A stretch of 64,000 bases of DNA from Parcubacteria group bacterium (GTDB lineage Bacteria > Patescibacteriota > Minisyncoccia > Moranbacterales > UBA2206). Location of the stretch: NCBI GenBank assembly GCA_041674205.1, contig JBAYWF010000002.1, forward strand, positions 46,940 to 110,939, read 5' to 3'. Positions 1-64,000 of the stretch are shown here, in pieces (within the stretch, counting starts at the first letter, position 1; each line of letters starts with the position of its first letter). The position numbers were made by a program, and so were the translations under genes. Under the pieces are notes generated by a model. The model was not told where the DNA came from. It searched no databases and worked only from the letters and a program-made list of their open reading frames with translations.

Positions 1-2
1 TT

Positions 3-344
3 ATGGGAAAAGTCGGCTATGATATGGTTTTCTTCGGGCAGTTTTCTCCCCGTCCTGGCACCACGGCCTGGGAAATGAAGGACAATGTTTCTAAGATAGA
101 AAAAGAAAGGCGCGAACGGTTCCTCAACGAAATCCTGAAAAAAACCGCGCTGGCAAACAGCAAAAAATTCCTTAATACTGATGCCGAGGTACTGATTGAA
201 AATGAGAAGGATGGGATATATTTTGGAAAGACCCGCACCGCTAAAAATGTGAAAGTAATTTCCAACAAGAAAAACTTGGTCGGGAAATTCGTAAAAGTAA
301 AAATAACCAGAGTCAACATATGGAATCTCGAGGGAAAATCATAG
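3..344 (+). CDS. miaB: MiaB-like tRNA methylthiotransferase, C-terminal fragment (TRAM domain); 5' truncated by window edge
   Basis: ORF translation ends ...GKFVKVKITRVNIWNLEG, TRAM-like; lies immediately upstream of miaA. Confidence 0.6.
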   Translation: MGKVGYDMVFFGQFSPRPGTTAWEMKDNVSKIEKERRERFLNEILKKTALANSKKFLNTDAEVLIENEKDGIYFGKTRTAKNVKVISNKKNLVGKFVKVKITRVNIWNLEGKS

Positions 345-1228
345 CCATCCTAGGACCTACTTCCGCCGGAAAATCAGCGGCGGCGATTCGGCTTGCCCAA
401 AAATTCGATGGCGAAATAGTATCCGTGGATTCACGGCAGATTTATCGCGGGATGGACATCGGAACCGGGAAAGTGACACAGGAAGAACAAGCCGGAATCA
501 AACATTGGATGCTGGATATAGCCAGTCCGAAAACCGATTTCAGCGCGGCGCGCTTCAAGAAAAAAGCGGACAAGATCATCAAGGATATTTTAAAGCGCGG
601 AAAACTGCCGATCCTTTGCGGCGGCACCGGCTTCTGGATCAAATCGATCGTGGACAATATCACCTATCCGGAAGTTAAGCCGGACTGGGAATTGCGCAAT
701 CAATTGGATGATTCAAGTCTGGAAGATCTGTTCGCGCAACTGCGGAAACTGGATCCTAAAAGAGCGCGTAGTATCGACGCCAAAAACAAAGTCCGCTTGA
801 TCCGCGCCATCGAAATCTGCAAAACCCTCGGCCAAGTGCCGGAAGAAAAATCCGATCCGCGATACCAGACTTTGCAAATCGGCTTGGCCGTGCCCAAAGA
901 AGAATTGCACGCTAAAATAAAAAAACGCCTCGACCGGAGATGGCGGGACGGAATGATAGAAGAGATTGAAAAACTTCACACCCATGGCCTTAGCTGGAAA
1001 AAGATCCAAAGTTTCGGCTTGGGCTATTTTTGGATTCCGGAGTATCTGCGAAAAAAAATTTCTTTGGAAGAATTATATAGCAAGGTCTATCTGTCCGAAA
1101 AGGATTACGCCAAGCGCCAGCTGACTTGGTTCAAAAAAGACCTTCGGATATTATGGTTGGAAAAATATGGTGACATCGAAAAGGAAGTTGCTATTTTTCT
1201 AAAAAACAAAGTTATTAAAACCGTCTGA
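320..1228 (+). CDS. miaA: tRNA dimethylallyltransferase (IPTase)
   Basis: P-loop ILGPTSAGKS, DSRQIYRGMDIGTGK motif typical of MiaA; overlaps miaB end by 25 nt. Confidence 0.9.
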   Translation: MESRGKIIAILGPTSAGKSAAAIRLAQKFDGEIVSVDSRQIYRGMDIGTGKVTQEEQAGIKHWMLDIASPKTDFSAARFKKKADKIIKDILKRGKLPILCGGTGFWIKSIVDNITYPEVKPDWELRNQLDDSSLEDLFAQLRKLDPKRARSIDAKNKVRLIRAIEICKTLGQVPEEKSDPRYQTLQIGLAVPKEELHAKIKKRLDRRWRDGMIEEIEKLHTHGLSWKKIQSFGLGYFWIPEYLRKKISLEELYSKVYLSEKDYAKRQLTWFKKDLRILWLEKYGDIEKEVAIFLKNKVIKTV

Positions 1229-1236
1229 CCTGTTTT

Positions 1237-1803
1237 CTAATCCCAAATCTCATCTTCTGTTTTCCCCGCTCCATCCGCGATATGTTTTCTCAATATTTCC
1301 ATCTGATCGATAAGTGAGTTGAAACTGATCTTGATTGTTGTGTCTTGCAGTTCTTTCGAGTTCAAAGCTTTTATCGATGCTAAGACATCCCTCCTTAATT
1401 CCGTAAAATCAGCGCCTAAATTTAAAAATTTCGCATAGTTCAACTGTTCATTCATTCTGACTTGGTCTTCCAACGCGACTACGCGCTGGAGAAAAATATT
1501 TATTTCATCAAGTGTCCTTTCTATCTTTTTCCTTTCTTCCGTCGCCCTGATTTCTTCTTCCACTTCCGGCTTTTTGAGAGGCATCAATTCAGCGGTTTTT
1601 TCAATTCCCTCAGAAATATATGACACTTCGATAGGATCATCAACATCTTTTTTAACGGCATCGCTATGGACAGGAATAGACCCGCTCTTCCGGATCCTTT
1701 TTAAAAGAGCCCCATTCAAATCGCCGATTTTATTGCCAGGCACAAAAGCATCATAATCTTCTCCTGACGATTCCCTAGGGCTATTGAATACGCCTTCCAT
1801 CAT
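1237..1803 (-). CDS. hypothetical coiled-coil protein
   Basis: 188 aa ORF, E/K-rich predicted coiled coil, no recognisable motif. Confidence 0.4.
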   Translation of the reverse strand: MMEGVFNSPRESSGEDYDAFVPGNKIGDLNGALLKRIRKSGSIPVHSDAVKKDVDDPIEVSYISEGIEKTAELMPLKKPEVEEEIRATEERKKIERTLDEINIFLQRVVALEDQVRMNEQLNYAKFLNLGADFTELRRDVLASIKALNSKELQDTTIKISFNSLIDQMEILRKHIADGAGKTEDEIWD

Positions 1804-1807
1804 ATTT

Positions 1808-3277
1808 TTATTTTATCTTGTTTTTTAACATTTCCATGACGATTCCCGGATTAGCCTTGCCTTTCGAGGCGGCCATCACCTGTCCCATCAGGAATTGGAG
1901 CGCGTTCTGTTTGCCAGCTTTGAAATCGTCCACCGATTTCTGGTTTTTGGCCAACACCCCATCGATTATGTTTTCAAGTTCGGAAGCGTCATCCATCTGC
2001 GCCAGATTTTTTTCCTCGATGATCTGCGACGGATCGCCGCCAGTCGCGTACATCTCTTCCAAAACGACCTGTCCGGCGCTGGAATTTATCTTGCCATCCG
2101 CCAAAAAGCCGACGAGTTCCGCATAATTTTCCGCCGTTATCTTCACGTCTTTGATAGTTTGGGAATTTTTCATCAGATGTTTCTGCAATTCACTGACCAT
2201 ATAATTCGCGGCTAATTTGACCAGCTTATTTTCTTCAGAACCGATTTCCCCGCTCTGCTTTTTCTCTTTCAATTCGGAAACCACATGCTCGAAATATTCC
2301 GCCAAATCCTTGTCGCCCGTAATCACGTTCACATTTTCCAAAGATAAATTATATTCATCTACAAATCTCCTGGATTTAGCGTCTGGCAATTCAGGCAGAT
2401 GCCGGCGCAAATCCGCTACGTATTCTTCCGTAAACTTCATCGGCGGAATGTCCGGTTCGGGGAAATAGCGGTAATCATGGGCGGACTCTTTTTTTCTCTG
2501 CGCTACCGTGACGCCGCGCGCCTCGTCCCAGCCCCGGGTTTCCTGTGATACCTTCTCGCCTTTTTCCAGAATTTCCGTCTGGCGCAAGATTTCATAATCG
2601 ACCGCGCGCTCAACCACCCGGAAAGAATTCAGGTTTTTAATTTCCGATTTGGTCCCGCTCAGCTTCTCCTCATCCTCCTTATGTAAAGAAATGTTGACCT
2701 CGCAACGCATATGGCCTTTCTCCATATCCGCTTCCGAAATTTCCAGATAACGGAAAATCTGCTGCAATTTCTGGCAGAACAGGCGTGCTTCCTTGCCATT
2801 CTCAATGTCCGGTTCCGTCACCAGTTCCATCAGAGGCACCCCAGCCCGATTGAAATCCACCAAAGAATATTCAACGCCTTTCGGATGCACCAGCTTTCCC
2901 GTGTCCTCTTCCATATGGATCCGGGTTATCCCGACGGACTTCCCGTCGATTTCAACGCGGCCCTGCTCGCACAGGGGCTGGTCATATTGCGAAATCTGGT
3001 AGCCCTTGGGGATGTCCGGATAGAAATAGTTCTTACGGTCGAATTTGGAATTTTCCGCGATCTGACAATTCAGTGCCAAGCCAGCCATTTGCACGAATCT
3101 GATCGCTTGTTCGTTGGCTACCGGCAAAGTCCCGGGTTGCGCCGTGCAAACCGGACAAATATTAACGTTCGGTTCCGTTTCCATACCTAAACCGTTCTTG
3201 CAGCCGCAAAACATCTTCGATTTCGTTTTCAGTTCGACATGGATTTCCATACCGATGACGGGAATATATTTTGTCAT
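1808..3277 (-). CDS. gatB: Asp/Glu-tRNA(Asn/Gln) amidotransferase subunit B
   Basis: N-term MTKYIPVIGMEIHVELKTKSKMFCGC, typical GatB. Confidence 0.9.
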   Translation of the reverse strand: MTKYIPVIGMEIHVELKTKSKMFCGCKNGLGMETEPNVNICPVCTAQPGTLPVANEQAIRFVQMAGLALNCQIAENSKFDRKNYFYPDIPKGYQISQYDQPLCEQGRVEIDGKSVGITRIHMEEDTGKLVHPKGVEYSLVDFNRAGVPLMELVTEPDIENGKEARLFCQKLQQIFRYLEISEADMEKGHMRCEVNISLHKEDEEKLSGTKSEIKNLNSFRVVERAVDYEILRQTEILEKGEKVSQETRGWDEARGVTVAQRKKESAHDYRYFPEPDIPPMKFTEEYVADLRRHLPELPDAKSRRFVDEYNLSLENVNVITGDKDLAEYFEHVVSELKEKKQSGEIGSEENKLVKLAANYMVSELQKHLMKNSQTIKDVKITAENYAELVGFLADGKINSSAGQVVLEEMYATGGDPSQIIEEKNLAQMDDASELENIIDGVLAKNQKSVDDFKAGKQNALQFLMGQVMAASKGKANPGIVMEMLKNKIK

Positions 3278-3340
3278 AAAATCTAGATTACTGGATTATA
3301 ATAAGCCTGTGTTTAAAAAAATAGTGTGTGATTTTTATTT

Positions 3341-3410
3341 TTATACTCAAATTTTCAATTCACAATTTTAAATTTTCAAACAATTTTTAATTTAAAATTT
3401 CAAAAAATCA
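3341..3410. repeat. AT-rich AATTTTAAATT / AATTTTCAA repeat tract (gatB-dut intergenic)
   Basis: caattttaaattttcaaacaatttttaatttaaaatttcaaaaaa. Confidence 0.5.
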
Positions 3411-3423
3411 GATGCTCAAATAT

Positions 3424-3846
3424 TTAAACTCCGGTGCTTCCGAAACCGCCGTTTCCTCTTTCCGTTTCGTCCAATCCGCCCACTTCGATAACTTCCGGAT
3501 TTTCCACTTTCTGGATAAGCATCTGTGCGATCTTATCCCCCTTGCCTATCTTATATGTTTCTTGCGATAAATTAACGAGGCCTATCTTAACTTCGCCGCG
3601 ATATCCGCTATCGATGACGCCACCCAATACTTTTATCCCGCTCTTGATGGCGATGCCGCTCTTGTCCCAAATCAAGCCGACATATCCGTCCGGAATTTGC
3701 ATCGCGATTCCGGTCCGGCAAGCCGACCTTTCCATTGGCCGCAACTCCAAATCTTCCAGAGAGAAAAAGTCCATACCCGCATCGCCCGCAATGGCATATT
3801 GGGGAATTTTCGCGTCGGTTTCCAATTTTTTTATCCGTATCTTCAT
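3424..3846 (-). CDS. dut: dUTP diphosphatase
   Basis: 140 aa, dUTPase motifs (AGMDF, GVIDSGYRGE). Confidence 0.9.
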   Translation of the reverse strand: MKIRIKKLETDAKIPQYAIAGDAGMDFFSLEDLELRPMERSACRTGIAMQIPDGYVGLIWDKSGIAIKSGIKVLGGVIDSGYRGEVKIGLVNLSQETYKIGKGDKIAQMLIQKVENPEVIEVGGLDETERGNGGFGSTGV

Positions 3847-4535
3847 TTTATAATTATTTCCAACTTATTCCAAATTATACTTCCGATTTCATCTATCGGC
3901 AGAAGTCCATCATTTTTAACACAATTTACCCGCACCCAATTATTATTTTTCTTAATCATTTTTATCGCGCTTTCTTTGGAATCTTGCAAATGTTGCAGAT
4001 TATTTTCCGCCACGTCTTTCCGGCCTCTCAAATATCTTTTTTTATAACTGCCTTTTTCGCCTGCCAGAAGTTTTTGCGTGATTTCCACCGGCACATCCAG
4101 GTAGATGATCGCATCCGGTTTGGGAATGGCAAAAATCTCAAACTCCATTTTTTCCAGCCATTTCAGAAATTCTTTTCTGTCTTTTTCATTTTTTATTTTC
4201 CCTCCCTGATGGATTTGATTGGAACTGACATAGCGGTCAGCGATGACGATATTCCCGTCTGCCAGCCATTTCCGAATGCTTTTACTGGATTCAAAGCGAT
4301 CAGCCGCATATAGCACCGAAGCGATGCGCGGATTGACTGCCAAAAAATCCCCATACTCTCCAGCCAAACATTCACCGATCAATTTTCCGAAAAAATTATC
4401 ATAATATCTTGGAAAATCAATCACTTTGACCTTGAATTTATTCTTTTTGAGTCTGGACGCCAATAGTTCGGTCTGGGTCGCTTTCCCGCTGCCATCCGTG
4501 CCATCAATAACGATAAATTTCCCTTTTTTCCCCAT
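3843..4535 (-). CDS. tmk: thymidylate (dTMP) kinase
   Basis: GKFIVIDGTDGSGKATQ P-loop, DRY motif; 4-nt overlap with dut. Confidence 0.85.
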   Translation of the reverse strand: MGKKGKFIVIDGTDGSGKATQTELLASRLKKNKFKVKVIDFPRYYDNFFGKLIGECLAGEYGDFLAVNPRIASVLYAADRFESSKSIRKWLADGNIVIADRYVSSNQIHQGGKIKNEKDRKEFLKWLEKMEFEIFAIPKPDAIIYLDVPVEITQKLLAGEKGSYKKRYLRGRKDVAENNLQHLQDSKESAIKMIKKNNNWVRVNCVKNDGLLPIDEIGSIIWNKLEIIIK

Positions 4536-4566
4536 ATCTTAGTTTTTTAAAAGCAGTTTGCCGCCG

Positions 4567-5040
4567 TTATCTCGTCAGCTCCAAAAATTTAAACTTGTAT
4601 TGGCCATTGTCAACCGCCTCCTCCTTTATGATATTTTTAAATTCAGAGTAATCCGGGAAAAAAGTATCGGCATCTTCCGGGGCATCTTCCACGACCGTCA
4701 AATAGAGCTTATCTACCATTGGCAAAGAAAGCTTGTAAATTATGCCGCCTCCGATGACAAAAACCTCCTCTTCGCTATTTTTATATTCTTGCAAAACTTC
4801 CTCCAAAGAATTCCTGACTTCCACGCGATCATCCCGGAAATCTTTGTCGAGTGTCACGACGATATTTTTCCTATTCGGCAACGGTTTGCCGATGGACGCG
4901 AAAGTCCGCTCGCCCATAATCACAGTGTGGCCGGAAGTCGTTCTTCTGAAATGCGCCATATCCTCCGGGATATCCCAAAGCAACCGGTTATTGCGCCCGA
5001 TGGCGTTATTTTTAGCGACTGCCACGATAAGTGAAATCAT
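4567..5040 (-). CDS. folA: dihydrofolate reductase
   Basis: MISLIVAVAKNNAIGRNNRLLWDIPEDMAHFRRTT, classic DHFR. Confidence 0.9.
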   Translation of the reverse strand: MISLIVAVAKNNAIGRNNRLLWDIPEDMAHFRRTTSGHTVIMGERTFASIGKPLPNRKNIVVTLDKDFRDDRVEVRNSLEEVLQEYKNSEEEVFVIGGGIIYKLSLPMVDKLYLTVVEDAPEDADTFFPDYSEFKNIIKEEAVDNGQYKFKFLELTR

Positions 5041-5132
5041 ATAGCTTATACCCTATGAAGCTGATTATCCCTTTTAACCATATTATCACATAAAAAGACC
5101 GCCGACAAGCGATATTTCCAGACCTACGTTTA

Positions 5133-5160
5133 TTGCAAAATGCCATAATTCAGGTATAAT
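5133..5160 (+). promoter_or_regulatory. sigma70-like promoter (-35 TTGCAA, 16 nt spacer, -10 TATAAT) upstream of nucleotidyltransferase gene
   Basis: TTGCAA at 5133-5138, TATAAT at 5155-5160, 43 nt before ATG at 5203. Confidence 0.5.
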
Positions 5161-5202
5161 TTAGGTATTGACGGATAAATTAACATAATTAAAGCAAGAT
5201 CT

Positions 5203-5787
5203 ATGGATATCGAAATATCAAGTCTCTTAGGTAGCGGAAAGCTTGTACCCACAAAAGATATAGGCAAAATTTCAACTTTTCTCAAAAAGAATAATTACAA
5301 AGTCGTATTGACGCAAGGGGTGTGGGATCTTATCCACGAAGGGCACGCCCAATATCTTCAAAAAGCCAAAGAATTCGGCGATGTGTTGATCGTAGCTGTC
5401 GATACCGATGAAGTCGTGAAACATCGCAAGGGTCCCAACCGCCCGATAGTTCCGGAAAAGGAACGGGTCAAAATGATTTCCCATTTGAAACATGTCGATT
5501 TGATCGTTATGAAAGAATCCAAAACGGATCATGGAAAGCTCATCAGGGATATAATGCCCGATATCTTCGTTATTTCAGAGTCGACACAATCCAATATAAA
5601 AGGCAAAAGTTTTCTCCAGGAAATCATAGAAGAACATACTCCGTACTGCAAAAAAATTGTCAACCTGGAGCCGCAATCCACGACCTCCACTACCGCGCGG
5701 ATCAGGCTGTTGACCATCCAAGGAGCTGAGGATCTTGCGAAAGAATTACAAAAATCGATAGAAAATTTCTTGTACAACAGAAAGTAG
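5203..5787 (+). CDS. cytidylyltransferase-family nucleotidyltransferase (TagD / RfaE domain II-like)
   Basis: GVWDLIHEGHAQYL (HxGH motif), LIVAVDTDE, ISHLKHVDLIV. Confidence 0.7.
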   Translation: MDIEISSLLGSGKLVPTKDIGKISTFLKKNNYKVVLTQGVWDLIHEGHAQYLQKAKEFGDVLIVAVDTDEVVKHRKGPNRPIVPEKERVKMISHLKHVDLIVMKESKTDHGKLIRDIMPDIFVISESTQSNIKGKSFLQEIIEEHTPYCKKIVNLEPQSTTSTTARIRLLTIQGAEDLAKELQKSIENFLYNRK

Positions 5788-5890
5788 AGGATATTGGAAT
5801 TTTATTATTACCGCTCAGGAATGGACCTGCCGGCTGGCGTTATCCTCCCGCCGGACTAGCCAAACAACGCTAAATTTTTACGCCACGAGA

Positions 5891-6736
5891 ATGTCCGGAA
5901 AAAAAATCTTAATCGCTCTAGCCCCCGTCATCCATATCAAATACCTGGAATTATTCAAAAAATATCCGGAGCATCTTTATATTTTAGATGACACGATCCT
6001 GAAAAAATGGGACAAATTTGAAAATTTGAAAAGGGACCTGCGATCCATCGACCAAAAGACCATCTGTGATTTCATCCGGAAATCAGGCCTTTTGCAAAAG
6101 GTCGACCTGTTGACATTGGAAAATTTGACGGCTTTGGAGGAAGAAAAAGCTTCCATCGTCATGCCGGACGAAGACGTGTCCCGCTGGTTCGCGGAAAAAT
6201 TTCTTCCCGACAGGAAAGTTGAATTTGAAAATGTCTTTTTGCGGTGGAACAAGCCGGTGTCAACCCAGGAATTGGAAGTTTCCGCTGACAGGATAATCAC
6301 ATTTGAAAAAGCCCACCAAGAACTTATGGACAAAGCCGACGCCCTGAAAGAAAAAAGCGCTAATTGGTGGAGACAGATCGGCGCCATAGTCACGGACGCG
6401 AAAGGCTCGGTGATACTTTCGGCATTCAATCGCCATGTCCCCACCCAGGAAAATATGGCTGTCTATGGAGACCTCCGGATGTGTTTTGACGCCGGTGAAA
6501 ACCATCACCTCTCCAATTCCATCCACGCGGAAGCCTCCCTGATTGGGAAAGCCGCCCGGGACGGGATCAGCCTGGACGGTACCGTTCTATACGTCACCAC
6601 CTTCCCCTGCCCGACTTGCGCCAAACTGGTGGCGGAAGCTGGCATTAAAAAAGTTTATTACCAAAACGGCTATTCACTTTCCGACGCTGAAGATATCCTC
6701 AAAAATGCCGGGGTGGAGATTATTTTAGTCAAATAA
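5891..6736 (+). CDS. dCMP/cytidine deaminase-family zinc enzyme with ~140 aa N-terminal extension of unknown function
   Basis: C-terminal HAEASLI...TFPCPTCAKL zinc-binding CDA signature; N-terminal half has no match I recognise. Confidence 0.7.
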   Translation: MSGKKILIALAPVIHIKYLELFKKYPEHLYILDDTILKKWDKFENLKRDLRSIDQKTICDFIRKSGLLQKVDLLTLENLTALEEEKASIVMPDEDVSRWFAEKFLPDRKVEFENVFLRWNKPVSTQELEVSADRIITFEKAHQELMDKADALKEKSANWWRQIGAIVTDAKGSVILSAFNRHVPTQENMAVYGDLRMCFDAGENHHLSNSIHAEASLIGKAARDGISLDGTVLYVTTFPCPTCAKLVAEAGIKKVYYQNGYSLSDAEDILKNAGVEIILVK

Positions 6737-6754
6737 AATAAAAACTAAGTTAAT

Positions 6755-6789
6755 GACAAAAAAACTATCCGGCGTAGCCGGATGTTTTT
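6755..6789. terminator. A-tract/hairpin/T-tract bidirectional terminator
   Basis: aaaaaaactATCCGGCgtaGCCGGATgttttt. Confidence 0.5.
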
Positions 6790-6890
6790 ATTATCAAGCC
6801 GGATTGACTTCAATTGGCCTTTTTGCTATTGTATTTAACTGAAACAAAAGGTTATTAGTTCCTATAAAACTGAAGGGGGAGGGTAAAGTA

Positions 6891-7394
6891 TTGAAAAAAA
6901 CTATCACTGAAATCGTAAAGGGGTTTTCTGGGAAATTACCGAAGTTTCCCGATGGGCGGATCGATTATTCGACATCAAGCAGCGCACCAGTCATAATCAT
7001 CTTCGTCAAGGTTGGCGAAGAATTCCTGCTTTTAAGACGGAGCAAGAAGGTATCCAACTATCAAGGCAAATGGAGTGCAAGCGCTGGCTTCCTGGATGAT
7101 GAAAGACCCGTCCAAGAAAAAGTTATGGATGAACTTATTGCTGAGTTAGGAGTTGCCGAGGAACGACTGCAAAGGCTTATCACGGAGATTAAGATCTGTG
7201 AGTATTATGAATTCAAGGATGAGAAAGCCGGCAAGACTTGGCTCAAAACTCCGGTACTGGTTGAGCTGAGAGAAAAACCAGAAATACGCCTTGACTGGGA
7301 GCATGACGATTACTGCTGGATTCGAATCGAGGAGCTATCCAAATACGACACGGTCGTCGATCTTAAACACACTCTCAAATGCGCTTTAAACTAA
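6891..7394 (+). CDS. Nudix hydrolase (TTG start, strong SD GGGGGAGGG)
   Basis: Nudix box GFLDDERPVQEKVMDELIAELGV. Confidence 0.7.
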   Translation: MKKTITEIVKGFSGKLPKFPDGRIDYSTSSSAPVIIIFVKVGEEFLLLRRSKKVSNYQGKWSASAGFLDDERPVQEKVMDELIAELGVAEERLQRLITEIKICEYYEFKDEKAGKTWLKTPVLVELREKPEIRLDWEHDDYCWIRIEELSKYDTVVDLKHTLKCALN

Positions 7395-7403
7395 AAGACA
7401 TTT

Positions 7404-7441
7404 GAAAAGGCGGACAAGCTACTACAGCTTGCCCGCCTTTT
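7404..7441. terminator. bidirectional rho-independent terminator between convergent Nudix and HIT genes
   Basis: aaaaGGCGGACAAGCTactacAGCTTGCCCGCCttttt. Confidence 0.7.
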
Positions 7442-7459
7442 TAACTCTCACCATTTTTC

Positions 7460-7900
7460 TTAACCGATTCTCGTAATAACCGGCTCTTCCCCGGCGGAAA
7501 CGACCAACTGGGCATGCAAATGCTGGACGGTCGCGCCTGTCAGGCCGGTGCTGTCCGAACGCATCAAAAAAGTGCTATGGGTTATTCCAAGGCTTTGTTT
7601 GATTTTTTTAACGATATTCCATAGATCCGAAATTTCCTCCTCCTTCATTTCCTCAGGTGTCAGGATATGGCGCTTGATTATAATGACCAGATGTTCTTTC
7701 GTATGCTCATACGGCCAAGCGTTCCTTGTTACCACCCAAAAATCAGTTTCTATCAAAACAGGATTCGAATGGTAAGCCGGTTTTTCTTTAGCGACGAAAT
7801 CATGGCAAAAAGGACACACTCCGTCAGAAATAATTTTTTTCATCACCGCGATCTGTTCCTCCTTGCGGGCATTTTCCAGATCCAATCCGCTTTTATTCAT
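7460..7900 (-). CDS. HIT-family nucleotide hydrolase/transferase
   Basis: histidine triad HLHAQLV near C-terminus. Confidence 0.7.
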   Translation of the reverse strand: MNKSGLDLENARKEEQIAVMKKIISDGVCPFCHDFVAKEKPAYHSNPVLIETDFWVVTRNAWPYEHTKEHLVIIIKRHILTPEEMKEEEISDLWNIVKKIKQSLGITHSTFLMRSDSTGLTGATVQHLHAQLVVSAGEEPVITRIG

Positions 7901-7924
7901 ATCTCTAAATTTGTAAATTATGGG

Positions 7925-8902
7925 CTATACCGGAGTTGGAATCTTAAACCAAGGCTTTGGTTCGTAGTCTTCAAGCACGAAATCCTCCTTGCGGAAATCC
8001 TGGAGCCTTGTCACTTTCCTATCCAGTCTAAGAGTCACGGTCGGGAAAGGCTTCGGTTCAATGGCTAAAATCTTATCCACTGATTCAGCTTGGACGTCAT
8101 AATAATGGGGATTGGATAGAAAATGAGTATATTTGGTAAACTTGTAACCCAGCAGATGCGCCACCATCAAACCAAGAGCTGACCATTCGATCAGGTTGAA
8201 TTGCAAGCCCACCGGGACATCGGCCGATCGCTGGGTGTGTGTCATTTCCAGTTCTTTCTGCTCATCAAAAAGCACGAAATGGATGAAATTGCCATGGCAG
8301 GGAGCGACGACGACTTTGCGCTTGAAACCCTGCTCTTCATCTCCCATCGATAGAGGCGGATTCCAGGTAGTCAGGACATGGGTCCTCAAAAATGGCGCTT
8401 TTTCCATCTGCCGCTGGACGGCGCTGACTTGATCGAATTCCCCTTTTGCGGATTGGAAACGTCCCAAGGATGCCCCATAGGATCCATCGCCCAAATCGCC
8501 TTCAGGTAACCCAAATATCGCACACTTTTCTTTTGTAACCCAATCCTTCCAAAAAACCTCCGGACAGCCATATTCCTTCAGGCCGCTCAGCGTACTTTGC
8601 CCATTTAAAAACGCCACCAATTCGCCTATTGATCCATAAAATGACTTGCTCAAATCACGCTCCGTCAAAACGGGAAAACCGTTGTTCATTTCAAATTGCA
8701 ACATAGCACCTGTTATTTCTTTTGAATTCTGATGCCCGGAATTAGCATTCTCACTAAGCCTGGCATGGATAGGCACTTTGTCTTTTCCTGTTGTTTTAAT
8801 TTTTTTAAGCAATTCTTGATATTGAAAATCAGGAACCCGCTCGCCAAATGGAAGATAATCGATGCCTCCTTCTATTTTATTTTTAACCTCTTTATTTGTC
8901 AT
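7925..8902 (-). CDS. thyA: thymidylate synthase ThyA family, divergent, N-extended
   Basis: TTWNP, catalytic VVAPCHGNF, RSAD, GLQFN (uracil-specifying Asn retained); aligns with E. coli ThyA over the core. Confidence 0.75.
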   Translation of the reverse strand: MTNKEVKNKIEGGIDYLPFGERVPDFQYQELLKKIKTTGKDKVPIHARLSENANSGHQNSKEITGAMLQFEMNNGFPVLTERDLSKSFYGSIGELVAFLNGQSTLSGLKEYGCPEVFWKDWVTKEKCAIFGLPEGDLGDGSYGASLGRFQSAKGEFDQVSAVQRQMEKAPFLRTHVLTTWNPPLSMGDEEQGFKRKVVVAPCHGNFIHFVLFDEQKELEMTHTQRSADVPVGLQFNLIEWSALGLMVAHLLGYKFTKYTHFLSNPHYYDVQAESVDKILAIEPKPFPTVTLRLDRKVTRLQDFRKEDFVLEDYEPKPWFKIPTPV

Positions 8903-8965
8903 ATTTTTATGCCCCTATCTTACTGTTTATGGTTATTCCATCATACTATTTTTAGCTCCATAGGT

Positions 8966-8988
8966 CAAAAAGTCCCGCCTCAGCGGGA
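8966..8988 (-). terminator. rho-independent terminator after P-loop kinase gene
   Basis: minus strand GTCCCGCtgagGCGGGACttttt. Confidence 0.55.
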
Positions 8989-8996
8989 CTCCCTAT

Positions 8997-9572
8997 TTAT
9001 CGCCTGATTTTTTCCATAATTTTATCCGTTTCTTCCAGCAGATATTCCAAAGTTTGCTCGTTTCTGACGGTGAAATCCGCTTTAGCGCCGATTTCCGGAA
9101 TGATCGCTTCCGTTTCGAATTTTTCCAATTCCTGGAATTTGGCGAAACTGCTGTTGTCATCCGATTTTTCCATCCGGTTCGTCGACCGCTCCCAGCGCAA
9201 TTTCTGGTCCGCGGTAACATAGATGATATAGCTCCGGGGAAATCCCTTTACGAAATCATAATTTTCCCAAAATCTTATTCCATTGAAGATAACTACCTTA
9301 TCGCTAACTGACATCCTTTTTATCAAAGCCTTAGCGAAAATATCTTGTCCGAATCTTTCACGGACAGCGTGCGAAAGCCACTGCAAATCCTCCCTGGATA
9401 TCGCGTCAACGAAGTTCCTCAAAGCGTCGAACAAAGGATCGGAAAACCGGATTTCCTTAGCGCCATATCGGTCTTTCAGATGTTTTGATACCGTGTCCTT
9501 GCCCGATCCTGGCTCTCCTGCCAAACCGATGATTATTTGTCCTGACTTATCCATCTTATAGGGTTTATCCAA
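8997..9572 (-). CDS. P-loop nucleoside/nucleotide kinase-like protein
   Basis: IIIGLAGEPGSGKDTVSKHL Walker A, ~190 aa. Confidence 0.6.
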   Translation of the reverse strand: MDKPYKMDKSGQIIIGLAGEPGSGKDTVSKHLKDRYGAKEIRFSDPLFDALRNFVDAISREDLQWLSHAVRERFGQDIFAKALIKRMSVSDKVVIFNGIRFWENYDFVKGFPRSYIIYVTADQKLRWERSTNRMEKSDDNSSFAKFQELEKFETEAIIPEIGAKADFTVRNEQTLEYLLEETDKIMEKIRR

Positions 9573-9655
9573 TTAGCCTCGCCAAATAATCCTATCAAAA
9601 ATCACCGGTTCGGTCAACATAAAAAATGCTTACGTCCCACAAAGGACTAAAGTCA

Positions 9656-11068
9656 TCATAAAAAATCGATCGGCATAGCATCCCCGCTGAATTCTTTTTT
9701 GTCCAACACCTTTTTATTTTCAACGTCCAAAAGCAAAAAAACCGACTTCCATTCCCGTTCTCCACCCGCTTGGCGATGCGAATTGCCAAAGATGGCCAGA
9801 TAGCGTCCGTCCAACCAGAAGATATCAGACCAATCATCATAACCTTTAGGCAAGGCACCCACTTCCATCCTTTCCTTGGTCGCTACATCGATAGCTAGAA
9901 GTTCAGCGGAATCTTTTACCGTTTCGTTTATGAAAAATACCAGCCTGCCGCCCGGTGAAAAAAACGGAAGTGATTTCATGTCTTCTTTGTCCAATGCGTA
10001 AAATCCGCCTCCATCGATATTCGAAACAGCCAGAACGCTGCTAGGCGCTTCCGTAAATTCATTTTTGAAAGTGAAAACGGCTTTTTTGCCATCCGCAGAA
10101 ATTGCCGCTTCCTGAAAACCGCCTTTCTGCCTTCCGATTTTCCCTCCCAAATCAAATGGAACATCTGATTTTTCCGCCGCTACGATAAAAATTCCTGATC
10201 GGCCTCCATCTCCAGGCTCCGGATCGATAATCAGATTAGCATTGGGCGCCCAGCGCGCTTCCATCCCAGCCAGCGCGCTGCTTTCTGATCCTCCAATCGG
10301 AGCGGGATCACCCGCTAATTTGGTATCGATAACATATAGCCGGTGGGATCCGGCGGAAACTTCCACGAAGCTCAAAAACCTGCTGTCAAAAGACCATTGG
10401 GGTTTCACCAAATCAAAAACATAAGTATTTTTTTTCAGGACCTGTTCCGAAGCGAATCCTGGATCAGCGACCAGCGCTTCTTTTTTTCCAACCAGCAATC
10501 TATTCTCCCTGCTTGCCAAATCATACGAATATAATCCGTCGATTGCCACATATGCCAGCTTTTTTTTATCAGGCGATAAAACGACACTTGCGACTGGCAC
10601 ATCTGTCCCGTCAGACAATCCATCCAAACTCCGGTCAAATTCCAAAACTACTTCCTGATAATCCTTTTTGATATCTTCCCGACTGACAATCACATGATTG
10701 CCTTGTCCGGAAACCACCAGAAGCGCCCCATGGTAGGCGTTACCTTCTTCGGCAAAGCCCTCCAAATCCCAAATATTGCCATCCGCAAACTGAGCCGCCG
10801 CTTGATTCTCTTGACCAGCCATCACTTTTATGCCGCCGACTTTCCCAAAGTCATTCCCTTGCCATTGATACACGCCTGCGGTCGCTATGGCAACCGAGAT
10901 GGCTAAAGCTGCCACGACGGCTAATTCCCTGCGAACCTTGCGCCGATTATAACGGAAACTCAGCCCTTGCCTGATCTCGATTCTCTTATGTTTGATCATA
11001 TCCCATTCGGCGACCACTTTCTCCTCGATTGCCTGGCCAAACGAATGCGCATCAAATTTTTTTTCCAT
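9656..11068 (-). CDS. membrane-anchored TolB-like beta-propeller (PD40/WD40-like) protein
   Basis: short cytoplasmic N-term, one TM (LAVVAALAISVAIATAGVYQW), repeated propeller-like segments. Confidence 0.5.
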   Translation of the reverse strand: MEKKFDAHSFGQAIEEKVVAEWDMIKHKRIEIRQGLSFRYNRRKVRRELAVVAALAISVAIATAGVYQWQGNDFGKVGGIKVMAGQENQAAAQFADGNIWDLEGFAEEGNAYHGALLVVSGQGNHVIVSREDIKKDYQEVVLEFDRSLDGLSDGTDVPVASVVLSPDKKKLAYVAIDGLYSYDLASRENRLLVGKKEALVADPGFASEQVLKKNTYVFDLVKPQWSFDSRFLSFVEVSAGSHRLYVIDTKLAGDPAPIGGSESSALAGMEARWAPNANLIIDPEPGDGGRSGIFIVAAEKSDVPFDLGGKIGRQKGGFQEAAISADGKKAVFTFKNEFTEAPSSVLAVSNIDGGGFYALDKEDMKSLPFFSPGGRLVFFINETVKDSAELLAIDVATKERMEVGALPKGYDDWSDIFWLDGRYLAIFGNSHRQAGGEREWKSVFLLLDVENKKVLDKKEFSGDAMPIDFL

Positions 11069-11178
11069 AATTTGTTTTTTTTAAGACAAATCGCACTAAT
11101 CAGAAACCTAGACAAAAAAATCGCACCGTCAAACCAGCACATCCACATAATACCATAAAAAACATTTACTTAAAACCT

Positions 11179-11206
11179 AAAAAAAGACGCACTTGGCGTC
11201 TTTTTT
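11179..11206. terminator. terminator hairpin downstream of rplA
   Basis: aaaaaaAGACGCacttgGCGTCTtttttt. Confidence 0.6.
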
Positions 11207-11231
11207 AGTCGATTACCTTAATTTGGAAATC

Positions 11232-11903
11232 CTACAGGCTGATTTTCATTCCCCGTCCCATCGTCGAGCAAACCGTCATATTAGCCATCAGTTTCCCCTT
11301 GAAAGCGGCCGGCTTCACTTTTTCTACCGCCTCGATGAAAGCTTTAATATTTTCAATAAGTTTCGCATCATCAAACGAAAGCTTGCCCACCGCCTGGTGG
11401 ATATTGGCTGAGTCATCATTCTTGAAGGCAGCCCGTCCTTTTTTCAATGCCTCCACAGCCTCTTTGATCTTAGTGGTCACCGTCTCAGTCTTCGGGTTAG
11501 GCATCAATCCTTTCGGCCCGAGCACTTTAGCCACCTTGGCCAATTTCGGCATCATCTCAGGAGTCGCAACCAAGACATCGAAGTCGATTTTTTTAGAGAA
11601 TCCTTCGATCATTTCTTCTCCACCGACGATATCCGCTCCAGCCGCCTTGGCCTCATCCACGCTGGTTGAAGTTATGACCGCCACGCGCTTGGCCTTGCCA
11701 GTCCCGTGAGGAAGCACGACAGTTCCACGCACCTGTTGGTCGCCCTTTTTAGTGTCCACATTGGTTTTGATATGCACTTCGACCGACTCATCGAATTTGG
11801 CGATTTTATTTTCCTTCATCAACTTCACCGCCTCTTCCAAAGAATAAACTTTGTCCTTGGAGATTTTTTCCGCAGCCGCCCTGTACTTTTTCCCGTGCTT
11901 CAT
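11232..11903 (-). CDS. rplA: 50S ribosomal protein L1 (start taken at MKHGKKY; ORF extends to 11954)
   Basis: MKHGKKYRAAAEK... canonical L1 N-terminus. Confidence 0.9.
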   Translation of the reverse strand: MKHGKKYRAAAEKISKDKVYSLEEAVKLMKENKIAKFDESVEVHIKTNVDTKKGDQQVRGTVVLPHGTGKAKRVAVITSTSVDEAKAAGADIVGGEEMIEGFSKKIDFDVLVATPEMMPKLAKVAKVLGPKGLMPNPKTETVTTKIKEAVEALKKGRAAFKNDDSANIHQAVGKLSFDDAKLIENIKAFIEAVEKVKPAAFKGKLMANMTVCSTMGRGMKISL

Positions 11904-11965
11904 ATAATTTGCGTGGTTCAAGCGATGCATATTATAACCTAACGCATCTCCCACAAAATTAAAAA
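11904..11965 (-). promoter_or_regulatory. candidate L1-binding autoregulatory leader between rplK and rplA
   Basis: mRNA sense ...UUUGUGGGAGAUGCGUUAGGUUAUAAUAUGCAUCGC...; resembles the rRNA L1-stalk mimic; not folded. Confidence 0.3.
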
Positions 11966-12391
11966 TTAATTCTCTATTTTCACGCCCATCGATCTCGCCG
12001 TTCCGGCGATGATTTTCATAGCCGCTTCCACATCATTCGCATTAAGATCCGGCAATTTCTTTTCCGCGATCTCCCGCAATTTCGCTTCGCTTATTTTGCC
12101 AACTTTGTCCTTTAAAGGATTTCCAGCACCTTTCTCGATGCCGGCAGCTTTCCGCAACAAGTCGGAAGCAGGAGGGGTTTTCAAAACGAAACTGAATGTC
12201 CGATCTTCAAAAACAGTGATTTCAGCCGGGATGATATCCCCCATCTGCGCCTTAGTCGCTTCATTGAATTTGGTGCAGAACTCCTGGATATTAAGGCCGT
12301 GCTGGCCCAACGCCGGACCGACTGGAGGCGCCGGATTAGCCTTTCCAGCTCCGATTTGCAATTTGATAACGGTTTTAATTTTCTTTGCCAT
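11966..12391 (-). CDS. rplK: 50S ribosomal protein L11
   Basis: [29 protein letters not shown]. Confidence 0.95.
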
Positions 12392-12477
12392 GTGATTAGT
12401 TCTTAGTTTTTAATGATATCGCGCATTTGGAATCCCGTACTAAGAAGCCTGTACGAAACCCGACACGCGCTCGTAAA

Positions 12478-13023
12478 TTATAGTTTGCGTATCTGCAGGA
12501 AATCCAATTCGACCGGGGTTTCCCTTCCGAAAATCGAAACCAGCACCTTGACCCTGCCTTTGGCTTCGTCCACCTCGTCCACCTTCGCGTCGAAGTCTTT
12601 AAACGGACCGTCCACGACCTTGATGGAATCGCCGACTTTGACATCAATTTTATATTTCGGTTCAGCCACGCCCATCCGCTTTTTCAACATTTCGATTTCC
12701 GCCGGATCAACCGGAGTCGGCGTCGTACCCAGTCCGATGAAACCGGTCACGTTCGGAGTATTGCGGACGACATACCAGGACGCGTCCGTCACGATCATAT
12801 CCACCAGGACATATCCGGGATAAATTTTCTCTTCTACGACCGTCCTTTTGCCAGCCTTGATCTTTATTTTCTTTTCAATCGGGACCATCGCGTCGAAAAT
12901 CAGATCCTGCATATCCATCGATTCGATCCTCTGTTTCAAGTTTCGAGCGACATTATCCTCATAACCGCTGTAGGTATGGATAACATACCAGGCCCGCCCG
13001 TGATGTTGGGTTTGTTTCGCCAT
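12478..13023 (-). CDS. nusG: transcription antitermination factor NusG
   Basis: WYVIHTYSGYE N-terminus, KOW C-terminus. Confidence 0.9.
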   Translation of the reverse strand: MAKQTQHHGRAWYVIHTYSGYEDNVARNLKQRIESMDMQDLIFDAMVPIEKKIKIKAGKRTVVEEKIYPGYVLVDMIVTDASWYVVRNTPNVTGFIGLGTTPTPVDPAEIEMLKKRMGVAEPKYKIDVKVGDSIKVVDGPFKDFDAKVDEVDEAKGRVKVLVSIFGRETPVELDFLQIRKL

Positions 13024-13024
13024 A

Positions 13025-13210
13025 TTATTTTATGATAAATGTTTTTAATAAGTAACTGAATACGTAATCCAAACTTCCTAGAAAAACCGCCCCGGCGATG
13101 CTGATGCCGATAACTAAAATCGTATAATTTATAGTCTGCCGCTTATTCGGCCAGTTGACCTTCATAAGTTCCGCCCGTGCTTCCCGTAAAAATGTGGTTA
13201 TTTTATTCAT
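13025..13210 (-). CDS. secE: preprotein translocase subunit SecE
   Basis: 61 aa, single TM, FLREARAELMKVNWP. Confidence 0.85.
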   Translation of the reverse strand: MNKITTFLREARAELMKVNWPNKRQTINYTILVIGISIAGAVFLGSLDYVFSYLLKTFIIK

Positions 13211-13343
13211 TTTTTTCCTTTATTTAAGCCTTTTTTTCAAAAAGCGTTTTTAAGCTTTTTTAAAAAGCCCTCTGAGGCTTTTCTATGGATTAATATTACA
13301 TCGTTCCGAACCGATTGTCAACTGCGAAAAACCGCAAGGACTA

Positions 13344-13371
13344 TGGACAAATTTTTTCTTTACTATATAAT
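13344..13371 (+). promoter_or_regulatory. sigma70-like promoter for tRNA-Ala/tRNA-Ile pair
   Basis: TGGACA(16 nt)TATAAT, ~40 nt upstream of tRNA 5' end. Confidence 0.45.
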
Positions 13372-13411
13372 GGATTCTAGTTACCCATAAGACGGATAGA
13401 TTGAAAAATAT

Positions 13412-13485
13412 GGGCCCTTAGCTCAGTTGGCTAGAGCGCCTCGTTTGCACCGAGGAGGCCGGGAGTTCGAATCCCCCAGGGTCCA
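13412..13485 (+). tRNA. tRNA-Ala (anticodon UGC)
   Basis: cloverleaf read by eye; G3:U70 in acceptor stem; anticodon loop tTTGCAc; CCA not encoded. Confidence 0.85.
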
Positions 13486-13551
13486 CAGCATAAATTTTTA
13501 ATTTTAAAATTTTTAATTATAGAGTCGCTTTCGCGACGAATTTTTATTTAC

Positions 13552-13625
13552 GGGCTTATAGCTCAGTTGGTTAGAGCGCGTCACTGATAATGACGAGGTC
13601 TCAAGTTCGAATCTTGATAAGCCCA
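13552..13625 (+). tRNA. tRNA-Ile (anticodon GAU)
   Basis: cloverleaf read by eye; anticodon loop cTGATAa. Confidence 0.85.
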
Positions 13626-13631
13626 CATCGA

Positions 13632-13668
13632 CAAAAAAACAATCCATCATAATGGATTGTTTTTTTTG
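13632..13668. terminator. strong bidirectional rho-independent terminator after tRNA pair
   Basis: aaaaaAACAATCCATcataATGGATTGTTttttttt. Confidence 0.8.
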
Positions 13669-13673
13669 TTGGG

Positions 13674-14051
13674 CTATTTTTTCCGGAAAACCAGGAACAG
13701 GCAGCCTAAAACAAAGGTGATCAATGCCAGCACATGCATCCCTAAAACATTCCTATCTTGCGCGATATCAGCCAAAATCAATCCGATACCGGCGATAACA
13801 AAAAGCATCCCGCCGATCCTGGCATTCCGCCAGGCCGCATAAGCCATCAGGAGATACGCGCTGCCCGGCATCAGGGATGGTAAAAAATGGCTCCACTGGA
13901 AATTTTCCGAAAAAACCTCACCAACAAAAAGAAAAAGTGACATGACCAAGACGACTGAAATAAATCTGGGAATCCGGACCAGCTGGAATCCTTCTTTGCC
14001 GGACGCTTTTTTAACAGTTTTTTTAGAATGCTTTTTTCCGTTTTTTTTCAT
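13674..14051 (-). CDS. small integral membrane protein, unknown function
   Basis: 125 aa, 3-4 predicted TM helices, Lys-rich N-terminus. Confidence 0.45.
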   Translation of the reverse strand: MKKNGKKHSKKTVKKASGKEGFQLVRIPRFISVVLVMSLFLFVGEVFSENFQWSHFLPSLMPGSAYLLMAYAAWRNARIGGMLFVIAGIGLILADIAQDRNVLGMHVLALITFVLGCLFLVFRKK

Positions 14052-14077
14052 AAAATGAAGTTAGCTGCGTTTCCGAT

Positions 14078-16597
14078 CTATTTTGATTTTAAAATAGCTT
14101 TTTTGAACGCGTCACCTTTCTCTTCGAAATTCTTCCAAACGCTATAACTCGGTGAAGCGGTCGAAAGCAAACATATTCCGCCAGGCCTGCTATTGGCAAA
14201 AGCGAATTCTACCGCTTCATCCATTTCTCCGGTATGTAAAATATGGTATTTCTTCTTGGACTTTTTACGCAAAGCCGCCGCGATTTTTTTCCCGCTATCA
14301 GGAAAAAAGGCGATATTTCTGACTTTCGATTTATCGATAGCGACGGCTAGCTTCAAAAAGTCATAACCCCGATCCAATCCACCCAAAAATATCGTATCCA
14401 CATCTTCCAATGAATCGATGGCCGCCATAGTCGACTCAGGCGTAGTCGAAATCGCATCGTCATAAAATCTGATTCCCTGAAATTCACCGACCAGCTCCAA
14501 GCGATGCGGCAAAGATCGGAATCCCTCAATGCCTTGTTTTATGGTATTTTTAGAAATTCCCAGCACATCAGCCACGGCGATTGCCGCTTTGATATTTTCT
14601 ACATTATGCTTGCCTAGCAAGGGGACCTTTATATCTCCTAGGCCTATCCCATTGAATGGAACTTTTTTTACATTCAAGCCGGCGAGTCTTTTTTCCAACT
14701 CACGATCTTTTTGATTAAATACGCAAACATCGGTCTGATTCTGAAATTTCACAATATTGCTCTTGGCCGCATAATATTTTTCCACACCACCATGGTAATT
14801 CATATGTTCAGGAAAAAGATTAAGCATCACCGCGATATTCGGCGAATACCGGATATCATCCAATTGATAGCTGGAGAGTTCGATGACGAAAATTTCTTCC
14901 GGATCGATCGGTTGCAATATGGCTTCCAGCATCGGACTGCCGATATTTCCCAATAGCCTGGCTTTTTTCCCCGCGGCCTGCAAAATAGAAAAAATGAGTG
15001 AAGCCGTAGTGCTCTTGCCTTTGCTGCCCGTGACTCCAATGGTCAGATTCGCCACTTGGGAAAAAAACAAGTTAGTCGCGGTCGTGTATGGCCGAGTGAT
15101 CAATTCCTTAGGCAAGCCCGGAGTTTTTATAACCAAATCAAATCCATCCTGTTTTTCCAAATAATCCGATCCGTCCTTTTCGTCCGCGATGGCAATTTTT
15201 ATTTTTGGAAAATATTTTCTTATATATTTCCCAGTCACCATCCCTTCCTTGCCATAACCTAAAATCAGTGCATTTTTAATACCCGATAACTTGAATTTAT
15301 CAGGCAATGCTGGCGCCGGGTTTGTCTCAAAGACCTTTTTAATAAGCTTGTCTGGATTTTTTATCCTATTGACGACATTTTGCATAATAAAGCTGTCTGT
15401 GAATTTGTCCTTAGCCGAAAACAAAGCCGCACGCGACTCATCAAAAGTACCGACACAATCGAAGGGTTTCATTTTTCCATAACCCAACACGTCCAAAAAT
15501 AAAGGCAATAGTTTTTCATCCGCATACATATCCTTATGGAAAATTTCCATCATTTCCCGCTTGCTCAAAAAAGCTGATAAGAGAATCCACATAAAAACGC
15601 ATTTAGGACATTCGCCGCACCACAATCCGTTCGGCCGATCCTTATGTATGCGGAAGCTGCGGTTGCAACTCGTAAATAAGGGGAAATATTTTTTATACCT
15701 TACGAACATCTCCACGATGCGGATCTCATAGAACGGGCGCAAAAGGGAGAAATATGTGACATCCGGACAGATATTTTTTCTAGTATATTCCTGGAAAAGT
15801 TTTTCAAATTCAGCCGACTTGCTCCATTGATGGTTGATTTCTTCACCTTTATAGGTGATGTTGCCGAAATTACTGCTATATTCGTTAGCTACGACCACCC
15901 GGGCATAATCATAAACGATCGCCGCGAAATAACCCAGAAAAGCGAAGACGGCCGAAATCGGGATATGTCCGTTATAGGCACCGGGAAAATCATCAAATAT
16001 CTTATCGTCCACACGCCTATTAATCACCAATGATCCGATTTTCAATTCCTCGGCTATCCGAACGGAAATCGGGGATTTTTTTTGCGTTTCAATCAAAAGA
16101 GCCGTGATATCCTCCCGCTGCTCCTTCAAAAGTTCCGCCGCCACGATCGAATCCTTGCCGCCGCCGATACCTACCAGTGAACGGTTTTTCCGGACCAGTT
16201 TGCGCGCGATCGGTTTCTTTTTCGCGTCATACGGGAATCTGACCAAATTATGCGGATCAATTCCGTTGCGATAAAAAAATTCACCCAAACCTTTCCGATA
16301 AACCGTATTCCAAAATTCCGCCTGATCCTTGGAAAGGACGGAGGAAATTTTTATTTTTTTCGGACAATATAATTTATAATAACTTATTCCCAATATGATA
16401 TGGATGCTGGATAATAAGTTTTTCAAAATTTCCGGATGGATGCCGGACACTGAAAATTTATCCGAAAAAGATATCGTCTCTGAAAAACGCAACGGCTCCC
16501 GATCGGCAAAAATTATCTCATAGTCAAAAACAGCCCTGGTTTTATCCGGCTCCAACTTATACGAAATAAAATTAAAGACTTTCGGATTAGGTTTCAT
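14078..16597 (-). CDS. fusion protein: N-terminal PP-loop ATP-pyrophosphatase domain (QueC-like, C-terminal CxxCxxC) + complete MurD-like Mur ligase
   Basis: SGGxDS-type PP-loop LVGIGGGKDS, CGECPKC; C-terminal half has MurD Rossmann N-domain and Mur ligase P-loop GVTGSKGKSTT. Confidence 0.7.
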   Translation of the reverse strand: MKPNPKVFNFISYKLEPDKTRAVFDYEIIFADREPLRFSETISFSDKFSVSGIHPEILKNLLSSIHIILGISYYKLYCPKKIKISSVLSKDQAEFWNTVYRKGLGEFFYRNGIDPHNLVRFPYDAKKKPIARKLVRKNRSLVGIGGGKDSIVAAELLKEQREDITALLIETQKKSPISVRIAEELKIGSLVINRRVDDKIFDDFPGAYNGHIPISAVFAFLGYFAAIVYDYARVVVANEYSSNFGNITYKGEEINHQWSKSAEFEKLFQEYTRKNICPDVTYFSLLRPFYEIRIVEMFVRYKKYFPLFTSCNRSFRIHKDRPNGLWCGECPKCVFMWILLSAFLSKREMMEIFHKDMYADEKLLPLFLDVLGYGKMKPFDCVGTFDESRAALFSAKDKFTDSFIMQNVVNRIKNPDKLIKKVFETNPAPALPDKFKLSGIKNALILGYGKEGMVTGKYIRKYFPKIKIAIADEKDGSDYLEKQDGFDLVIKTPGLPKELITRPYTTATNLFFSQVANLTIGVTGSKGKSTTASLIFSILQAAGKKARLLGNIGSPMLEAILQPIDPEEIFVIELSSYQLDDIRYSPNIAVMLNLFPEHMNYHGGVEKYYAAKSNIVKFQNQTDVCVFNQKDRELEKRLAGLNVKKVPFNGIGLGDIKVPLLGKHNVENIKAAIAVADVLGISKNTIKQGIEGFRSLPHRLELVGEFQGIRFYDDAISTTPESTMAAIDSLEDVDTIFLGGLDRGYDFLKLAVAIDKSKVRNIAFFPDSGKKIAAALRKKSKKKYHILHTGEMDEAVEFAFANSRPGGICLLSTASPSYSVWKNFEEKGDAFKKAILKSK

Positions 16598-16608
16598 TCT
16601 GATTTATC

Positions 16609-18180
16609 TCAGCGTCTAATTACCTCACCGAACCGGCCACCCGCATAAACTCCGTCTTGCAGCGCGATCTGTCCATTGACTAAAACCAGATCGATGCCTT
16701 TGTTATACCGATAGGGATTTTCCTGGGTGGCGAAATCGCAGATTTCATCGCGATTGATGATTACGATATCCGCGAAATATTTTTCTTTTAACATCCCTCT
16801 TTTTTTGATGCCGAATTTCCGCGCCGGCAATGAAGTCATTTTCGCGATCGCCTCTTCCCATCGCAAAAGCCTTTTACCCAAGACATATTTAGCCAAGACC
16901 CGCGGAAAAGTCCCAAAGCTTCGCGGATGCACCACCTCGCCCGTCTGTCCATGATTGTCACGATAGCCGGAACCGTTAGTCGAGATGACCGCGGCCGGAT
17001 GGACGATCGCTTTTTCGATGTTTTCTTCGCTCAAAACATCCATCGAAATGATGACTTGCCCGTCTGAAGCGATCAAAATATCCACTATGGCATCTTCTAT
17101 CGATTTTTCTTGGGAAACGGCTATTTCCGCGATTTTCCGCCTGGCCAGCGTCTTATTCAAGGGGGAACTGGCTATTTCTATCTTGGAATAATCGATTGCT
17201 GACGCTTTCATTTCCGCCACAACCTTAGCACGGTTTGCCGGATCTTTCAAGCGGTTGAGCATCATTTTCTTACCCCCATCAGTCGCCCAAGACGGCAATA
17301 GCGTATACAGGACCGAACCGGTATTCGTGTATGGATAAACATCAAAAGTCACGTCCAATCCGGTTTCGCGCGCCCGGGAAATCATATTCAAGGCATCCTC
17401 CATCATAGGCCAGTTTTCTTCTCCCATAACTTTGAGATGGGATATGTGCAATTTGACTTTCGTCAGACGGGCAATTTCGATCGATTCTTCAACCGAATCC
17501 AAAAATCCGGCATTTTCATCGCGCATATGAGTCACATACACCCCGCCGCGCTCTTCGATTTTCTCCGCCAAACTGATGATTTCATCCTTAGTCGTGCTTC
17601 TCGCATGGGTATAGACCAACCCGGACGACATTCCCAAGGCGCCTTCCTTCATCGCGTCTGATAATTTTCCCGCCAAAAAATCCACTTCTCTGAAATTGAG
17701 ATTCCGCATCTCATCCCCTAGGATGCTTCGGCGCAAAGTCGCCTGTCCGACCAGCGTGGCAAAATTCACGGACAATTTTTTCCTCCCGATGACATCCAGA
17801 AATTCCCGCATACCCAGCCAATCCAAACTAGTATTATTGACGCTTAGCCATTTCTGCACGGACACGATCGCTTTCGCTCCCAAAAGCGGCGCCAAAGATG
17901 ATCCGCAATTGCCGCCCACGATAGTCGTGATACCCTGATGCACCAAGCTTTCCAGATCCGGATTGGAAAATATCTGCCAATAAGTATCGCTATGGTTATT
18001 CACATCCACAAAACCGGGACACACCAATCGGTCAGCCGCGTCGATTTCGATTTCGCCTTTTTCATTCTGCAAATCCCCGATTTTGGCTATCTTGTCATCC
18101 TTTATGCCGATATCCGCGCGATACATCGGCTCTCCTCCACCATCGATCAGCGTCCCGTTTTTTATTATGATGTCGAACAT
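16609..18180 (-). CDS. D-aminoacylase / N-acyl-D-amino-acid deacylase-family amidohydrolase
   Basis: MFDIIIKNGTLIDGGG...VCPGFVDVNNHSD metal-dependent amidohydrolase N-terminus typical of D-aminoacylases. Confidence 0.7.
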   Translation of the reverse strand: MFDIIIKNGTLIDGGGEPMYRADIGIKDDKIAKIGDLQNEKGEIEIDAADRLVCPGFVDVNNHSDTYWQIFSNPDLESLVHQGITTIVGGNCGSSLAPLLGAKAIVSVQKWLSVNNTSLDWLGMREFLDVIGRKKLSVNFATLVGQATLRRSILGDEMRNLNFREVDFLAGKLSDAMKEGALGMSSGLVYTHARSTTKDEIISLAEKIEERGGVYVTHMRDENAGFLDSVEESIEIARLTKVKLHISHLKVMGEENWPMMEDALNMISRARETGLDVTFDVYPYTNTGSVLYTLLPSWATDGGKKMMLNRLKDPANRAKVVAEMKASAIDYSKIEIASSPLNKTLARRKIAEIAVSQEKSIEDAIVDILIASDGQVIISMDVLSEENIEKAIVHPAAVISTNGSGYRDNHGQTGEVVHPRSFGTFPRVLAKYVLGKRLLRWEEAIAKMTSLPARKFGIKKRGMLKEKYFADIVIINRDEICDFATQENPYRYNKGIDLVLVNGQIALQDGVYAGGRFGEVIRR

Positions 18181-18289
18181 AGCGATTAATTTTAAATTTT
18201 AAGTTTTAAATTTAAAATAAAATTCAAATGTATAAATTTTTAAAATTCAATAAATTTATAATTGATTTTAAATTTATGATTTAAAATTA
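18181..18289. repeat. AT-rich AATTTTAAATT-family repeat tract (amidohydrolase-gap intergenic)
   Basis: taattttaaattttaagttttaaatttaaaataaaattcaaatg... Confidence 0.5.
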
Positions 18290-19294
18290 TTATAACTTAT
18301 TACCGACAAGTTCCGCCATCTCCACTAACCGGTTCGAATATCCCCATTCATTGTCATACCAACCGACCACTTTGATCAGATTGCCGTTCGCCATAGTCAA
18401 AGGCAGGTCCACGATTGCGGAATTCGGATTACCTTTGAAATCCATAGAAACCAGTTGTCCGTCTTCAGTCGCCAGGATATCCTTCAATCCGCCCTGCGCC
18501 GCCATCCTGAACGCGTTGTTGATCTGTTCGACGTCGGCTTCCTGCTTGACGGTGCAGATGAAATCCACAATGGAAACGACCGGCGTCGGCACGCGCAATG
18601 AGATGCCGTCCAATTTACCCTCCAGATGTTCCATCACCAATCCGACCGTTTTGGCCGCGCCGGTCGTAGTCGGGATGATATTCAAAGCGGCCGCCCTGGC
18701 CCGGCGCAAATCGCGATGAGGCAAGTCCTGCAAGCGCTGGTCATTCGTGTACGAATGGGTGGTCGTCATAAAACCTTTTTCCACGCCGAAATTTTCGTCC
18801 AAAACTTTGATCATCGGCGCCAAACAATTGGTCGTACAGGAACCGTTTGAAATTATATTGTCTTTTTCCGGATCATATTCATGCTCGTTGATGCCGAGAA
18901 TATATACCGGAATATCCCCTTTGGGAGGCGCCGACAGAACGACTTTGCGCGCTCCCGCTAACAGATGTTTTTGCGCCTTTTCACGGTCTTCGAAAATTCC
19001 CGTACACTCCAAAACCACATCCACGCCCAAATCATGCCACGGCAACTTTTCCGGCGCCGGCTCGCTTAGATATTTTATCCGCTTGCCATCCACGATCAAG
19101 AACGACCCCTGCGCGTCGACTTCCACCGTGCGGTGATATTTGCCATAACTCGAATCATATTGCAAGAGATGCGCCGCCGTCTTGAGATCGGTCAAATCAT
19201 TGATAGCCACGATTTCCAAGTCTTCTTTTTCAAAAGCGATTTTGAATGATGGCCGTCCGATACGCCCGAAGCCATTGATTGCGATTTTTGTCAT
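18290..19294 (-). CDS. gap: glyceraldehyde-3-phosphate dehydrogenase
   Basis: MTKIAINGFGRIGR, catalytic SCTTNC. Confidence 0.95.
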   Translation of the reverse strand: MTKIAINGFGRIGRPSFKIAFEKEDLEIVAINDLTDLKTAAHLLQYDSSYGKYHRTVEVDAQGSFLIVDGKRIKYLSEPAPEKLPWHDLGVDVVLECTGIFEDREKAQKHLLAGARKVVLSAPPKGDIPVYILGINEHEYDPEKDNIISNGSCTTNCLAPMIKVLDENFGVEKGFMTTTHSYTNDQRLQDLPHRDLRRARAAALNIIPTTTGAAKTVGLVMEHLEGKLDGISLRVPTPVVSIVDFICTVKQEADVEQINNAFRMAAQGGLKDILATEDGQLVSMDFKGNPNSAIVDLPLTMANGNLIKVVGWYDNEWGYSNRLVEMAELVGNKL

Positions 19295-19315
19295 AGTGTG
19301 GAATTTATAAATTTA

Positions 19316-19603
19316 TTAAACCTCGATATTCGTAATCTTCCAATTATCCCCCGCCGCTTTTTCGATTTCAAACCGCGTATTTTTCAGGATCGTATCTTTG
19401 GCGATACTTTCAATTCCGAACCGCACGTTTTCCAGATTCAACTCATCGAAATGCTCGTCGTGCGCGTGATCATGATGATGGTCGTGCGGCATGCTGGCGC
19501 CGCCGATTTCCAAGGAAACCGATTTGATATTCCCGATATTTTTTTCTCGGCTGATTCGCAAAACGGCATCGACGATTTCCTTGGCTAATAAAAAATCATG
19601 CAT
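19316..19603 (-). CDS. HypA-like Ni-metallochaperone with His-rich segment, lacking the Zn-finger CxxC pairs
   Basis: MHDFLLAKEIVD (MHE-type N-terminus), HDHHHDHAHDEH; no Cys. Confidence 0.5.
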   Translation of the reverse strand: MHDFLLAKEIVDAVLRISREKNIGNIKSVSLEIGGASMPHDHHHDHAHDEHFDELNLENVRFGIESIAKDTILKNTRFEIEKAAGDNWKITNIEV

Positions 19604-19668
19604 AGGATTCCATAAAACGCAAACTGCGGAACTTAAGTGTCACGCATTTGCGTCGTGCGTTATGCGAT

Positions 19669-20043
19669 TTACGATTTCCACAATCCGTGGACATTGCAAT
19701 AAGCTCTCACTTCGATATGTTCAGCCTCCAGACAAAACTCCGCTTCCGGTTCCATACCCGGCTCCAAATGTTTCCGATAAACTCGATGCTCGGTTATGAC
19801 TTCGATCCATTCGATATAGTGTTCGCTCTCCATCGGATGCAGCACGCTGCCCACCCGCACGATCACGCCTTCACTCACCTTCTCCACGACCGGCCGGTGT
19901 TTTTCATATCTCTCTTCTTCGCTCTGTTCGGCTTGCAAAACCATCGGCTGGCCGCAACACACCAATTCACCCACTCCGTTATGCAAAACTTCGGTGATAT
20001 TGCCACAGATATCGCATTTATAGACTTGTCTTAATTCAGTCAT
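19669..20043 (-). CDS. dfx: desulfoferrodoxin (2Fe superoxide reductase)
   Basis: N-terminal desulforedoxin CDICGN...CCG; C-terminal SOR His/Cys ligands. Confidence 0.85.
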   Translation of the reverse strand: MTELRQVYKCDICGNITEVLHNGVGELVCCGQPMVLQAEQSEEERYEKHRPVVEKVSEGVIVRVGSVLHPMESEHYIEWIEVITEHRVYRKHLEPGMEPEAEFCLEAEHIEVRAYCNVHGLWKS

Positions 20044-20061
20044 ATTTTTATATTTAAAAAA

Positions 20062-21321
20062 TTAATGTACCGCGCAGGAAATGCACGGATCATAGGCCCG
20101 GATGAAGCCGCGTAACTTCTTTTGCTTGTCTTGATCCTTGAGATCGATTATCTCCTTGATGTAGTCCGCCACGTCATCTTCCAAATTAGCCAGGAACTGG
20201 GCGGTCGGAGTGATGATATTCACGTTTTTCACATAGCCTTTGCTGTCCACATCGACATGATAATAGAGCGTCCCGCGCGGAGCTTCGACCGCCGCCACGC
20301 CGACTCCCTCTTTGATTTCATATGGCCGGGTGACGACCCTCTCCAAGTCGGAGTTCAAAAGCTCTTTGATCAGCTTAGTCGATTCTTCGACGCAATGGAT
20401 GAGTTCAACCATCTGGCACAAGATATTATGGAATGGATTATAGTCCGGAAAAGTGAAATTCAAGCTTTCCAAATATTTGCCCGCTTGCGGATTGAGCTTA
20501 CTGCGGTTGATATTGATCCGGGCGATCGCTCCGACCATATAGCTTATCCCGTTATGCTCGACTTTTTTGATCACCTCGTTCTGCTTCTGCAATTCCTGGA
20601 AATCCTGTTCGAATTTTTCCACTGGGATATGCAGGCCGTACGAGGAAACTATGTCTCCGTCATAAACCGCATATCTCCCTTTCCCGCTCAAACATACATA
20701 CTCGGTTTCCCGTTGGAAATCGGGAATTTTTATTTTTTTGAAAAAATCACCCAGCGCGACAGCGTCTTGCAATGCCCGCTCGCTGTCCGCGACGATCTTC
20801 CGCAAAGCTTCCGCCTCCGGGGCTTTTTTGAAACCGCCCACCTCGTTGGTCAGCGGATGGATAACCCGTCCGCCGATGACCCGTACGATATCCATACCGA
20901 ACTCCCGCAGACGCACCGCGATTTTCGTTTCTTCGGGATAAGCGCTGACCAGCTGGATATCATTATCCATATCCAAAAAATCCGCCAATGACAGGAAAAA
21001 AAGATGGAGGGCATGCGAATGGATGATTTGCGCCAATTCCATCACCGTGCGCAGTTTTTTGGTTTCCGGCGTGACCTGGATGCCCATCGCGTTCTCCAAA
21101 GCCTTGATTGAAGTCAAGTTGTGCACCACCGGACAAATTCCACAAATGCGTTGGGCGATTATGGGCATATCCGTATAGTAGCGTCCGATCAGGACGCCCT
21201 CAATCAGACGGATGCCTTCCTGCACCTCCAGTTTGGCGCTTTTGACATCCCCATCCAACACACTGGCCATAAAACCGGCATGTCCTTCCATTTTAGCGAT
21301 ATGGTTTATTTTTATATCCAT
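20062..21321 (-). CDS. [NiFe]-hydrogenase large subunit (compact cytoplasmic group 3-like)
   Basis: N-terminal RICGICPVVH and C-terminal DPCISCAVH (ORF stops directly after His, no cleavable extension). Confidence 0.9.
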   Translation of the reverse strand: MDIKINHIAKMEGHAGFMASVLDGDVKSAKLEVQEGIRLIEGVLIGRYYTDMPIIAQRICGICPVVHNLTSIKALENAMGIQVTPETKKLRTVMELAQIIHSHALHLFFLSLADFLDMDNDIQLVSAYPEETKIAVRLREFGMDIVRVIGGRVIHPLTNEVGGFKKAPEAEALRKIVADSERALQDAVALGDFFKKIKIPDFQRETEYVCLSGKGRYAVYDGDIVSSYGLHIPVEKFEQDFQELQKQNEVIKKVEHNGISYMVGAIARININRSKLNPQAGKYLESLNFTFPDYNPFHNILCQMVELIHCVEESTKLIKELLNSDLERVVTRPYEIKEGVGVAAVEAPRGTLYYHVDVDSKGYVKNVNIITPTAQFLANLEDDVADYIKEIIDLKDQDKQKKLRGFIRAYDPCISCAVH

Positions 21322-21325
21322 AATT

Positions 21326-22534
21326 TTATATTTTTATGTTTTTTTCCCTCGCCTCTATATCATCCCGCAAGCCGAAAATCTCAGCGATGTTTTCAAATTC
21401 ATGGTCGGTCACCATATTTTTCAAAGCCGCGCGCATCGCTTTCACATTTCCAGTCGGACGGAGTCCGCGGCATCCCTGGCAAGTCATCCGGGAGGTCGGA
21501 CAGACCGCGCCGCACCCGCCCTGGATCATCGGTCCGAAGCACGGCTTCTTGTCGAGCAACAGACAACGGTTGCCAGCCGCTTTGCATTCGACGCAAACCG
21601 GCTGGTCGGGAATGACCGGAATCCGGCCGGCTAGCAATTCCGGGATATAGCGCAGAAACTCATCGCCGGAAATCGGACAGCCTGGGAAAACAAAATCGAC
21701 TTTTACGAAATTATCGATTTCCCTGATTTCCGGATTACTGATGCCTTGGATATATTTGTAGACATGTTTGATCGTATTGGCGCCTTCCTGGTAATTTTTA
21801 ATTTCCGGTATTCCGCCCATAGCCGCGCAATTGCCCAATGCTACCAATAACTTGCTTCTTTTACGCAAAGCTTTCAAAGTTTTTACATTTTCTTCCGTCA
21901 CCGGATTGCCTTCCACCAAGACCAAATCCAAATCGCCTCCGCCATCCTCTTCATCCTCGATCAGGCGGAAATCCACCATTTCTATTTTTCCCACAAAATC
22001 CAAAAATTTCTCGCCCAAATCCAGCAAAGCGAATTGGCACCCCTCGCAAGAAGTCAAGCTGGCGATAGCCACTTTCGGTTTTTTCAATTTGGCCTCCGGT
22101 TTGCTTGGCGCCGCTTTTGCCACTTTTGCGATTTTAACGGTTTTCTTAACCGCGCTTTTGTTTTTTTCATTCACGACAGCCACAGACGCATCAACTTTCT
22201 TTTTGGCTACCCGCTTGACTGTCGGCTTTCTCTTATCAGCCTTTGCCTTGCTCTTATTCGCAGGTTTGTTTGGCAATATCTTTTTTGCATCCTTTGTTTT
22301 TTTATCAGCTACTGTTTTTTTCTTGACCGTCAACTTAGCTGGCATTTTTTTCTTCACAACCCTCGCGCCTTTCTTGGCCACAGCCGATTTATTTTTCGCT
22401 ATCCCTACGGGCAGCTTTTTCACTTTCGATTTCTTGGCGTTTTTTTTAGCCGCAACTTTGCCTCTTAACCGAGAGGTCACACTGGATAACCTGCCTAAAA
22501 ATTTAGCGATTTTTGATTTTTTATTTACTGCCAT
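21326..22534 (-). CDS. [NiFe]-hydrogenase small subunit with ~150 aa Lys/Ala-rich N-terminal extension
   Basis: SCEGCQF proximal-cluster motif and C-terminal Cys clusters; N-terminal KKxAK repeats. Confidence 0.85.
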   Translation of the reverse strand: MAVNKKSKIAKFLGRLSSVTSRLRGKVAAKKNAKKSKVKKLPVGIAKNKSAVAKKGARVVKKKMPAKLTVKKKTVADKKTKDAKKILPNKPANKSKAKADKRKPTVKRVAKKKVDASVAVVNEKNKSAVKKTVKIAKVAKAAPSKPEAKLKKPKVAIASLTSCEGCQFALLDLGEKFLDFVGKIEMVDFRLIEDEEDGGGDLDLVLVEGNPVTEENVKTLKALRKRSKLLVALGNCAAMGGIPEIKNYQEGANTIKHVYKYIQGISNPEIREIDNFVKVDFVFPGCPISGDEFLRYIPELLAGRIPVIPDQPVCVECKAAGNRCLLLDKKPCFGPMIQGGCGAVCPTSRMTCQGCRGLRPTGNVKAMRAALKNMVTDHEFENIAEIFGLRDDIEAREKNIKI

Positions 22535-22612
22535 ATTATTTTTATTTTATGATTTATTTTACCACATTCCAGCTAAATTTAAAAATCGCCGATAACTTGC
22601 TATACTGGGCTT

Positions 22613-23776
22613 ATGCGGATATTCGAATATGAAAATAAGGACACTCGACAAATCTTGGCTCTCGGTCCCGAATCGAACGGCAATTTTTCGTTTTTCTATC
22701 AGAACAAGCTTTATTTTTCCGAAGATTTCGGCGATCTATTGATTGATAAAAATTTCCATAATTACAAAACGGGCCTTTCTAAGTTCCTCAGCGCAAACAA
22801 CTTCCGTCCGGACATCATCCTCACCGACTCGCATCCGCTCTACAAAACTACCACCCTAGGCCGAAACCTGGCTAAAAAATATCCCGCCAGACTTATCCAG
22901 ATCCAGCACCACCTCGCCCACATTTTTTCCGCGATCGGCGATAAAACATTACTGACTAGAAACTATCAGCTAGAAAAGGCTTTAGGCATAACTTTGGACG
23001 GTACCGGCTATGGATCGGATGATAAAATTTGGGGAGGGGAAATTTTTAGAATTTCAAAATCCAAATTTCAAATTTTAAATCAAATCCCACAACTAAAATT
23101 ACAAATCGAAAGGATCGGACACCTGGAAAACCAAGTGATGATCGGGGGTGATTTGGCTATCAAGGAGCCTGCACGTATGTTGATCGGCATCTTATCAAAA
23201 TTCCTACCCAAGGAAAGCATCTATCCGCATATAAGAAAATATTATTCCGCCCAGGAATTTGAAGTTTTATACAACCAATCGCAACAGAAATTCAACTGCA
23301 TCGAAACATCCAGCACCGGAAGGATTTTGGACGCGGTTTCCGTGCTGCTCGGTTTTTGCGGCAATCAAAGAAATTACAAACATGAGCCGATCGAGTTATT
23401 GGAAAAAAATTCAGCAAAACCCTATTTGGATTTAAAACCCGAAATTAGCAAAGATTCCGACGGAAACCATATCCTCAGCACCACTTATTTATTTAATTAC
23501 ATACTTAAATACTTACATAAAAACAAAGATATATCTGACGGGGATAGGAACCGCTTGGCTGCCACCGCCCAACTCTACATCGCCCAAGGACTATACCGAA
23601 TAATTTCGGATGCAGATTTCGAAATCAGGGACTTCTATCTAGCCGGCGGCATCGCCAACAATAAAATAATTTCCGGATATCTGGACTCCAAGGGCGCCTA
23701 CGCCAGCCGGACGATTCCCCGCGGCGACGCCGGGCTTTCGTTCGGGCAGATCGTTTTCTATTTATCCGGCCACTAA
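22613..23776 (+). CDS. HypF-like carbamoyltransferase, C-terminal Kae1/YgjD-like domain only
   Basis: QHHLAHIF (HypF HHxAH), LDGTGYGSD, LAGGIANN; no acylphosphatase, Zn-finger or YrdC domains. Confidence 0.6.
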   Translation: MRIFEYENKDTRQILALGPESNGNFSFFYQNKLYFSEDFGDLLIDKNFHNYKTGLSKFLSANNFRPDIILTDSHPLYKTTTLGRNLAKKYPARLIQIQHHLAHIFSAIGDKTLLTRNYQLEKALGITLDGTGYGSDDKIWGGEIFRISKSKFQILNQIPQLKLQIERIGHLENQVMIGGDLAIKEPARMLIGILSKFLPKESIYPHIRKYYSAQEFEVLYNQSQQKFNCIETSSTGRILDAVSVLLGFCGNQRNYKHEPIELLEKNSAKPYLDLKPEISKDSDGNHILSTTYLFNYILKYLHKNKDISDGDRNRLAATAQLYIAQGLYRIISDADFEIRDFYLAGGIANNKIISGYLDSKGAYASRTIPRGDAGLSFGQIVFYLSGH

Positions 23777-23860
23777 AAAAAGGCGGGAGGCTGGTTATTT
23801 TTTTTACAACAACCGCCTGCCCGCCCTTTGCGACGACGCGCCTCCGATCAAAGTGCGCCG

Positions 23861-24376
23861 TCAGCGTACCCAAAGATAAGGCCTTATTGACAAAGTAGCC
23901 TCCCCCTCCAAATACACTTCGGGCTTCTCACATTTATACTCTTCAAATACTTCACAGGTTAATTCCTGTGTTTCTTCATTAAGAGTCTGTGAGAAATTCT
24001 GCTCACAATCCTGGGTAGCGACCAGCATACTGATCGACTTATCTTCCCCAATCAAGACATCCGTCCTATTCACCAGCCCCTCAGGACCCTTGATGACTAA
24101 ATTGGCGCTGCCGAAGTTGTTCTTCGTCAATTCCCTCACCTTTTGCCGGTAAAAGAATTTGATCTGTTTGTATTTTGCTTCCTTCCCGGCGCAATCCCAG
24201 GTTTTTTCTTCGACAACCTGGACGATTGACTTGCTATCCAGGCTATCAGGAATCACGAAAGAATATTCTTCCATAACTCCTCCAAAAAAAGACACTACGA
24301 TAACCCAACAAAAAACAACCATCACTATCGTAATTATGACGGATGTCACCACCATCGCCGCTGTCACTTTTCCCAT
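23861..24376 (-). CDS. membrane-anchored hypothetical protein
   Basis: N-terminal TM helix, Cys-containing ectodomain, no known motif. Confidence 0.4.
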   Translation of the reverse strand: MGKVTAAMVVTSVIITIVMVVFCWVIVVSFFGGVMEEYSFVIPDSLDSKSIVQVVEEKTWDCAGKEAKYKQIKFFYRQKVRELTKNNFGSANLVIKGPEGLVNRTDVLIGEDKSISMLVATQDCEQNFSQTLNEETQELTCEVFEEYKCEKPEVYLEGEATLSIRPYLWVR

Positions 24377-24525
24377 AGCACCATCTCCGTAAAATTATTC
24401 TGTTCGAACCGGCGGGACGCCCACAGGTTCTTTTTTTACATACTGTCTTCGCGGAACAACCGCAAAAACGCCTTATTCGATTTTTAAAATGCCAAGTTCC
24501 AATATGGCACATATCCGGCAGATTG

Positions 24526-25506
24526 TCAACAAATGCGAGGAATCAATTTTCCCCGCGGAACATCGATTTTTTTGATGCCGCCGAGCGAAGTTTTGAGATA
24601 GACGCCTTTTCCACGCGCGACCGAACCGATGATTTTGGCGTTTTTGTCGTATTTCTGCAAGATTTTGACGGTTTTTTGGGCTTCTTTAGCGGAAACCGTC
24701 GCCACAAAACGGCCTTCGGAAGGGAAAGAAAATTTATCGATACCCAGGAGTTCGGACAAGGCCACCGTTTCTTTGGCGAAAGGAAGCTTGCCTTCTTCTA
24801 AAACTATTTTCACTTTGGATTTTTCGGCGATTTCATTAAGCACGGCCGCCACCCCGCCCCGGGTCGGATCTTTGCATGAAGTCAGATATTTGGCCACACT
24901 TTGGATTTCCAGGGTCAAGGGCCGGCAATCGCTTTTGATTTTGGTCTTGTAATTGAAACGGCTGGCCAAAAGCGCCACCGCGTGCTCGCCCAGATTGCCG
25001 GAAGCGATGACCGCGTCCCCCGCTTGCGCCCCGCCGTTTCCGATTATCTTTTTGGCCAACCCCACTCCGGAAGTGGTGATTTCCAATTTGTCGATCTTGC
25101 CCCTTTCCGTGACCTTGGTGTCCCCCGTCACGATCGGCACGCCGGTTTCCCGGGAGACCTTGCCGATCGACCGCATAATTTTTTGCAGATCTTCTTCCGG
25201 AAAACCTTCTTCGATCACCAGGCTCAAGCCGACGCCGATCGGACGCGCGCCCATCACCGACAAATCATTGATGGTGCCGCATAGCGCGATTTTGCCGATA
25301 TCGCCGCCCGGGAAAAAAAGCGGATCCACGATGAAAGCGTCCGTCGTAAAAACCAATCGTTCCTTGCCGATCCGGAACGAAGCTCCGTCATCCTGCGTGT
25401 TTTTCCACTGGCGGCTTGCTACGAAATTCCGACGGATTTGCGCGATCAGCCGATTGGATTTTTCTCCGCCTGCTCCAGCCTCCAATTCGATCATTTCTTT
25501 TTCCAT
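24526..25506 (-). CDS. hypE: hydrogenase maturation factor HypE
   Basis: AIR-synthase-like fold motifs and C-terminal PRIC. Confidence 0.9.
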   Translation of the reverse strand: MEKEMIELEAGAGGEKSNRLIAQIRRNFVASRQWKNTQDDGASFRIGKERLVFTTDAFIVDPLFFPGGDIGKIALCGTINDLSVMGARPIGVGLSLVIEEGFPEEDLQKIMRSIGKVSRETGVPIVTGDTKVTERGKIDKLEITTSGVGLAKKIIGNGGAQAGDAVIASGNLGEHAVALLASRFNYKTKIKSDCRPLTLEIQSVAKYLTSCKDPTRGGVAAVLNEIAEKSKVKIVLEEGKLPFAKETVALSELLGIDKFSFPSEGRFVATVSAKEAQKTVKILQKYDKNAKIIGSVARGKGVYLKTSLGGIKKIDVPRGKLIPRIC

Positions 25507-25874
25507 CGGTTAAATTTTAAGATTAAAATTGCGGCCAAAACGATGCCGATCAGATCAATTGCCACATCCCTTGGCGTACCCGTCCGGCCGAAAACGAAAG
25601 TCTGATGCCATTCGTCCGACGCCGCATATAATAAAGACAAGACCAGCGAAAACCATAAAGCTCTCTTCAGAGTGAAATTTTGTGAAAAAGCGCGGAAAAA
25701 CAAAAAAGCCAAGATGGAATATTCGATCACGTGGAAAGTTTTCCTTTCGATGAAATAAAACAAACTGAAAGGCCGGACATCGTGCCCTTCCATCGCCGAA
25801 AGCCCAAAAATGATCGCCATCCAAAACAAAACAGCCAGCCACGCGGATATTTTTTTAGTTACAAACTTTTCCAT
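25491..25874 (-). CDS. VanZ-like family membrane protein
   Basis: 4 TM helices, SDEWHQ...GR...DV motif. Confidence 0.55.
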   Translation of the reverse strand: MEKFVTKKISAWLAVLFWMAIIFGLSAMEGHDVRPFSLFYFIERKTFHVIEYSILAFLFFRAFSQNFTLKRALWFSLVLSLLYAASDEWHQTFVFGRTGTPRDVAIDLIGIVLAAILILKFNRWKKK

Positions 25875-25888
25875 AGTGGTATTCTAAC

Positions 25889-25930
25889 AAAAAAAAGGCG
25901 TCCTGGCGAGAAAAATTCCCGCCAGGACGC
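25889..25930 (-). terminator. rho-independent terminator after PhoH-like gene
   Basis: minus strand GCGTCCTGGCGggaatttttctCGCCAGGACGCctttttttt. Confidence 0.7.
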
Positions 25931-25950
25931 GCACAAATGAACATTAAAAT

Positions 25951-27252
25951 TTAGAGAAGGCGTGTCGCTTTCTCCGCCAATCTCGAACGGTTTGCCCGCT
26001 TAAGCTTCAGATAACAGAATGCTTCGTCATCTTTGAAGCGGTCAATCAAATAGGCTAAACCACTTGAATTGGAATCGAGATATGGCGTGTCTATCTGTTC
26101 CAAATCGCCGCAAAACACGATTTTAGTGCCCTCGCCACAACGGGTAATAATCGTCTTCATCTCCCAAGGGCGCAAGTTCTGGGCTTCATCGATTATGATG
26201 AATGTGCGCTGAAGACTTCGTCCCCTGATATGGGCCACAGACTCAAGCTCAAGGATGCCCTGGGAAATAAGACTTTCCTTGGAAAAAAGGTTTTCTTTCT
26301 TGCTTTGCGCATTTTTCCTGCTAAACCCTTCCTCGATCCGTTGGTTGGAATTTTTGATAATTGCGTCCAGATTATCAAAGATCGGATTCATCCATTCGGA
26401 CAATTTTGCTTCCTTGTCTCCTGGGAAATATCCGATATCCGGACCTGATGCAATAGCCGGCCGTGCCACGACCACTTTGTCGTATAGTCTCCCACTCTTA
26501 AGCGCCTGATTCAGTCCGGACAATAGAGCTACAAAAGTCTTGCCTGTCCCGGCAACCCCTGACAAAGCTATCATTTCTATATCAGGACAGGACAGCGCGT
26601 CCAAGGCGCACTCCTGCTCCTCATCTCTTGGAGAAATCCCCCAAATATGCCTGCCTCTCCGTATGGACTTGCATGATTCCTTTTCCCAATGACGGAAAAT
26701 CTCCCCGCCTTTGACCCGGTACCGGACGGACAAGATACCATTCGGCTTCTCTTCATTTCCATCGAAGACTGAGCCGTACTTTTTGAAAAGCTCGGATTGA
26801 TCTTTGGTATAGTCATCCGTATTAAGCCCAAGACCAGACGCTTTGAGTCGGACATTAGTGTCCTTGGAGATGACAAACACTGTCTTTCCTTCCTCTGACA
26901 ATCCATACGCGAAAGACAAAATCCGGTTATCCGGCGTATCCCTTTTGAATTTGAGCGGATACTTACTATCCAATGATACGACAAGCATTCCGCCATTAGG
27001 CAGTTTTACTCCCTCCCTAATATCCCCTCCATTCAAAAATTCTGCTAGGCCGTTACTGGCCTTGCGGGCCGAAACGGCTACTGAGCCGTCAATATCATTA
27101 CTTCTTTTTTTGAGAGAATCCAGTTCCTCCAGGACTTCCTCGTAAATAACCACCGTATTGTCCCCGAATTCCCTGAACGCGTCCGGGTCATGGATTAGGA
27201 CGTTAGTGTCCAAAACGAAATACTTCGTTTTCTTTTTCTTTCTGGCTGCCAT
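25951..27252 (-). CDS. PhoH-like ATPase with N-terminal PIN domain (YlaK type); ORF extends to 27354
   Basis: PIN KYFVLDTNVLIHD; Walker A ALSGVAGTGKT. Confidence 0.8.
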   Translation of the reverse strand: MAARKKKKTKYFVLDTNVLIHDPDAFREFGDNTVVIYEEVLEELDSLKKRSNDIDGSVAVSARKASNGLAEFLNGGDIREGVKLPNGGMLVVSLDSKYPLKFKRDTPDNRILSFAYGLSEEGKTVFVISKDTNVRLKASGLGLNTDDYTKDQSELFKKYGSVFDGNEEKPNGILSVRYRVKGGEIFRHWEKESCKSIRRGRHIWGISPRDEEQECALDALSCPDIEMIALSGVAGTGKTFVALLSGLNQALKSGRLYDKVVVARPAIASGPDIGYFPGDKEAKLSEWMNPIFDNLDAIIKNSNQRIEEGFSRKNAQSKKENLFSKESLISQGILELESVAHIRGRSLQRTFIIIDEAQNLRPWEMKTIITRCGEGTKIVFCGDLEQIDTPYLDSNSSGLAYLIDRFKDDEAFCYLKLKRANRSRLAEKATRLL

Positions 27253-27357
27253 AAGCACCCCACTCGTTGAATTGATAAAAGAACAGCTTTCTGAGTGAAG
27301 CATAAAACAAGCCGGTTGCTTTTGCAAGCCACGAAAAACCCTAAAAAATGACAATTA

Positions 27358-28389
27358 CTAAGAAAACCTGTGCGCCACGTTGCAACTCCCCTCCACCGAA
27401 ACCATACAGGCGCCTTGCGGCTTGTCCGGCGTACAAACCCGACCAAAAAGCGGGCATTCTTTCGGTTCGATCAATCCTTGCAAGACCAGTCCACACCTGC
27501 AAGCGCTCGGTTTGGGCTTTGTTTCTTTTTTGATTTTTCCAATCAAATCCTTATGCACGGATTCCGCATCCTGTTTTTGATATTTTTTCCGGATCTTCAA
27601 ACCGGAATTCTTTATTTCGCCCAATCCCCGCCAACGCGCATCTGAAACTTCAAAAACCTCATCGATCAGCTTCCTGGCCTTGGGGTTGCCATCTTTTTTG
27701 ACCAAGCGCGGATAGGCATTTTCCACTTCTTTCCTGCCTTCCAGGATTTGCGCCAAAAGCCTATCGATCGCCCGCAAGACATCCTTTCCGGAAAAACCGG
27801 CTACGACCTGGGGAATTTCAAACTGTCCATAAACCCGCGTACCGATAATCGCACTGACGTGTCCCGGATCAATGAAACCGTCCACCTTGATTTTCTTATT
27901 CGCCAAAAGCGCTTCCATCGCCGGCGGAAAAATTTTATGGGCGCAATAAACAGTTATCCCGTTTTGGACTGCCCAGGCACTTGGCGGCGTCGTCGTTTCA
28001 AATCCCAGGCCGAAAAACACGATGTCGGGATATTTGTTTTTCAATTCCAAGACTTCCGCGACATCATAGACCGCGAAAACTTCGGCGCCCTTCTGCCGCG
28101 CCTGTTCCAAACTCATCAGGTTCCCAGGAACATTCAGGACATCTCCATATGCCGCCACCGGGATTCCCGCCAACGCCAAACCGGCCATCACGTCGATGTC
28201 CGTCTGGTCTGTCACACACACCGGACAGCCCGGGCCAGAAACCAGCTTCACATTTTTTGGCATCAAACTTTTGATCCCATTTTGCGCTATCGTCTGCGAA
28301 TGCGTCCCGCACAATTCCATCAAACGGACTTCCCGGCCGATTTCCGCCGCCAATTTATGGATATTCTTTACGATTTTATCGATTTCCAT
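27358..28389 (-). CDS. hypD: hydrogenase maturation factor HypD
   Basis: CGTH, GPGCPVCV signature motifs. Confidence 0.9.
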   Translation of the reverse strand: MEIDKIVKNIHKLAAEIGREVRLMELCGTHSQTIAQNGIKSLMPKNVKLVSGPGCPVCVTDQTDIDVMAGLALAGIPVAAYGDVLNVPGNLMSLEQARQKGAEVFAVYDVAEVLELKNKYPDIVFFGLGFETTTPPSAWAVQNGITVYCAHKIFPPAMEALLANKKIKVDGFIDPGHVSAIIGTRVYGQFEIPQVVAGFSGKDVLRAIDRLLAQILEGRKEVENAYPRLVKKDGNPKARKLIDEVFEVSDARWRGLGEIKNSGLKIRKKYQKQDAESVHKDLIGKIKKETKPKPSACRCGLVLQGLIEPKECPLFGRVCTPDKPQGACMVSVEGSCNVAHRFS

Positions 28390-28399
28390 AACCAGATTT

Positions 28400-28606
28400 T
28401 TATTTTTTACCTAAATACCCTTGGATATCTCTTACTAATTCCGTATCCATTTTCTCGATCGCAAAGCCGGCATGCACCATCACGAAATCTCCGATTTTCA
28501 CGTCAACCAAGGCGACATTCACGGTCTTCCCGATGCCATTGAAATCAATTTCAGCCACATCACCTTTGATTTTTAGAATTTTACCAGGGATAGCTAAACA
28601 CATATG
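28400..28606 (-). CDS. hypC: hydrogenase maturation factor HypC (start at MCLAIP; ORF extends to 28660)
   Basis: MCLAIPGKILKI canonical HypC N-terminus. Confidence 0.85.
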   Translation of the reverse strand, partial: HMCLAIPGKILKIKGDVAEIDFNGIGKTVNVALVDVKIGDFVMVHAGFAIEKMDTELVRDIQGYLGKK

Positions 28607-28722
28607 ATTAATAATTTGAAATTTTAAATTATAAATTTTAAATGAATTTTCAATTACCAAATTAACAAATTTTTTTAAAATTTAATCATTAGGATTTCAT
28701 TTTAAATTTGAAATTTAGACTT
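28607..28722. repeat. AT-rich AATTTTAAATT / GAAATTT repeat tract (hypC-hydA intergenic)
   Basis: gaaattttaaattataaattttaaatgaattttcaa...aaatttgaaatttag. Confidence 0.5.
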
Positions 28723-30126
28723 TTACTTCCTAGATTGCCCTCCCCCGTTGACGCAGCCGCCCGGACAAACCATACATTCGATGAGGCCTGTTTTAATCCG
28801 GCCTTTGTCCAGATCGCGCAAGATGTTTTTTATTTGCGGCACGCCATCAGCCACGATATATTCCCTGCCAGTCATTTTGGCGATCATTTCCGCCGCCCCG
28901 CCCGCCCGCTTCATATCCTTGGCGCTTTCATTTTTCACGGCAAAATCCTTGCCGAAACCAACGCTTTTTATTTCCGCCAATTTAATATTTTTTTGCCTGA
29001 TCAACCGGCCCAATTCCCTGACAGTCAAAATATGATCAAGCTTTCCGCTTCTATCTTTTTTCTTCGCCACGCACGGGGAAATGGAAATAACCACGATATC
29101 TTGCGGATTTATTTTGTGCAGTTTCGCATAATCGCCTTTAATAGCCTCCGCCATCAATTCGTCCGGATTGGCGACATCCAAAACGCTGCCTTTGAACTGC
29201 GGATAATATTTATCCACTAATAAATTGAAAGATGGGCAATGGCTGAGCATCAGATTGCCCTTGCCGCTTGTTTTGATAGCCTGCGCCATTTTTTCCAGCG
29301 CCAATCCCATCCCGAACCCCAAATCAAAAACTTTTTCAAATCCCAGCGCTTCAAGCGCCCCGACCAATTTTCCTTCCGAATTTATCTCAGACTGCTCCAA
29401 AGCGATCGATTCCAAAACGGCCGGGTCAACCAAAGCGACAGCCATTTTTTTCAAATCATCCAATTCCGCTTGGATTCCGACTAGGTCATTTTTGTCAGTC
29501 AAAGCGCCAGTCGGACAATCTTTCACGCATTGCCCGCAAAAAATACAATCCAAAGGTTTTCCATACGCAGTGCCGACCACGGCATCTCCCGCCCGATGAT
29601 TGAAGGCCAGCTCCTTGGTCGGGCAGATATTGATGCATCTCCGGCATTCTACGCATAACTCAGTCGTCCTGGAAACGCAGGGATTGCCCTCGTCCACCAC
29701 TACTCGTGAGCGGTTGTCTTTCAACAAATCGAGATTTTCCCTGTCGGTCAATTCTTCTTTTCTGGGAATAAAATGGAAGTTTTCGATTTTCTGTTCCGTC
29801 GCCAGATTCTGCAATTCGCAGCGCTGGTTTTTCTTGCAAGCCGCGCATTTGCCCGCATGGTCCGCCCACAGCAATTCCAAATTGATCCGCCGGGCTTGGG
29901 AAATTTTTTCACTTTCCGTCACGATTTCCATCCCTTCGTAAACTTTCGTATTGCAAGAAGTGATGAGGCGTCCGCCGCATTCCACCACGCAGATCCGGCA
30001 CACGCCTTCGTGCGAATTTTTCGTACCGCATAATGTCGGGATCTTTATCCCGTTGCGCAAACAAACCTGGAAAATAGTCTCTCCCGGCTTTATTTCAAAA
30101 TCCTGACCGTTGATTTTTATTTTCAT
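28723..30126 (-). CDS. hydA: [FeFe]-hydrogenase catalytic subunit HydA (2Fe-2S + His-ligated 4Fe-4S + 2x4Fe-4S + compact H-domain), with Cys-to-His in L1 motif
   Basis: L1 LSHCP (canonical TSCCP), L2 SPCVAKKKD, L3 ECMVCPGGCVNGGGQ; N-terminal ferredoxin-like Cys clusters. Confidence 0.85.
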   Translation of the reverse strand: MKIKINGQDFEIKPGETIFQVCLRNGIKIPTLCGTKNSHEGVCRICVVECGGRLITSCNTKVYEGMEIVTESEKISQARRINLELLWADHAGKCAACKKNQRCELQNLATEQKIENFHFIPRKEELTDRENLDLLKDNRSRVVVDEGNPCVSRTTELCVECRRCINICPTKELAFNHRAGDAVVGTAYGKPLDCIFCGQCVKDCPTGALTDKNDLVGIQAELDDLKKMAVALVDPAVLESIALEQSEINSEGKLVGALEALGFEKVFDLGFGMGLALEKMAQAIKTSGKGNLMLSHCPSFNLLVDKYYPQFKGSVLDVANPDELMAEAIKGDYAKLHKINPQDIVVISISPCVAKKKDRSGKLDHILTVRELGRLIRQKNIKLAEIKSVGFGKDFAVKNESAKDMKRAGGAAEMIAKMTGREYIVADGVPQIKNILRDLDKGRIKTGLIECMVCPGGCVNGGGQSRK

Positions 30127-30170
30127 ACCCTGTTGCTTATAAAATAATTTTAATCCGGATGGAACCGGGA

Positions 30171-31415
30171 TTATTTGGAAATCTTATAGATTTCATCGCG
30201 GAAATTTTCCAGAGCGTCCGAAAAAGCCGTCGCGGCGAATTTACCCAACGGACAGAAGGTCGTATTATTGAGCGTCCACAAGATATCCTGGATGGCCGCC
30301 ACGTCCCGTTCGGACACTTCCCCGTCTTGCAGGCGCTTAGCGATTTCCCATAAACGAAAGGTTCCTTCGCGGCATGGCACGCATTTGCCGCAGGATTCCC
30401 GGCGGAAAAAACCCGTCCAGGACAGCAGCAATTCATGGATATTGGCTGTCTTGTCCACTACCAGCACCGCTCCGGATCCCAACGGGATTTTCGCTTCACA
30501 ATCATATTCCAATTTCAATTTCAAATCTTTTTCCAGCGCCAACCGTCCAGATGACCCGCCCACCTGCGCGAACCGGAACTCCTTGCCCAACTGGATACCG
30601 CCGGCATATTTCCCGATCAAATCACCTAATTTTATGCCTAGTGGCGCTTCAAAAACATCCGGATTTTTCACCGCTCCATTCACGATGAACAATTTGGTGC
30701 CGGGAGATTTCCGGGAACCGATTTTCGCATACGCCTTTCCGCCATTTTCGATTATCCACGGGATATTGGCTATGGTTTCCGCGTTATTGATCGCCGTCGG
30801 TTTACCAAACAACCCGCATTGCGTCGGATAGGGCGGCCGCGCTTTCGGCTCGCCGCGATTGCCCTCGATGGAATTCAAAAGCGCCGTTTCTTCCCCGCAG
30901 ATATATGCCCCGGCACCCGCGAAAATTTCCATTTCCAAACCATATTTTGAACCTAGGATGCTTTCGCCGATGAAATTTTTTTCCCGCGCTTGTTCCACCG
31001 CCCGCTCTAAAATTCCGATTTCTTTTCCATAGTTGCCATTGACGTATATGAAAGCCTTCCGCGCGCCCACGATCAATGATCCAATGATGATCCCCTCCAA
31101 AAGCATATGCGGATCATTATCAACGATCGACCGATCCTTGTAGGTTCCAGGCTCCGACTCATCCAGATTGCAAATGAAATATTTTTCCTGGTTTTTTTCC
31201 AAAGCCACGCATCCAAGCTTCCGTCCAGTCGGAAAACCGGCGCCGCCCCGCCCGCACAATCCGGAAACATTGATTTCCTCCAAAGCCGATTGCGGCGTCA
31301 TCTCCCGTATGAATTTCGACAAAGCGGCATATCCGCCCGTAGCGGCATAATCTTCTATCCTGCCCGGATTTATCTTCCCCCAATTTTTGGTTATTATTTT
31401 TATTTCCTTCTTCAT
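30171..31415 (-). CDS. NuoF-like NAD(P)H-binding flavoprotein subunit (HydB/HndC type); ORF extends to 31511
   Basis: GLCGRGGAGFPTGRK, CGKCVPCREG. Confidence 0.85.
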   Translation of the reverse strand: MKKEIKIITKNWGKINPGRIEDYAATGGYAALSKFIREMTPQSALEEINVSGLCGRGGAGFPTGRKLGCVALEKNQEKYFICNLDESEPGTYKDRSIVDNDPHMLLEGIIIGSLIVGARKAFIYVNGNYGKEIGILERAVEQAREKNFIGESILGSKYGLEMEIFAGAGAYICGEETALLNSIEGNRGEPKARPPYPTQCGLFGKPTAINNAETIANIPWIIENGGKAYAKIGSRKSPGTKLFIVNGAVKNPDVFEAPLGIKLGDLIGKYAGGIQLGKEFRFAQVGGSSGRLALEKDLKLKLEYDCEAKIPLGSGAVLVVDKTANIHELLLSWTGFFRRESCGKCVPCREGTFRLWEIAKRLQDGEVSERDVAAIQDILWTLNNTTFCPLGKFAATAFSDALENFRDEIYKISK

Positions 31416-31755
31416 CCTTACATTATATCGCAACAACCATATTTTGCATATCAAATCCCATATTTTTTTCCCACTGCTTATTGAGAAAACCGCCCTTAGT
31501 CTCCGCGCCACGATTGATCAATTCGTCTTTTACTCATATTTTCCAACCATCATTCTTGCCTTGATTGAGCTCCAAACAATAGTAACCTTTACAAAAAACA
31601 ATTTTTAGTGTATAATAGATAATTGTGCCTGATTATTATCCGACCAACACCAGATTTTGTTCGATAATTGACTTTTGAATCAAAAACGCTATCATTTATA
31701 AAGAACGGTTTTGCACATTCCAACACATTCAAACAAAACATTTCAGGGGGTCAGG

Positions 31756-32301
31756 ATGAAAAAAGAAATTTCTACGGACGGGATTATCGAAGCGTTGGGC
31801 AATATAATCGCAAGCGGCGATGCCAGCGCCGCGAAAGAAATCCTAAAGGAACTGAAAAAATCCCATTCCGAAACAATTCAGGGAGTGCTGGAATTAATGG
31901 CACAAAAGGCTTTGAGGATGGGGATGTTTTTCCATCCTGGTTCCAAAGTGACCGTGTTAGATCCCGCCCACCACCCAAGCTATTCGACATTTATGTGTCC
32001 TAAGCTCGAGAGTCTGCCTTCAGACATGGAAAGGATAACGTTTCGGTGGGCTTTCACGGAGATAGAAAACGGCAGCCATTATCTGCCGGACGATACCCTT
32101 GTATCATATGGCCATTCCGACTACATCATCACGTTGATAGATGTGCTTACTGAATGTGATACTGATACGCTTAGAAAAATAACTGAAATGGCCAGACGGA
32201 TGTCCACGAAGACGGTAGTCATCGCTATGGCTATCATAAACCGCGGCTACACCGCCGAAAGTCTGGGAGTGGATGAATTTTATTCTCTCCTTGATTTATG
32301 A
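31756..32301 (+). CDS. hypothetical protein (opposite strand, between hydB and hydC)
   Basis: ORF from MKKEISTDG; no motif recognised. Confidence 0.4.
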   Translation: MKKEISTDGIIEALGNIIASGDASAAKEILKELKKSHSETIQGVLELMAQKALRMGMFFHPGSKVTVLDPAHHPSYSTFMCPKLESLPSDMERITFRWAFTEIENGSHYLPDDTLVSYGHSDYIITLIDVLTECDTDTLRKITEMARRMSTKTVVIAMAIINRGYTAESLGVDEFYSLLDL

Positions 32302-32544
32302 ACCATCCGAAAAACGGAAAAAGAGGTTGCCGATCCCGGCAGCCTCTCATTTTTTTTAAACAGACGGGGCCTTGGCACGGATCCGAAAATAACTTATACT
32401 GGGACAAGGCCTTCAGAATGGAGAGGTGAAAAATTGGGACCCACCTGGATTTTCAGGGAAAAAATTATTTTTTCCGTTAAATTTTTCAAGGGACCCACGC
32501 GCCTAGGAGCCCGACGGGCTCCCGCTCCTGCATTGAGGGCCCAA

Positions 32545-32578
32545 CAAAAAAACCGAGGTTACGCCTCGGTTTTTTTTG
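32545..32578. terminator. bidirectional rho-independent terminator
   Basis: aaaaaaAACCGAGGttacgCCTCGGTTtttttt between convergent genes. Confidence 0.8.
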
Positions 32579-32583
32579 TTACG

Positions 32584-33024
32584 TCAGATATAATTCCGCA
32601 GGATGTCATCCACACTGCTGGGCGTCACTCTGGTAAAAACATTGCCATTCACGACCATCACCGGCCCCTGGCCGCATTGTCCAAGACAACTGATGATCTC
32701 GAGCTTAACGTTGGGATTGAAATCATCACCGGCTTTGATATGCAACTGGCTTTCGATTTCAGATATAACTTTAAAACTGCTCTTTACCGCGCAATTGGCT
32801 CCGGAACAGACCTGGATAACCAAGCCAGGCTGTTTTTTGGTTTTGACCAGATCATAGAAACTGGCGACTTCATAAACCTTGGAAAGCGGCACGGAAAAAT
32901 AATCCGCCGCTTTACGCGCCTCCTCCTCACCGACATAGCCGAAACCGGCGTCGATTTTTTTCAGCGCCGGCAACAGGTTTTTTTGTTCCGGATCGAATTC
33001 CAAAAGGATTTTTTCAACTGCCAT
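32584..33024 (-). CDS. NuoE-like thioredoxin-fold [2Fe-2S] subunit (HydC/HndA type)
   Basis: CSGANC...CLGQCGQGPVMVVN. Confidence 0.85.
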   Translation of the reverse strand: MAVEKILLEFDPEQKNLLPALKKIDAGFGYVGEEEARKAADYFSVPLSKVYEVASFYDLVKTKKQPGLVIQVCSGANCAVKSSFKVISEIESQLHIKAGDDFNPNVKLEIISCLGQCGQGPVMVVNGNVFTRVTPSSVDDILRNYI

Positions 33025-33042
33025 ACCATTTAAAAATAAGTC

Positions 33043-33906
33043 CTATACTTTTCCGGCACTGCCGAACAAGCGCATTTTATGTTTGACGCTTTCTTTGACG
33101 GATTTACGCGCGTCGCCCAGAATCGTACGCACATCGAACCCCGGATCCTTGTCGCTCTTGAAAGTCGTACTCAAACTGTTTACAAAAGACATCCTGGTAT
33201 CCGTATCGACATTGAAGCAATTCACTCCCAATTTAATCGCCTGTTCAGCTTTGCCATCTTCCCAATCGGACGCGCCATGCAAAACGATCGGGATATCGAT
33301 CAAACTTCTGATTTTTTTCAACCTATCGAAATCAGGCACCTCCCTTTCCACAAAAAAACCATGCGCGTTGCCGATGGCTACGGCCAACGTATCTATGCCG
33401 GTCTTTTCCACGAAATCCTTGGCTTGCTCCGGATCGGTCATATATTTATCCCAATCCACCGCTCCCATCTTATGCTCGCTTAAATATGGGACATTACCCA
33501 ATTCTCCTTGCACAGCCACGCCTCTTTCGTGGCAGAAATCAACCACTTTTTTGGTTACCGCCACATTATCAGAATATTCCTTCCTGGATCCGTCATACAT
33601 AACCGACGGCCAACCGATTTCCACCGCCCGCTGCACGATTTCGAAACTGCCGCCATGGTCCAGATGGATACCTACCGGGATTTCCGGCGCGTAGAATTCC
33701 ACGTCATTCTTAATAATATTGAAAATCATGCGTCCGCCCGCATATTCCATAGTCTTTTCCGTGACTTGGATTATGACTGGGGACTTCAATTCTTTCGCAG
33801 CTTCAACGATCGCACGGGTCGTTTCCAAATTAATCGTATTGAACGCTCCAACGGCATAGCCGCCCTCTTTGGCTTTCGCTAAAATTTCTTTGATATCGAC
33901 GATCAT
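33043..33906 (-). CDS. fba: fructose-bisphosphate aldolase class II
   Basis: GGYAVGAFN, HLDHG motifs. Confidence 0.9.
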   Translation of the reverse strand: MIVDIKEILAKAKEGGYAVGAFNTINLETTRAIVEAAKELKSPVIIQVTEKTMEYAGGRMIFNIIKNDVEFYAPEIPVGIHLDHGGSFEIVQRAVEIGWPSVMYDGSRKEYSDNVAVTKKVVDFCHERGVAVQGELGNVPYLSEHKMGAVDWDKYMTDPEQAKDFVEKTGIDTLAVAIGNAHGFFVEREVPDFDRLKKIRSLIDIPIVLHGASDWEDGKAEQAIKLGVNCFNVDTDTRMSFVNSLSTTFKSDKDPGFDVRTILGDARKSVKESVKHKMRLFGSAGKV

Positions 33907-33972
33907 ACGCTTTGAATTTTAAATTCTAACCTTGAAACTTATAGTTTAGAATTTACTATTGATTTAAAAAAA
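33907..33972. repeat. AT-rich repeat tract (fba-tpiA intergenic)
   Basis: ctttgaattttaaattctaaccttgaaacttatagtttagaattt. Confidence 0.45.
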
Positions 33973-34749
33973 TTATGTTTTAAGATTGCCATCTATTATT
34001 CCTACTATTTTTATGAGACTGCTCGGAGCCAAACTTTCCTTGCCCACCAAGGCGCCATCCATCCCGGAATCGACGCAAATAGCTTCCGTATTATCCGGAG
34101 CGACCGAACCGCCATAGATGATTTTCACTTTTTCCGTAATTTTAGGCCCATATTTCGCTACTAGGAATTTCTTTATAACCAATCTGGCGCCCATCACTTC
34201 ATTCGTAGTCGGCAAATGATCGGGGTTATTGGAACTGATCGCCCAGACCGGCTCATAGCAGATTATGACATTTTCAATTTTCCACTTACTGACCCCGTCC
34301 AAACAATTCTGCAATTGTTCCACGACGATATCCGTCCCTTCTTTTTTTTGATCGGCATCCTCTCCGACACACAAAATCGGTTTGATCCCGTTTTTCAGGG
34401 AGGAAATAACTTTAAGATTCACATCTTGATCGTTTTCCCGGATATATTTTCTCCTTTCGCTATGGCCCAAAATCACATACTCGCAATCGAAATTCCTGAG
34501 CATCACCGGGGATATCTCGCCGGTAAAGGAACCCTTATCCTCAAAAAACATATTCTGCGCCCCCCGCTTCACCTTTTTATTTTTCCATTTTTTAAAACCC
34601 TCCAAATGCACGAACGGGGCACATAAGACGATTTCAGTATCGGAAAATTTCTTGCCCGATAACAGCACGCTCAGCCGTTTCAAATACGCCTCCCTTTCGC
34701 TGATGGAAAGAAGGTTCATCTTGAGATTGGCGGCAACTATGTTTTTCAT
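33973..34749 (-). CDS. tpiA: triosephosphate isomerase
   Basis: AANLKMN, ILGHSERR. Confidence 0.9.
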   Translation of the reverse strand: MKNIVAANLKMNLLSISEREAYLKRLSVLLSGKKFSDTEIVLCAPFVHLEGFKKWKNKKVKRGAQNMFFEDKGSFTGEISPVMLRNFDCEYVILGHSERRKYIRENDQDVNLKVISSLKNGIKPILCVGEDADQKKEGTDIVVEQLQNCLDGVSKWKIENVIICYEPVWAISSNNPDHLPTTNEVMGARLVIKKFLVAKYGPKITEKVKIIYGGSVAPDNTEAICVDSGMDGALVGKESLAPSSLIKIVGIIDGNLKT

Positions 34750-34771
34750 ATTTTTTAATTTTAACTCAAAT

Positions 34772-35434
34772 TTATTCTCCGGCCTGTCCGACAGCTAATC
34801 CATCCGGGATCCGCGATTGGGAACGCCTAATACCCATATGCCTGCGCACGAACCAAACCAATCCGGCCAAAATCAAAGCTCCGATCACCATATCGAATTT
34901 ATGGAAATATACCCCTAGCGTGTTCCAGTTATCACCCAGCTCCTTGCCGATATAGGCTAGCAAGTAACAAAATGGGAAAGATCCCAGAAACGTATAGGCC
35001 ACGAACTTAGGAAAATCCATCCGGGCGATTCCCGCCGGCAAGGAAATGAAAGTCCGGACCACCGGGAGCATCCGCGAAAAAAAGACCGCGGTATTGCCGT
35101 ATTTTTTGAAAAAATTATCGGCAATATCCAAGTCGTGATGGGTCACCAGGATATATTTGCCATATTTCTCCGCCGCCGGCCGGCCGCCATAATAACCCAC
35201 CCAATAAGCCACGACGCTGCCCAGCACGCATCCGACCGCACCAGCCAAAGAAACGCTCCATAAGGAAAATCTTCCGGCTGAAACCAGGTAGCCCGAAAAC
35301 GGCATTATGATTTCGGATGGCAGCGGGATGCAAGCCGACTCGATCGCCATCATCAATGCCACCCCCGCATAGCCCAATGAATCTATGCCCCAAATTATAA
35401 ACTGCGCCAAAACGGAAATTATCCCTGCGATCAT
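34772..35434 (-). CDS. DedA/SNARE-associated family membrane protein
   Basis: multi-TM, DedA-type motif region. Confidence 0.7.
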   Translation of the reverse strand: MIAGIISVLAQFIIWGIDSLGYAGVALMMAIESACIPLPSEIIMPFSGYLVSAGRFSLWSVSLAGAVGCVLGSVVAYWVGYYGGRPAAEKYGKYILVTHHDLDIADNFFKKYGNTAVFFSRMLPVVRTFISLPAGIARMDFPKFVAYTFLGSFPFCYLLAYIGKELGDNWNTLGVYFHKFDMVIGALILAGLVWFVRRHMGIRRSQSRIPDGLAVGQAGE

Positions 35435-35460
35435 AATATTTTTCTAATTTTAATCCTTTT

Positions 35461-36507
35461 CTAGATTTTTCTCAAATATTCAGCTGCCACTTCCGGCTGG
35501 ATAGTGGAAATCTCGATGCCGGTGGAAAGCTCGAAGCCGGCCCAATTGCTCGTGTGCGGCAAAATTTCGATATGCCAATGGAAATGGGGATAATCCTTGC
35601 CATCGCACGGCGCCGTGTGGATATAAAAATTATAAGCCGGATCTTCCAAAGCTTTATAGATCTTATTGATGGCCGTTTGCAAGGCTTCGGCCGCTCCCAA
35701 TTTATCATCGTCCGATGTCCGTTCAAAATACGGCTTATGTTTTTTCGGCACCACCCAAACCTCAAAAGCCGCCCGCGACGAAAAAGGACAAAAAGCCACA
35801 AAATCATCATTTTCAAATATGACTCTTTTTTTATTTTCAATTTCCCATTCGACCATCGAACAGTACACGCATTTCTTATTCGCCTTATGATAACTTTCCG
35901 CGCCGTCCAATTCAGACTGGACATATGGAGAAATCACCGGAATCGCCATAAGCTGGGAATGCGGATGGGCGAGCGAAGCGCCGGCTTCTTTGCCATGGTT
36001 ATGGAAAATTTCTATATAATTCACGCTTTTCTTATTCATCAGATCGATATAGCGCTCCTGATAAGCATCGATGATTTCAGCCACCTCCAAAACATTCAGC
36101 TGGGCGATTTGTTTATGATGGTCGCGCGTTATGATCAACTCATGATATCCCGTCCCGTCCATGGAGAAATATGGGCCTTCTTCATAGTGTTTCGGCACCC
36201 GTCCCCGCGTAAACGCCGGGTACTTATTCGGGAAAACCCGCAAGCTCCATTCTCCATTGGCCCGCTCATACAACAGGACGTCTTTCTCCTGTCCGGTTTC
36301 TTCCGGGTAGCAAAAAAAACACGGCTTGCCGGAATCTTCCTCGATTGCCGCCCGCCGGTTGGAAGCGAATTCTTCCGGACGCCTGGCGCGACCGGTCGCG
36401 ATCACCACCCAATCGCCCGTCACCAAATCCTGCCGCAATTCGGTAGATTGCATCTTCCCTTTTTTAGAAAGGTCTTTTTTCAACTGACTATCGTTTTTAT
36501 TTTCCAC
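35461..36507 (-). CDS. galT: galactose-1-phosphate uridylyltransferase (HIT superfamily; start possibly 36453)
   Basis: CFFCYPEE zinc site, AHPHSQL active site. Confidence 0.8.
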   Translation of the reverse strand: MENKNDSQLKKDLSKKGKMQSTELRQDLVTGDWVVIATGRARRPEEFASNRRAAIEEDSGKPCFFCYPEETGQEKDVLLYERANGEWSLRVFPNKYPAFTRGRVPKHYEEGPYFSMDGTGYHELIITRDHHKQIAQLNVLEVAEIIDAYQERYIDLMNKKSVNYIEIFHNHGKEAGASLAHPHSQLMAIPVISPYVQSELDGAESYHKANKKCVYCSMVEWEIENKKRVIFENDDFVAFCPFSSRAAFEVWVVPKKHKPYFERTSDDDKLGAAEALQTAINKIYKALEDPAYNFYIHTAPCDGKDYPHFHWHIEILPHTSNWAGFELSTGIEISTIQPEVAAEYLRKI

Positions 36508-36552
36508 TTTTTTATTTTAACACCGGCCGGAAACCGGCCTTTGCACCGGAGA

Positions 36553-37317
36553 TTATTTCTTGTATTTATACTGGCCGGTTATCATCCGCCATTTCACTTG
36601 CAACAATTCTTTGAGAGTCGAAACATATCCGCCCATACCGGAAGCACCTACCAGCGTCTGTCCGGCATCCAGCCAAATCACTGGGATCTCGATAATTTCA
36701 TAACCCATTTTTTTAGCCAGCATCAACATTTCAAAATCTCCACCCCAGCGGTCGACTTGCATTTGCGGAACGATATCGGACACGGCCCGCGCAGACATAA
36801 CCTTGAAGCCGCATTGGGTGTCCTCCAGTCCGCGCAAACCAAGCATGAATTGGATCAACAGATTTCCAGCGTCGCCCATCAGCTCTTTCCATTTGGGCTG
36901 GTGCTTTTTGATATTCGATTCCTTCAAATCGCGCGAACCGATCAACACATCACCACCCTTTTCCATCCGGTCGAGAAAATTTTCCAGATTGGTTATGGAA
37001 GTCGCCCCATCGGCATCCGTCAATAAGCGGTATTCCCCTTTGGCCGCCATAAATCCCTCCCGCACGGAAAAAAACTTGCCCCGATTTTCCTGCCTGTCTA
37101 TCACTTCCAACTTCGCCACCAGATGCGCCAAACCCCTCACGAATTCAGCCGTATTGTCTTTCGAACCGTCATTGACCACCACCACTTCATAGGAAATATC
37201 CTTTCCTCCCAGGTACTCGCCTATTTCACGCAAATTATTTTTCAATTCCTCCCCTTTTCTACCGCCCTCGTTATATGCCGGTATTATGACAGACAGATAT
37301 GGATTAGTGTCTTGCAT
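36553..37317 (-). CDS. family 2 glycosyltransferase (Dpm1-like)
   Basis: SVIIPAYNEG, DAD motif. Confidence 0.8.
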   Translation of the reverse strand: MQDTNPYLSVIIPAYNEGGRKGEELKNNLREIGEYLGGKDISYEVVVVNDGSKDNTAEFVRGLAHLVAKLEVIDRQENRGKFFSVREGFMAAKGEYRLLTDADGATSITNLENFLDRMEKGGDVLIGSRDLKESNIKKHQPKWKELMGDAGNLLIQFMLGLRGLEDTQCGFKVMSARAVSDIVPQMQVDRWGGDFEMLMLAKKMGYEIIEIPVIWLDAGQTLVGASGMGGYVSTLKELLQVKWRMITGQYKYKK

Positions 37318-37386
37318 TTTTTTATTCTTCGCTACTAGTTAATAAAAGTCACATCAATTATAACACACCGCGTTAAAAACCCAAAT

Positions 37387-37815
37387 TTAAATTCCACCTT
37401 TCCGATCCAGCCAGCTCTGCAGGATTACGCGGGCAGCCTCCTGGTTATCCGCCAGCTTGATCTTCCGCATTCCTTTTTCCTTAAGATTGCTTTCGGCCAT
37501 CTTCGTAGAAAACATCTCTTCCTGGTAAGAAACCGCCAATTTGAATTCTTTTTTTAATTTTTCCCCGATGTCCGCCGCTTCAAAAGACTGCCTATTACCG
37601 CCAGCCTGGCCTAATTTGCCGATGATTATACGATCGATATCCTCTATTTCTATTATTTTCCCCAGCGTGTCCAAAAAGTGCCTGTCATTATCGACAGTGC
37701 CATAAGCGAAAGCGATGCGGATTTCCGAATCAGCTATCGCCAAACCGATTTTCGCTTTTCCATAATCCAGTCCTAAAAAATGTTCCAATCCAGCCGTATT
37801 CTCCATAATTATCAA
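37387..37815 (-). CDS. ruvX: RuvX/YqgF Holliday-junction resolvase-like nuclease
   Basis: LGLDYGKAKIGLAIAD. Confidence 0.8.
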   Translation of the reverse strand: MIIMENTAGLEHFLGLDYGKAKIGLAIADSEIRIAFAYGTVDNDRHFLDTLGKIIEIEDIDRIIIGKLGQAGGNRQSFEAADIGEKLKKEFKLAVSYQEEMFSTKMAESNLKEKGMRKIKLADNQEAARVILQSWLDRKGGI

Positions 37816-38576
37816 ATTCTGGTTAAAATTTCCGCTTCATTCTTAGACACCAAGACCGTATCTTCGAAGTGGGCGCTTAATTTGCCGTCAGCCGTCACAT
37901 AAGTCCACCGGTCTTTTCTTAATTCAATTTTGTGCGTACCCGCATTAATCATCGGCTCCAGCGCCAATGTCATACCTTCTTCCAAAATGATATCCTTCCC
38001 GCCGGACCTGTAATTAGGAATGTGCGGATCCTCATGCAGGAACCTGCCGACTCCATGGCCGACCAAATCGCGCACGACCGAAAACCCTTGGCCTTCGACA
38101 TATTTCTGCACTGCCGCGGAATAATCCCCAAGGCTCGCTCCGGCCTTTATCTTCGCTATACCGGCATCCAGGCACTCGCGCGTCACATCCAGTATCCTTT
38201 GGGCTTCCACGGAAATCTTCCCTACCGCGAAAGTCCGCGCCATATCGGTGACCATTCCCCGATAGCGCATCCCGATATCGATTTTGAATATGTCGCCCGT
38301 TTGCAATATCCGATCCGGCCTAGGAATACCATGGACGATCTCATCATTGATTGAAGCGCAGATGGCAGCGGGAAACGGATTACCCGATTCCTTGCCATAG
38401 CCTTTGAAAACCGGGATCCCGCCCGCCTCCAAAATAAGTTTCTCCGCCAACTGGTCGATTGCAAAAGTGTTTTTTCCCGGCGCAACGCTGTCCCCCAATG
38501 CCCGCATAACGCCTGCCAGGATTTTTCCGCCTGCCCGCATAGCCTCTATTTCTTCTGGTTTTTTGATAATTATCAT
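37812..38576 (-). CDS. map: methionine aminopeptidase type I
   Basis: 254 aa, metal ligands DIGMRY, HGVGR, EPM. Confidence 0.9.
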   Translation of the reverse strand: MIIIKKPEEIEAMRAGGKILAGVMRALGDSVAPGKNTFAIDQLAEKLILEAGGIPVFKGYGKESGNPFPAAICASINDEIVHGIPRPDRILQTGDIFKIDIGMRYRGMVTDMARTFAVGKISVEAQRILDVTRECLDAGIAKIKAGASLGDYSAAVQKYVEGQGFSVVRDLVGHGVGRFLHEDPHIPNYRSGGKDIILEEGMTLALEPMINAGTHKIELRKDRWTYVTADGKLSAHFEDTVLVSKNEAEILTRI

Positions 38577-38644
38577 AATATTTATCTTGATCCGATTTGG
38601 AAATTTACGGACATTCCGCGCATATCCGTCCGTAGTTGGAAAAA

Positions 38645-39295
38645 TTATTGGATTCCGACATTTTTAGCGATATCGCTCGCGACTTTTTCGATATCCCGCC
38701 CGCCGTCGATCCTGACTAAGACACCCTCTTCTTTATAAGCATTTATCACCGGCATGGTTTCTTCATTGAAGACTTGCAACCGCTTTTTGATCCCTTCGAC
38801 GGTATCGTCGACCCTATGCATGATTTCACCGCCGCAATCCGAACATCTGTCGGTTTCCTTCCGGATATCTTTCCCCATAATGAAAACTTTCTTGCAACCC
38901 TTGCATATCCTCCGGAAAGAAATCCTGCGGATAGATTCTTCACCTGGGATATCCACAAAAAAAACTTTATCGATCTTTCTGCCGAATTCCTTCAATGTTT
39001 CAGAAAAATATCCGGCTTGCTCGGAATTCCTCGGTACGCCGTCAAAGACGATGCCCTGTTCCCGCGGCATATCCGAAAGCCGCAAATGTACGATTTCCTT
39101 CAAGATACGGCTAGGTACGAGTTCTTTCCTGACATTGATGATTTCATGGATCTCCTTCCCGAGATCGCCATCCATCCTGGCTACCTGGCGCAATAATTTT
39201 CCCGTATCAAAATGATCCAAGCCGTATCTTTCGGCCAATATCCCGGCCTGAGTCCCCTTGCCACTACCCGCTTGTCCCAAGATGATGATATTCAA
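38645..39295 (-). CDS. adk: adenylate kinase (Zn-lid type)
   Basis: IILGQAGSGKGTQ, lid CKGCKK...CSDCGG. Confidence 0.9.
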   Translation of the reverse strand: MNIIILGQAGSGKGTQAGILAERYGLDHFDTGKLLRQVARMDGDLGKEIHEIINVRKELVPSRILKEIVHLRLSDMPREQGIVFDGVPRNSEQAGYFSETLKEFGRKIDKVFFVDIPGEESIRRISFRRICKGCKKVFIMGKDIRKETDRCSDCGGEIMHRVDDTVEGIKKRLQVFNEETMPVINAYKEEGVLVRIDGGRDIEKVASDIAKNVGIQ

Positions 39296-39389
39296 AAAAA
39301 TTATAATCTTCTAACGCCTTAAGATTCGGAAATCGAAACCTCAAGATCACTTACAAGATTAAAAATAAAAAATTAAATCCACGGGAGTT

Positions 39390-40685
39390 TTAGAATCCTT
39401 CGTAATCACGCATTACCAGCTGGCTCTCGATTTGCTTGACCGTTTCAATCACGACCGCCACCACGATCAACAATCCCGTTCCACCGATAGATACGGAACT
39501 CATACTGGTAAATCCCTGGACGATAAACGGCAGGATCGCGATCATTCCCAAAAATAAAGCACCGGATAGCGTTATACGATTGATGATCCCATACAAATAT
39601 TCAGCCGTGGTCTTGCCTGGCCTTATGCCGGGGATATAACCGCCCTGTTTCTGCAGGCTCTCGGAAATCTTATGCGGATCAAAAACCACGGCCGTATAAA
39701 AATAAGTGAAGGCGACCACCAGGATGAAATACATCGATCCATAGAAGACTTGGTTTTGGAAGACATTCCCGATACTCCTGGCTGCGCCCGCTATGGTCGG
39801 ATTGGAAGCCGAGGCCAGGAAATTCGCGATCATTCCCGGAAAAAGCATAATTGACATCGCGAAGATGATCGGAATCACTCCCGCCTGGTTGACCCGCAAC
39901 GGCAGATGGGTGGACGATCCTCCGAACATCTTGTTGCCACGGATCCTTTTCGCATAGGAAACCGGGATATTCCTTTGCCCCTCAGTCATAATGACCACGC
40001 CCGCGATAGCGGCGATAACCACCGCTCCTAATATAAGATAAGTGAAAAGTTGGGACGAATCGAAAGTCGCGGATATTTTAGACAGGCTGGATGGCAAGCC
40101 GGCTACGATTCCGGCAAAGATGATGAGTGAAACCCCGTTGCCGATTTTTTTCTCCGTAATCAGTTCTCCCAACCACATCAGGAAAATCGTTCCCGCCACC
40201 GCTACGGTGATGATGGAAAACATATCGAAACTGCTGAGCTGGCCCAGGATATTCTGCGAACGCAAAAGCGATATCATACCGAAAGTCTGCAAGGCCGCCA
40301 AAGGGACGGTCGCCCAGCGCGTCCACTGGTTGAATTTCTGCCGGCCGGCTTCACCCTCTTCCTTGTATATCTGCTCCAATCTCGGAACGATCATAGTCAA
40401 AAGCTGCATAATGATCGAACCGGTGATATACGGTCCGACGCCCAGCATAACGATCGATATGCTGGATAAGCCTCCGCCGGAAAACAGATTCAAGAGACCG
40501 AAAAACTGGTTATCACTGAAAAAATTCTTTAACTGTTCCTGATTCACACCCGGAACCGGAATGGATGCGATCAAGCGGAAAATAATGAAAATTCCCAGGA
40601 TGAATAGGATCTTATTGCGCAATTCCTTGACCTTGAAAATTTGAGATATTTTTTCTAGCATATTTTTTACCGCCCGAAAAGGCAT
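39390..40685 (-). CDS. secY: preprotein translocase SecY
   Basis: 431 aa, 10 TM, SecY signatures. Confidence 0.95.
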   Translation of the reverse strand: MPFRAVKNMLEKISQIFKVKELRNKILFILGIFIIFRLIASIPVPGVNQEQLKNFFSDNQFFGLLNLFSGGGLSSISIVMLGVGPYITGSIIMQLLTMIVPRLEQIYKEEGEAGRQKFNQWTRWATVPLAALQTFGMISLLRSQNILGQLSSFDMFSIITVAVAGTIFLMWLGELITEKKIGNGVSLIIFAGIVAGLPSSLSKISATFDSSQLFTYLILGAVVIAAIAGVVIMTEGQRNIPVSYAKRIRGNKMFGGSSTHLPLRVNQAGVIPIIFAMSIMLFPGMIANFLASASNPTIAGAARSIGNVFQNQVFYGSMYFILVVAFTYFYTAVVFDPHKISESLQKQGGYIPGIRPGKTTAEYLYGIINRITLSGALFLGMIAILPFIVQGFTSMSSVSIGGTGLLIVVAVVIETVKQIESQLVMRDYEGF

Positions 40686-40751
40686 TTCTTATTATTTTAA
40701 AAATAAAAGGGGGACTTTCGCCACCCTTTCATTATACATCATCATTCGATA

Positions 40752-41201
40752 TTATTCCACTTTGCCGCCAGCCGCCTCAATCGATTTTTTGGCTTGCGCA
40801 CTAAGCAGGATTCCCTTTGCGATTGTCAATTTAGCCTTGATTTCAGTGTTTCCCAAAATCTTCACCCGCGAAACGGATTGGATCTTGCGGATAAGTCCCG
40901 CCTTGACCAAATCAGCCAAAGCCACCGTATCCCCCGTCTTGAATTTATTTTCCAAATCAACCAAATCGACGGTGACCGGCTTATCAGCGATAGTGGTGAA
41001 TCCCCGCTTTTTCTTCATATGGTCGATCAAGGTCGATCGTCCTCCTTCAAAAAGGGGATTTATCTTACAACCGCTGCGCGCCTTCTGGCCCTTATTGCCC
41101 TTTCCGGAATAAGTCCCCTTTTTACCGCCGCGTCCGATAGTCCGCCGCTTCTTTCTGGCAGTTTTAAGTTTTAACGTATTTATCTGCATATATTTTAGCA
41201 A
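40752..41201 (-). CDS. rplO: 50S ribosomal protein L15
   Basis: family match. Confidence 0.9.
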   Translation of the reverse strand: MLKYMQINTLKLKTARKKRRTIGRGGKKGTYSGKGNKGQKARSGCKINPLFEGGRSTLIDHMKKKRGFTTIADKPVTVDLVDLENKFKTGDTVALADLVKAGLIRKIQSVSRVKILGNTEIKAKLTIAKGILLSAQAKKSIEAAGGKVE

Positions 41202-41249
41202 GCCGTAACTAGTGACTCGCGACTAGTATCCGGGATTTATGTTTACTGA

Positions 41250-41756
41250 TTACTGGGTTGCCGCGGCCACTCTTTCTTTTCTGGTTCTGGCTTGGCTCAA
41301 AGTCGCTAGCGCCTCGACAGCCGCCCTAGCTACGCTCAATTTATTCGCCGTCCCTAATGATTTGGAAACGATATCCTTGATTCCGGAAAATTCCACCACC
41401 ACGCGTACCGCCCCGCCCGCAATGATTCCCCGTCCTTCGACTGCCGGCTTCAGGATTATCTTCGCGCTGCGCGATTTATAATTGATATCATGCGCGATCG
41501 TGTTCTTCGTCATCTTGACGGTAACCAGATTCTTTTTAGCGTCATCGAAAGCCTTGCGAATAGCATCGGAAACATCAGATCCCTTTCCCACGCCCACTCC
41601 CACTTTGCCCTTCCTGTTGCCGATTACCAAAGTCGCCCGGAACCGGAACCGCCTTCCGCCCTTGACTACGCGGGTTACGCGCGCAAGGTCAAGCAGTTTC
41701 TGATCGAACTCAGGCTTTTCTTTTTTCCCTTTGAAATTTTTATTGTCCCTTGCCAT
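41250..41756 (-). CDS. rpsE: 30S ribosomal protein S5
   Basis: family match. Confidence 0.95.
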   Translation of the reverse strand: MARDNKNFKGKKEKPEFDQKLLDLARVTRVVKGGRRFRFRATLVIGNRKGKVGVGVGKGSDVSDAIRKAFDDAKKNLVTVKMTKNTIAHDINYKSRSAKIILKPAVEGRGIIAGGAVRVVVEFSGIKDIVSKSLGTANKLSVARAAVEALATLSQARTRKERVAAATQ

Positions 41757-41822
41757 AATGTTATGAATCCCTTATTAATCCTAAATTTATCCGCTAATTA
41801 TCTTTAGTATTTTTAAATTTTA

Positions 41823-42170
41823 TTAGAATTTAAGCCCGGCTGCACGCGCACCTTCCGCCAAAGCTTTTATTTTTCCATGATATTTATAACCTGATCTGTC
41901 AAAAACGACTTTTTCAATCTTTTTATCCAAACATTTTTCCGCTATCAACTTACCCAATCCATTCGCGCCATCGACGCTGTTTTTTCCTTTAGCATCAAGC
42001 AGGCTCGCGGCAACAAGAGTCTTGCCGGCAGAATCATCGATCACCTGTGCACTGACATTCCGCAAGCTCCTAAAGACAGCCAGTCTTGGCATTTCAGAAG
42101 TGCCTGAAAGCTTAGCCCGTATCCTGCGCTTCCGATGTAATCTTATTTGATTTCTGCTTAATTTTTTCAT
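41823..42170 (-). CDS. rplR: 50S ribosomal protein L18
   Basis: family match. Confidence 0.9.
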   Translation of the reverse strand: MKKLSRNQIRLHRKRRIRAKLSGTSEMPRLAVFRSLRNVSAQVIDDSAGKTLVAASLLDAKGKNSVDGANGLGKLIAEKCLDKKIEKVVFDRSGYKYHGKIKALAEGARAAGLKF

Positions 42171-42216
42171 ATATCTTATAAATATGTCTATTTAACCTTG
42201 TTGATCTGTTTAAGTC

Positions 42217-42759
42217 TTATTTGGACGCGGCTTTCTTTCCAGCCTTCCTTCTTACGTGTTCACCGACGTAGCGGAACCCTTTCCCCTTATACGGCTCGAC
42301 CGGTTTCAATCTCCGGATTTCAGCTGCGAATTGGCCGACTGCTTGCTTATCGATGCCGGATATGGCTAAAAAACCCTCTTCGATCTTAGCTTCCAAGCCC
42401 TCCGGTACATCCACGTTTACAGGATGGGAAAAACCCAGAGCCATATTTATTTTCCGACCTGCCACCGCCATACGGTAGCCGACACCCTGCAACTCCAATT
42501 TCTTCACATAAACTTCCTTCACCCCATCGATCATATTGCTGATAAGCGCACGGGTCAATCCCCAGATAGCCGGAGCCTTCTTCGTTTTTCCGATATTCTT
42601 GACCGAAATTTCTTTCTCAGTCATCTCTAAAGCGACCTCACGATTGAGTACCAACTCAAGGGAACCCTTAGGCCCCTTAACCTCGAGTTTATTACCCTGA
42701 TTGAGGGTCACGGCGACTCCTTCCGGGATAGTTATGATTTTTTTACCTATTCTACTCAT
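42217..42759 (-). CDS. rplF: 50S ribosomal protein L6
   Basis: family match. Confidence 0.95.
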   Translation of the reverse strand: MSRIGKKIITIPEGVAVTLNQGNKLEVKGPKGSLELVLNREVALEMTEKEISVKNIGKTKKAPAIWGLTRALISNMIDGVKEVYVKKLELQGVGYRMAVAGRKINMALGFSHPVNVDVPEGLEAKIEEGFLAISGIDKQAVGQFAAEIRRLKPVEPYKGKGFRYVGEHVRRKAGKKAASK

Positions 42760-42806
42760 ATGTTTAAATGCGCCTTATCGGCTTTATGCGTCCTATATTT
42801 TATTAA

Positions 42807-43211
42807 TTACCAGACTTCACAAACAACCTCTCCGCCCAAGCCCTGTTTTCTCGCTTCAAAGCCAGTCATAACGCCCTTCGGAGTGGAAATAATGGAAATA
42901 CCGAAATTATTCTTAACCGACCTGATGTCTTTGCTTTTGACATAAATCCGCTGGCCTTCCTTGCTTACCCGCTTGATTTCCTTGATAGCAGGCAACTTCT
43001 TAGTATTGGAAACCCGATGGTATTTCAATTCGATTTTCATATTTTCAATCATATCAGCCTTTTCCTTCGCAACCGCCGCCACAAAACCTTCCTTCTCAAG
43101 GATCTTCGCGATAGCCAATTTCAACTTGGATGCGCCGACAACGACATCCTGATGCCCCGCTTGTTGGGCATTCCTTATTCTGGTCAACATTTCCGCTATA
43201 GGATCTAACAT
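42807..43211 (-). CDS. rpsH: 30S ribosomal protein S8
   Basis: family match. Confidence 0.95.
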   Translation of the reverse strand: MLDPIAEMLTRIRNAQQAGHQDVVVGASKLKLAIAKILEKEGFVAAVAKEKADMIENMKIELKYHRVSNTKKLPAIKEIKRVSKEGQRIYVKSKDIRSVKNNFGISIISTPKGVMTGFEARKQGLGGEVVCEVW

Positions 43212-43284
43212 AATTTTTCGCTTAGTTATTGGTTCACTGCCAATATTTTTTATTTATTGGCTGATAACGATTAACATTTATAAT

Positions 43285-43470
43285 TTACCAACTCGACTTC
43301 TTTACGCCTGGAATCTGGCCCGTGCTCGCTAGCTCCCTGAAACAAATCCTGCAGATATCAAACGCCCGCATATATCCATGTTTCCTCCCGCATCTCCAAC
43401 ACCGCTTCACCTCCCGAGTTGAAAATTTCGGTGTTTTTCGAGCTCTAGCTTCAACAGATTTTTTCGCCAT
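43285..43470 (-). CDS. rpsZ: 30S ribosomal protein S14 type Z (zinc)
   Basis: 61 aa, CWRCGRK...CRICFRE. Confidence 0.95.
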
Positions 43471-43514
43471 ATCATTTTAAAACTTAATTCTAATTTTCCC
43501 CTATTATATTATTT

Positions 43515-44060
43515 TTAGTCTTTTTTAAATGGGAATCCCATCAATCTGAACAATTCCAGTCCTTCTTTCCGATTCTTGGCAGTCGTAGTGATATTAATCT
43601 GGAACCCGACGATATTTTTTACGTTTTCTGCCATAATTTCAGGGAATATCGTGTGTTCTTTGATGCCTAGATTGAAATTTCCACCAGCATCGACTGTCGA
43701 TTCCTTAATTCCTTGGAAGTCCCGCACGCGAGGTATGGCCGATCTGACCAATTTTTCAATGAAATCCCACTTTCTTTTCCCCCGCAAGGTGACTTTGATT
43801 CCGACTTCTTGCCCTTCGCGCACTTTGAATCCCGCGATTGACTTCTTAGCCTGGGTCATAACCGGCTTTTGCCCCGTAATCGCCACTATGGTCTTCTTCA
43901 CATCATCAACCAATCCTGAGTCTTTGATAAATTTGCCGATTCCGACATTGATCACGACTTTTTCAATCCTTGGCACCTGCAAGACGCTCTTAAAACCGAA
44001 AAGTTTCTTCATTTCAACCGCAACTTCTTTATTATATTTACTTTTGATTGATTCGTACAT
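43515..44060 (-). CDS. rplE: 50S ribosomal protein L5 (start at MYESIKSKY; ORF extends to 44174)
   Basis: family match; upstream ORF extension overlaps rplX. Confidence 0.9.
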   Translation of the reverse strand: MYESIKSKYNKEVAVEMKKLFGFKSVLQVPRIEKVVINVGIGKFIKDSGLVDDVKKTIVAITGQKPVMTQAKKSIAGFKVREGQEVGIKVTLRGKRKWDFIEKLVRSAIPRVRDFQGIKESTVDAGGNFNLGIKEHTIFPEIMAENVKNIVGFQINITTTAKNRKEGLELFRLMGFPFKKD

Positions 44061-44067
44061 ATTTTTC

Positions 44068-44373
44068 TTATAATTCCGCTTTACATTGTTTACAAATCCT
44101 AAATTTATTCTTTTCCGTAACGCTATATCCGACTCGGGTAGGTTTTCCGCATTTAGGACAAACCAGCATGACATTGGAAATATCGGCCTTGCCGGGAATT
44201 TCTATCCGCTGTCCGCGTTCGCCTTCCTTCCTGGGTTTGACATGTTTTTTCACTATATTCACGCCTTCCACCACGATCTTGTTTTCAGCGGAAATAACCC
44301 GCAAGACCTTGCCGGTTTTCCCCCGGTCTTTGCCTGCCAATATCTTAACTTGATCATTTTTCTTAATTTTCAT
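44068..44373 (-). CDS. rplX: 50S ribosomal protein L24
   Basis: KOW motif. Confidence 0.9.
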   Translation of the reverse strand: MKIKKNDQVKILAGKDRGKTGKVLRVISAENKIVVEGVNIVKKHVKPRKEGERGQRIEIPGKADISNVMLVCPKCGKPTRVGYSVTEKNKFRICKQCKAEL

Positions 44374-44407
44374 AAATATGTCTTATGCCCTATTATTCCT
44401 AAAAAAA

Positions 44408-44773
44408 TTACAATACTTCAGGGGCCAATGAAATTATCTTACTGTATCCTTTTTCCCTGATCTCTCTGGCAATCGGACCGAAAATACGGGTTCCTTTAGG
44501 TTCCTTCCCATCCAAAATCACAGCCGCATTCTCATCAAACCTGATATAGGTACCGTCCTTCCGCCTGATCGCTTTGACTTGGCGGACGATAACAGCCTTC
44601 ACTTTTTCTCCTTTCTTTACCAATCCTCGCGGTTCCGCTGACTTGACTGAAGCGACGACTATGTCGCCGATTTGCGCATATCTCTTCTTCGAACCGCCAA
44701 GAACCTTGAAGCATTTCATAATTTTTGCTCCGGAATTATCAGCTGATTTCAATATTGTCTCTGCTTGTATCAT
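44408..44773 (-). CDS. rplN: 50S ribosomal protein L14
   Basis: [17 protein letters not shown]. Confidence 0.95.
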
Positions 44774-44857
44774 ATTTTTTCTTAAAACCTGGAACCTATA
44801 ATCCGAAACCGTTTATGCAAATTTATTTTGCGGGTTGCGGATTGCGGGTTGCGGGAT

Positions 44858-45106
44858 CTATACTACTTTATAACGCTTATCCTTACTCATCGGCTTGCAT
44901 GGGATTATCTCGACGACATCGCCTGTCTTATATCTGCCATCTTCATCATGCGCCTTATACCGTTTGGTCGATTTATATTTTTTGTGGTATTTCGGATGGG
45001 TTTTAAAGCTATCCACAGCCACAACGACCGTCTTTGCCATCTTATCGCTGACGACTACGCCCTTTTTCTTGATAATTATCTTGCCTTGCTCTAAATTCTT
45101 TTCCAT
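44858..45106 (-). CDS. rpsQ: 30S ribosomal protein S17
   Basis: family match. Confidence 0.9.
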
Positions 45107-45117
45107 TTTTTTAAAAA

Positions 45118-45303
45118 CTACTTAGTTTCCTTAAGGATAGTTAAAATCTTCGCTATATCCCGCTTATAATTCCTCATTTCCCGGATATTCTTAACTTGTT
45201 TCGCAGCAATATCAAAACGCAGCTTCCTCACAGCCTCCCGTTTTTCACTTAGGAACTTTTTCAATTCCTCCATGCTTTTTTCCCGTATCTCCTTTATTTT
45301 CAT
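45118..45303 (-). CDS. rpmC: 50S ribosomal protein L29
   Basis: family match. Confidence 0.85.
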
Positions 45304-45329
45304 AATATTGCAAACTTACTTTTTCTTAT

Positions 45330-45746
45330 TTATTCCTGATCTTTAGCGATAAATTTCGACTTGACGCACAGTTTGTATGCCGCCAACTCCATGGCCTTCC
45401 TGGCGATATCATCTTTCACGCCATCCATTTCAAACATAATGCGGCCCGGCCTCACAACCGCCACGAAATGATCAACCGTTCCTTTTCCTTTACCCATAGG
45501 AACCTCAGAGCCTTTCTTGGTAATTGATTTGTCCGGGAAAATCCTGATCCAGATCTTTCCGCCCCGTTGTACGTATCTTGTCATAGCTCTCCGGGCCGAT
45601 TCGATTTGGCGGGCGGAAACAAGCCCCGTCTCCAAAGCTTTCAATCCGAAACTTCCGAAACTGACTGAATTTCCCCGGTTTGAATTGCCGCGGATCCTTC
45701 CGCCTCTCTGGACTTTCCTATGCTTTACTTTTTTTGGCATTAACAT
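45330..45746 (-). CDS. rplP: 50S ribosomal protein L16
   Basis: [11 protein letters not shown]. Confidence 0.95.
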
Positions 45747-45776
45747 ATGCGTGTTCTATTCTATGATCTATGTTTA

Positions 45777-46436
45777 TTATTTCTTTTCCTCGTTATTGAA
45801 TACTTCACCCTTATACAACCAGACCTTCACTCCCAATGTCCCGTAGGTCGTATAGGCGGTCGCTCTGGCGAAATCAATGTTAGCGCGCAAGGTATGCAAT
45901 GGCAACGTGCCTTTGCTTGACCATTCCCTCCGGGCCATCTCAGCTCCTCCCAACCGGCCGGACATCTCGATTTTCACTCCCTTGATTGCGGTATTTTTCG
46001 TAACCTGGTCAAGCATCGATTTCATCGCCCGCCTGAAAGCGATCCGTTTCTCCAATTGTTCGGCGATATTCTGCGCGATAAGCAAGGCGTTTTCTTCGAA
46101 ATTCTTAATTTCCTGGATCTCGATTTTCAGAGTAGTCTTCTTATGTTTGAAAAAATTGGTTTTTACATAATTCTGGATATCCTCGACTCCGCTTCCCCCT
46201 CGACCGATCAAAACACCTGGGCGGGCGGTCTTGATAATAACCCGGATCATCGCGGCCGATCTTTCGATTTCCACTTCGGCGATCGCGGCGGCCTTCCACT
46301 TTTTCATAATCGCGGACCGCAACTCGATATCTTGTCGAAGATTATCTTTATATTCTTTTTTTCCCCCGAACCATTTGGACTTCCACGTATTCGTGATGCC
46401 TATTCGGAGCCCGACCGGGTTTACTTTGTGTCCCAT
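45777..46436 (-). CDS. rpsC: 30S ribosomal protein S3
   Basis: MGHKVNPVGLRIG. Confidence 0.95.
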   Translation of the reverse strand: MGHKVNPVGLRIGITNTWKSKWFGGKKEYKDNLRQDIELRSAIMKKWKAAAIAEVEIERSAAMIRVIIKTARPGVLIGRGGSGVEDIQNYVKTNFFKHKKTTLKIEIQEIKNFEENALLIAQNIAEQLEKRIAFRRAMKSMLDQVTKNTAIKGVKIEMSGRLGGAEMARREWSSKGTLPLHTLRANIDFARATAYTTYGTLGVKVWLYKGEVFNNEEKK

Positions 46437-46484
46437 AAATTCAATAATTTAAAATTTGAAATTTGAAATTTAAAACTTCCAACT
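46437..46484. repeat. AT-rich GAAATTT tandem repeat inside S10 operon (rpsC-rplV gap)
   Basis: aatttaaaatttgaaatttgaaatttaaaac. Confidence 0.5.
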
Positions 46485-47057
46485 TTACATTCCGGATTTT
46501 CTTCTGAAAATCTTGTTCGCCCATCCGGCGTTCGGCGCTTCAGCGGACTTCTTTATTTTGCCGCCTTCTTTCACCTTCAGTTCCTTGCCCACACCTTCGG
46601 CCTTGGCGACTTCTTCGGATTCTTTCTTGCTGGCAAGCATTTCCTTTTCCGCTTTTTTCTTAGCATCCAATCGCGTCTTTTTTTCTTTTTCCAATTGTTC
46701 CTTGGTTTTCCTATTCTTGCCTTCAACCCGTTCTTCCACGACTATTTCCATCTGGGTCGATCTTTTCCTGATCGGTGTCGCCCGTCCATACGCTTTCGGC
46801 ATCCAACGCTTCAAAGTGATGCCTTCTTTAACGACCACATCCGAAACATACATATTATCCCTATCGATACCGAAATTATTTTCCCCGTTGGCGATAGCGC
46901 TTTCCAACAATTTGATGATGAACGGACTGGTCTTTTTGACTGTCGCATCCAATTGATCCAAAGCGTCCTTCACATCCATCCCGATAATAAGATCGGCCAC
47001 CAATTTGACTTTGCGGTTCGGCATCCTTAAATTGTTTAATTTTGCTGATACTTTCAT
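46485..47057 (-). CDS. rplV: 50S ribosomal protein L22 with K/E-rich C-terminal extension
   Basis: L22 core plus ~70 aa charged tail. Confidence 0.9.
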   Translation of the reverse strand: MKVSAKLNNLRMPNRKVKLVADLIIGMDVKDALDQLDATVKKTSPFIIKLLESAIANGENNFGIDRDNMYVSDVVVKEGITLKRWMPKAYGRATPIRKRSTQMEIVVEERVEGKNRKTKEQLEKEKKTRLDAKKKAEKEMLASKKESEEVAKAEGVGKELKVKEGGKIKKSAEAPNAGWANKIFRRKSGM

Positions 47058-47098
47058 AAATATGTCTTATATGCGTCTTATCGATCTATTTTTAAGTC

Positions 47099-47443
47099 TT
47101 ATTTTTTCTTGGCATCGCCACCGGCCTTGACAGCCTTAGCCGCATCAAGCTCTTTCTGTTTGGCGGCCTGTTCGATTTCTTTCTGCATCTTTCCTCCGTG
47201 TTTGGAGAAAGTCCTGGTCGGCGAGAACTCACCGAACTTGTGGCCGACCATCTCCTCTGTCACGAAAACCGGAATGTGCTTCCTGCCGTTATGGACACCG
47301 AAAGTCAATCCGATCATTTCAGGGGAAATAGCGCTGTAGCGGGCCCAGATATTCATCGTTGATTTATCCCCAGCCGGCCTGTTTTGGATTTTCTTGATTA
47401 TCCGGCTATCTACGAATATTCCTTTTTTTAGACTTCTTGTCAT
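47099..47443 (-). CDS. rpsS: 30S ribosomal protein S19 with short K/A-rich C-terminal tail
   Basis: family match. Confidence 0.95.
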
Positions 47444-47480
47444 TATTTTATAAATCTCTAATTAACCTTCGATTTGCTTC

Positions 47481-48314
47481 TTATTTCCGCTTCTGTCTTC
47501 GCTTGATTATGAACTTATTGCTATAAAGCTTCTTCTTGCGGGTTTTCTTTCCGAGCGCCGGCTTGCCCCAAGGGGTTTTCGGATGCTTCAGTCCGATTCC
47601 CTGACGGCCTTCGCCTCCTCCATGCGGATGGTCGACCGGATTCATAACCGTACCGCGGACGGACGGCCTCACTCCCATATGCCGCTTGCGTCCCGCCTTG
47701 CCGATATTTACTGCGTTATGTTCAAAATTGCTCACTTGTCCAACTGTAGCATAACATTCGCTGTTGACCAACCTGATTTCACCGGATGGCATTTTCACCT
47801 GCGCGGTCTTTTCTTCGACCGCCGTCAGGATCGCGCTTGATCCGGCGCCTCTTACGATTTGGCCGCCCTTACCAGGAAATAATTCCAAATTACAAATAGT
47901 CGTACCGGTCGGGATATTTTTAACTTGTGTCCGATTGCCTAATTTGATCGGCGCGGTCGGGGAAGTTAAAATTTCCATACCTGTCTTCATTCCCTCGGAA
48001 GCCAAAATATAACGTTTCTCTCCATCTTTGTAGTGGACCAAGGCGATGAAAGACGATCTGTTCGGATCCCGCTCGATAGCCGCGATTTTTCCAGGCACCT
48101 CCAACTTATCCTGTTTGAAATCGATGATCCGATATCTTCTTTTGGCTCCCCCACCTTGATGGCGGACGGAAATCTTGCCGTGTGACCGGCCAGCCTTGCT
48201 TTTTATCGGGGACAACAGCGATTTTTCAGGTTTTTTTCCGGAAACATCGGCCGATTTGACAATCGACATATTCCTTCGTCCGGCGTTATTCTTTTTGTAT
48301 ACTTTGATTGCCAT
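47481..48314 (-). CDS. rplB: 50S ribosomal protein L2
   Basis: family match. Confidence 0.95.
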
Positions 48315-48369
48315 AATATTCGCTTCGCTAAATTTTAAATCTGAAATTCAAAATTTTTAATTATTTTTA
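48315..48369. repeat. AT-rich repeat inside S10 operon (rplB-rplW gap)
   Basis: ctaaattttaaatctgaaattcaaaatttttaattattttt. Confidence 0.5.
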
Positions 48370-48714
48370 CTATACGCCCTTGAATAATTCGATCGAATCG
48401 CCCGCTTTCAATGTCACGATCGCTTTCTTACTGCCTGCCTTGAATCCCGGAGTCCGGCCGTAGCTTACGGCTCGTCGTCGGTTATTCAGGGTATTCACGG
48501 AAATAACTTTCACTTTATATAATTCCTCGATAGCTGACTTGATCTGAATCTTTGTCGCGTCCACCGCCACCTTGAACGAATACTTATTAAGTTCGATAGC
48601 GATAGTGGCCGCCTCGGTGATGATCGGTTCGATTAAAACCCGGTACGCGATGCTGCTTGCGCCCGCCTTGTCGATCTTATTGGCCTTATTGGCTTTTTTA
48701 CTTGTCTGTTTCAT
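48370..48714 (-). CDS. rplW: 50S ribosomal protein L23
   Basis: family match. Confidence 0.9.
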   Translation of the reverse strand: MKQTSKKANKANKIDKAGASSIAYRVLIEPIITEAATIAIELNKYSFKVAVDATKIQIKSAIEELYKVKVISVNTLNNRRRAVSYGRTPGFKAGSKKAIVTLKAGDSIELFKGV

Positions 48715-48753
48715 TTCGTTTAATCTCTGTGATAAAATAAATTGCGCGGTTTA

Positions 48754-49389
48754 TTATGCCTTAGCTTGGTATTTGTCTTCCAAATATTTGATCGAATCCT
48801 GGCTCAAAACCAGGTTCTTATTATTCAACATATCCAAAACGTTCAATTTTTCAACTAAGATATTATTGACTTTTTCAATGTTCCGGCTATATGCGCGCAA
48901 GCCTCTTTCTCCCGCGGAAAATCCGATCAGCATCCGTCCCTTGATTTCCAAATTTTTCAAAATCCGCGCCATCTCCTTGGTCTTATTCTCCTTCAGCGAC
49001 AGCTTATCCAAAACGACCATCTCGCCGTCCCGCAACTTCGCGCTCAATACGGTCGCGATAGCCTTGGTATTCATCTTTTTGTTGATTTTTTTCTTGAAAT
49101 TCCGTTCATTGGTCGGTCCGAAGGCCACCCCTCCACCTCTCCAAGTCGGAGTCCGGCTGGAACCTACCCGGGCGCGTCCGGTGCCTTTCTGTTTCCACGG
49201 TTTGATACCTGATCCGGATCGCTCACCCCTGGTCTTAGTATGGGCCAGCACTTGCCTTTGGTTGGCTCCCAACGAAACGAACACTTGGTGAACCAAATCA
49301 TCATTCGCCGGCAATCCGAAAACCGCGTCAGATATCTCAATCTCCTTCACTTCTTTACCTTCAACGTTATATAGTTTGACCTTAGCCAT
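48754..49389 (-). CDS. rplD: 50S ribosomal protein L4
   Basis: family match. Confidence 0.95.
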   Translation of the reverse strand: MAKVKLYNVEGKEVKEIEISDAVFGLPANDDLVHQVFVSLGANQRQVLAHTKTRGERSGSGIKPWKQKGTGRARVGSSRTPTWRGGGVAFGPTNERNFKKKINKKMNTKAIATVLSAKLRDGEMVVLDKLSLKENKTKEMARILKNLEIKGRMLIGFSAGERGLRAYSRNIEKVNNILVEKLNVLDMLNNKNLVLSQDSIKYLEDKYQAKA

Positions 49390-49394
49390 TGTTT

Positions 49395-49958
49395 TTATTT
49401 AACGGAATAAATTTCAATTACAGCGCCTGAAACTCCTGGAACGGCACCTTGCAATGCCATCATATGCTTCTCCTTATCTATCAAAACGATTTTGACATTC
49501 TTGCTTGTTACACGCTTGCCACCCATCCGACCAGCCATCCGTTTACCTTTGATGACATGTTCCGGATAACCCGCACCGATTGAACCCGGCGCACGCAAAT
49601 CGTGTTTGTGCCCGTGTGAAGCGGCTGATCCTTTGAATCCATGCCGTTTAACCACGCCCTGGAAACCCTTAGCCTTTCCAAGTCCGCTTATATTGACCTT
49701 GTCGCCGATTTCAAACGAGTCGACGCCGATTTCATCCCCGACTTTCACTTCAGCGGAAGCGCCTTTGAATTCCTTTTTATAAACTTTATTCTTGGTTTTC
49801 GCCATTTCAACTTGTACCGCCACATATCCGTCCGTCTCTTCGTTGCGGATTATCGAAACTTTGGAAGCGCACTCCACCAAAGTCACGTTCAAAGCCTCAT
49901 TAGCTTCATTGAAGATCGTAGTCATTCCAAGTTTTTTGCCTAATATGAATTTTGCCAT
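49395..49958 (-). CDS. rplC: 50S ribosomal protein L3
   Basis: family match. Confidence 0.95.
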   Translation of the reverse strand: MAKFILGKKLGMTTIFNEANEALNVTLVECASKVSIIRNEETDGYVAVQVEMAKTKNKVYKKEFKGASAEVKVGDEIGVDSFEIGDKVNISGLGKAKGFQGVVKRHGFKGSAASHGHKHDLRAPGSIGAGYPEHVIKGKRMAGRMGGKRVTSKNVKIVLIDKEKHMMALQGAVPGVSGAVIEIYSVK

Positions 49959-50099
49959 GGTCTTTTTTTACAAATAAAAAATCAGGTATCCACAAGCCAG
50001 TTATCTCAGTCATGGGGCTTAGTACCCGATTTAACTTTCTGGTTGAGTATCTCCCGCCTAAACGGGGACTTTAACTAGTATTTTATATATTTTTCCAAA
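49959..50099 (-). promoter_or_regulatory. 141-nt spacer between rpsJ and rplC with hairpin potential (candidate attenuator, internal promoter or processing site)
   Basis: gap is unusually long for the rpsJ-rplC junction; contains CCCCGTTTAGGCGGG stem and TATCCACA box. Confidence 0.3.
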
Positions 50100-50426
50100 T
50101 TACATCTTTATCTCGATATCCACTCCAGCCGGCAAATCCAGATTAGTCAGGCTGTCGATCGTTTTAGGGGTCGGACTCCAGATATCGATAATCCGCTTAT
50201 GCATCCGCATCTCATATTGATCCCTTGCATCCTTGTTGACAAAAGTGGATTTATTGACGGTGAATTTTCTGATTTCAGTTGGCAATGGAACCGGACCGGT
50301 GATCGTCGCGCCTGATCTCTCTGCCGTTTCAACGATTTGTCTGGCTGATCGATCGATAATCTTATGGTCGTAGGCTTTGATCTTTATCCTGATCCTAGAT
50401 TTTGCGTCTTCTTCCTTTTTAATCAT
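50100..50426 (-). CDS. rpsJ: 30S ribosomal protein S10
   Basis: [15 protein letters not shown]; SD AAGGAGG upstream. Confidence 0.95.
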
Positions 50427-50523
50427 TTTTTTTAATGAAAACCTCCTTAGTTATGTGTTTATAAATTCTACTCTATAAGACCGCTTATGTCAAATATTTC
50501 CATAAGCGGTCCGAAGAATCGAC

Positions 50524-51717
50524 TTATTTTATAATCTTAGTAACGACTCCGGCGCCGACCGTCCGGCCACCTTCGCGGATCGCGAACCTCATTCCGTCCT
50601 CCATCGCTACAGGAGCACCTAATTTGACGTTGAAGTTGATAGTATCTCCCGGCATAACCATCTCAGTTCCCTCCGGCAGGATCACTTCACCAGTCACATC
50701 AGTTGTCCGGACATAGAATTGCGGCTTATAGCCCTTGAAGAATGGAGTATGTCTTCCACCTTCTTCCTTAGTCAAGATATAGACTTCACCTTCAAATTCA
50801 GTGTGCGGAGTAATCGAGCCTGGTTTAGCCAAAACTTGCCCACGTTCGACATCCTCTTTCTTTATTCCACGAAGCAAAAGTCCGGCATTATCTCCAGCCC
50901 GTCCCTCCGTAAGAGATTTGTTGAACATTTCAATTCCAGTCACTACGGTCTTAGCGGTCGGTCGGATTCCGACGATTTCAATTTCCTCATTGATTTTGAT
51001 CGTACCCCTTTCAATCCTTCCAGTCACTACGGTTCCTCGACCCTCGATTGAGAAGATATCTTCGATTGGCAGCAAGAATGGCTTGTCAGTTTCACGCACT
51101 GGATCTGGAACTTTTTCATCAACTGCCGCAATCAAATCCCAAATCGGTTTAGCCGCTTCGTCGTCAGCTGATTTCGATTCAAGGGCTTTCAGAGCTGAAC
51201 CGCGGATAACTTTGGCGTTATCACCATCAAACTCGTATTTTGTCAATAGTTCACGCACTTCCGCTTCGACCAATTCGATCAATTCCTCATCATCCACCAT
51301 ATCAACCTTGTTCAAGAAAACCACGATTTCCGGCACACCCACCTGCTTAGCCAAAAGGATGTGTTCGCGGGTCTGCGGCATCGGACCGTCGGTCGCAGCC
51401 ACTACCAGGATAGCACCGTCCATCTGGGCAGCACCGGTAATCATATTTTTGATATAGTCAGCATGTCCCGGACAGTCAACGTGCGCGTAATGTCTTTTTT
51501 CAGATTCGTATTCACAGTGGGCGGTCGCGATGGTGATACCCCGCTCTTTTTCTTCCGGAGCCTTGTCGATTTCATCGATTCCCTTTTCCTTGGCTTGCCC
51601 TCTAAAAGACAAGACATGCAGGATAGCTGCGGTCAGGGTCGTTTTGCCATGATCAACATGTCCGATCGTACCGACATTGACGTGAGGTTTGGTTCTTTCG
51701 AATTGTCCTACTGCCAT
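50524..51717 (-). CDS. tuf: elongation factor Tu
   Basis: [22 protein letters not shown]. Confidence 0.98.
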
Positions 51718-52020
51718 ATTTTTAGTTTATGTTCGTCTTATTTCACGAATTAAATCCGGAATAAAAACCCGGATTCGCAAATAATTACGAATTAATTTAT
51801 TATTTTATTTAACAAAATATATTTTATATCATCTCTCGATTTTTGGCAAGTTTTGCGGATTTCCACCTGTGGATAACTCAGCTGTTTTATCCCGGGACGC
51901 CCGCAAACGCACATTTCTCCAACCACTTGCATCGTTATCAAATATTATCAAGTAATTTGCACCTTGTCAAGCTTTTTTGGAATATTTTTCCATCCGATCC
52001 TCCGCCTTGCGACAATCAAG

Positions 52021-52422
52021 TCAGGACTTCATCCCGGAAAAATCCGCGGTTCCGAATTTTGCCAGCGGATCATCCTCCAGAACGCCCTCGGCGGATCCAT
52101 CTGCCGATTCCTGAACCGCCACGACCGCGGATATTCCATCCTCTTCAGCCATCCGCCTGCCTAGCTCGAAGCTAGCGATTACCTCGCAAGCTTTGGCCGT
52201 ATCCAGCCCGAAGGTTTTTTCCAACTCCGCGGCATCCGCTCCAGCCAAGGAAAATTTCGGATATTCACGCAAGATGTTTTTCGCCAATTCGACTACATCC
52301 ATGCCTTTCGTCCCCGTACGCAAAATAATCGCCAACAATTCGGACTTCGTCAACTTATCCGCGCCGTAATGCAACATTTTTTCTTTCGGCCATTCTATTT
52401 TCGCGCTTCCTTTTGTTTCCAT
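52021..52422 (-). CDS. RadC-like N-terminal (UPF0758, HhH) domain protein lacking the JAB/MPN domain
   Basis: LTKSELLAIILRTGTKGMDVVELAKNIL...LGRR typical RadC N-domain; only 133 aa. Confidence 0.6.
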   Translation of the reverse strand: METKGSAKIEWPKEKMLHYGADKLTKSELLAIILRTGTKGMDVVELAKNILREYPKFSLAGADAAELEKTFGLDTAKACEVIASFELGRRMAEEDGISAVVAVQESADGSAEGVLEDDPLAKFGTADFSGMKS

Positions 52423-52431
52423 ATTTCTATT

Positions 52432-54060
52432 CTAACACACTTTTTCCATTTTCAGTTTCTGTCTTTTGGCGATCACCAGCCTGATCTGTTCATAACTGAT
52501 CAGCTCCGGTAATTGCGCCTTGATGGCGCTCAAAAAATGCGCGCTGCCCGCCGCCGGCAAAGCTTGTAGGATTTGCCGTTCTTCCTCAGGAGTGACGAAT
52601 TTTCCAATTGCAAGTTCCCCACCAGCCAAATACCATAACACCAGATGATTGAAAATCGTGCTGACGCCCAGGCTGCGGATCTTGGCGATCTGCTCCGGCG
52701 CGTAGTCTTGTTTATAAAAATCGACGGTGACCAAGACGGTGTCGCTCAAATCGTCCTTGCCGCGCATAACGCGCGCCGCGCCGCGGGATGTTTTTCGGAT
52801 TTCCGTATTTTTCCAATTCAGGCACACATCGCAACCTTTGCAATTTTGCTGGTGCGATTCCAAATCCGGATCCTGGAAATATTCCAAGATTATCCGGCGC
52901 CGGCAGGACTTGGCCGTAGCATAGTTCAGGATGCCCTCCAGGCGGTTATATTTGATATCCAACACCCGGTTGGTTTCCTGCCAATCCTTGCCCTGCGCGA
53001 GCATATTCTGTTTGTCCAAACGGATGAAATATTTGTGGGTGGTCACATCCCGCTTGCTATGCAAAAGCACGCAATAGGAAAGCTCGCCGTCGCGTCCGGC
53101 GCGTCCGGCTTCCTGATAGTAGCCTTCCAGGCTCCCCGGCATCCCGGCGTGGATGACGAAGCGGATGTCGGCTTTGTCCACCCCCATCCCGAAAGCCACA
53201 GTGGCCACGATCACCTTGAAGCGGTTTTCCATAAAATCATTCTGGATTTTCTCGCGTTCTCCGGCTTTCATACCGGCATGATAGGCGCGCGCCGTGATGT
53301 CCTGGCTTTTCAGATATTTCGCGATGGCTTCCGTGTCTTTTCTGGAAATCGCATAGACGATGCCGGAACCCGCGCCTTTCAAAGATTTCACTATGCGCAA
53401 AACTTCCTCCAATCTTTGCGTCGGCTTCAAATCGCACTGCGCGAAGAAACGGATATTGGGCCGATCGAATCCGCGGATAAAAACTTTCGGGCTCCGCAGA
53501 TCCAAGCGCGCGATGATATCATCTTTGACTTCCGGCGTGGCCGTCGCCGTGAAAGCCGCCACGACCGGCCGTTTTTTTAAAGACTTGATATATTGGCCGA
53601 TGGCCAGATAGTCCGGCCGGAAATCATGCCCCCACTGAGAAACGCAATGCGCTTCGTCCACCGCGAACAAGGAAATTTCCAAATCGGAAAATATATTACG
53701 GAACTCCCCGCTTGCGAACCTTTCCGGGGCGATATACAAAATCTTGGTTTTCCCCGCCCGCAAATCCGCCAGGCGCCGCTGCGTTTCTTCCGGCGTAAGC
53801 GAACTGTTGATAAAAGTGGCCGGAATGCCCCGCGCCATCAGGCTGTCCACCTGGTCTTTCATAAGCGCGATGAGCGGTGAGATGACGATAGTGGTTTTCT
53901 CACCCAAAATGGCCGGCAATTGGTAGCACAAAGACTTGCCGCCTCCGGTCGGCATCAATGCCACCACATCCGTGCCTTGCAAAATGCTTTCGATGATTTC
54001 TTTCTGTCCCGCGCGGAACCGCGGAAAGTTGAAATATTTTTCCAGGTTTTTTTCCAACAC
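52432..54060 (-). CDS. recQ: ATP-dependent DNA helicase RecQ
   Basis: DEAH box VDEAHCVSQWGHDFRPDY, Zn-binding Cys cluster. Confidence 0.9.
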   Translation of the reverse strand: MLEKNLEKYFNFPRFRAGQKEIIESILQGTDVVALMPTGGGKSLCYQLPAILGEKTTIVISPLIALMKDQVDSLMARGIPATFINSSLTPEETQRRLADLRAGKTKILYIAPERFASGEFRNIFSDLEISLFAVDEAHCVSQWGHDFRPDYLAIGQYIKSLKKRPVVAAFTATATPEVKDDIIARLDLRSPKVFIRGFDRPNIRFFAQCDLKPTQRLEEVLRIVKSLKGAGSGIVYAISRKDTEAIAKYLKSQDITARAYHAGMKAGEREKIQNDFMENRFKVIVATVAFGMGVDKADIRFVIHAGMPGSLEGYYQEAGRAGRDGELSYCVLLHSKRDVTTHKYFIRLDKQNMLAQGKDWQETNRVLDIKYNRLEGILNYATAKSCRRRIILEYFQDPDLESHQQNCKGCDVCLNWKNTEIRKTSRGAARVMRGKDDLSDTVLVTVDFYKQDYAPEQIAKIRSLGVSTIFNHLVLWYLAGGELAIGKFVTPEEERQILQALPAAGSAHFLSAIKAQLPELISYEQIRLVIAKRQKLKMEKVC

Positions 54061-54240
54061 CTGTTTTGTATTTAGGACTTACGCGTTTGCCGCTTTATCC
54101 GGAGTGTTCCTAAAGCTAAGCTTTTGATAGGCTTCCAAGAAACAAACGTGTATGTCCTAATATTATTATTTTTTACCCGTAGCCTTATCTTACCACAAGC
54201 GGACTGTTTGCATCATGCAAACAGTCCGCATCCATTCCGA

Positions 54241-54492
54241 TTACTGCAAATATTGTTTCACTTCTTCCAAGGCGCCAGTAAAAGCCGGGAAATGGTCTTT
54301 AAAAATCAAAAGGCGGTTCACGACTTTTTCACCGGTCGGTTTTTTATAGGACTCGGCGACAGTCAGATAATTACTGCCGTTGCTCGCCTTCTTCACATCG
54401 AAGAAATAGGTTTTGCCTCCCGCCTTCACCATCTGCGCGAAGACTTTGTCCTGGACCGGCGCGCCTTGCGGCGCATTTTGTGATTGTTGCAT
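54241..54492 (-). CDS. PUR-alpha-like (DUF3276-type) nucleic-acid-binding protein
   Basis: GGKTYFFDVKKASNGSNYLTVAES. Confidence 0.5.
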   Translation of the reverse strand: MQQSQNAPQGAPVQDKVFAQMVKAGGKTYFFDVKKASNGSNYLTVAESYKKPTGEKVVNRLLIFKDHFPAFTGALEEVKQYLQ

Positions 54493-54647
54493 TTTTGTTT
54501 TCCGTACCCGCGCCTCAAGCGCGGGATATTAAATTATTAGTCGGAAGGCTGCAGCGCTTCCTGATGATATTTTATCACTGCCGTTATCACTGTCAAGTTT
54601 TCGGCTGTGGATAACTTATTGCAGCGGTCCGACCCCTCCAAAAAACT

Positions 54648-55157
54648 TCACTTCAACGCTTCAGCCAGCTTGTCCAGAGACTGGTTCCAGCCCATATCCA
54701 TATCCTTCAAATCCTGTTCGTCGAAACGGCTCGTGTCCGGATAGCGCAAAGTGAATTTAGTCTTATTACCCATCTCTTCAAGCATAGTTTCCACTGTTGT
54801 CTCATATGGCACATCACTGCCCATGCCATAATAGGCCGGTGTCACCGGATTGCCTTTCTCATCGGAAAAATAGTCCGTCACCACGATTTTCTCCGGTGCT
54901 TTGACCTCACGGAAAATACCGGCGCTCCAAAAATCATGCGCTTCACCGCCTGGCACGACCACTCCGTGCATACAGTAGAGATATTTCCCGCCTTCGCGCA
55001 GATCAATCTCGATGTGCGGGGCCGTGAAATCTTTCGGACCCCACCATTTTTTCACCATCTCAGGAGTCGTCCAAGCCTCCCAAACTTTTGCGCGCGGAGC
55101 GTCAAAAACGCGTGTGAATTCCAAACCTTTTTCATTTTTTCGCATCGTATTATCCAT
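54648..55157 (-). CDS. SRPBCC / AHSA1-like domain protein
   Basis: VFDAPRAKVWEAWTTPEMVKKWWGP. Confidence 0.65.
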   Translation of the reverse strand: MDNTMRKNEKGLEFTRVFDAPRAKVWEAWTTPEMVKKWWGPKDFTAPHIEIDLREGGKYLYCMHGVVVPGGEAHDFWSAGIFREVKAPEKIVVTDYFSDEKGNPVTPAYYGMGSDVPYETTVETMLEEMGNKTKFTLRYPDTSRFDEQDLKDMDMGWNQSLDKLAEALK

Positions 55158-55217
55158 ATGTTTTCACCTCCTTTCCATATGACTAATACAGCCACTATGA
55201 GCCCGGGCTTTCAAATA

Positions 55218-55571
55218 CTATCGGATGGCAAAGCCAGCCACGAATACCGCCAGCCACACCAGGCCGCTCACTATCGTATAAGCCGGCGGCACCCGTTTTC
55301 CCGATCCTTCACGATAGTTGATCGAGGACCAGACGGCTTTCCCGCCCATGAGCGCCAGCGCGACCAAGCCAGCAACCGAATGGAAATCCAAGGCGAAACC
55401 CGCGGTCATAAGTGACATAAGCGCCGTCCCGGTCAGGTCAAAAACGAATCCCCACCAAAAAAGGGCCAGGGTCGCGGACGAGACCGCTTTCCGCGAAAAT
55501 TCCTGGAAGACGCTTGTGGCATAAAGGACCAAGGCGAGGACGACTGCGATGATGGCGGCTGGAAGCAACAT
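55218..55571 (-). CDS. small multi-TM membrane protein
   Basis: 117 aa, 4 predicted TM. Confidence 0.45.
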   Translation of the reverse strand: MLLPAAIIAVVLALVLYATSVFQEFSRKAVSSATLALFWWGFVFDLTGTALMSLMTAGFALDFHSVAGLVALALMGGKAVWSSINYREGSGKRVPPAYTIVSGLVWLAVFVAGFAIR

Positions 55572-55609
55572 ATTATTTTTTTCTTAAATTATTAATTATT
55601 TCCCGATTT

Positions 55610-56623
55610 TCAATTCTTGGCCAGCAAGTTGGTGATGAGCGCGATCATGGTTTCTTTTTCTTTCGGATGGCTTTCCGCCACGAGCAAGGCCAGCGCCGTC
55701 AAAGCGTTGTCATTGATTTTCTTTTCTCCATTGGCGCCGTAGAGATAATTATTGCGGTCCAAAAAATAGATAAACAGGAAAGCTCCCATACGTTTGTTGC
55801 CATCGGAAAACGGATGATCCTTGATTACTAGGTACAGCAAGTGCGCCGCCTTGCTTTCCAAATCAGCATACAATTCCTTGCCGTCGAAAGTTTGGTATAG
55901 GTTTTTGATGACCGATTCGAACGCGCCACCCCTTTCATTGCCGAAAATATCACCCGCTTCTTTCTTAGCCAGCAATTCCCTTTTGACTTCCGTCACGATT
56001 TTTTGGCAATCTTCATACCGCAAAACGAATTTGGCCTTGCCTGCGCGCGCCTTCTTCAAACTGCTCTTATCATATTGCTCCAAGAGGGTCAAAGTCTTGG
56101 CGTAGTCCGCCAACAGATCCATAATTTCAACCTCTTGCCCTTTCAACGTTTTCGCGTGGACTTTTTCCCGCAAGAAGGAAATGGTTTTTTGCAGTTTTTC
56201 AAAATTTTCCTTTTCCTGCAAAAGCCTTTTCTGATTGATGGTGTAGCCTTTTAACAAATGCTCCCGCAATACATTGGTCGCCCAGATGCGGAATTGGGTG
56301 GCGCGAGTCGAATTGACCCGATAACCGATAGAAATAACAGCATCTAGATTATAAAATTGGATTTTATAGACTTTACCATCAGAGGCAGTATGTTCCAAAA
56401 TGGAACTAACTGAACTCTTCTTCAGCTCGCCGGATTTAAAGACATTTTGCAAATGTTTTGTAATTGCAGGTCTCTGCGTACCAAAAAGCATTGCAATTTG
56501 ATCCTGCGTAAGCCAAACTGTTTCTTTCTCGAATTTAATCTCCAATTCAACCTCCCCTGCCTTGGATTTGTAAATTATGACTTCACCTTCTTGTGGAACC
56601 TTTTTTAAGTTTTGTTTTACCAT
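55610..56623 (-). CDS. RhuM-like N-terminal domain fused to Fic (AMPylase-type) domain
   Basis: C-terminal HPFSDGNKRMG matches Fic motif HPFx[DE]GNGR; N-terminal KIQFYNLDAVISIGYRVNS RhuM-like. Confidence 0.7.
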   Translation of the reverse strand: MVKQNLKKVPQEGEVIIYKSKAGEVELEIKFEKETVWLTQDQIAMLFGTQRPAITKHLQNVFKSGELKKSSVSSILEHTASDGKVYKIQFYNLDAVISIGYRVNSTRATQFRIWATNVLREHLLKGYTINQKRLLQEKENFEKLQKTISFLREKVHAKTLKGQEVEIMDLLADYAKTLTLLEQYDKSSLKKARAGKAKFVLRYEDCQKIVTEVKRELLAKKEAGDIFGNERGGAFESVIKNLYQTFDGKELYADLESKAAHLLYLVIKDHPFSDGNKRMGAFLFIYFLDRNNYLYGANGEKKINDNALTALALLVAESHPKEKETMIALITNLLAKN

Positions 56624-56715
56624 ATTTTTTAACTTATTTGATTATAGTGATATAGTATCATTATAATCGAATCCGTCAACCCTTCACGACCTTGTTTATT
56701 GCAACTATCAAAAAA

Positions 56716-56747
56716 CGCATGGACATTCTCACATTCTCGAGAATGTG
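56716..56747. promoter_or_regulatory. 32-bp near-perfect palindrome upstream of Fic gene (GAATGT half-sites, centred on CTCGAG)
   Basis: ACATTCTCACATTCTCGAGAATGTGAGAATAT. Confidence 0.6.
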
Positions 56748-56756
56748 AGAATATGT

Positions 56757-57380
56757 TCATTGCCCATCATCATCCAGGAAATTCCCGAGCTCAGAAATGT
56801 TCAAAAAATCTATGCCGGCGGCCTGGGCCGCGCCGCTGTCGGCCCGGCTATCGCCGATAAGCAGGTATCGCGATTTCGGAAAGCTCCCGTCAAAAATCAA
56901 GGAAAAACCGTCCGCCCGCGGTTTGATATACCGGACATCGTTGCGCGTAACGATCTTTGCGAAAAATTTCGCCCAACCCAGCTCCTCCAAAATCAGCTGG
57001 ATCGTCCGCCGGTCATTGGATGTCCATAAATATAATTCGGCATACTTCCGGGATAATTCGAGCAGGGGCGCCGCGAGCGGCGACAAGTCGTAGCCGTAAA
57101 AAAAATCTTTTTCAATCCCGAAATTCATTTCATTCATCCTCTCGCTGGCCGCATCGCCACCTTTTTCGATGCAAAGATTTATCTTCTCGGAATAATTCAA
57201 ATCAGGGCTCTCGCTGAAATCCAACCCGAACTCGGAAAAAATGCCATCCAGCTCCTCGCACCAAGGCTTCCAATCGACCAACAACGTGCAGAGCGTCTTG
57301 TCGAAATCGAAAATAATATGCTTGATGTCTTTTTCTTGGATGTAGTTTTCGAACTGTTCTTTTTTCATGTTTTTTTGCAA
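56757..57380 (-). CDS. HAD-superfamily hydrolase
   Basis: IIFDFDKTL (DxDxT motif). Confidence 0.7.
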   Translation of the reverse strand: MQKNMKKEQFENYIQEKDIKHIIFDFDKTLCTLLVDWKPWCEELDGIFSEFGLDFSESPDLNYSEKINLCIEKGGDAASERMNEMNFGIEKDFFYGYDLSPLAAPLLELSRKYAELYLWTSNDRRTIQLILEELGWAKFFAKIVTRNDVRYIKPRADGFSLIFDGSFPKSRYLLIGDSRADSGAAQAAGIDFLNISELGNFLDDDGQ

Positions 57381-57397
57381 ATAATCAAACCCAAAAT

Positions 57398-57440
57398 GGG
57401 AAATTTAATACGTATAAAGGTAAGTGTTAAAATCATTCAC
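57398..57440. promoter_or_regulatory. motif B copy (immediately upstream of HAD gene)
   Basis: GGGAAATTTAATACGTATAAAGGTAAGTGTTAAAATCATTCAC. Confidence 0.55.
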
Positions 57441-57656
57441 TGATCTCGATTTAAGTATAGCACCTTAAAATATATGGCCAAATAAAAATACTACTGATGA
57501 AAACCACTGCCGGTGTCAGCCTGCCGCATACGCGAAACATCAAAGGGGAAATAAAAAAAGGCCGCTTCCTGGTTAGGGGCGACCTTCGTGAAAAATTATT
57601 CGAGTTTATTTATATATGCTTGTTTGTACGTGGCATTCTTTTTCTTCGGGAGATGA

Positions 57657-58283
57657 TTAGGTGGCAGGCTGCATACCTTTAAGCTTATTTATCCCTCTGC
57701 GTTCAGCCTCGATTATTTGAATGAAAATAGGATAATAACCTTTCTTATCATCGATCGGGTCGCCATAAATATTATACGCCATATTCCCCCGCCTTTTTGT
57801 TTCCCACAAGAAACCATCGAAACTCTCTTTGCCAGCATTGCAAAGAAACATTTCCCCGGACTTAAGTTCCGGATGCCGGTCATTTGAAAAGGGTTTTTCA
57901 TGGATGATATTGATTTCTCCGCCTTTTTCATATGCCCTTAAATCCTGACTTAATCCGATTGGTTCCGATTTGTAATCCTTGGGACCATTCTTGAAAAAAG
58001 CCATCCCGACGCAACCCACCAAAGTCAATGAATTCGTCCGGGCAAAAGCGAGAAAATCTTCAAAAACTTCTCTCCATGTATTACTGAAAGGCGAAACACC
58101 TTCATTAACAGAGATGGCCATGTATCTTGTCATACTATGGACTTCATTTTTAATCCGGAAAATTGCATGATCAGGAGATGATGGTGGAGATTCCACCAGA
58201 GCATGCGGGAAAAAACTAAAGCTGGAAAGTTGCAAAACTGGCGTTTCTCGCTCTCCTTTGGTTGGCTCTCTAAGGATGGCCAT
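57657..58283 (-). CDS. hypothetical protein (start possibly internal at MTRYMAIS)
   Basis: ORF only; no motif recognised. Confidence 0.35.
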   Translation of the reverse strand: MAILREPTKGERETPVLQLSSFSFFPHALVESPPSSPDHAIFRIKNEVHSMTRYMAISVNEGVSPFSNTWREVFEDFLAFARTNSLTLVGCVGMAFFKNGPKDYKSEPIGLSQDLRAYEKGGEINIIHEKPFSNDRHPELKSGEMFLCNAGKESFDGFLWETKRRGNMAYNIYGDPIDDKKGYYPIFIQIIEAERRGINKLKGMQPAT

Positions 58284-58489
58284 GGCTTTTCCTCCACTGT
58301 TGATTTTTTATCTATGAATCACATTGTAATTGTTTGTAAAAGTAATATGGCATCCTACTAATAAAACGCGATTTTGTCAATAAAAAAATGCCTTCACAAC
58401 GTGCCTATTATCCCGCCGTGAAGGAAAAATTTATTTCCGAAGGTCCAACCTTCGAAGCCAATGACACGTAGCCGACTCCTCAATTAAAA

Positions 58490-58726
58490 TCATTCTATCC
58501 TCCGCCAATGCCGGTGTTCGACATAGACGATCCGCCACCAGGTTTGGCCCAGAAAATATCCGCCGATGAGGCCGGCAAGGAAAAACGCAGCACTGGCATA
58601 TCCCGGCAAGCCGTCCACCGCCCCGCTATTCAAATAGCGGATATCCAGCAAGCCGAACGCAATCACCGCCAACAGTACTCCCAAAAACATCGTGAGGATG
58701 ATATAGATTGTTTTTTTGATTTGCAT
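58490..58726 (-). CDS. small 2-TM membrane protein
   Basis: 78 aa, two hydrophobic helices. Confidence 0.4.
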   Translation of the reverse strand: MQIKKTIYIILTMFLGVLLAVIAFGLLDIRYLNSGAVDGLPGYASAAFFLAGLIGGYFLGQTWWRIVYVEHRHWRRIE

Positions 58727-58740
58727 TTGGTTTTGATTTG

Positions 58741-58786
58741 AAAAAATTTAATACGTATTAAGGTAAGTATTTAATCATGTATATCC
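58741..58786. promoter_or_regulatory. motif B copy (upstream of small membrane protein gene); contains perfect 14-bp palindrome TTAATACGTATTAA
   Basis: AAAAAATTTAATACGTATTAAGGTAAGTATTTAATCATG. Confidence 0.55.
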
Positions 58787-59364
58787 ACAACAACGAACTC
58801 CGTTTCTTTCACCGCATACACCGGCAATTTTTCCGCGTAGCCTTCCAGCATTTCCAATTTATCCCTTCCACTCGTTGCCGCATATTCCCCGGTCGACAAA
58901 TAGTGCGCGATCATTTTCGCATGCAAAAAATCCAGGCCTGCTAGGATTTTATCATGATCTTGGTCATAATAGTATTTCATAAACACCAAAGCGCCGGCTG
59001 AAGAACCTGCCACGACCTTGCTCTCGAATAATCTTTGAAGATCAGGAACTTTTTCCAACTGGGTCTGCAGCATCGGCGTCGATCCTCCGCGGATATAGAC
59101 GACATCGCACCATTCCACCTGTTTGGCGAATTCCCCCGGATCGGCGCTGGCGATTTGGAATCCGATTTCGCGGCCATCCGCGCGTGCCTCAAATTTATTT
59201 TCATGCTCCCCTGCCAATCCAGCCCACCGTTCCTTTTCCACGGCGAAATACGTCAACAAAATCTTGGCCGGTCCGGAAACCGAGCCCAGGATTTCTTTAT
59301 AGTATTTATCGTTGCTTTCACAAGGCACGCCCGCCATGCCGCCGTGGAGGAAATATTTGGTCAT
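58771..59364 (-). CDS. peptidase S51 / class I glutamine-amidotransferase-like protein
   Basis: YIRGGSTPML...VVAGSSAGALVF nucleophile elbow. Confidence 0.55.
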   Translation of the reverse strand: MTKYFLHGGMAGVPCESNDKYYKEILGSVSGPAKILLTYFAVEKERWAGLAGEHENKFEARADGREIGFQIASADPGEFAKQVEWCDVVYIRGGSTPMLQTQLEKVPDLQRLFESKVVAGSSAGALVFMKYYYDQDHDKILAGLDFLHAKMIAHYLSTGEYAATSGRDKLEMLEGYAEKLPVYAVKETEFVVVDIHD

Positions 59365-59376
59365 AGGTTTTGGTTG

Positions 59377-59406
59377 GAATATTTAATATACGTTAATACA
59401 ATCACC
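59377..59406. promoter_or_regulatory. motif B-related half copy (upstream of S51 gene, next to motif A)
   Basis: GAATATTTAATATACGTTAATACAATCACC. Confidence 0.4.
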
Positions 59407-59421
59407 TTGAATTATTTTGTT

Positions 59422-59446
59422 GGCTTTCTGCAGAATGTGGGAATGT
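59422..59446. promoter_or_regulatory. motif A copy 1 (upstream of S51 peptidase gene)
   Basis: GGCTTTCTGCAGAATGTGGGAATGT. Confidence 0.6.
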
Positions 59447-59458
59447 TGTTTTTTATAT

Positions 59459-60037
59459 CTATTCCCTTCCGATCTTGTCCAACAATCCATCAAAGGGGAA
59501 ATTTTCAGTATAGATAATCGGGTTTTCAGCTTTAGTCGGACGTTCGAAATTAATAGCATCTTCTGTCAGCCAGCCTGAGGGAACATCATGCCTGTCGCGA
59601 GTTATTTTGTTGCGCGCCTTCCTTTCCTTCAACACCTCAACGGGAATATCCAGATATACTAAAGAAAAATCGACACCCATATCTTTCGCTACGGCACGCA
59701 GATCTTCACGCTGGCGGAAAAGCAAGCAGTTGTCGTCAAAAACCACCGAATTGCCGATGAGCAATTGGTTCTTGGCTCCCTGCACGGCAATCGGCCAGAG
59801 ATTGTTCCACAGCGAATCATCATCGTCGTCCGGCGTGCTTTCAAGGGCTAATATTTTTTCAATGGCAAAATAGATGCGATCGCGCCCGACTATTTCCGCC
59901 CCAAAAGACTCGGACAATTTCTTGGAAAGTGTCGTCTTTCCGGAAAAAGCTTCCCCGCAAAGAATAATGAGACGCTGTTTTTCCTTTTTCATATCATTTT
60001 TAATGTTAATTGATTGTGGATTATCCCGCACTGACAT
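59459..60037 (-). CDS. P-loop kinase (AAA_33 / zeta-toxin-like fold)
   Basis: LIILCGEAFSGKTTLSKKL Walker A. Confidence 0.55.
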   Translation of the reverse strand: MSVRDNPQSINIKNDMKKEKQRLIILCGEAFSGKTTLSKKLSESFGAEIVGRDRIYFAIEKILALESTPDDDDDSLWNNLWPIAVQGAKNQLLIGNSVVFDDNCLLFRQREDLRAVAKDMGVDFSLVYLDIPVEVLKERKARNKITRDRHDVPSGWLTEDAINFERPTKAENPIIYTENFPFDGLLDKIGRE

Positions 60038-60067
60038 TCTGTCTTTCTGCAGAATGTGAGAATGTCG
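60031..60067. promoter_or_regulatory. motif A copy 2 (upstream of P-loop kinase gene)
   Basis: CTGACATTCTGTCTTTCTGCAGAATGTGAGAATGTCG. Confidence 0.6.
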
Positions 60068-60072
60068 TTTTA

Positions 60073-60372
60073 CTAGAATGTTCTTATGAATTTCAGGAAG
60101 AGCTTGCCATAGGGCGAAAGTGAATGCCGGATTCCCCTACCTTGGCGGGTCTTATTGATTAGTCCGGATTGCACCAGTTTTTTAGTATGTTCGGAAATGG
60201 TTTTGATATTGCCTCGCATGATCGCGCAGATGCTATCCAGCGTGATTCCGTCATGTTCAGCCACTATAAACAAAATCTCTATCCTTCGGTGGTTAGCTAC
60301 GCCTTTCAAGTGCCGTTCCATCTGCCGGGGAGTTTTTTGCTTCTTTTCAATTTTTCTCTTTTTGGCTAACAT
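60073..60372 (-). CDS. ArsR/SmtB-family winged-helix transcriptional regulator
   Basis: HRRIEILFIVAEHDGITLDSICAIMRGNIKTISEHTKKLVQSGLI HTH. Confidence 0.7.
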   Translation of the reverse strand: MLAKKRKIEKKQKTPRQMERHLKGVANHRRIEILFIVAEHDGITLDSICAIMRGNIKTISEHTKKLVQSGLINKTRQGRGIRHSLSPYGKLFLKFIRTF

Positions 60373-60445
60373 AATTTAATTTTATAACCGCCAACACACT
60401 ATCATATTTCAATAATATCACAATCCTACCATCCCACAACATCCT

Positions 60446-60472
60446 GGCTTTCTGCAGAATGTCGGAATGTCG
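60446..60472. promoter_or_regulatory. motif A copy 3 (upstream of ArsR gene itself)
   Basis: GGCTTTCTGCAGAATGTCGGAATGTCG. Confidence 0.6.
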
Positions 60473-60627
60473 CGGTGGCATATGTGTGATATGTGCGGGC
60501 TATTTCAGATTGAAGGCTTGGTGCGGGATGGATTGCTCGAGAGCGGCAAGGTCGGATTGGGTGGATTTTTGGCGAGCCTGCAAGCGGGCGATTTTTTCGC
60601 GATTTACATCCAGCCGCATGATGATCC

Positions 60628-61095
60628 CTAATTCAAAATCCAAATCGAATAATTAAGATAGCCGGCGAAGCTGACCCAAAGAATATATGGCGCCAGAAGC
60701 CAGGCGGCTGTCTTGGAAATTTTGGCGAAGGCGATGATTGTGGCAAGGATGGCCAGCCAAAGAAAAGTCATCTCTAAAAGCGCGCCGCCTGGGGAATGGA
60801 GGCCGAAAAAGACAATCGACCAAAGCGCGTTCAAAACCATCTGGATCCCGAAAGTCCAAAAAGCCAAGCGTTTGTTTTTTCCGCCTTCGTCCGTCCAGAC
60901 AAGATAGAGCGCGTAGCCCATCAAAAGAAACAGCGCCGTCCAGACCGGACCGAATACCCACGCCGGCGGATTGAGAGCGGGCTTCACCAGCACCGGATAC
61001 CAATTTTTCACCGAACCGATCGTAAAAAAACTCCCCAATCCTCCCGCCAATTGCGGGATAAGAAGTGAAATGATGAGTTTGTATATTTTTTTCAT
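60628..61095 (-). CDS. tspO: TspO/MBR (translocator protein) family membrane protein
   Basis: 5 TM, Trp-rich, WYPVLVKPALNPPAWVFGPVWT. Confidence 0.75.
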   Translation of the reverse strand: MKKIYKLIISLLIPQLAGGLGSFFTIGSVKNWYPVLVKPALNPPAWVFGPVWTALFLLMGYALYLVWTDEGGKNKRLAFWTFGIQMVLNALWSIVFFGLHSPGGALLEMTFLWLAILATIIAFAKISKTAAWLLAPYILWVSFAGYLNYSIWILN

Positions 61096-61206
61096 ATATT
61101 TATTTTATTTTTTAATTGAGCAATAAAGGTACCCGACCCATTTTAATCATGGTTTTGTGACATGATTGGATGCGCTAATGCTTATTTTTTGCTTTTATTA
61201 TATCAT

Positions 61207-61244
61207 GCTGACATTCTGGCTTTCTGCAGAATGTGGGAATATCG
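61207..61244. promoter_or_regulatory. motif A copy 4 (upstream of tspO)
   Basis: GCTGACATTCTGGCTTTCTGCAGAATGTGGGAATATCG. Confidence 0.6.
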
Positions 61245-61288
61245 TTGTTGCTGTTTTTTTAAAAATAAACCTTCAGGACTAGCTTGAA

Positions 61289-61768
61289 TTATTTTACAAA
61301 ATTTTTGATTGCACTAATAAACTTTCCCGGTTCTGCCTCAATAGCCTTTTTCAATTCATCCCTGGAAAACCATCTGATCGCTTCCACCTCTTTCGGTTCA
61401 ATTTTAAATTCATTCAATCCTCTATCTAAAACTATTTTGTACCATTGGCAGAAATAATTATAGGTTCGGCTAACCCTGACCTTTTGAGCCTTCTCAAATT
61501 CAATTCCGCTCAAACCGATTTCCTCCTCTGCTTCTTTCACGATGTTGCTGTCATATGTTTCTCCCTCATCATTTGTTCCGGAAACGGCCGAACCCCATTT
61601 GCCAGGACTATGGCTCTTATTGAAAGATCTTTGAGCCAAAAGAACCTCGCCCTTGCTATTCTCAATCCACAAAGCACTGACGCGATAGATGTCATCGCGA
61701 ATCACTGAATCTCTTTCCTTGCTTCCGATAATTTCATCCTGCTCATTAACTATGATTATTTTTGCCAT
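61289..61768 (-). CDS. Nudix hydrolase
   Basis: Nudix box GTNDEGETYDSNIVKEAEEEIGL. Confidence 0.7.
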   Translation of the reverse strand: MAKIIIVNEQDEIIGSKERDSVIRDDIYRVSALWIENSKGEVLLAQRSFNKSHSPGKWGSAVSGTNDEGETYDSNIVKEAEEEIGLSGIEFEKAQKVRVSRTYNYFCQWYKIVLDRGLNEFKIEPKEVEAIRWFSRDELKKAIEAEPGKFISAIKNFVK

Positions 61769-61778
61769 AAAAAAAATT

Positions 61779-61828
61779 AAATTACTGAATTCCCTCCATA
61801 GGCGAGTAAAAAATTCATGAATTGTAGT
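61779..61828. promoter_or_regulatory. motif C copy split by ~20-nt insertion (upstream of Nudix gene)
   Basis: AAATTACTGAATT-ccctccataggcgagtaaaaa-ATTCATGAATT. Confidence 0.45.
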
Positions 61829-61878
61829 CGAGGACCGTCCTTTTTAAGCATGAATTTTTTCCCGTATCGGGCTTGGTT

Positions 61879-61916
61879 AAAAATTTAATACTTATCAAGG
61901 TAAGTATTAAATTACG
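61879..61916. promoter_or_regulatory. motif B copy (between NERD and Nudix genes)
   Basis: AAAAATTTAATACTTATCAAGGTAAGTATTAAATTACG. Confidence 0.5.
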
Positions 61917-61919
61917 TAA

Positions 61920-62714
61920 TTATATAACTGTCATTTTTTTATTTTCTTCACCTGATCTGATATACCGAGAAATTTGAAAAGATATTTCATTAACATCATC
62001 CCCACTAAATATTTCCTTTTCATTCGCTAGATATTTCGGTAAAGCTTTTGGCTCTAAAACCCACACGTCATTATTTTTCTTACTTGCCTTAATGAACCAT
62101 CCTGGATACACAACCACCGCCTTAACTGAAACATCTCTGCCTGTTATTTTGAGAATAAGTTTTTGAAGCCAATCCCGTTGCGCCTTTGCTTGGATAATTG
62201 GTTTTTCTGATATAGTCCCTCCGTTCATTCGAATACCTTTACTATCGTAATCAATAATTGCCTGTCCCTTCCCAGGCTTGCTCCATGTTTTAGTTTCAAT
62301 CGTAAACGCTCCAGCTGGCCCGATGATAATGTGATCTAAGTTAAATCCATCGCCAATCAGATCATGAAAAACAAAATATCCCTTGGTTCTCAGCGATTCT
62401 AAAAATTGACCAACTTCTCTTTCACCATCCCTGCCCAATTTTCTATTACTTATTTCCTTTTTTGCATACATATATTTTGCAATAGCATATCCAGTGACAA
62501 CGATTGCAACGAACGTCCATACTTCTGGCAAGGGTGGCTTGTCGTATGTTTTTTCATACCATTGAAGGAGCGCTACGACAATGGTAAATATAGCCAACAA
62601 AGCTGGGGAAATAATGCTATCATAAGCAATATCTCGAATTTCTTCGGTTAGTGATTGACCTGGATAACGCAAGGGCTGAGCTTTTAGTGGCGACTTCTTT
62701 TTTATATTGGCCAT
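61920..62714 (-). CDS. NERD (nuclease-related) domain protein with N-terminal TM helices
   Basis: GRDGEREVGQFL...YFVFHDL...DHIIIGPAGAFTIETK. Confidence 0.6.
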   Translation of the reverse strand: MANIKKKSPLKAQPLRYPGQSLTEEIRDIAYDSIISPALLAIFTIVVALLQWYEKTYDKPPLPEVWTFVAIVVTGYAIAKYMYAKKEISNRKLGRDGEREVGQFLESLRTKGYFVFHDLIGDGFNLDHIIIGPAGAFTIETKTWSKPGKGQAIIDYDSKGIRMNGGTISEKPIIQAKAQRDWLQKLILKITGRDVSVKAVVVYPGWFIKASKKNNDVWVLEPKALPKYLANEKEIFSGDDVNEISFQISRYIRSGEENKKMTVI

Positions 62715-62724
62715 TTTTTTATTT

Positions 62725-62754
62725 TAATTACTGAATTAATTCATGAATTATGGT
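62725..62754. promoter_or_regulatory. motif C copy (immediately upstream of NERD gene)
   Basis: TTAATTACTGAATTAATTCATGAATTATGG; overlapping palindromes TGAATTAATTCA and ATTCATGAAT. Confidence 0.55.
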
Positions 62755-62816
62755 CGGAAATGATTAATTAATGATTGCTCATTATTTTGCCTTAAAAGGT
62801 GCCTGACCCCATATAT

Positions 62817-63455
62817 CTATTTCAATTTGATGTAAATTTCAGGATCACCCTTGATCAGATTTTTGATTTCTTCTATCCTATTTTGCAAGAAATAATCGAA
62901 CTCTTCCGGAATGACGTTCGGAAAATCATAATCATGTGAAACGACCAGGACAGTTTCAGCATCCTCTTTCAGTTTTCTCACTAAGGGCTTCAAATAGCTG
63001 AACGTGTCTATTATGACATCTCTCGCCTCATCGATATCATAGCCATCAGTCTCGCTGAATCTTTTTGCGATTTCAGCCAAGTTTTCATCATTGATCAATG
63101 CATACATCTGAATAAAAGAATCCTTAGTTGGTATATATTCATCAATTTGCTCCAATTTGAAATAGCCGACCAATGTACCTAATTGACTCATATATTGCTC
63201 ATCTCCCATAGCTGAATTTATCAAGGCTGATACCGAACCCATTTTTAAATAAATATTTTCCAGCCCAGCTAAAAAATCATCACCCCCATATCGGTAGGCG
63301 TCTTTTAATTCTGAAAAATGCTCAAAAAATTTATTTTCTTCCGATTCACCAGCCTTCTCCACGGAATCGGCTTTCTTCACAAAATCTAAAAACTCAGCCA
63401 AAGTTTTTTCAGCTTCATCCTTGTTGAACGCAAAAATTTCTGTTATAACACTCAT
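62817..63455 (-). CDS. acidic hypothetical protein
   Basis: 212 aa, D/E-rich, no motif recognised. Confidence 0.4.
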   Translation of the reverse strand: MSVITEIFAFNKDEAEKTLAEFLDFVKKADSVEKAGESEENKFFEHFSELKDAYRYGGDDFLAGLENIYLKMGSVSALINSAMGDEQYMSQLGTLVGYFKLEQIDEYIPTKDSFIQMYALINDENLAEIAKRFSETDGYDIDEARDVIIDTFSYLKPLVRKLKEDAETVLVVSHDYDFPNVIPEEFDYFLQNRIEEIKNLIKGDPEIYIKLK

Positions 63456-63462
63456 TTTTTTA

Positions 63463-63505
63463 GGTAAGTAATTAATTACTGAATTAATTCATGAATTAAA
63501 ATTAT
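63463..63505. promoter_or_regulatory. motif B tail + motif C copy (upstream of acidic 212-aa gene)
   Basis: AGGTAAGTAATTAATTACTGAATTAATTCATGAATTAAAATTA. Confidence 0.55.
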
Positions 63506-63592
63506 TTCTGAAACACAAACAAATGTTCATGCATAATTAGGAGGAAATTACTTTCCTTGGAGCGATTCACCCAAAAGCCTGTGGCTTTGCAA

Positions 63593-63796
63593 TTAAAATC
63601 CTTCTGGCTCATCAATTTTTCCTTTGCAATTTATACAAAAGAATTCTTGTGATTCAACACTTTCATCTCCATGAAAATCATTCCACTGCCTCGTTTCTAG
63701 ATCGAAAGAATAATAACGAGTTTCTTTTTGAACAATGCCAATAACTTCGTTAGTATTCCTGCAATGCTTACATGTATATTTTTTTAATTTTTCCAT
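63593..63796 (-). CDS. small zinc-ribbon protein
   Basis: CKHC...CINC paired CxxC. Confidence 0.45.
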   Translation of the reverse strand: MEKLKKYTCKHCRNTNEVIGIVQKETRYYSFDLETRQWNDFHGDESVESQEFFCINCKGKIDEPEGF

Positions 63797-63797
63797 A

Positions 63798-63983
63798 TCA
63801 TTTTTCTTTTTTATCTTTCAGGTTAAAATGATAAGTTTTTTCATCTTTCAATTCAACTCCAATAACTTCATCAAACTCCATATCTTTGAGCCAAGCACTT
63901 TCTTCTTTGAAATTATCAAATGCTTCCTCCGCAACATTGCCTTTCCCCCATCCTAAAACTTGGCAATTTTCAACATCTGACAT
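63798..63983 (-). CDS. small hypothetical protein
   Basis: 61 aa ORF adjacent to Zn-ribbon ORF. Confidence 0.3.
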   Translation of the reverse strand: MSDVENCQVLGWGKGNVAEEAFDNFKEESAWLKDMEFDEVIGVELKDEKTYHFNLKDKKEK

Positions 63984-64000
63984 GTCACTTTCTGAATCAG

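Follow-up and report, generated by a model that had tools for sequence, protein, structure and literature searches.

Motif B is represented in the window (the whole 64-kb stretch of DNA that was analysed) by three copies of a 25-mer, ACTTACCTTAATACGTATTAAATTT, at 57401-57425 (one mismatch), 58744-58768 (no mismatch) and 61881-61905 (two mismatches), all on the minus strand, which is the orientation of the genes; none is expected in shuffled sequence. These are the copies that a preliminary description had listed at 57398, 58741 and 61879. The 'tail only' copy that it placed at 63463 is also there, as ACTTACCT at 63462-63469; this tail occurs four times in the 64-kb window (0.5 expected), always on the minus strand and within the last 7 kb. 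The perfect 14-bp palindrome ascribed to the 58741 copy is located at 58748-58761 and had been taken to define the motif, yet the 14-mer alone is not enriched (six found in the window at up to three mismatches, 3.6 expected). The 14-bp palindrome is absent from copy 3, which keeps a near-perfect 28-bp dyad, TTTAATACTTAC-CTTG-ATAAGTATTAAA. The conserved feature is instead a 12-bp unit, with box consensus TTTAATACTTAC and variant TTTAATACGTAT. When such units are scored in bits with a weight matrix built from the motif-B family, the locus reads as follows.

56757-57380, minus strand: gene of a HAD-family hydrolase (HAD_2, E = 1.8e-14), TTG start at 57380; candidate regulated gene
57404-57431, minus strand: array 1, TTTAACACTTAC at 57420-57431, 4-bp spacer, inverted ATACGTATTAAA at 57404-57415 (scores 12.7, 15.4)
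57454-57481, minus strand: candidate σ70-like promoter TTGGCC-N16-TATACT (with TG), 9/12 matches, upstream of array 1
58490-58726, minus strand: ORF, called as a gene, of a 78-aa predicted membrane protein; candidate regulated gene
58747-58774, minus strand: array 2 (the best copy), TTAAATACTTAC at 58763-58774, 4-bp spacer, inverted ATACGTATTAAA at 58747-58758, containing the perfect palindrome (weight-matrix scores 17.0, 12.7, 15.4)
61289-61768, minus strand: gene of a NUDIX hydrolase (NUDIX, E = 4.5e-17), the nearest gene downstream of array 3
61884-61921, minus strand: array 3, upstream of the NUDIX gene, TTTAATACTTAC at 61900-61911, spacer CTTG, inverted ATAAGTATTAAA at 61884-61895 (weight-matrix scores 18.3, 16.6)
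62817-63455, minus strand: gene of a 212-aa protein, downstream of the motif-C/tail array
63464-63499, minus strand: motif-C-type array of three in-phase 12-bp units, TTAATTCATGAA / TTAATTCAGTAA / TTAATTACTTAC

Array 2 can also be parsed with a second direct unit, CTTAATACGTAT, 12 bp after TTAAATACTTAC; the latter overlaps the stop codon of the S51 gene. In array 3 the unit TTTAATACTTAC is preceded by an in-phase variant (61910-61921), which contains a AATTACGTAATT palindrome and overlaps the stop codon of the NERD gene. Motif-C units occupy the proximal upstream region of the NUDIX gene, and the tail-only copy is the third unit of the motif-C-type array at 63464-63499 (scores 11.5), which ends 8 nt from the ATG of the 212-aa gene; the TTAATTCATGAA-TTTAATACTTAC fusion seen there recurs in locus L016. 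Family searches returned no match for the 78-aa membrane protein or for the 212-aa product. A placement 15-20 nt before start codons, as originally proposed, holds for two copies only, those of the 78-aa gene (17 nt) and of the HAD gene (20 nt to the TTG; 32 nt to an alternative ATG at 57368, which gives 203 aa). The gap is 112 nt for the NUDIX gene and 6 nt for the 212-aa gene (tail only).

A degenerate copy had also been proposed at 59377-59400 (GTATTAACGTATATTAAAT in gene orientation), ahead of the S51 gene. No 12-bp unit of 4 bits or more was found there on either strand with the family weight matrix, the sequence resembles motif B solely when indels are allowed, and it is not accepted here as a family member. 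Combinatorial control of the S51 gene together with motif A is accordingly unsupported, since the claimed co-occurrence rests on this copy.

Clusters of at least two units number 25 in ~330 kb of related DNA, as against one in shuffles, and are nearly all intergenic; the 64-kb window itself contains three arrays, lying within 5 kb of one another, and one isolated unit inside a coding region. Units are grouped two to four per array, either as direct repeats exactly 12 bp apart or head to head with a 4-bp spacer (an offset of 16 bp), and this geometry holds across loci. Some arrays are purely direct (L038, L041, L025) and others are inverted pairs (L023, L033 and copy 3 of the window). Conservation of unit spacing together with variable orientation suits a protein that reads the boxes. 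In all likelihood motif B is not a promoter, and not a simple palindrome either, but an array of 12-bp boxes resembling the binding site of an AbrB-type regulator. Pattern scans of genome and metagenome collections for motif B found their matches in Candidatus Moraniibacteriota/Moranbacteria contigs, and arrays related to it are present in Moranbacteria/Parcubacteria contigs.

The probable cognate regulator, a 55-aa protein of the AbrB/MazE/SpoVT fold, has its gene on the same contig but ~3.7 kb past the end of the window, and so out of view of the preliminary description. That gene lies at 5947-6114 in the coordinates of L022, the label of the locus on this contig (window position = 73797 - L022 position; the HAD promoter candidate, for example, is L022 16316-16343). 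In a comparison of 14 distinct AbrB-like genes and genomes, with 20-kb neighbourhoods inspected, the array is found at the predicted promoter or transcription start of the AbrB-like gene itself, and this position is conserved across genomes. In 13 of the 14, an array of two to four units directly precedes the gene, placed between its -10 box and its ATG; in L029, which belongs to these 13, an IS element is inserted between array and ATG. The remaining gene is preceded by a single variant unit. The -10 boxes are TATAAT, TAAAAT, TAGGAT or TAGAAT, with TTGnnn 17 nt upstream. No other constantly adjacent gene was found in the neighbourhoods of the 14 genomes: the genes downstream (methyltransferases, Zip transporter, serine hydrolase, HAD, Ham1, peptidase M19) differ in nearly every genome. 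For most AbrB-like genes no second array was found within 10 kb on either side, so that a putative regulon is documented mainly in this contig, L016, L018 and L021.

Assignment of the 55-aa protein to its family is based on sequence profile and on predicted structure. It matches Pfam PF04014 with 28.5 bits (cutoff 24.7; E = 1.5e-6), and its homologues are named AbrB/MazE/SpoVT by NCBI. The AlphaFold2 model (pLDDT 74) has the strand-strand-helix-strand-strand topology of the fold (strands 11-13 and 19-21, helix 25-31, strands 39-44 and 47-52). Top PDB matches in Foldseek are the DNA-bound AbrB N-domain (2k1n, the best structural match), MazE, SpoVT and VapB (including 1mvf, 1ub4, 2mrn and 3zvk), with probability 0.90-0.99 and TM-score 0.5-0.67; the shortness of the domain keeps the E-values weak.

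Box and protein change together. All 11 proteins with RK(I/V)(T/I)(R/K) are accompanied by ATAC(T/G)TA(C/T) boxes, and all three with RKL(L/I)(K/R) have three to four GTATATAC boxes instead, so that RKL(L/I) in place of RK(I/V)(T/I) goes with a different unit, GTATATACTT. The residues that differ between these subtypes directly follow an invariant basic pair, R9-K10; the site, in other words, changes with the putative DNA-reading residues (11/11 versus 3/3). From the fold, the R9-K10 pair and this covariation we infer an interdigitated homodimer that binds DNA. The covariation may go back to a single evolutionary event in one clade. The protein changes are conservative (I/V to L, T/I to L/I), so protein and box could simply have drifted together along the phylogeny.

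What is observed, then, is how the repeat is built, that it is conserved between genomes, where it lies with respect to promoters and start codons, that it is constantly linked with the AbrB-like gene, and that protein and box change jointly. The explanation that we favor, and hold to be reasonably probable, is that motif B is the operator array of an autoregulated AbrB-like repressor, analogous to MraZ boxes; of the two functions initially suggested, promoter proper or second operator, the evidence favors the latter. Binding would most likely be cooperative, by dimers or higher oligomers of the 55-aa protein, to boxes located at the transcription start and shortly after it. From that position the protein would repress its own gene (autoregulation), as well as a few further genes that have come to carry these boxes. 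Extra regulon sites in the window would be those at the HAD hydrolase gene, at the 78-aa membrane-protein gene and in the region ahead of the NUDIX gene. With transcription from the promoter candidate at 57454-57481, array 1 would span roughly +16 to +43 in the HAD transcript. We infer from sequence the binding itself, repression as the sign of the effect, and the choice of responding genes in the window. If true, this would provide a rare computable regulator-and-target pair for Moranbacteria-like (CPR) bacteria, which nobody can culture, and in which the tiny AbrB-type regulator looks widely conserved. Counting against an operator are the arrays at 58747 and 61884, which directly follow the preceding stop codon and upstream of which no convincing promoter was detected. 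In L005/L016 a terminator-like hairpin comes after one array, with a separate canonical promoter behind it, implying that at least some copies are outside operator position. The AT-rich boxes also resemble -10/-35 hexamers (TTAATA-N17-TAAAAT, 9/12, within the L022 array).

The arrays might be the operator of a different DNA-binding protein encoded elsewhere, with the AbrB-like gene merely the most conserved target. Inspection of 20-kb neighbourhoods leaves room for such a distant regulator, loose sequence specificity is often ascribed to AbrB-type proteins (PMC4022651), and the protein changes that discriminate the subtypes are conservative. We consider this unlikely: no other regulator gene co-occurs with the arrays (that of a MarR/ArsR-like winged-helix protein tracks motif A, in three genomes), box type covaries with the subtype of the AbrB-like protein, and boxes between promoter and own ATG are the rule for AbrB-superfamily autoregulation (MraZ, PMC12957436; MazE, PMC4333400; VapB, PMC3326315).

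It is rather improbable that motif B is a promoter or part of one (an AT-rich -35/-10 pair or an extended -10/initiator, read by the housekeeping or an alternative σ factor and yielding very short or leaderless transcripts), even though the units contain -10-like hexamers (TTTAAT, TAAAAT). In the AbrB copies of L022 and L004, TTAATA-N17-TAAAAT is followed after 6 nt by ATG; ATGACA-N17-TTTAAT can be read by eye at copy 3 of the window; at the 104-aa, L016 and 212-aa genes a single unit runs directly into TATAAA, ATAAAA or TAAAAA, after which comes a start codon; and no other promoter is detectable at copies 2 and 3. However, at least 10 AbrB loci have a better, separate σ70-like promoter (TTGnnn-N17-TAnnAT, 8-10/12 matches, including a perfect TATAAT) 0-20 nt upstream of the array. 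A candidate also precedes the HAD copy, and the 'promoter proper' is disfavored on both counts. Housekeeping genes of the window use canonical TTGACA-N17-TAGAAT-type promoters without boxes. No fixed -35/-10 geometry is conserved, since the array-to-ATG distance (-2 to ~30 nt), the number of boxes and their orientation all vary, and a concerted change of box with the AbrB-like protein variant is unexpected for a σ-factor site.

Action as RNA, in the form of a 5' UTR or intergenic hairpin or an AU-rich element for translation initiation, stability or termination, is very unlikely. The upstream promoters would put the arrays in the transcript, copy 3 and the L005 copy are at gene 3' ends, most of these genes have no Shine-Dalgarno sequence, and inverted arrays fold strongly (copy 3, -13.0 kcal/mol, z = -4.5; L023, -13.4 kcal/mol). 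Direct-repeat arrays, in contrast, do not fold (L038, 0 kcal/mol; L041, -2.7 kcal/mol), copies 1 and 2 fold no better than shuffles (z = -0.2 and -0.8), and units in both orientations give different RNA sequences. An Rfam search with motif B found no family match to a structured cis-regulatory RNA. Variable orientation and inconsistent folding argue for a DNA site.

Least credible of all is a role as recombination sites, or as scars left by a mobile or cassette-like element (REP/MITE, attC-like or Xer-type) shuffling the accessory genes of the island: the copies do sit where one gene gives way to the next in a variable accessory island that separates fusA from tuf, the L007 deletion relative to L008 begins directly after an array, a 33-nt promoter-plus-unit block is duplicated in L022 and an IS element has inserted beside the array in L029, but three arrays in 64 kb is a low copy number, viral contigs gave no matches, and the position between -10 box and ATG of one regulator gene is kept in 13 genomes with unrelated neighbours. 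With three clustered arrays and one isolated unit in ~74 kb of genome covered, motif B is not a dispersed repeat of the REP/MITE type. Nor is it an integron attC or Xer-type site: no recombinase or integrase was called within 20 kb (L022), and reading of the sequence found neither attC core sites (GTTRRRY) nor a Xer-like 11-6-11 structure.

As the putative operator of an autoregulated AbrB-like repressor, motif B can be set beside several known systems. MraZ, of the AbrB superfamily, represses its own operon by cooperative binding to three to four tandem boxes of fixed period, which separate the promoter from its own start codon; transcription starts inside box 1 (PMC12957436). The two to four boxes upstream of the AbrB-like gene likewise begin 0-20 nt past its -10 box. 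The MraZ protein carries two UPF0040 domains on each chain, assembles into octamer-to-dodecamer rings, heads the dcw cluster and reads GTG(G/T) boxes that are direct only with a 10-bp period, whereas the present protein is a single 55-aa domain with variable downstream genes, and its boxes have a 12-bp period and are also head to head.

The best structural match is to the DNA-bound N-domain of Bacillus AbrB, a transition-state regulator that is an autoregulated repressor with several targets. AbrB is not known to have a clear consensus site; the predicted site here, unlike that of AbrB, is a sharply defined 12-bp unit. AbrB also has a C-terminal multimerisation domain (PMC4022651), and the present protein corresponds to the N-domain alone. 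AbrB-type type II antitoxins (MazE, Rickettsia felis VapB2, PrlF) bind palindromes in the promoters of their own genes; they share the fold and small size of the present protein, and inverted repeats placed autoregulatorily over the promoter or transcription start are common to both. Unlike them, it has no toxin partner and no C-terminal toxin-binding tail, and has putative extra sites at unrelated genes. It is not part of a type II toxin-antitoxin module (MazEF, VapBC, Phd-Doc), the genes downstream being unrelated in nearly every genome; Fic-domain genes are nearby in only 2/14 genomes and not in an operon with the AbrB-like gene, and a match to the doc_partner model scored 19.5 bits, below the cutoff of 55.9.

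The controller (C) proteins of restriction-modification systems are helix-turn-helix proteins with a characteristic C-box dyad. The likeness to these is that in four of the 14 genomes (L022, L004, L018, L045) the AbrB-like gene and its array stand directly at the head of a restriction-modification/defence operon; its product is no C protein, having an AbrB-like rather than a helix-turn-helix fold, and 10 of the 14 genomes are without an adjoining restriction-modification system. The Omega repressor of plasmid pSM19035 is a small dimeric protein that reads short repeat units, direct or inverted, in heptad arrays upstream of its own gene and of a few other genes; it has a ribbon-helix-helix fold and 7-bp units, is plasmid-borne and is also a centromere-binding protein. 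Fold and unit length differ, but short units in direct or inverted arrays at the own gene and a few others are common to Omega and to motif B.

Motif B (in gene orientation, ACTTACCTTAATACGTATTAAATTT) is found three times in the window, each time with at most two mismatches, in a region (56.7-64 kb) in which every gene lies on the minus strand; shuffled sequence yields none. The three copies are:

57401-57425, before a minus-strand HAD gene (copy 1)
58744-58768, before the minus-strand gene of a 78-aa membrane protein (copy 2)
61881-61905, upstream of a minus-strand NUDIX gene (copy 3)

Its tail, ACTTACCT, occurs four times, always on the minus strand, against 0.5 occurrences expected, and the 14-bp palindrome reported at copy 2 is indeed free of mismatches (58748-58761). 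The 14-mer by itself is not an enriched element once mismatches are allowed, and the placement 15-20 nt before start codons given in the preliminary description is true of two copies only, because the gaps are 17, 20 (or 32), 112 and 6 nt.

Public genomes and metagenomes were scanned with the pattern ACTTACYTTNATANGTATTAAA. The matches obtained are in contigs of Candidatus Moraniibacteriota/Moranbacteria and in a few low-GC contigs (loci L003, L006, L009-L011, L013, L015 and L020 of those compared), where they lie in unrelated contexts and are taken as chance. What is conserved across the matches is the 12-bp unit TTTAATACTTAC, which also has variants (for example TTTAATACGTAT). Units in direct orientation repeat at exactly 12 bp, and inverted ones have an offset of 16 bp. 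(Locus L019, for example, has a perfect dyad of four units, L005 and L023 have two units head-to-head with a 4-bp spacer, and in L038, L041, L025 and L004 three or four units run in the same direction.) In the window, motif B is laid out as a unit, a 4-bp spacer and an inverted unit, and its 14-bp palindrome arises from the self-complementary core of the variant unit, ATACGTAT. In copy 3 the palindrome is lost and a 28-bp dyad is kept at 11/12; the palindrome is rejected as the unit of function, since it is absent from this copy and from many related arrays that retain the 12-bp unit geometry. A weight matrix derived from the compared units finds 25 clusters of two or more units in about 330 kb, nearly all of them intergenic, against one in shuffled sequence, and returns from the 64-kb window the three arrays and no other. 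The supposed degenerate copy at 59377, before the S51 peptidase gene, fails this unit model, and the combinatorial control of that gene with motif A that had been built on it is dropped. One unit standing alone, TTAAATACTTAC, scores high (17 bits, window 23505-23516); it lies within the coding region of a plus-strand gene (22613-23776) and is probably a chance match.

All-against-all comparison of open reading frames revealed a 55-aa AbrB/MazE/SpoVT-like protein recurring among the motif-bearing loci. Its homologues form at least 327 clusters at 90% identity (65-100% identity; Moranbacteria, Parcubacteria and Patescibacteria), and the NCBI record of an identical protein comes from a Parcubacteria-group MAG. 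The protein scores above the Pfam PF04014 threshold. A PDB sequence search returned nothing significant, so that a fold search was needed; the AlphaFold2 model (strand-strand-helix-strand-strand, pLDDT 74) best matches DNA-bound AbrB-N, MazE, SpoVT and VapB. In 13 of 14 distinct genomes an array of 2-4 units lies between a sigma70-like promoter (-35 TTGnnn, spacer of about 17 nt, -10 TATAAT, TAAAAT, TAGGAT or TAGAAT) and the ATG of the AbrB-like gene, starting 0-20 nt past the -10 box and often abutting the ATG. No toxin partner was found beside the gene in the 14 genomes, and its neighbors are otherwise unrelated. One of the 13, L029, carries an IS element (8790-10001; a transposase_mut-type gene with inverted ends) inserted exactly at the junction of array and ATG, uncoupling the AbrB-like gene from its own promoter and operator. 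At L045 only one variant unit lies upstream of the gene. A 21-nt block, GGCAAACGCGTAAGTCCTAAA, which contains the unit-like GTAAGTCCTAAA, is identical in L045 (113-135), where it precedes the divergent AbrB-like gene, and in the window (54071-54095), an unrelated contig, where it lies about 14 nt before the RecQ start codon (RecQ, 52432-54060).

Boxes and protein vary together. All eleven proteins with RK(I/V)(T/I)(R/K)xGK are accompanied by canonical boxes, and the three with RKL(L/I)(K/R)IGK (L036, L042 and L044) instead by (A/G)GTATATACTT boxes, of which each array has three or four, again with a 12-bp period. The GTATATACTT core occurs at a background of 0.18 per kb. The differing residues come right after an invariant R9-K10 pair. 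Joint change of all boxes in each array is as expected if one trans-acting reader had changed, and the covariation may represent a single evolutionary event. For the regulator and its boxes this gives a specificity switch that can be tested, with residues 11-12 on the protein side and TTTAATACTTAC or GTATATACTT on the DNA side.

A promoter role, less likely than that of an operator, is possible for copies 2 and 3, at which no other promoter is detectable: being AT-rich, the boxes can themselves be read as weak promoters. The AbrB loci speak differently, their arrays being preceded by a separate promoter, and the HAD copy has an upstream candidate of its own (TTGGCC-N16-TATACT), which would place the array at about +16 to +43. 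The window copies have no consistent -35 element that could be found upstream; promoters of housekeeping genes in the window follow the canonical form (as in the textbook TTGACA-N17-TAGAAT, with AAGGAGG, of the S10 operon at 50426). As RNA, arrays of inverted units would fold strongly (-13 kcal/mol), but those of direct units show no folding (0 to -2.7 kcal/mol), and for window copies 1 and 2 folding does not exceed that of shuffled sequence. The varying orientation of the boxes makes conservation at the level of RNA sequence or structure unlikely, and no Rfam family matches motif B. An integron or cassette reading is dropped, no recombinase having been found in L022, the locus spanning the window end, and no core sites in the motif, and phage origin likewise, two array patterns having no exact match in IMG/VR.

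Motif B is a real, conserved cis-element; the most probable role for it is that of an operator array for a small AbrB-type regulator, itself autoregulated, in Moranbacteria-like CPR bacteria. The 55-aa protein would bind the phased boxes cooperatively and, once bound, would presumably repress transcription initiation or early elongation at its own gene and at a few genes with copies of the box. Candidate targets are HAD, the 78-aa membrane protein and the NUDIX-upstream region in the window, and elsewhere a VKOR-like/GerM-like pair, a 104-aa membrane protein and RhuM. The model for such cooperative binding and repression is MraZ, a member of the AbrB superfamily whose 3-4 boxes have a 10-bp period, transcription starting in box 1 (PMC12957436); AbrB-type antitoxins provide a second precedent (PMC4333400, PMC3326315). 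The proposed mechanism is of a known kind and this instance appears undescribed, no account of the protein or its 12-bp site having been found in the literature. A regulator/operator pair would account for the upstream element shared by several unrelated accessory genes of the window.

The locus was extended past the window end (L001, L022) along ERZ27247358 k141_1331007, a 100-kb metagenome contig that includes the window. The motif-bearing genes lie within an accessory island some 19 kb long, with fusA on one side and RecQ/RadC/tuf-S10 on the other, whose contents are, in order:

DUF2238, Bro-N, Fic, a Lar-like zinc ribbon, then the 55-aa AbrB/MazE-like gene
two methyltransferases, a DpnI-like nuclease, NERD, NUDIX, TspO and a MarR/ArsR-like winged-helix gene
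an AAA_33 kinase, the S51 peptidase, the 78-aa membrane protein, HAD and RhuM/Fic

The AbrB-like gene is immediately preceded by another full copy of motif B, and a 104-aa membrane-protein gene by a single unit; no second AbrB-like paralogue was found in the roughly 74 kb of this genome that were covered. A 33-nt block (-10 box TAAAAT plus first unit GGCGTAAAATGGAAGCAGGATTTAATACTTACT) is identical upstream of the 104-aa membrane-protein gene (L022 2268-2310) and of the AbrB-like gene (L022 5880-5922), which suggests promoter duplication. fusA and tuf are neighbors in many bacteria; here the accessory/defense island (L022 1-20204, that is, window 53593-64000 plus about 9.8 kb past its end) separates fusA (EF-G) from tuf. 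A single operon past the window end (L022 6182-9680) encodes an N6/N4 methyltransferase, a 286-aa protein of unknown function, a Dam-class (D12) methyltransferase and a DpnI-like methyl-directed nuclease, the last two an odd pairing if both recognize GATC.

Shine-Dalgarno sequences are absent from most window genes, and A-rich leaders of about 6-10 nt on several island genes suggest short or leaderless mRNAs.

Two other repeated elements were noted:

Window 56731-56760, 59425-59450, 60045-60070, 60450-60475 and 61222-61247, motif A
L016 2307-2322 and 2705, motif A
L021 9830-9845 and 10890, motif A
Window 63464-63499, 62726-62749 and 61780-61823, motif C (AATTCATGAATT, AATTCAGTAATT) and AATTACGTAATT
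L016 607-640, motif C and AATTACGTAATT
L019 3901-3924, motif C and AATTACGTAATT

Motif A (core ACATTCTnnAGAA; present either as one arm or as a perfect dyad) is always upstream of a 99-108-aa MarR/ArsR-like winged-helix gene in three genomes, and is also present at other gene boundaries within the island. Motif A probably serves the winged-helix protein as an operator for its own gene and has no dependence on motif B; since the protein (window 60073-60372) tracks motif A in the three genomes, it is rejected as the motif B binder. Motif C and AATTACGTAATT are 12-bp units whose phase matches that of motif B units, and in two genomes they are fused to motif B units. The copy at 63463 described as tail only does contain the tail, and is identified as the third unit of a motif C-type array. 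These units may be variant boxes of the motif B system or sites of a related reader.

A wider proposal, which we consider improbable, is that AbrB-like gene, promoter and array together form a portable "regulated entry point" heading variable accessory/defense operons in Moranbacteria-like CPR genomes (acting, in roughly one case in four, as a non-helix-turn-helix analogue of restriction-modification controller proteins), with box copies and in-phase motif C/AATTACGTAATT units wiring the whole island into one minimal regulon. If true, this would be a minimal regulon in organisms with very few transcription factors. CPR/Patescibacteria are uncultured, with tiny genomes and few regulators, and to our knowledge almost nothing is known of their gene control. 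Because the protein is conserved and its 12-bp box sharply defined, a regulator and operator recognizable by sequence should allow regulon prediction across hundreds of metagenome-assembled genomes, and may offer a repressible promoter part for future genetics of these bacteria.

One contig among those compared (L008, CAZFCX010000024.1), labeled "uncultured Bdellovibrionales", is probably mis-binned, being syntenic with Candidatus Moraniibacteriota L007 and near-identical in its flanks. The two (L007 6950-7060, L008 1-1420) differ by deletion of the VKOR-like and GerM-like genes, which starts directly behind the array; the final codons of the GerM-like gene are still present.

Follow-up and report, generated by a model that had tools for sequence, protein, structure and literature searches.

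Proteins of the ArsR/SmtB family, among them those of the HlyU, SdpR, and BigR/SqrR type as well as SmtB, CzrA, and CadC, have a winged-helix fold of ~100 amino acids and an imperfect inverted repeat at the regulator's own promoter. Their classical site has a 12-2-12 geometry, and SmtB and CzrA reportedly bind their operators as several dimers. The controller (C) proteins of restriction-modification systems are also small autoregulators; their operator of ~35 bp consists of two adjacent dyads, is bound by a tetramer, and overlaps the promoter, and C-protein paralogues fall into distinct specificity groups. Integron cassettes are co-oriented small accessory genes whose order is shuffled among relatives and between which lie imperfect palindromes, the attC sites (57 to 141 bp with RYYYAAC/GTTRRRY cores). 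The Patescibacteria (CPR) represent a large share of bacterial diversity and are mostly uncultured, with tiny genomes and few regulators. Our literature search revealed neither a description of a regulator-operator pair in Patescibacteria nor a relevant paper on the motif presented below or on patescibacterial ArsR proteins, operators, or promoters.

Here, we present an analysis of a repeat that recurs around a gene for a 99-amino-acid (aa) protein in a 64-kb stretch of patescibacterial DNA (the window). Based on sequence comparison, these repeats are likely operators of this ArsR/SmtB-like winged-helix protein. The locus shares with ArsR/SmtB systems the size and fold of the protein and the imperfect inverted repeat at its promoter, and the best sequence and fold matches of the protein belong to this family. 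However, the site spans 32 bp in four 8-bp units, the protein is without the conserved Cys or the α5 His/Asp/Glu ligands of the metal sensors, and a second site, kept throughout the family, lies at or overlaps the regulator's stop codon. C proteins resemble the putative regulator in combining a small autoregulator with a double-dyad operator at the promoter, and the island in the window has restriction-modification genes; however, C proteins have an Xre-type helix-turn-helix rather than a winged helix and are encoded immediately before a restriction endonuclease gene, while the genes next to the regulator described here vary greatly. The co-oriented small genes with imperfect palindromes between them and shuffled order are reminiscent of integron cassettes. 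Unlike attC, the sites directly border −10 boxes, and their sequence varies in step with that of a predicted DNA-binding protein. We dropped the attC reading because the sites are too short, the attC cores are absent, no integron integrase was found in the island of the window or among the recurrent neighbors of the module, and the whole window has a strand bias.

Results

The repeats and their genes

Exact matches to the 23-nt core CTTTCTGCAGAATGTSRGAATRT are present at 59424-59446, 60043-60065, 60448-60470, and 61220-61242 (plus strand), with a chance expectation of 0.00 in 100 shuffles. The initial annotation had thus correctly recognized four copies with a common core, with start coordinates that were off by 0 to 10 nt. 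The full element comprises 32 bp in four 8-bp units, i.e., ACATTCnn ACATTCTn and then the inverted units nAGAATGT nnGAATGT. The copies at 60034-60065 and 61211-61242 are full length, and so is that at 60439-60470, whose outer arm has a single mismatch (ACATCCTG); consequently, the outer inverted repeat, previously assigned to two copies, is carried by three of the four. The inner palindrome TTCTGCAGAA and the direct repeat GAATGT-NN-GAATRT were found in all four copies, as had been described. The fourth unit of copy 1, which is the promoter-proximal arm, is lost, and synteny between the window and a related locus (L008) ends inside this copy, at 59421. Together with a related palindrome, type X (see below), the four type A copies lie within 4.5 kb, and all genes local to the five copies are on the minus strand.

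The features of the type A region are the following:

61211-61242, minus strand: putative operator copy 4 (type A), in the gene direction ATATTCCCACATTCTGCAGAAAGCCAGAATGT; upstream of the TspO gene and 46 nt past the NUDIX stop codon
61197-61205, minus strand: extended −10 box TGATATAAT; hexamer starts 8 nt after copy 4
60628-61095, minus strand: TspO/MBR gene, 155 aa (Pfam E-value 2.4e-51); putative target
60439-60470, minus strand: putative operator copy 3 (type A, putative autoregulatory site), ACATTCCGACATTCTGCAGAAAGCCAGGATGT; 66 nt upstream of the regulator start codon
60423-60431, minus strand: extended −10-like box TGGTAGGAT; hexamer starts 10 nt after copy 3
60073-60372, minus strand: gene for the winged-helix regulator, 99 aa, divergent ArsR/SmtB family
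60034-60065, minus strand: putative operator copy 2 (type A), ACATTCTCACATTCTGCAGAAAGACAGAATGT; 7 nt past the regulator stop codon and 41 nt before the kinase start
60020-60025, minus strand: −10 box GATAAT, 8 nt after copy 2
59459-59992, minus strand: P-loop kinase gene (AAA_33), 177 aa counted from Met16; putative target
59415-59446, minus strand: putative operator copy 1, truncated; ACATTCCCACATTCTGCAGAAAGCC followed by unrelated sequence
58771-59364, minus strand: peptidase S51 gene, behind the truncated copy 1

The distance from repeat to start codon is 50 nt for the S51 peptidase, 41 nt for the kinase (start at 59992), and 66 nt for the regulator, all within the 20 to 80 bp originally proposed, but 115 nt for TspO. 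This long distance and the truncation of copy 1 both count against a function as operators. Every copy lies shortly past the stop codon of a preceding gene or gene remnant (HAD, 2 nt; regulator, 7 nt; kinase, 12 nt; a 39-aa remnant, 29 nt; and NUDIX, 46 nt), a position that would also fit a role at gene 3′ ends.

The three full sites end 8 to 10 nt before −10 boxes in the gene direction, two of which have an upstream TG, and the promoters behind them have no recognizable −35 hexamer; the sites therefore cover the −35 and spacer region. The box at 60423-60431 is the analogue of TGnTATAAT boxes that follow the upstream copy in five other loci. In L008, the copy-4 operator, the −10 box, the 5′ untranslated region, and the first five codons precede a different gene instead of tspO, while TspO is encoded behind such sites in a further locus (confirmed by Pfam) and, as judged by eye, probably in one more. 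Across the loci, a −10 hexamer (5 of 6 positions) lies within 14 nt on the gene side of 53 of 138 unique sites, compared with 24 of 138 on the other side. This enrichment is only ~2-fold and the spacing between site and box ranges from 0 to 11 nt, both of which count against the operator reading. The asymmetric type A sites are oriented with the genes in all cases (18/18 in metagenome loci and 4/4 in the window).

The regulator

An AlphaFold2 model of the 99-aa protein (pLDDT, 86.6) has its helices (residues 15-25, 28-39, 45-52, 56-68, and 87-98) and strands (72-77 and 80-85) in the ArsR/SmtB order α1-α2-α3-αR-β1-β2-α5. The top Foldseek matches of this model were HlyU, ArsR, SqrR, CadC, SmtB, and CzrA, with TM scores of ~0.7 in both directions, and a profile search against the PDB gave HlyU (E-value 9e-8). 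In Pfam, the protein scored 23.2 bits for HTH_5 (cut-off, 22) and 28.2 bits for MarR (cut-off, 24.6), and it reached 34.6 bits for NCBIfam NF033788, which is below the curated cut-off of 55. MarR proteins are ~140 to 150 aa long and have N- and C-terminal dimerization helices around the winged helix. We rejected membership in this family based on the length of 99 aa and because MarR structures align over the core only, with a target-normalized TM score of ~0.5. In a 16-sequence alignment, there is no invariant Cys that could serve as a metal or metalloid ligand, and helix α5 reads SPYGKxFxKFIKTF, without the His/Asp/Glu ligand set. Thus, the modeled structure places the regulator in the ArsR/SmtB fold, closest to HlyU and without metal-sensing residues. 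An exact look-up of the 99-aa product returned no match, because the source annotation has an 82-aa product that starts at Met18. The family comprises ~190 clusters at 50% identity (E-value ≤1e-10) among 1.84 billion representatives.

The site-regulator-site arrangement across Patescibacteria

When 185,579 species genomes were scanned for the motif, matches were found almost only in Patescibacteria; one of the exceptions looks like a chance match (L009), and three others are in assemblies labeled as other phyla. The 32-mer is kept in many metagenome-assembled patescibacterial genomes and across classes, while IMG/VR viral contigs scanned with a generalized 20-base pattern gave no match. The regulator family is almost entirely restricted to Patescibacteria. 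A search of other genomes for the motif beside ArsR homologues had been proposed, and it was strongly positive: regulator homologues are bracketed by motif copies in four genome loci, including L008, and in metagenomes. For the latter, we fetched 80 loci by the regulator protein, which represent 70 distinct combinations with regulators that are 54 to 86% identical. We counted as a flanking palindrome any 32-bp segment with at least 12 of 16 positions paired, a level reached by 2.1% of control segments. Such a palindrome lies just upstream of the regulator gene (0 to 70 nt before the start codon) in 59 of 69 scorable loci and at its stop codon in 65 of 70. The start of the downstream copy is at −8 in 21 loci and at −17 in another 18, and the codons for T-F-stop or T-F-Q-H-S-stop are thereby part of the site. 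In the window, the final codons of the regulator gene, ACA TTC TAG, are a further in-phase half-site.

Overall, 112 of 144 sites are adjacent to a regulator gene, and the copy number per genome is low; on a 557-kb scaffold that was partly examined, we found at least seven sites. Sites distant from any regulator copy occur in four loci. Among 34 unique type A sites, positions 9 to 22 are invariant.

Site variants follow the recognition helix

Lys-Lys at helix positions 64-65 goes with the center TGCA (19/21), Arg-Arg with TTGA/TCAA or TTAA (66/71), and Gly61 with TCGA (10/10), while Gly60 goes with non-TTC half-sites (17/18) and Ser60 with TTC half-sites (95/100), counts that overstate the number of independent events because the loci are phylogenetically related. 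In addition, two regulator paralogues in one 557-kb genome each have their own site variant.

The related palindrome lies upstream of a RhuM-Fic gene:

56723-56754, no strand assigned: type X palindrome ACATTCTCACATTCTCGAGAATGTGAGAATAT, 15 of 16 pairs; 2 nt past the HAD stop codon and 99 nt before the RhuM-Fic start
55610-56623, minus strand: RhuM-Fic gene, 337 aa, candidate defense protein of class PDC-S23

The window as a whole has only three long, near-perfect palindromes, one of them being type X, which is not expected by chance. The initial annotation had reported a palindrome at the Fic promoter built from the same half-site; the palindrome is real and related but lies at 56723-56754 rather than at 56716-56747, and it is a variant that elsewhere brackets a different paralogue. 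Specifically, type X brackets regulators with the helix TISGH in five loci; therefore, it is probably not the best site of the 99-aa regulator. No second paralogue able to own type X was found in the window or in one further locus (L016), and there is no cognate regulator within 74 kb. In another locus, the RhuM-Fic gene directly follows the regulator gene. By sequence comparison, type X appears to be an orphan site of a paralogue that is absent from the window and has a different center specificity. The absence of a nearby cognate regulator and the position of the type X center, ~75 nt before the expected start point of the sole good σ70-like promoter of the Fic gene, both count against an operator function.

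Discussion

The flanking sites, the covariation between protein and site, and the position at promoters support the earlier proposal of an ArsR-type operator with autoregulation. The assignment to the ArsR/SmtB type holds for the fold of the protein, but four 8-bp units in 32 bp do not correspond to the classical 12-2-12 site. We suggest that each 32-bp site is bound by two or more dimers, a stoichiometry that is guesswork because the 8-bp units and the 32-bp site differ from the known ArsR/SmtB geometry. Bound in this position, the regulator would most likely block the RNA polymerase and, thus, repress transcription, and a signal might release it. The copy upstream of the regulator gene would accomplish autoregulation, the copy at its stop codon would control the next gene, which encodes the kinase, and the further copies would control neighboring accessory genes, i.e., tspO and, weakly, the S51 peptidase gene.

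Alternatively, the regulator could bind the same sites but activate transcription in the manner of a class II-type activator centered near −36 that replaces the −35 contact. The lack of a recognizable −35 hexamer behind the sites, which cover exactly this position, and the fixed orientation of the asymmetric type A site relative to the promoter would fit such a function. HlyU, the nearest relative with a solved structure, has been deposited under the label "transcriptional activator"; it acts as an antisilencer. However, sigma-contacting activators need fixed phasing, whereas the spacing between site and −10 box ranges from 0 to 11 nt; moreover, many −10 boxes have the extended TGn form, for which no −35 element is needed, and ArsR/SmtB proteins are typically repressors. 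We consider activation improbable.

It is also conceivable that the 32-bp palindromes mark the borders of mobile gene cassettes and serve as recombination sites, with the regulator as a cassette or accessory factor and the repeats as cassette junctions rather than promoters. Arrays of site-gene-site-gene type are present in the window and in four other loci. Homology between loci is confined to site-regulator-site, with 60 of 122 alignment ends no more than 15 nt away from a site compared with 2.4% expected, although strong selection on the module alone would lead to the same confinement. The synteny of the window with L008 is interrupted within copy 1, and the genes behind the sites form a shuffled pool (TspO, NUDIX, RhuM-Fic, GIY-YIG, and GNAT). 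However, clustering of the neighboring open reading frames of the 80 loci revealed no recombinase or other conserved partner near the module, the only recurrent neighbor being a small GIY-YIG protein in 12 loci. The sites are too short for integron attC and lack its core sequences, a 1.9-kb insertion that distinguishes L027 from L024 has another direct repeat at its ends, and the replacement of a hydrolase by TspO breaks five codons into the gene rather than at the site. Finally, the covariation between helix and site and the position beside −10 boxes are what a regulator predicts. Altogether, these observations make pure recombination sites very improbable.

Nevertheless, the regulator module and its operator-bounded neighbors are shuffled between genomes, and a joint reading, which we regard as rather unlikely, would accommodate both functions: site-regulator-site would be a portable cassette with orthogonal protein-site pairs, in which the sites serve as operator-promoter landing pads and as recombination joints that work without an integrase. 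Under this model, there may be several mutually orthogonal pairs of paralogue and operator, with specificity residing in helix residues 60, 61, 64, and 65, and accessory and defense genes (TspO, NUDIX, RhuM-Fic, GIY-YIG, and others) may be exchanged behind fixed operator-promoter units.

That the sites are operators of another protein, encoded outside the window, with the ArsR-like gene as merely the commonest member of its regulon, could account for the four loci with sites far from any regulator copy. It leaves unexplained why the site variants track the recognition-helix residues of this regulator and why two paralogues in one genome have their own variants, and we attach very little probability to it.

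A role as RNA or single-stranded DNA hairpins at gene 3′ ends (as terminators or in processing or stabilization), with an incidental regulator association, is scarcely credible: every copy lies 2 to 46 nt past a stop codon, symmetric variants would give stems of 14 to 16 bp, and type X folds at −21 kcal/mol (z, −4.9), but in the gene direction, folding of the type A copies is weak and inconsistent (−8 to −16 kcal/mol; z, −1.7 to −2.6) and absent in copy 1, and a U tract is missing after every copy, which led us to reject intrinsic terminators, while this genome uses classical hairpin-plus-T-run terminators (e.g., at 13634-13665), conservation, fourfold and between lineages, extends to the ACATTC unit itself and not only to base pairing, and a permissive Rfam search of 55000-64000 gave no relevant family.

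The initial annotation had also named a dispersed repeat element as an alternative. REP elements are species specific, occur in tens to hundreds of copies per genome, and are accompanied by a Y1 transposase (RAYT). The repeats described here have a low copy number, cluster around the regulator, have a sequence common to patescibacterial classes, and have no transposase among their neighbors; we therefore rejected REP- or MITE-type repeats.

We conclude that the 32-bp repeats likely function as operators of the 99-aa regulator. For the Patescibacteria, this analysis yields a concrete regulator family, a 32-bp site, a candidate recognition code, and a list of putative target genes. The regulatory code can be tested with the 99-aa protein and synthetic DNA, without culturing. 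An operator that overlaps the last codons of its putative regulator, together with natural specificity variants, is of interest for understanding protein-DNA recognition and for orthogonal repressor parts.

Results

A repeated 32-bp element in front of minus-strand genes

Using a scan of the window, we found the 23-nt core CTTTCTGCAGAATGTSRGAATRT without mismatches at 59424, 60043, 60448, and 61220; shuffled sequence gave zero matches, confirming the repeated motif described in the initial annotation. Read in the direction of the genes, the complete element is 32 bp long (ACATTCCGACATTCTGCAGAAAGCCAGAATGT). A symmetric variant differs from the core by three mismatches on either strand; besides it, the 64 kb contain just two long near-perfect palindromes. 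All copies lie 2-46 nt past a stop codon and 41-115 nt ahead of the next start codon.

Sites and -10 boxes in the window (all local genes are on the minus strand)
61211-61242, copy 4, full length
61197-61205, -10 box TGATATAAT, hexamer starting 8 nt after the site
60439-60470, copy 3, full length
60423-60431, -10 box TGGTAGGAT, hexamer starting 10 nt after the site
60034-60065, copy 2, full length
60020-60025, -10 box GATAAT, hexamer starting 8 nt after the site
59415-59446, copy 1, last unit missing
56723-56754, symmetric TCGA-centred variant ACATTCTCACATTCTCGAGAATGTGAGAATAT (type X)

Based on Pfam, the genes are transcribed in the order NERD, NUDIX, TspO, 99-aa regulator (60073-60372, minus strand), P-loop kinase, peptidase S51, two unknown ORFs, HAD hydrolase, and RhuM-Fic. 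The source is a 100-kb metagenome contig, and the region belongs to an accessory/defence island with Bro-N, Fic, MazE, two methyltransferases, DpnI, NERD, NUDIX, and other genes, located upstream of EF-Tu/S10. Because the RhuM-Fic protein (55610-56623, minus strand) matches PADLOC candidate defence family PDC-S23 (E 1e-124), and because DpnI, two methyltransferases, MazE, a second Fic, and Bro-N follow past the window end (locus L016), we place the putative operators within a defence/accessory island.

In the window and in metagenome loci L021-L100, every site variant has a CTNNAG hexamer at its centre, coinciding with classical restriction sites (CTGCAG, CTCGAG, CTTAAG, CTTGAG, CTGGAG); the islands also carry restriction-modification genes.

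The regulator has an ArsR/SmtB-like fold

Pfam matched the regulator marginally to both MarR and HTH_5, and the nearest NCBIfam model, an ArsR/SmtB metalloregulator, scored below its cut-off. A PDB profile search placed HlyU first (E 9e-8). The AlphaFold2 model (pLDDT 86.6) has the order a1-a2-a3-aR-b1-b2-a5; its best full-length Foldseek matches were HlyU, ArsR, SqrR, CadC, SmtB, and CzrA, while MarR proteins aligned over the core only. In the family alignment, cysteines are not conserved and helix a5 lacks a ligand set; therefore, metal sensing is not indicated.

Sites bracket the regulator gene in other genomes

A scan for CTTTCTGCAGAATGTNNGAAT, with one genome per species, returned 15 loci, of which 11 are in assemblies labelled Patescibacteria, Parcubacteria, Moranbacteria, Paceibacteria, or just "bacterium" and three in assemblies labelled Omnitrophota, Planctomycetaceae, and Bdellovibrionales. 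All of these loci carry the whole 32-mer, with the exception of L009 (Planctomycetaceae), apparently a chance match. None of the viral contigs scanned carries the motif, and a literature search found no paper mentioning the motif or the regulator family. Using tblastn, we found regulator homologues (68-82% identical) in L003, L008, L013, and L014, each lying between sites, so that the motif does recur next to ArsR homologues elsewhere.

A word-indexed search found 735 relatives, the named ones nearly all from Moranbacteria, Parcubacteria, or Patescibacteria, and an exhaustive profile search gave 192 clusters (50% identity) at E no higher than 1e-10. The family profile retrieved 80 metagenome loci, giving 70 distinct protein and site combinations. 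A palindrome, defined as a 32-nt stretch with at least 12/16 self-complementary pairs, lies within ~100 nt upstream of the regulator gene in 59/69 and at the gene's end in 65/70; among 120-nt segments drawn at random from these loci, only 2.1% reach this threshold. In 21 cases the downstream copy begins 8 nt, and in 18 cases 17 nt, ahead of the end of the stop codon; ACATTCTGA or ACATTCCAACATTCTTGA therefore encodes a C-terminal T-F-stop or T-F-Q-H-S-stop. In the window, the downstream operator begins 7 nt past the stop, and the last codons (ACA TTC TAG) form an additional in-phase unit. In L035 and L044, the downstream operator is followed by an apparent tRNA gene (GCGGGATCGTCTAATGGTAGGAC...), as judged by eye; operator targets may thus include RNA genes.

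The symmetric variant also recurs, frequently paired in tandem with an asymmetric site (type A, TGCA-centred) at a spacing of ~50-58 nt (L004, L011, L012, L015). Tandem sites of different variants (A-X or A-X-A, 50-75 nt apart) also precede single genes (L004 1268-1412; L011, L012, L015, L030), which suggests combined control by two paralogues. A common flank, CTCGATCAAAAATCCCCAAAAA or similar, lies a few tens of nt ahead of the operator in the unrelated genomes of L001, L004, L005, and L015.

Site variants covary with the predicted recognition helix

Two copies within one locus are of the same variant, and variants differ between clades. On one 557-kb Parcubacteria scaffold, each of two regulator paralogues is bracketed by its own variant, centred on TGCA for P0022 and reading ACATTCCGACATTCTTGAGAATGTCGGAATGT for P0084.

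Helix residues (window numbering; recognition helix predicted) and site variants; loci are related, hence counts are not independent events, and several distinct classes are involved
64-65 KK, centre TGCA, 19/21
64-65 RR, centre TTGA/TCAA or TTAA, 66/71
Gly61, centre TCGA, 10/10
Gly60, units ACATTC changed to ACATCC, ACATAC, or ACAAAC, 17/18
Ser60, TTC units, 95/100

Direct readout of the sites by the helix would predict such a pattern. The helix of the window protein (TISEHTKKL) agrees with its TGCA-centred sites. The palindrome at the Fic promoter, initially described as built from the same half-site, is indeed related to the core; however, its TCGA centre fits the TISGH clade, so that it is probably not the best site of the window protein, and neither the window nor the 10 kb past it encodes a TISGH-clade member.

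Sites overlap putative promoters

Many loci have a TGnTATAAT-type extended -10 box 3-11 nt past the upstream copy, and the start codon a further 7-60 nt on. Among 138 unique sites, 53 are flanked on the gene side, and 24 on the opposite side, by a 5-of-6 -10 hexamer no more than 14 nt away. From the spacings of 8, 10, and 8 nt in the window, the site spans roughly -52 to -21 and therefore lies over the -35 position, where the window promoters have no TTGACA-like hexamer. The asymmetric type A site is oriented with the genes in 18/18 cases in metagenome loci and 4/4 in the window. Binding of an activator fits these data less well than occlusion, because the spacing from site to -10 box varies.

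Other elements nearby

In a second conserved intergenic motif, ATTACTTAC or GGTAAGT comes after a palindromic core that reads TTAATACGTATTAA or AATTACGTAATT. The motif lies at 57404-57425, 58747-58768, and 61884-61905, in degenerate form near 59383, and with AATTACGTAATT at 61910, 20-115 nt upstream of the start codons of the HAD, 78-aa membrane-protein, and NUDIX genes. It is found in many Patescibacteria loci (L006, L012, L026/27, L032, L047, L050, L066, and L077), sometimes adjoining the 32-bp operator, and may serve a different regulator as its binding site or form part of a promoter. The NERD gene and a 212-aa ORF are both preceded by the same 27-nt AT-rich sequence (TTAATTACTGAATTAATTCATGAATTA), at 62724-62750 and 63472-63498; L004 contains a similar sequence. 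Between TspO and copy 3, a 39-aa ORF (MRLDVNREKIARLQ...HQAFNLK; 60500-60619, minus strand) has 71% DNA identity to L005 327-480, there the end of a longer reading frame, and looks like what is left of a larger gene's C-terminal part. At 13412-13665 on the plus strand, tRNA-Ala and tRNA-Ile genes are followed by a hairpin with T runs (13634-13665; 32 nt, 15/16 pairs), which is probably a classical terminator.

Discussion

The sequence evidence supports a known kind of system, in which an ArsR/SmtB-type regulator controls its own gene through operators that overlap promoters. The operator interpretation in the initial annotation is likewise supported, as the sites bracket regulator homologues and covary with the recognition helix.

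We consider it unlikely that the sites are recombination sites or joints of mobile cassettes. Homology between loci is limited to the site-gene-site module, with 60/122 alignment ends no more than 15 nt from a site (2.4% expected), synteny between the window and L008 ends inside copy 1, and the genes found behind the sites come from a reshuffled set, in which TspO, NUDIX, and RhuM-Fic recur in several lineages. However, we found no recombinase or conserved partner near the module, and the repeat that bounds a 1.9-kb insertion is not the site. Moreover, the stretch from copy 4 to TspO (61096-61210, minus strand), comprising the -10 box, 5' UTR, and first five codons (ATG TCA CAA AAC CAT), matches L008 2290-2453, where an alpha/beta-hydrolase gene stands behind the same operator. 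Because these elements are retained, we conclude that TspO took the place of the hydrolase gene behind a kept operator-promoter unit; the joint of this swap lies five codons into the gene and not at the site. Binding by some other protein is less probable still, as it would leave the covariation with this regulator's helix without explanation. An RNA hairpin or terminator is the least plausible of the three: folding is weak for type A copies and absent for copy 1, no U tract follows the copies, the unit sequence itself is conserved beyond mere pairing, and Rfam has no matching family. A REP-like repeat was rejected given the few copies and a sequence common to several classes of Patescibacteria.

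Compared with known ArsR/SmtB cases, the putative operator described here is a 32-bp site of four 8-bp units, and a conserved second operator lies at the gene's own end, often encoding that end. Unlike those cases, there is also a set of paralogue-specific site variants, the family is restricted almost entirely to Patescibacteria, and the operator-promoter units front shuffled accessory and defence genes.

Follow-up and report, generated by a model that had tools for sequence, protein, structure and literature searches.

An array of 12-bp AATT-N4-AATT boxes in front of accessory genes of Parcubacteria: a candidate operator for a 59-aa AbrB-type protein

AbrB-type regulators are small DNA-binding domains that act on AT-rich promoter regions, including those of their own genes; for AbrB itself we know of no tight consensus site. 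MraZ, which belongs to the AbrB superfamily, binds direct repeats in the dcw promoter. Like MetJ and omega, it uses short head-to-tail boxes spaced at about one helical turn, variable in number and orientation and overlapping the promoter. Bacteria of the candidate phyla radiation (CPR), which are uncultivated, possess very few regulators that can be recognised, and to our knowledge almost nothing is known about their gene control. Here we analysed a 64,000-nt stretch from a Parcubacteria group bacterium (hereafter the window), in which an earlier note, made from the sequence alone, had pointed out overlapping palindromes in front of three genes and called them motif C.

Read in gene orientation, motif C is composed of two 12-bp boxes, a|b = AATTCATGAATT|AATTCAGTAATT, the box unit being AATT-N4-AATT. 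The pattern AATTCATGAATT-N(0-30)-AATTCAGTAATT matched the window exactly three times, always on the minus strand (61780-61823, 62726-62749 and 63474-63497), where 0.00 matches were expected from 100 shuffles. The three genes behind these matches also lie on the minus strand and are its putative targets: an acidic 212-aa gene without family match (62817..63455), a 264-aa NERD-domain gene (61920..62714) and a 159-aa NUDIX gene (61289..61768), the Pfam domains of the last two being confirmed. Copy 3 (63474..63497) and copy 2 (62726..62749), located 5' of the acidic and NERD genes respectively, carry the exact 24-mer. They are 100% identical over a 27-nt stretch (62724-62750 and 63472-63498). The copy before the Nudix gene is interrupted by 20 nt, and its box a (61812..61823) and box b (61780..61791) are both exact 12-mers, contrary to the earlier reservation that the likeness of this copy to motif C might be coincidental. 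Motif C ends 11 nt before the ATG of the NERD and Nudix genes and 18 nt before that of the acidic gene. Two palindromes overlap within it: TGAATTAATTCA, formed jointly by boxes a and b (62732-62743 and 63480-63491), and ATTCATGAAT (61813-61822, 62739-62748 and 63487-63496). The pattern search together with a palindrome scan confirmed the positions originally given in front of the three genes, including those of the intact copies just 5' of the NERD and acidic genes.

A third 12-bp box, AATTACTTACCT (63462..63473, minus strand), abuts copy 3 and resembles the box AATTACTTACAT closing the array of another locus, L023. Outside these sites, neither a copy nor a single box of the motif C type was found in the other 62 kb of the window or in 8.7 kb beyond it. 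A further repeat catgaatttttt reported near the split copy is present, at 61849-61860 instead of 61851; it is the reverse complement of AAAAAATTCATG (61808-61819), the two forming an inverted repeat around the palindrome GGACCGTCC.

The sequence inserted at the a|b junction of the Nudix copy, here called the H module (61792..61811, minus strand), is GC-rich and reads TTTTACTCGCCTATGGAGGG in gene orientation. As first described, it separates two half-elements; its size is 20 nt (ccctccataggcgagtaaaa) rather than 21. Compared with five otherwise collinear sister cassettes, which have the lead-in GGACSGTCC-TCGAC-(-10) in common with it, the Nudix copy shows a single clean 20-nt insertion between boxes a and b, so that relative to these cassettes the split is real. 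Sister alignment identified this lead-in in the window as a -10-like TACAAT (61821-61826) preceded by a G module made up of TCGAC and the palindrome GGACGGTCC (61821..61840 as a whole, minus strand), an arrangement common to the cassettes in L031, L044, L045 and L050. A related module, TTTAYYCGCC-N3-4-GRRGGG, separates a from b in L010 (19 nt), L011 (19 nt, inverted) and L013, and related H modules adjoin boxes in L013, L019 and L025. Because homologous modules occupy the same junction in L010, L011 and L013, the H module is recurrent at box junctions in other genomes and not a one-off accident of this strain. The intact boxes of L010 and L011 are themselves uninformative, since the search pattern demanded exact boxes. 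With the module, the distance between box centres changes from 12 bp to 31-32 bp, about three helical turns; the TGAATT|AATTCA palindrome is broken while both boxes stay intact. A role of the module as a hairpin was rejected on inspection, its pairing being poor and not conserved.

Comparison with orthologous loci, proposed at the outset as a check on the split, was carried out and proved uninformative, since neither the closest Nudix homologues nor the NERD-syntenic locus L102 carries motif C. The former (74-78% aa identity) show no synteny with the window and have unrelated upstream regions and neighbours. L102 encodes a NERD homologue with 67% identity in a partly syntenic arrangement (NERD - 52 aa - TspO), has no Nudix gene and displays just a degenerate AACTACGTAATC box upstream.

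All three copies are located in an island of 30-39% GC within a genome of 45-50% GC. The same island encodes DpnII-like methyltransferases, a methyl-directed DpnI-like enzyme, Fic and Bro-N. Ribosomal and housekeeping genes (EF-Tu, SecY, GatB) as well as hydrogenases are encoded in the window. A known defence system was dropped as a candidate since a PADLOC search gave no match for the NERD or acidic protein and only a weak one for Nudix. NCBI records assign both the Nudix and the NERD protein to 'Parcubacteria group bacterium', and the host is a CPR bacterium of Parcubacteria/Moranbacteria-like type. Below about 50% identity, those NERD homologues that bear organism names are proteobacterial, and for this reason the NERD gene looks horizontally acquired and later given a lineage-specific control site. 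The window shows one mismatch to a 100-kb ENA metagenome contig in their overlap and none to an 11.5-kb Logan contig.

We then considered the distribution of the element. A scan of one genome per species gave 17 loci, nine of them with the ungapped 24-mer, and a metagenome scan added 30 loci. The nine are Moranbacteria or Patescibacteria MAGs, or contigs sharing sequence with such MAGs. After de-duplication, 24 different, unrelated contexts from CPR genomes and metagenomes contained the exact 24-mer, flank conservation ending about 4 nt outside it. Since loci L004-L050 were gathered by exact motif match, conservation of the boxes within this set is partly circular. The boxes form arrays of 2-5 units in either orientation, with cores CATG, CAGT/ACTG, ACGT, ATGT and ACTT, for example b'ab in L004, L029 and L032 and d'abd in L023. 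MarR, kinase, S51 peptidase, Fic and AbrB-like genes are common to the window and several motif loci. These genes are 72-90% identical at the nucleotide level but stand in a different order, and the loci are therefore relatives with shuffled accessory genes. A phage origin was rejected: the exact 24-mer was not found in viral contigs, and the 22 viral matches to the 16-mer palindrome, which have neither AATT flanks nor AbrB-like genes, look like unrelated or chance occurrences.

In 10 of the 24 contexts, an ORF of 55 aa or more begins downstream, within 45 nt of the motif, and two further cases at gene starts are L017, with a 41-aa ORF, and L045, where the contig ends. In the other contexts, about half, the motif follows a terminator or a tRNA, separates convergent genes or is contained in an ORF. 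Across contexts, the quality of the -10 showed no significant link with the presence of a gene (p = 0.39).

Promoter-like sequences were sought around the boxes. No sigma-70 -35/-10 hexamers (16-18 nt spacer) were found by consensus scan inside the core, and a promoter located there was rejected on this basis. The sole match of the scan, TGAACA-17-AATAAT, is located just 5' of copy 3 (63501..63529, minus strand) and would place the transcription start inside box a. At copy 2, a putative -10-like hexamer CATAAT (62747..62752, minus strand) is formed by 3 nt and the first AAT of box a. Such hexamers occur just 5' of the first box or overlapping it, at offsets that vary: the window has CATAAT and TACAAT, sister cassettes have TATAAT or TAAAAT, and in L009 and L023 a TAAGAT precedes the 24-mer core by 12 nt. 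These variable offsets suggest that the boxes are not themselves the promoter and would lie at or just after the expected start.

In four lineages, the array precedes a small gene of the AbrB/MazE/SpoVT type. It is the next gene after the array in L023, L047, L029/L043 and the L009 group, and its product has the N-terminus MAxxKxxExNIRKL; in the L009 group, the two are separated by an inserted GIY-YIG gene with inverted repeats on either side. By our own rough estimate, which puts the share of such genes at no more than 0.5% of all genes, finding them in at least 4 of 24 contexts by chance has a probability of about 1e-5. A protein search returned 858 relatives; among the best 120 of these, identity was 66-84%, and the named ones come from Jorgensen-, Pace-, Parcu- and Patescibacteria.

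Five members of the family were then chosen blind to DNA, by protein similarity and contig count only. In all five (L055, L060, L066, L074 and L079), box arrays end 2-25 nt before the ATG. Exact ACTGAATTAATTCAGT is present in three of them, L055 (TAAAAT-ATTACTGAATTAATTCAGTAATT), L060 (ACTGAATT AATTACTGAATT AATTCAGTAATT) and L074 (TATAAT-TAATTACTGAATTAATTCAGTAGTT), and related 12-bp boxes in L066 (AATTACATAATT GGTTACGTAACT AGGTACGTAATA) and L079, where AACTCATGAATT AACTCCGGAGTT AATTCATGAGTT form a 36-nt palindrome. Arrays with this placement, in the regulators' own promoter region, were observed in L023, L029, L047 and the L009 group as well as in 5/5 blind picks. In the 35 kb made up by the five blind loci and three Nudix-homologue loci, TGAATTAATTCA occurred only at the regulator sites of L055, L060 and L074.

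Pfam PF04014 matched the motif-adjoining proteins with 17-29 bits, 3/5 being above the 24.7 cut-off. The AlphaFold (AF2) model, with a mean pLDDT of 70, has the topology strand-strand-helix-strand-strand. Its best Foldseek matches were AbrB, MazE, SpoVT and VapB with probabilities of 0.84-0.95, AbrB, MazE and SpoVT heading the PDB entries; the E-values were weak (0.4-0.8) because the domain is tiny. The motif-adjoining 59-aa protein is therefore predicted to be a DNA binder of the AbrB type, with its swapped-hairpin domain. No toxin gene follows it in the contexts examined, where UPF0102, MsrB, MgsA, a D12 methyltransferase or a convergent Cas1 is found next to it; for that reason it looks like a stand-alone regulator without toxin partner.

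Two paralogues have other arrays of 12-nt period before their ATG, TATATACTCAAG x3 in L009 and TTTAATACTTAC... in L003, which would fit each regulator having its own operator. By tblastn, the window and L003 (73 kb) contain one paralogue only, at 4865-5032 of L003 (tblastn match 4868-5029), with different boxes; the cognate regulator gene was not found in these 73 kb of the genome. As a side observation, strand 2 of the protein reads G-L/I-T where its own array has CAGT/CATG-core boxes AATT-spaced as in motif C, and x-V-T where the boxes differ in sequence or spacing; L079 belongs to the latter proteins, although its outer boxes also have the CATG core. From this small sample, co-variation between protein and box is a weak hint.

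Taken together, we favour, with a probability of about 0.6, the reading that motif C is the operator of a small autoregulated 59-aa repressor of the AbrB/MazE/SpoVT family controlling accessory genes. The array of 12-bp AATT-N4-AATT boxes would be bound by this protein, which is highly conserved in Parcubacteria, and since the regulator carries the same boxes before its own gene, negative autoregulation is implied. In the window, the boxes would have a -10-like hexamer on their 5' side and, on their 3' side, the start codon of the acidic, NERD and Nudix genes, so that the bound protein could block initiation or early elongation and the three accessory genes would join the regulon. In the Nudix copy, the 20-nt module, which moves the box centres from 12 to 32 bp apart, may weaken, abolish or re-phase cooperative binding, or bring in a second factor. 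The split being a genuine insertion relative to the sister cassettes, the idea of an inactivated or re-spaced operator put forward in the earlier note is a fair question. The idea of an operator, already present in the earlier note, has thus gained comparative support, as the boxes occupy the promoter region of a conserved AbrB-type gene in many relatives. The anatomy of the element, its distribution and its association with this gene family are direct observations; binding and repression, as well as transcription-start positions and the effect of the split, we infer from them. Among the points that count against an operator, the cognate regulator gene was not found in the 73 kb, the a-then-b order is biased relative to genes, which a purely symmetric dimer site would not need, and a gene start within 45 nt is lacking in about half of the 24 contexts.

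Part of the same evidence could also be read as a portable promoter-proximal or 5'-UTR module that works independently of the AbrB-like protein, through RNA polymerase, another factor or the ribosome, the AbrB-like gene being just one frequent user. Several cassettes have a -10-like hexamer (TACAAT, TAAAAT, TATAAT, AATAAT and CATAAT) that is completed by the first AAT of box a, the motif stops 3-23 nt short of start codons without a Shine-Dalgarno sequence, and the a-then-b order is biased toward the downstream gene. Module swapping is moreover suggested by one hydrolase gene that is found behind motif C in L017 and behind another upstream region in L045. However, the offset between hexamer and box varies, the L079 boxes even being upstream of TATAAT, the consensus scan found no promoter in the core, and roughly half of the sites are away from gene starts. 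The perfect dyad symmetry of ACTGAATTAATTCAGT and of the 36-nt palindromes in L029 and L079 suits dimeric DNA-binding proteins and not RNA polymerase or ribosomes. We consider such a module unlikely, although it deserves to be kept in mind.

Alternatively, the motif could be a recombination or mobility site bounding gene cassettes shuffled between genomes, integron- or dif-like, or a miniature mobile repeat. The copies border individual genes on one strand that are unrelated to one another, in a low-GC island, the gene order in L017, L045 and L050 differs from that of the window with the motif at the junctions, the core is identical between unrelated flanks, and the H module sits at one junction in either orientation. 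Nevertheless, no integrase or transposase was found near the copies in 73 kb, neither target-site duplications nor terminal repeats beyond the boxes are present, and a tight link to the gene start of one regulator family would be unexpected. Integron attC sites are structured and 57-141 nt long, whereas this element has 24 nt and its window copies fold no better than shuffles; an attC/cassette array was rejected on these grounds, and a REP/MITE repeat since there are just 3 copies in 73 kb, with unrelated flanks and no duplication. A mobility site is therefore improbable in our estimation. Even less credit is given to action at the RNA level, through a hairpin (terminator or 5'-UTR structure) or a mini-ORF ATG-AAT-TAA in box a, which we regard as very improbable. 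In its favour, folding of the extended arrays b'ab of L029 and d'abd of L023 is much stronger than that of shuffles (z = -5.9 and -5.6), several copies come after terminators or a tRNA gene, and stop codons occur in all three frames of the core, inside which the upstream gene of L017 ends. Yet the three window copies gave z = -0.03 to -0.42, no T run follows the core and Rfam recognised only two tRNAs in the window, with no family match for the motif, so that an intrinsic terminator or known RNA family was discarded.

If the operator reading is true, it would provide a first regulon for this group, with nuclease-like, Nudix, hydrolase and further accessory genes among its members, some acquired horizontally, and a sequence tag to find more regulon members in metagenomes. 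The sharply defined 24-bp site is paired with a 59-aa protein that is 66-84% identical in several Parcubacteria lineages, and the pair is testable wholly in vitro with synthetic protein and oligonucleotides. A bolder extension, which we regard as rather doubtful, would make of this protein a Parcubacteria-wide AbrB-like silencer or gatekeeper of accessory and acquired genes, acting via portable operator cassettes that are re-tuned by site-specific insertion of the 19-20-nt module.

Several described boxes resemble motif C in part. The ARG box of ArgR/AhrC is an 18-bp palindrome, TGAAT-WWWW-ATTCA, and the 15-bp CodY box reads AATT..C.G..AATT; their half-sites TGAAT/ATTCA and AATT are similar to those of motif C. 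The latter has TGAAT-TA-ATTCA, with a spacer of 2 nt versus 4, and a unit of 12 bp versus 15 bp, and neither ArgR nor CodY is in evidence, so that both were rejected. A LexA/SOS box, suggested by the NERD, Nudix and GIY-YIG genes, was also rejected since motif C is unlike GAAC-N4-GTTC. With MazE/VapB, the candidate regulator shares the domain family and a putative operator in its own promoter. It differs in that no MazF or PIN toxin gene follows in the contexts examined, which led us to reject a type II toxin-antitoxin module (MazEF/VapBC), and in that sites are also found before unrelated genes, regulon-like rather than as a toxin-antitoxin loop.

The architecture of the box arrays is similar to that of MraZ, MetJ and omega sites, as a functional analogy only: box sequence and period are different (12 bp here), and MetJ and omega have the ribbon-helix-helix fold. 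By Pfam PF04014 and Foldseek, the closest likeness is to the transition-state regulators AbrB/Abh/SpoVT of Bacillus, with their swapped-hairpin N-domain, which would be of the same fold class. In contrast to AbrB, the CPR protein has 59 aa in a single domain without the C-terminal multimerisation domain, and its putative sites are sharp 12-bp boxes and palindromes. Our literature search gave no report joining AbrB with Patescibacteria and none with the string TGAATTAATTCA on these bacteria. The mechanism would be an ordinary one, a small autoregulated repressor acting on a palindromic or tandem operator, of which the Parcubacteria protein is an apparently undescribed member.

Directly 5′ of the -10-like hexamer, motif C cassettes can carry a G module, composed of a GGACSGTCC palindrome and TCGAC. 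It is located at 61827-61840 in the window and is also found in four motif C-bearing loci of other CPR genomes or metagenomes (L031, L044, L045 and L050). Both arms of the module are altered in L050, a compensatory change (GAACCGTTC). At 7671-7966 of another such locus, L009, the motif C array is separated by a GIY-YIG gene of 78 aa from the AbrB-like gene, which in L023 comes directly after the array. Inverted repeats ACCCTGTTAAATAA and TTATTTAACAGGGT are present on either side of the GIY-YIG gene, and together they look like a small mobile insertion.

A second repeat family in the window, the palindrome GACATTCTG...CAGAATGTC, is represented by five intergenic copies around the MarR-like gene (56709-56758, 59401-59450, 60020-60069, 60425-60474 and 61197-61246). 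TspO is preceded by this palindrome both in the window and in L102 (3992-4138), a relative partly syntenic around the NERD gene. The family is probably another operator.

A third family, TTTAATACTTAC...GTATTAAA, is repeated with a period of 12 nt. Copies were located at 57399-57438, 58742-58781 and 61879-61918 of the window, with related stretches at 1200-1240 and 4828-4864 of L003, a contig of the same genome which overlaps the window and runs past its end. The array immediately 5′ of the AbrB-like paralogue (L003 4865-5032) is similar to this family and is itself preceded by a conserved promoter-like TTTTGGCGTAAAATGGAAG. These repeats are likely to be the operator of this paralogue.

Other upstream sequences recur in L003. 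A perfect DnaA-box-like TTATCCACA is present upstream of three different genes (1556-1610, 2016-2101 and 18068-18222, the last approximately window 54493-54647), and a promoter-like GATATGATATCACTATAAT about 20 nt ahead of start codons (2016-2101, 5033-5099 and 15959-16091, the last approximately window 56624-56756). L003 also includes a low-GC island (30-39% versus 45-50%) at about 3000-11000, corresponding to window ~61700-64000 and the stretch beyond its end; its genes encode two methyltransferases, a methyl-directed DpnI-like restriction enzyme, Fic, Bro-N and a MazE/AbrB-like protein. Elsewhere in the window, an ORF of 839 aa (14078-16597) joins a MurL-like epimerase part to MurD, and a tRNA-Ala/tRNA-Ile pair (13412-13626) lies on the strand opposite to its neighbours.

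Among the homologues of the window NERD gene (61920-62714) below about 50% identity, those with organism names come from Proteobacteria (Thiobacillus, Sideroxydans, Rhizobium), which suggests that its CPR host acquired it horizontally. In one lineage, a UPF0102 gene lies 18 nt after the AbrB-like regulator gene (L060 2001-2581, a locus picked by protein similarity of the regulator). The UPF0102 gene gives a weak NERD match, and a NERD-related nuclease is therefore tied to this regulator in a second genome.
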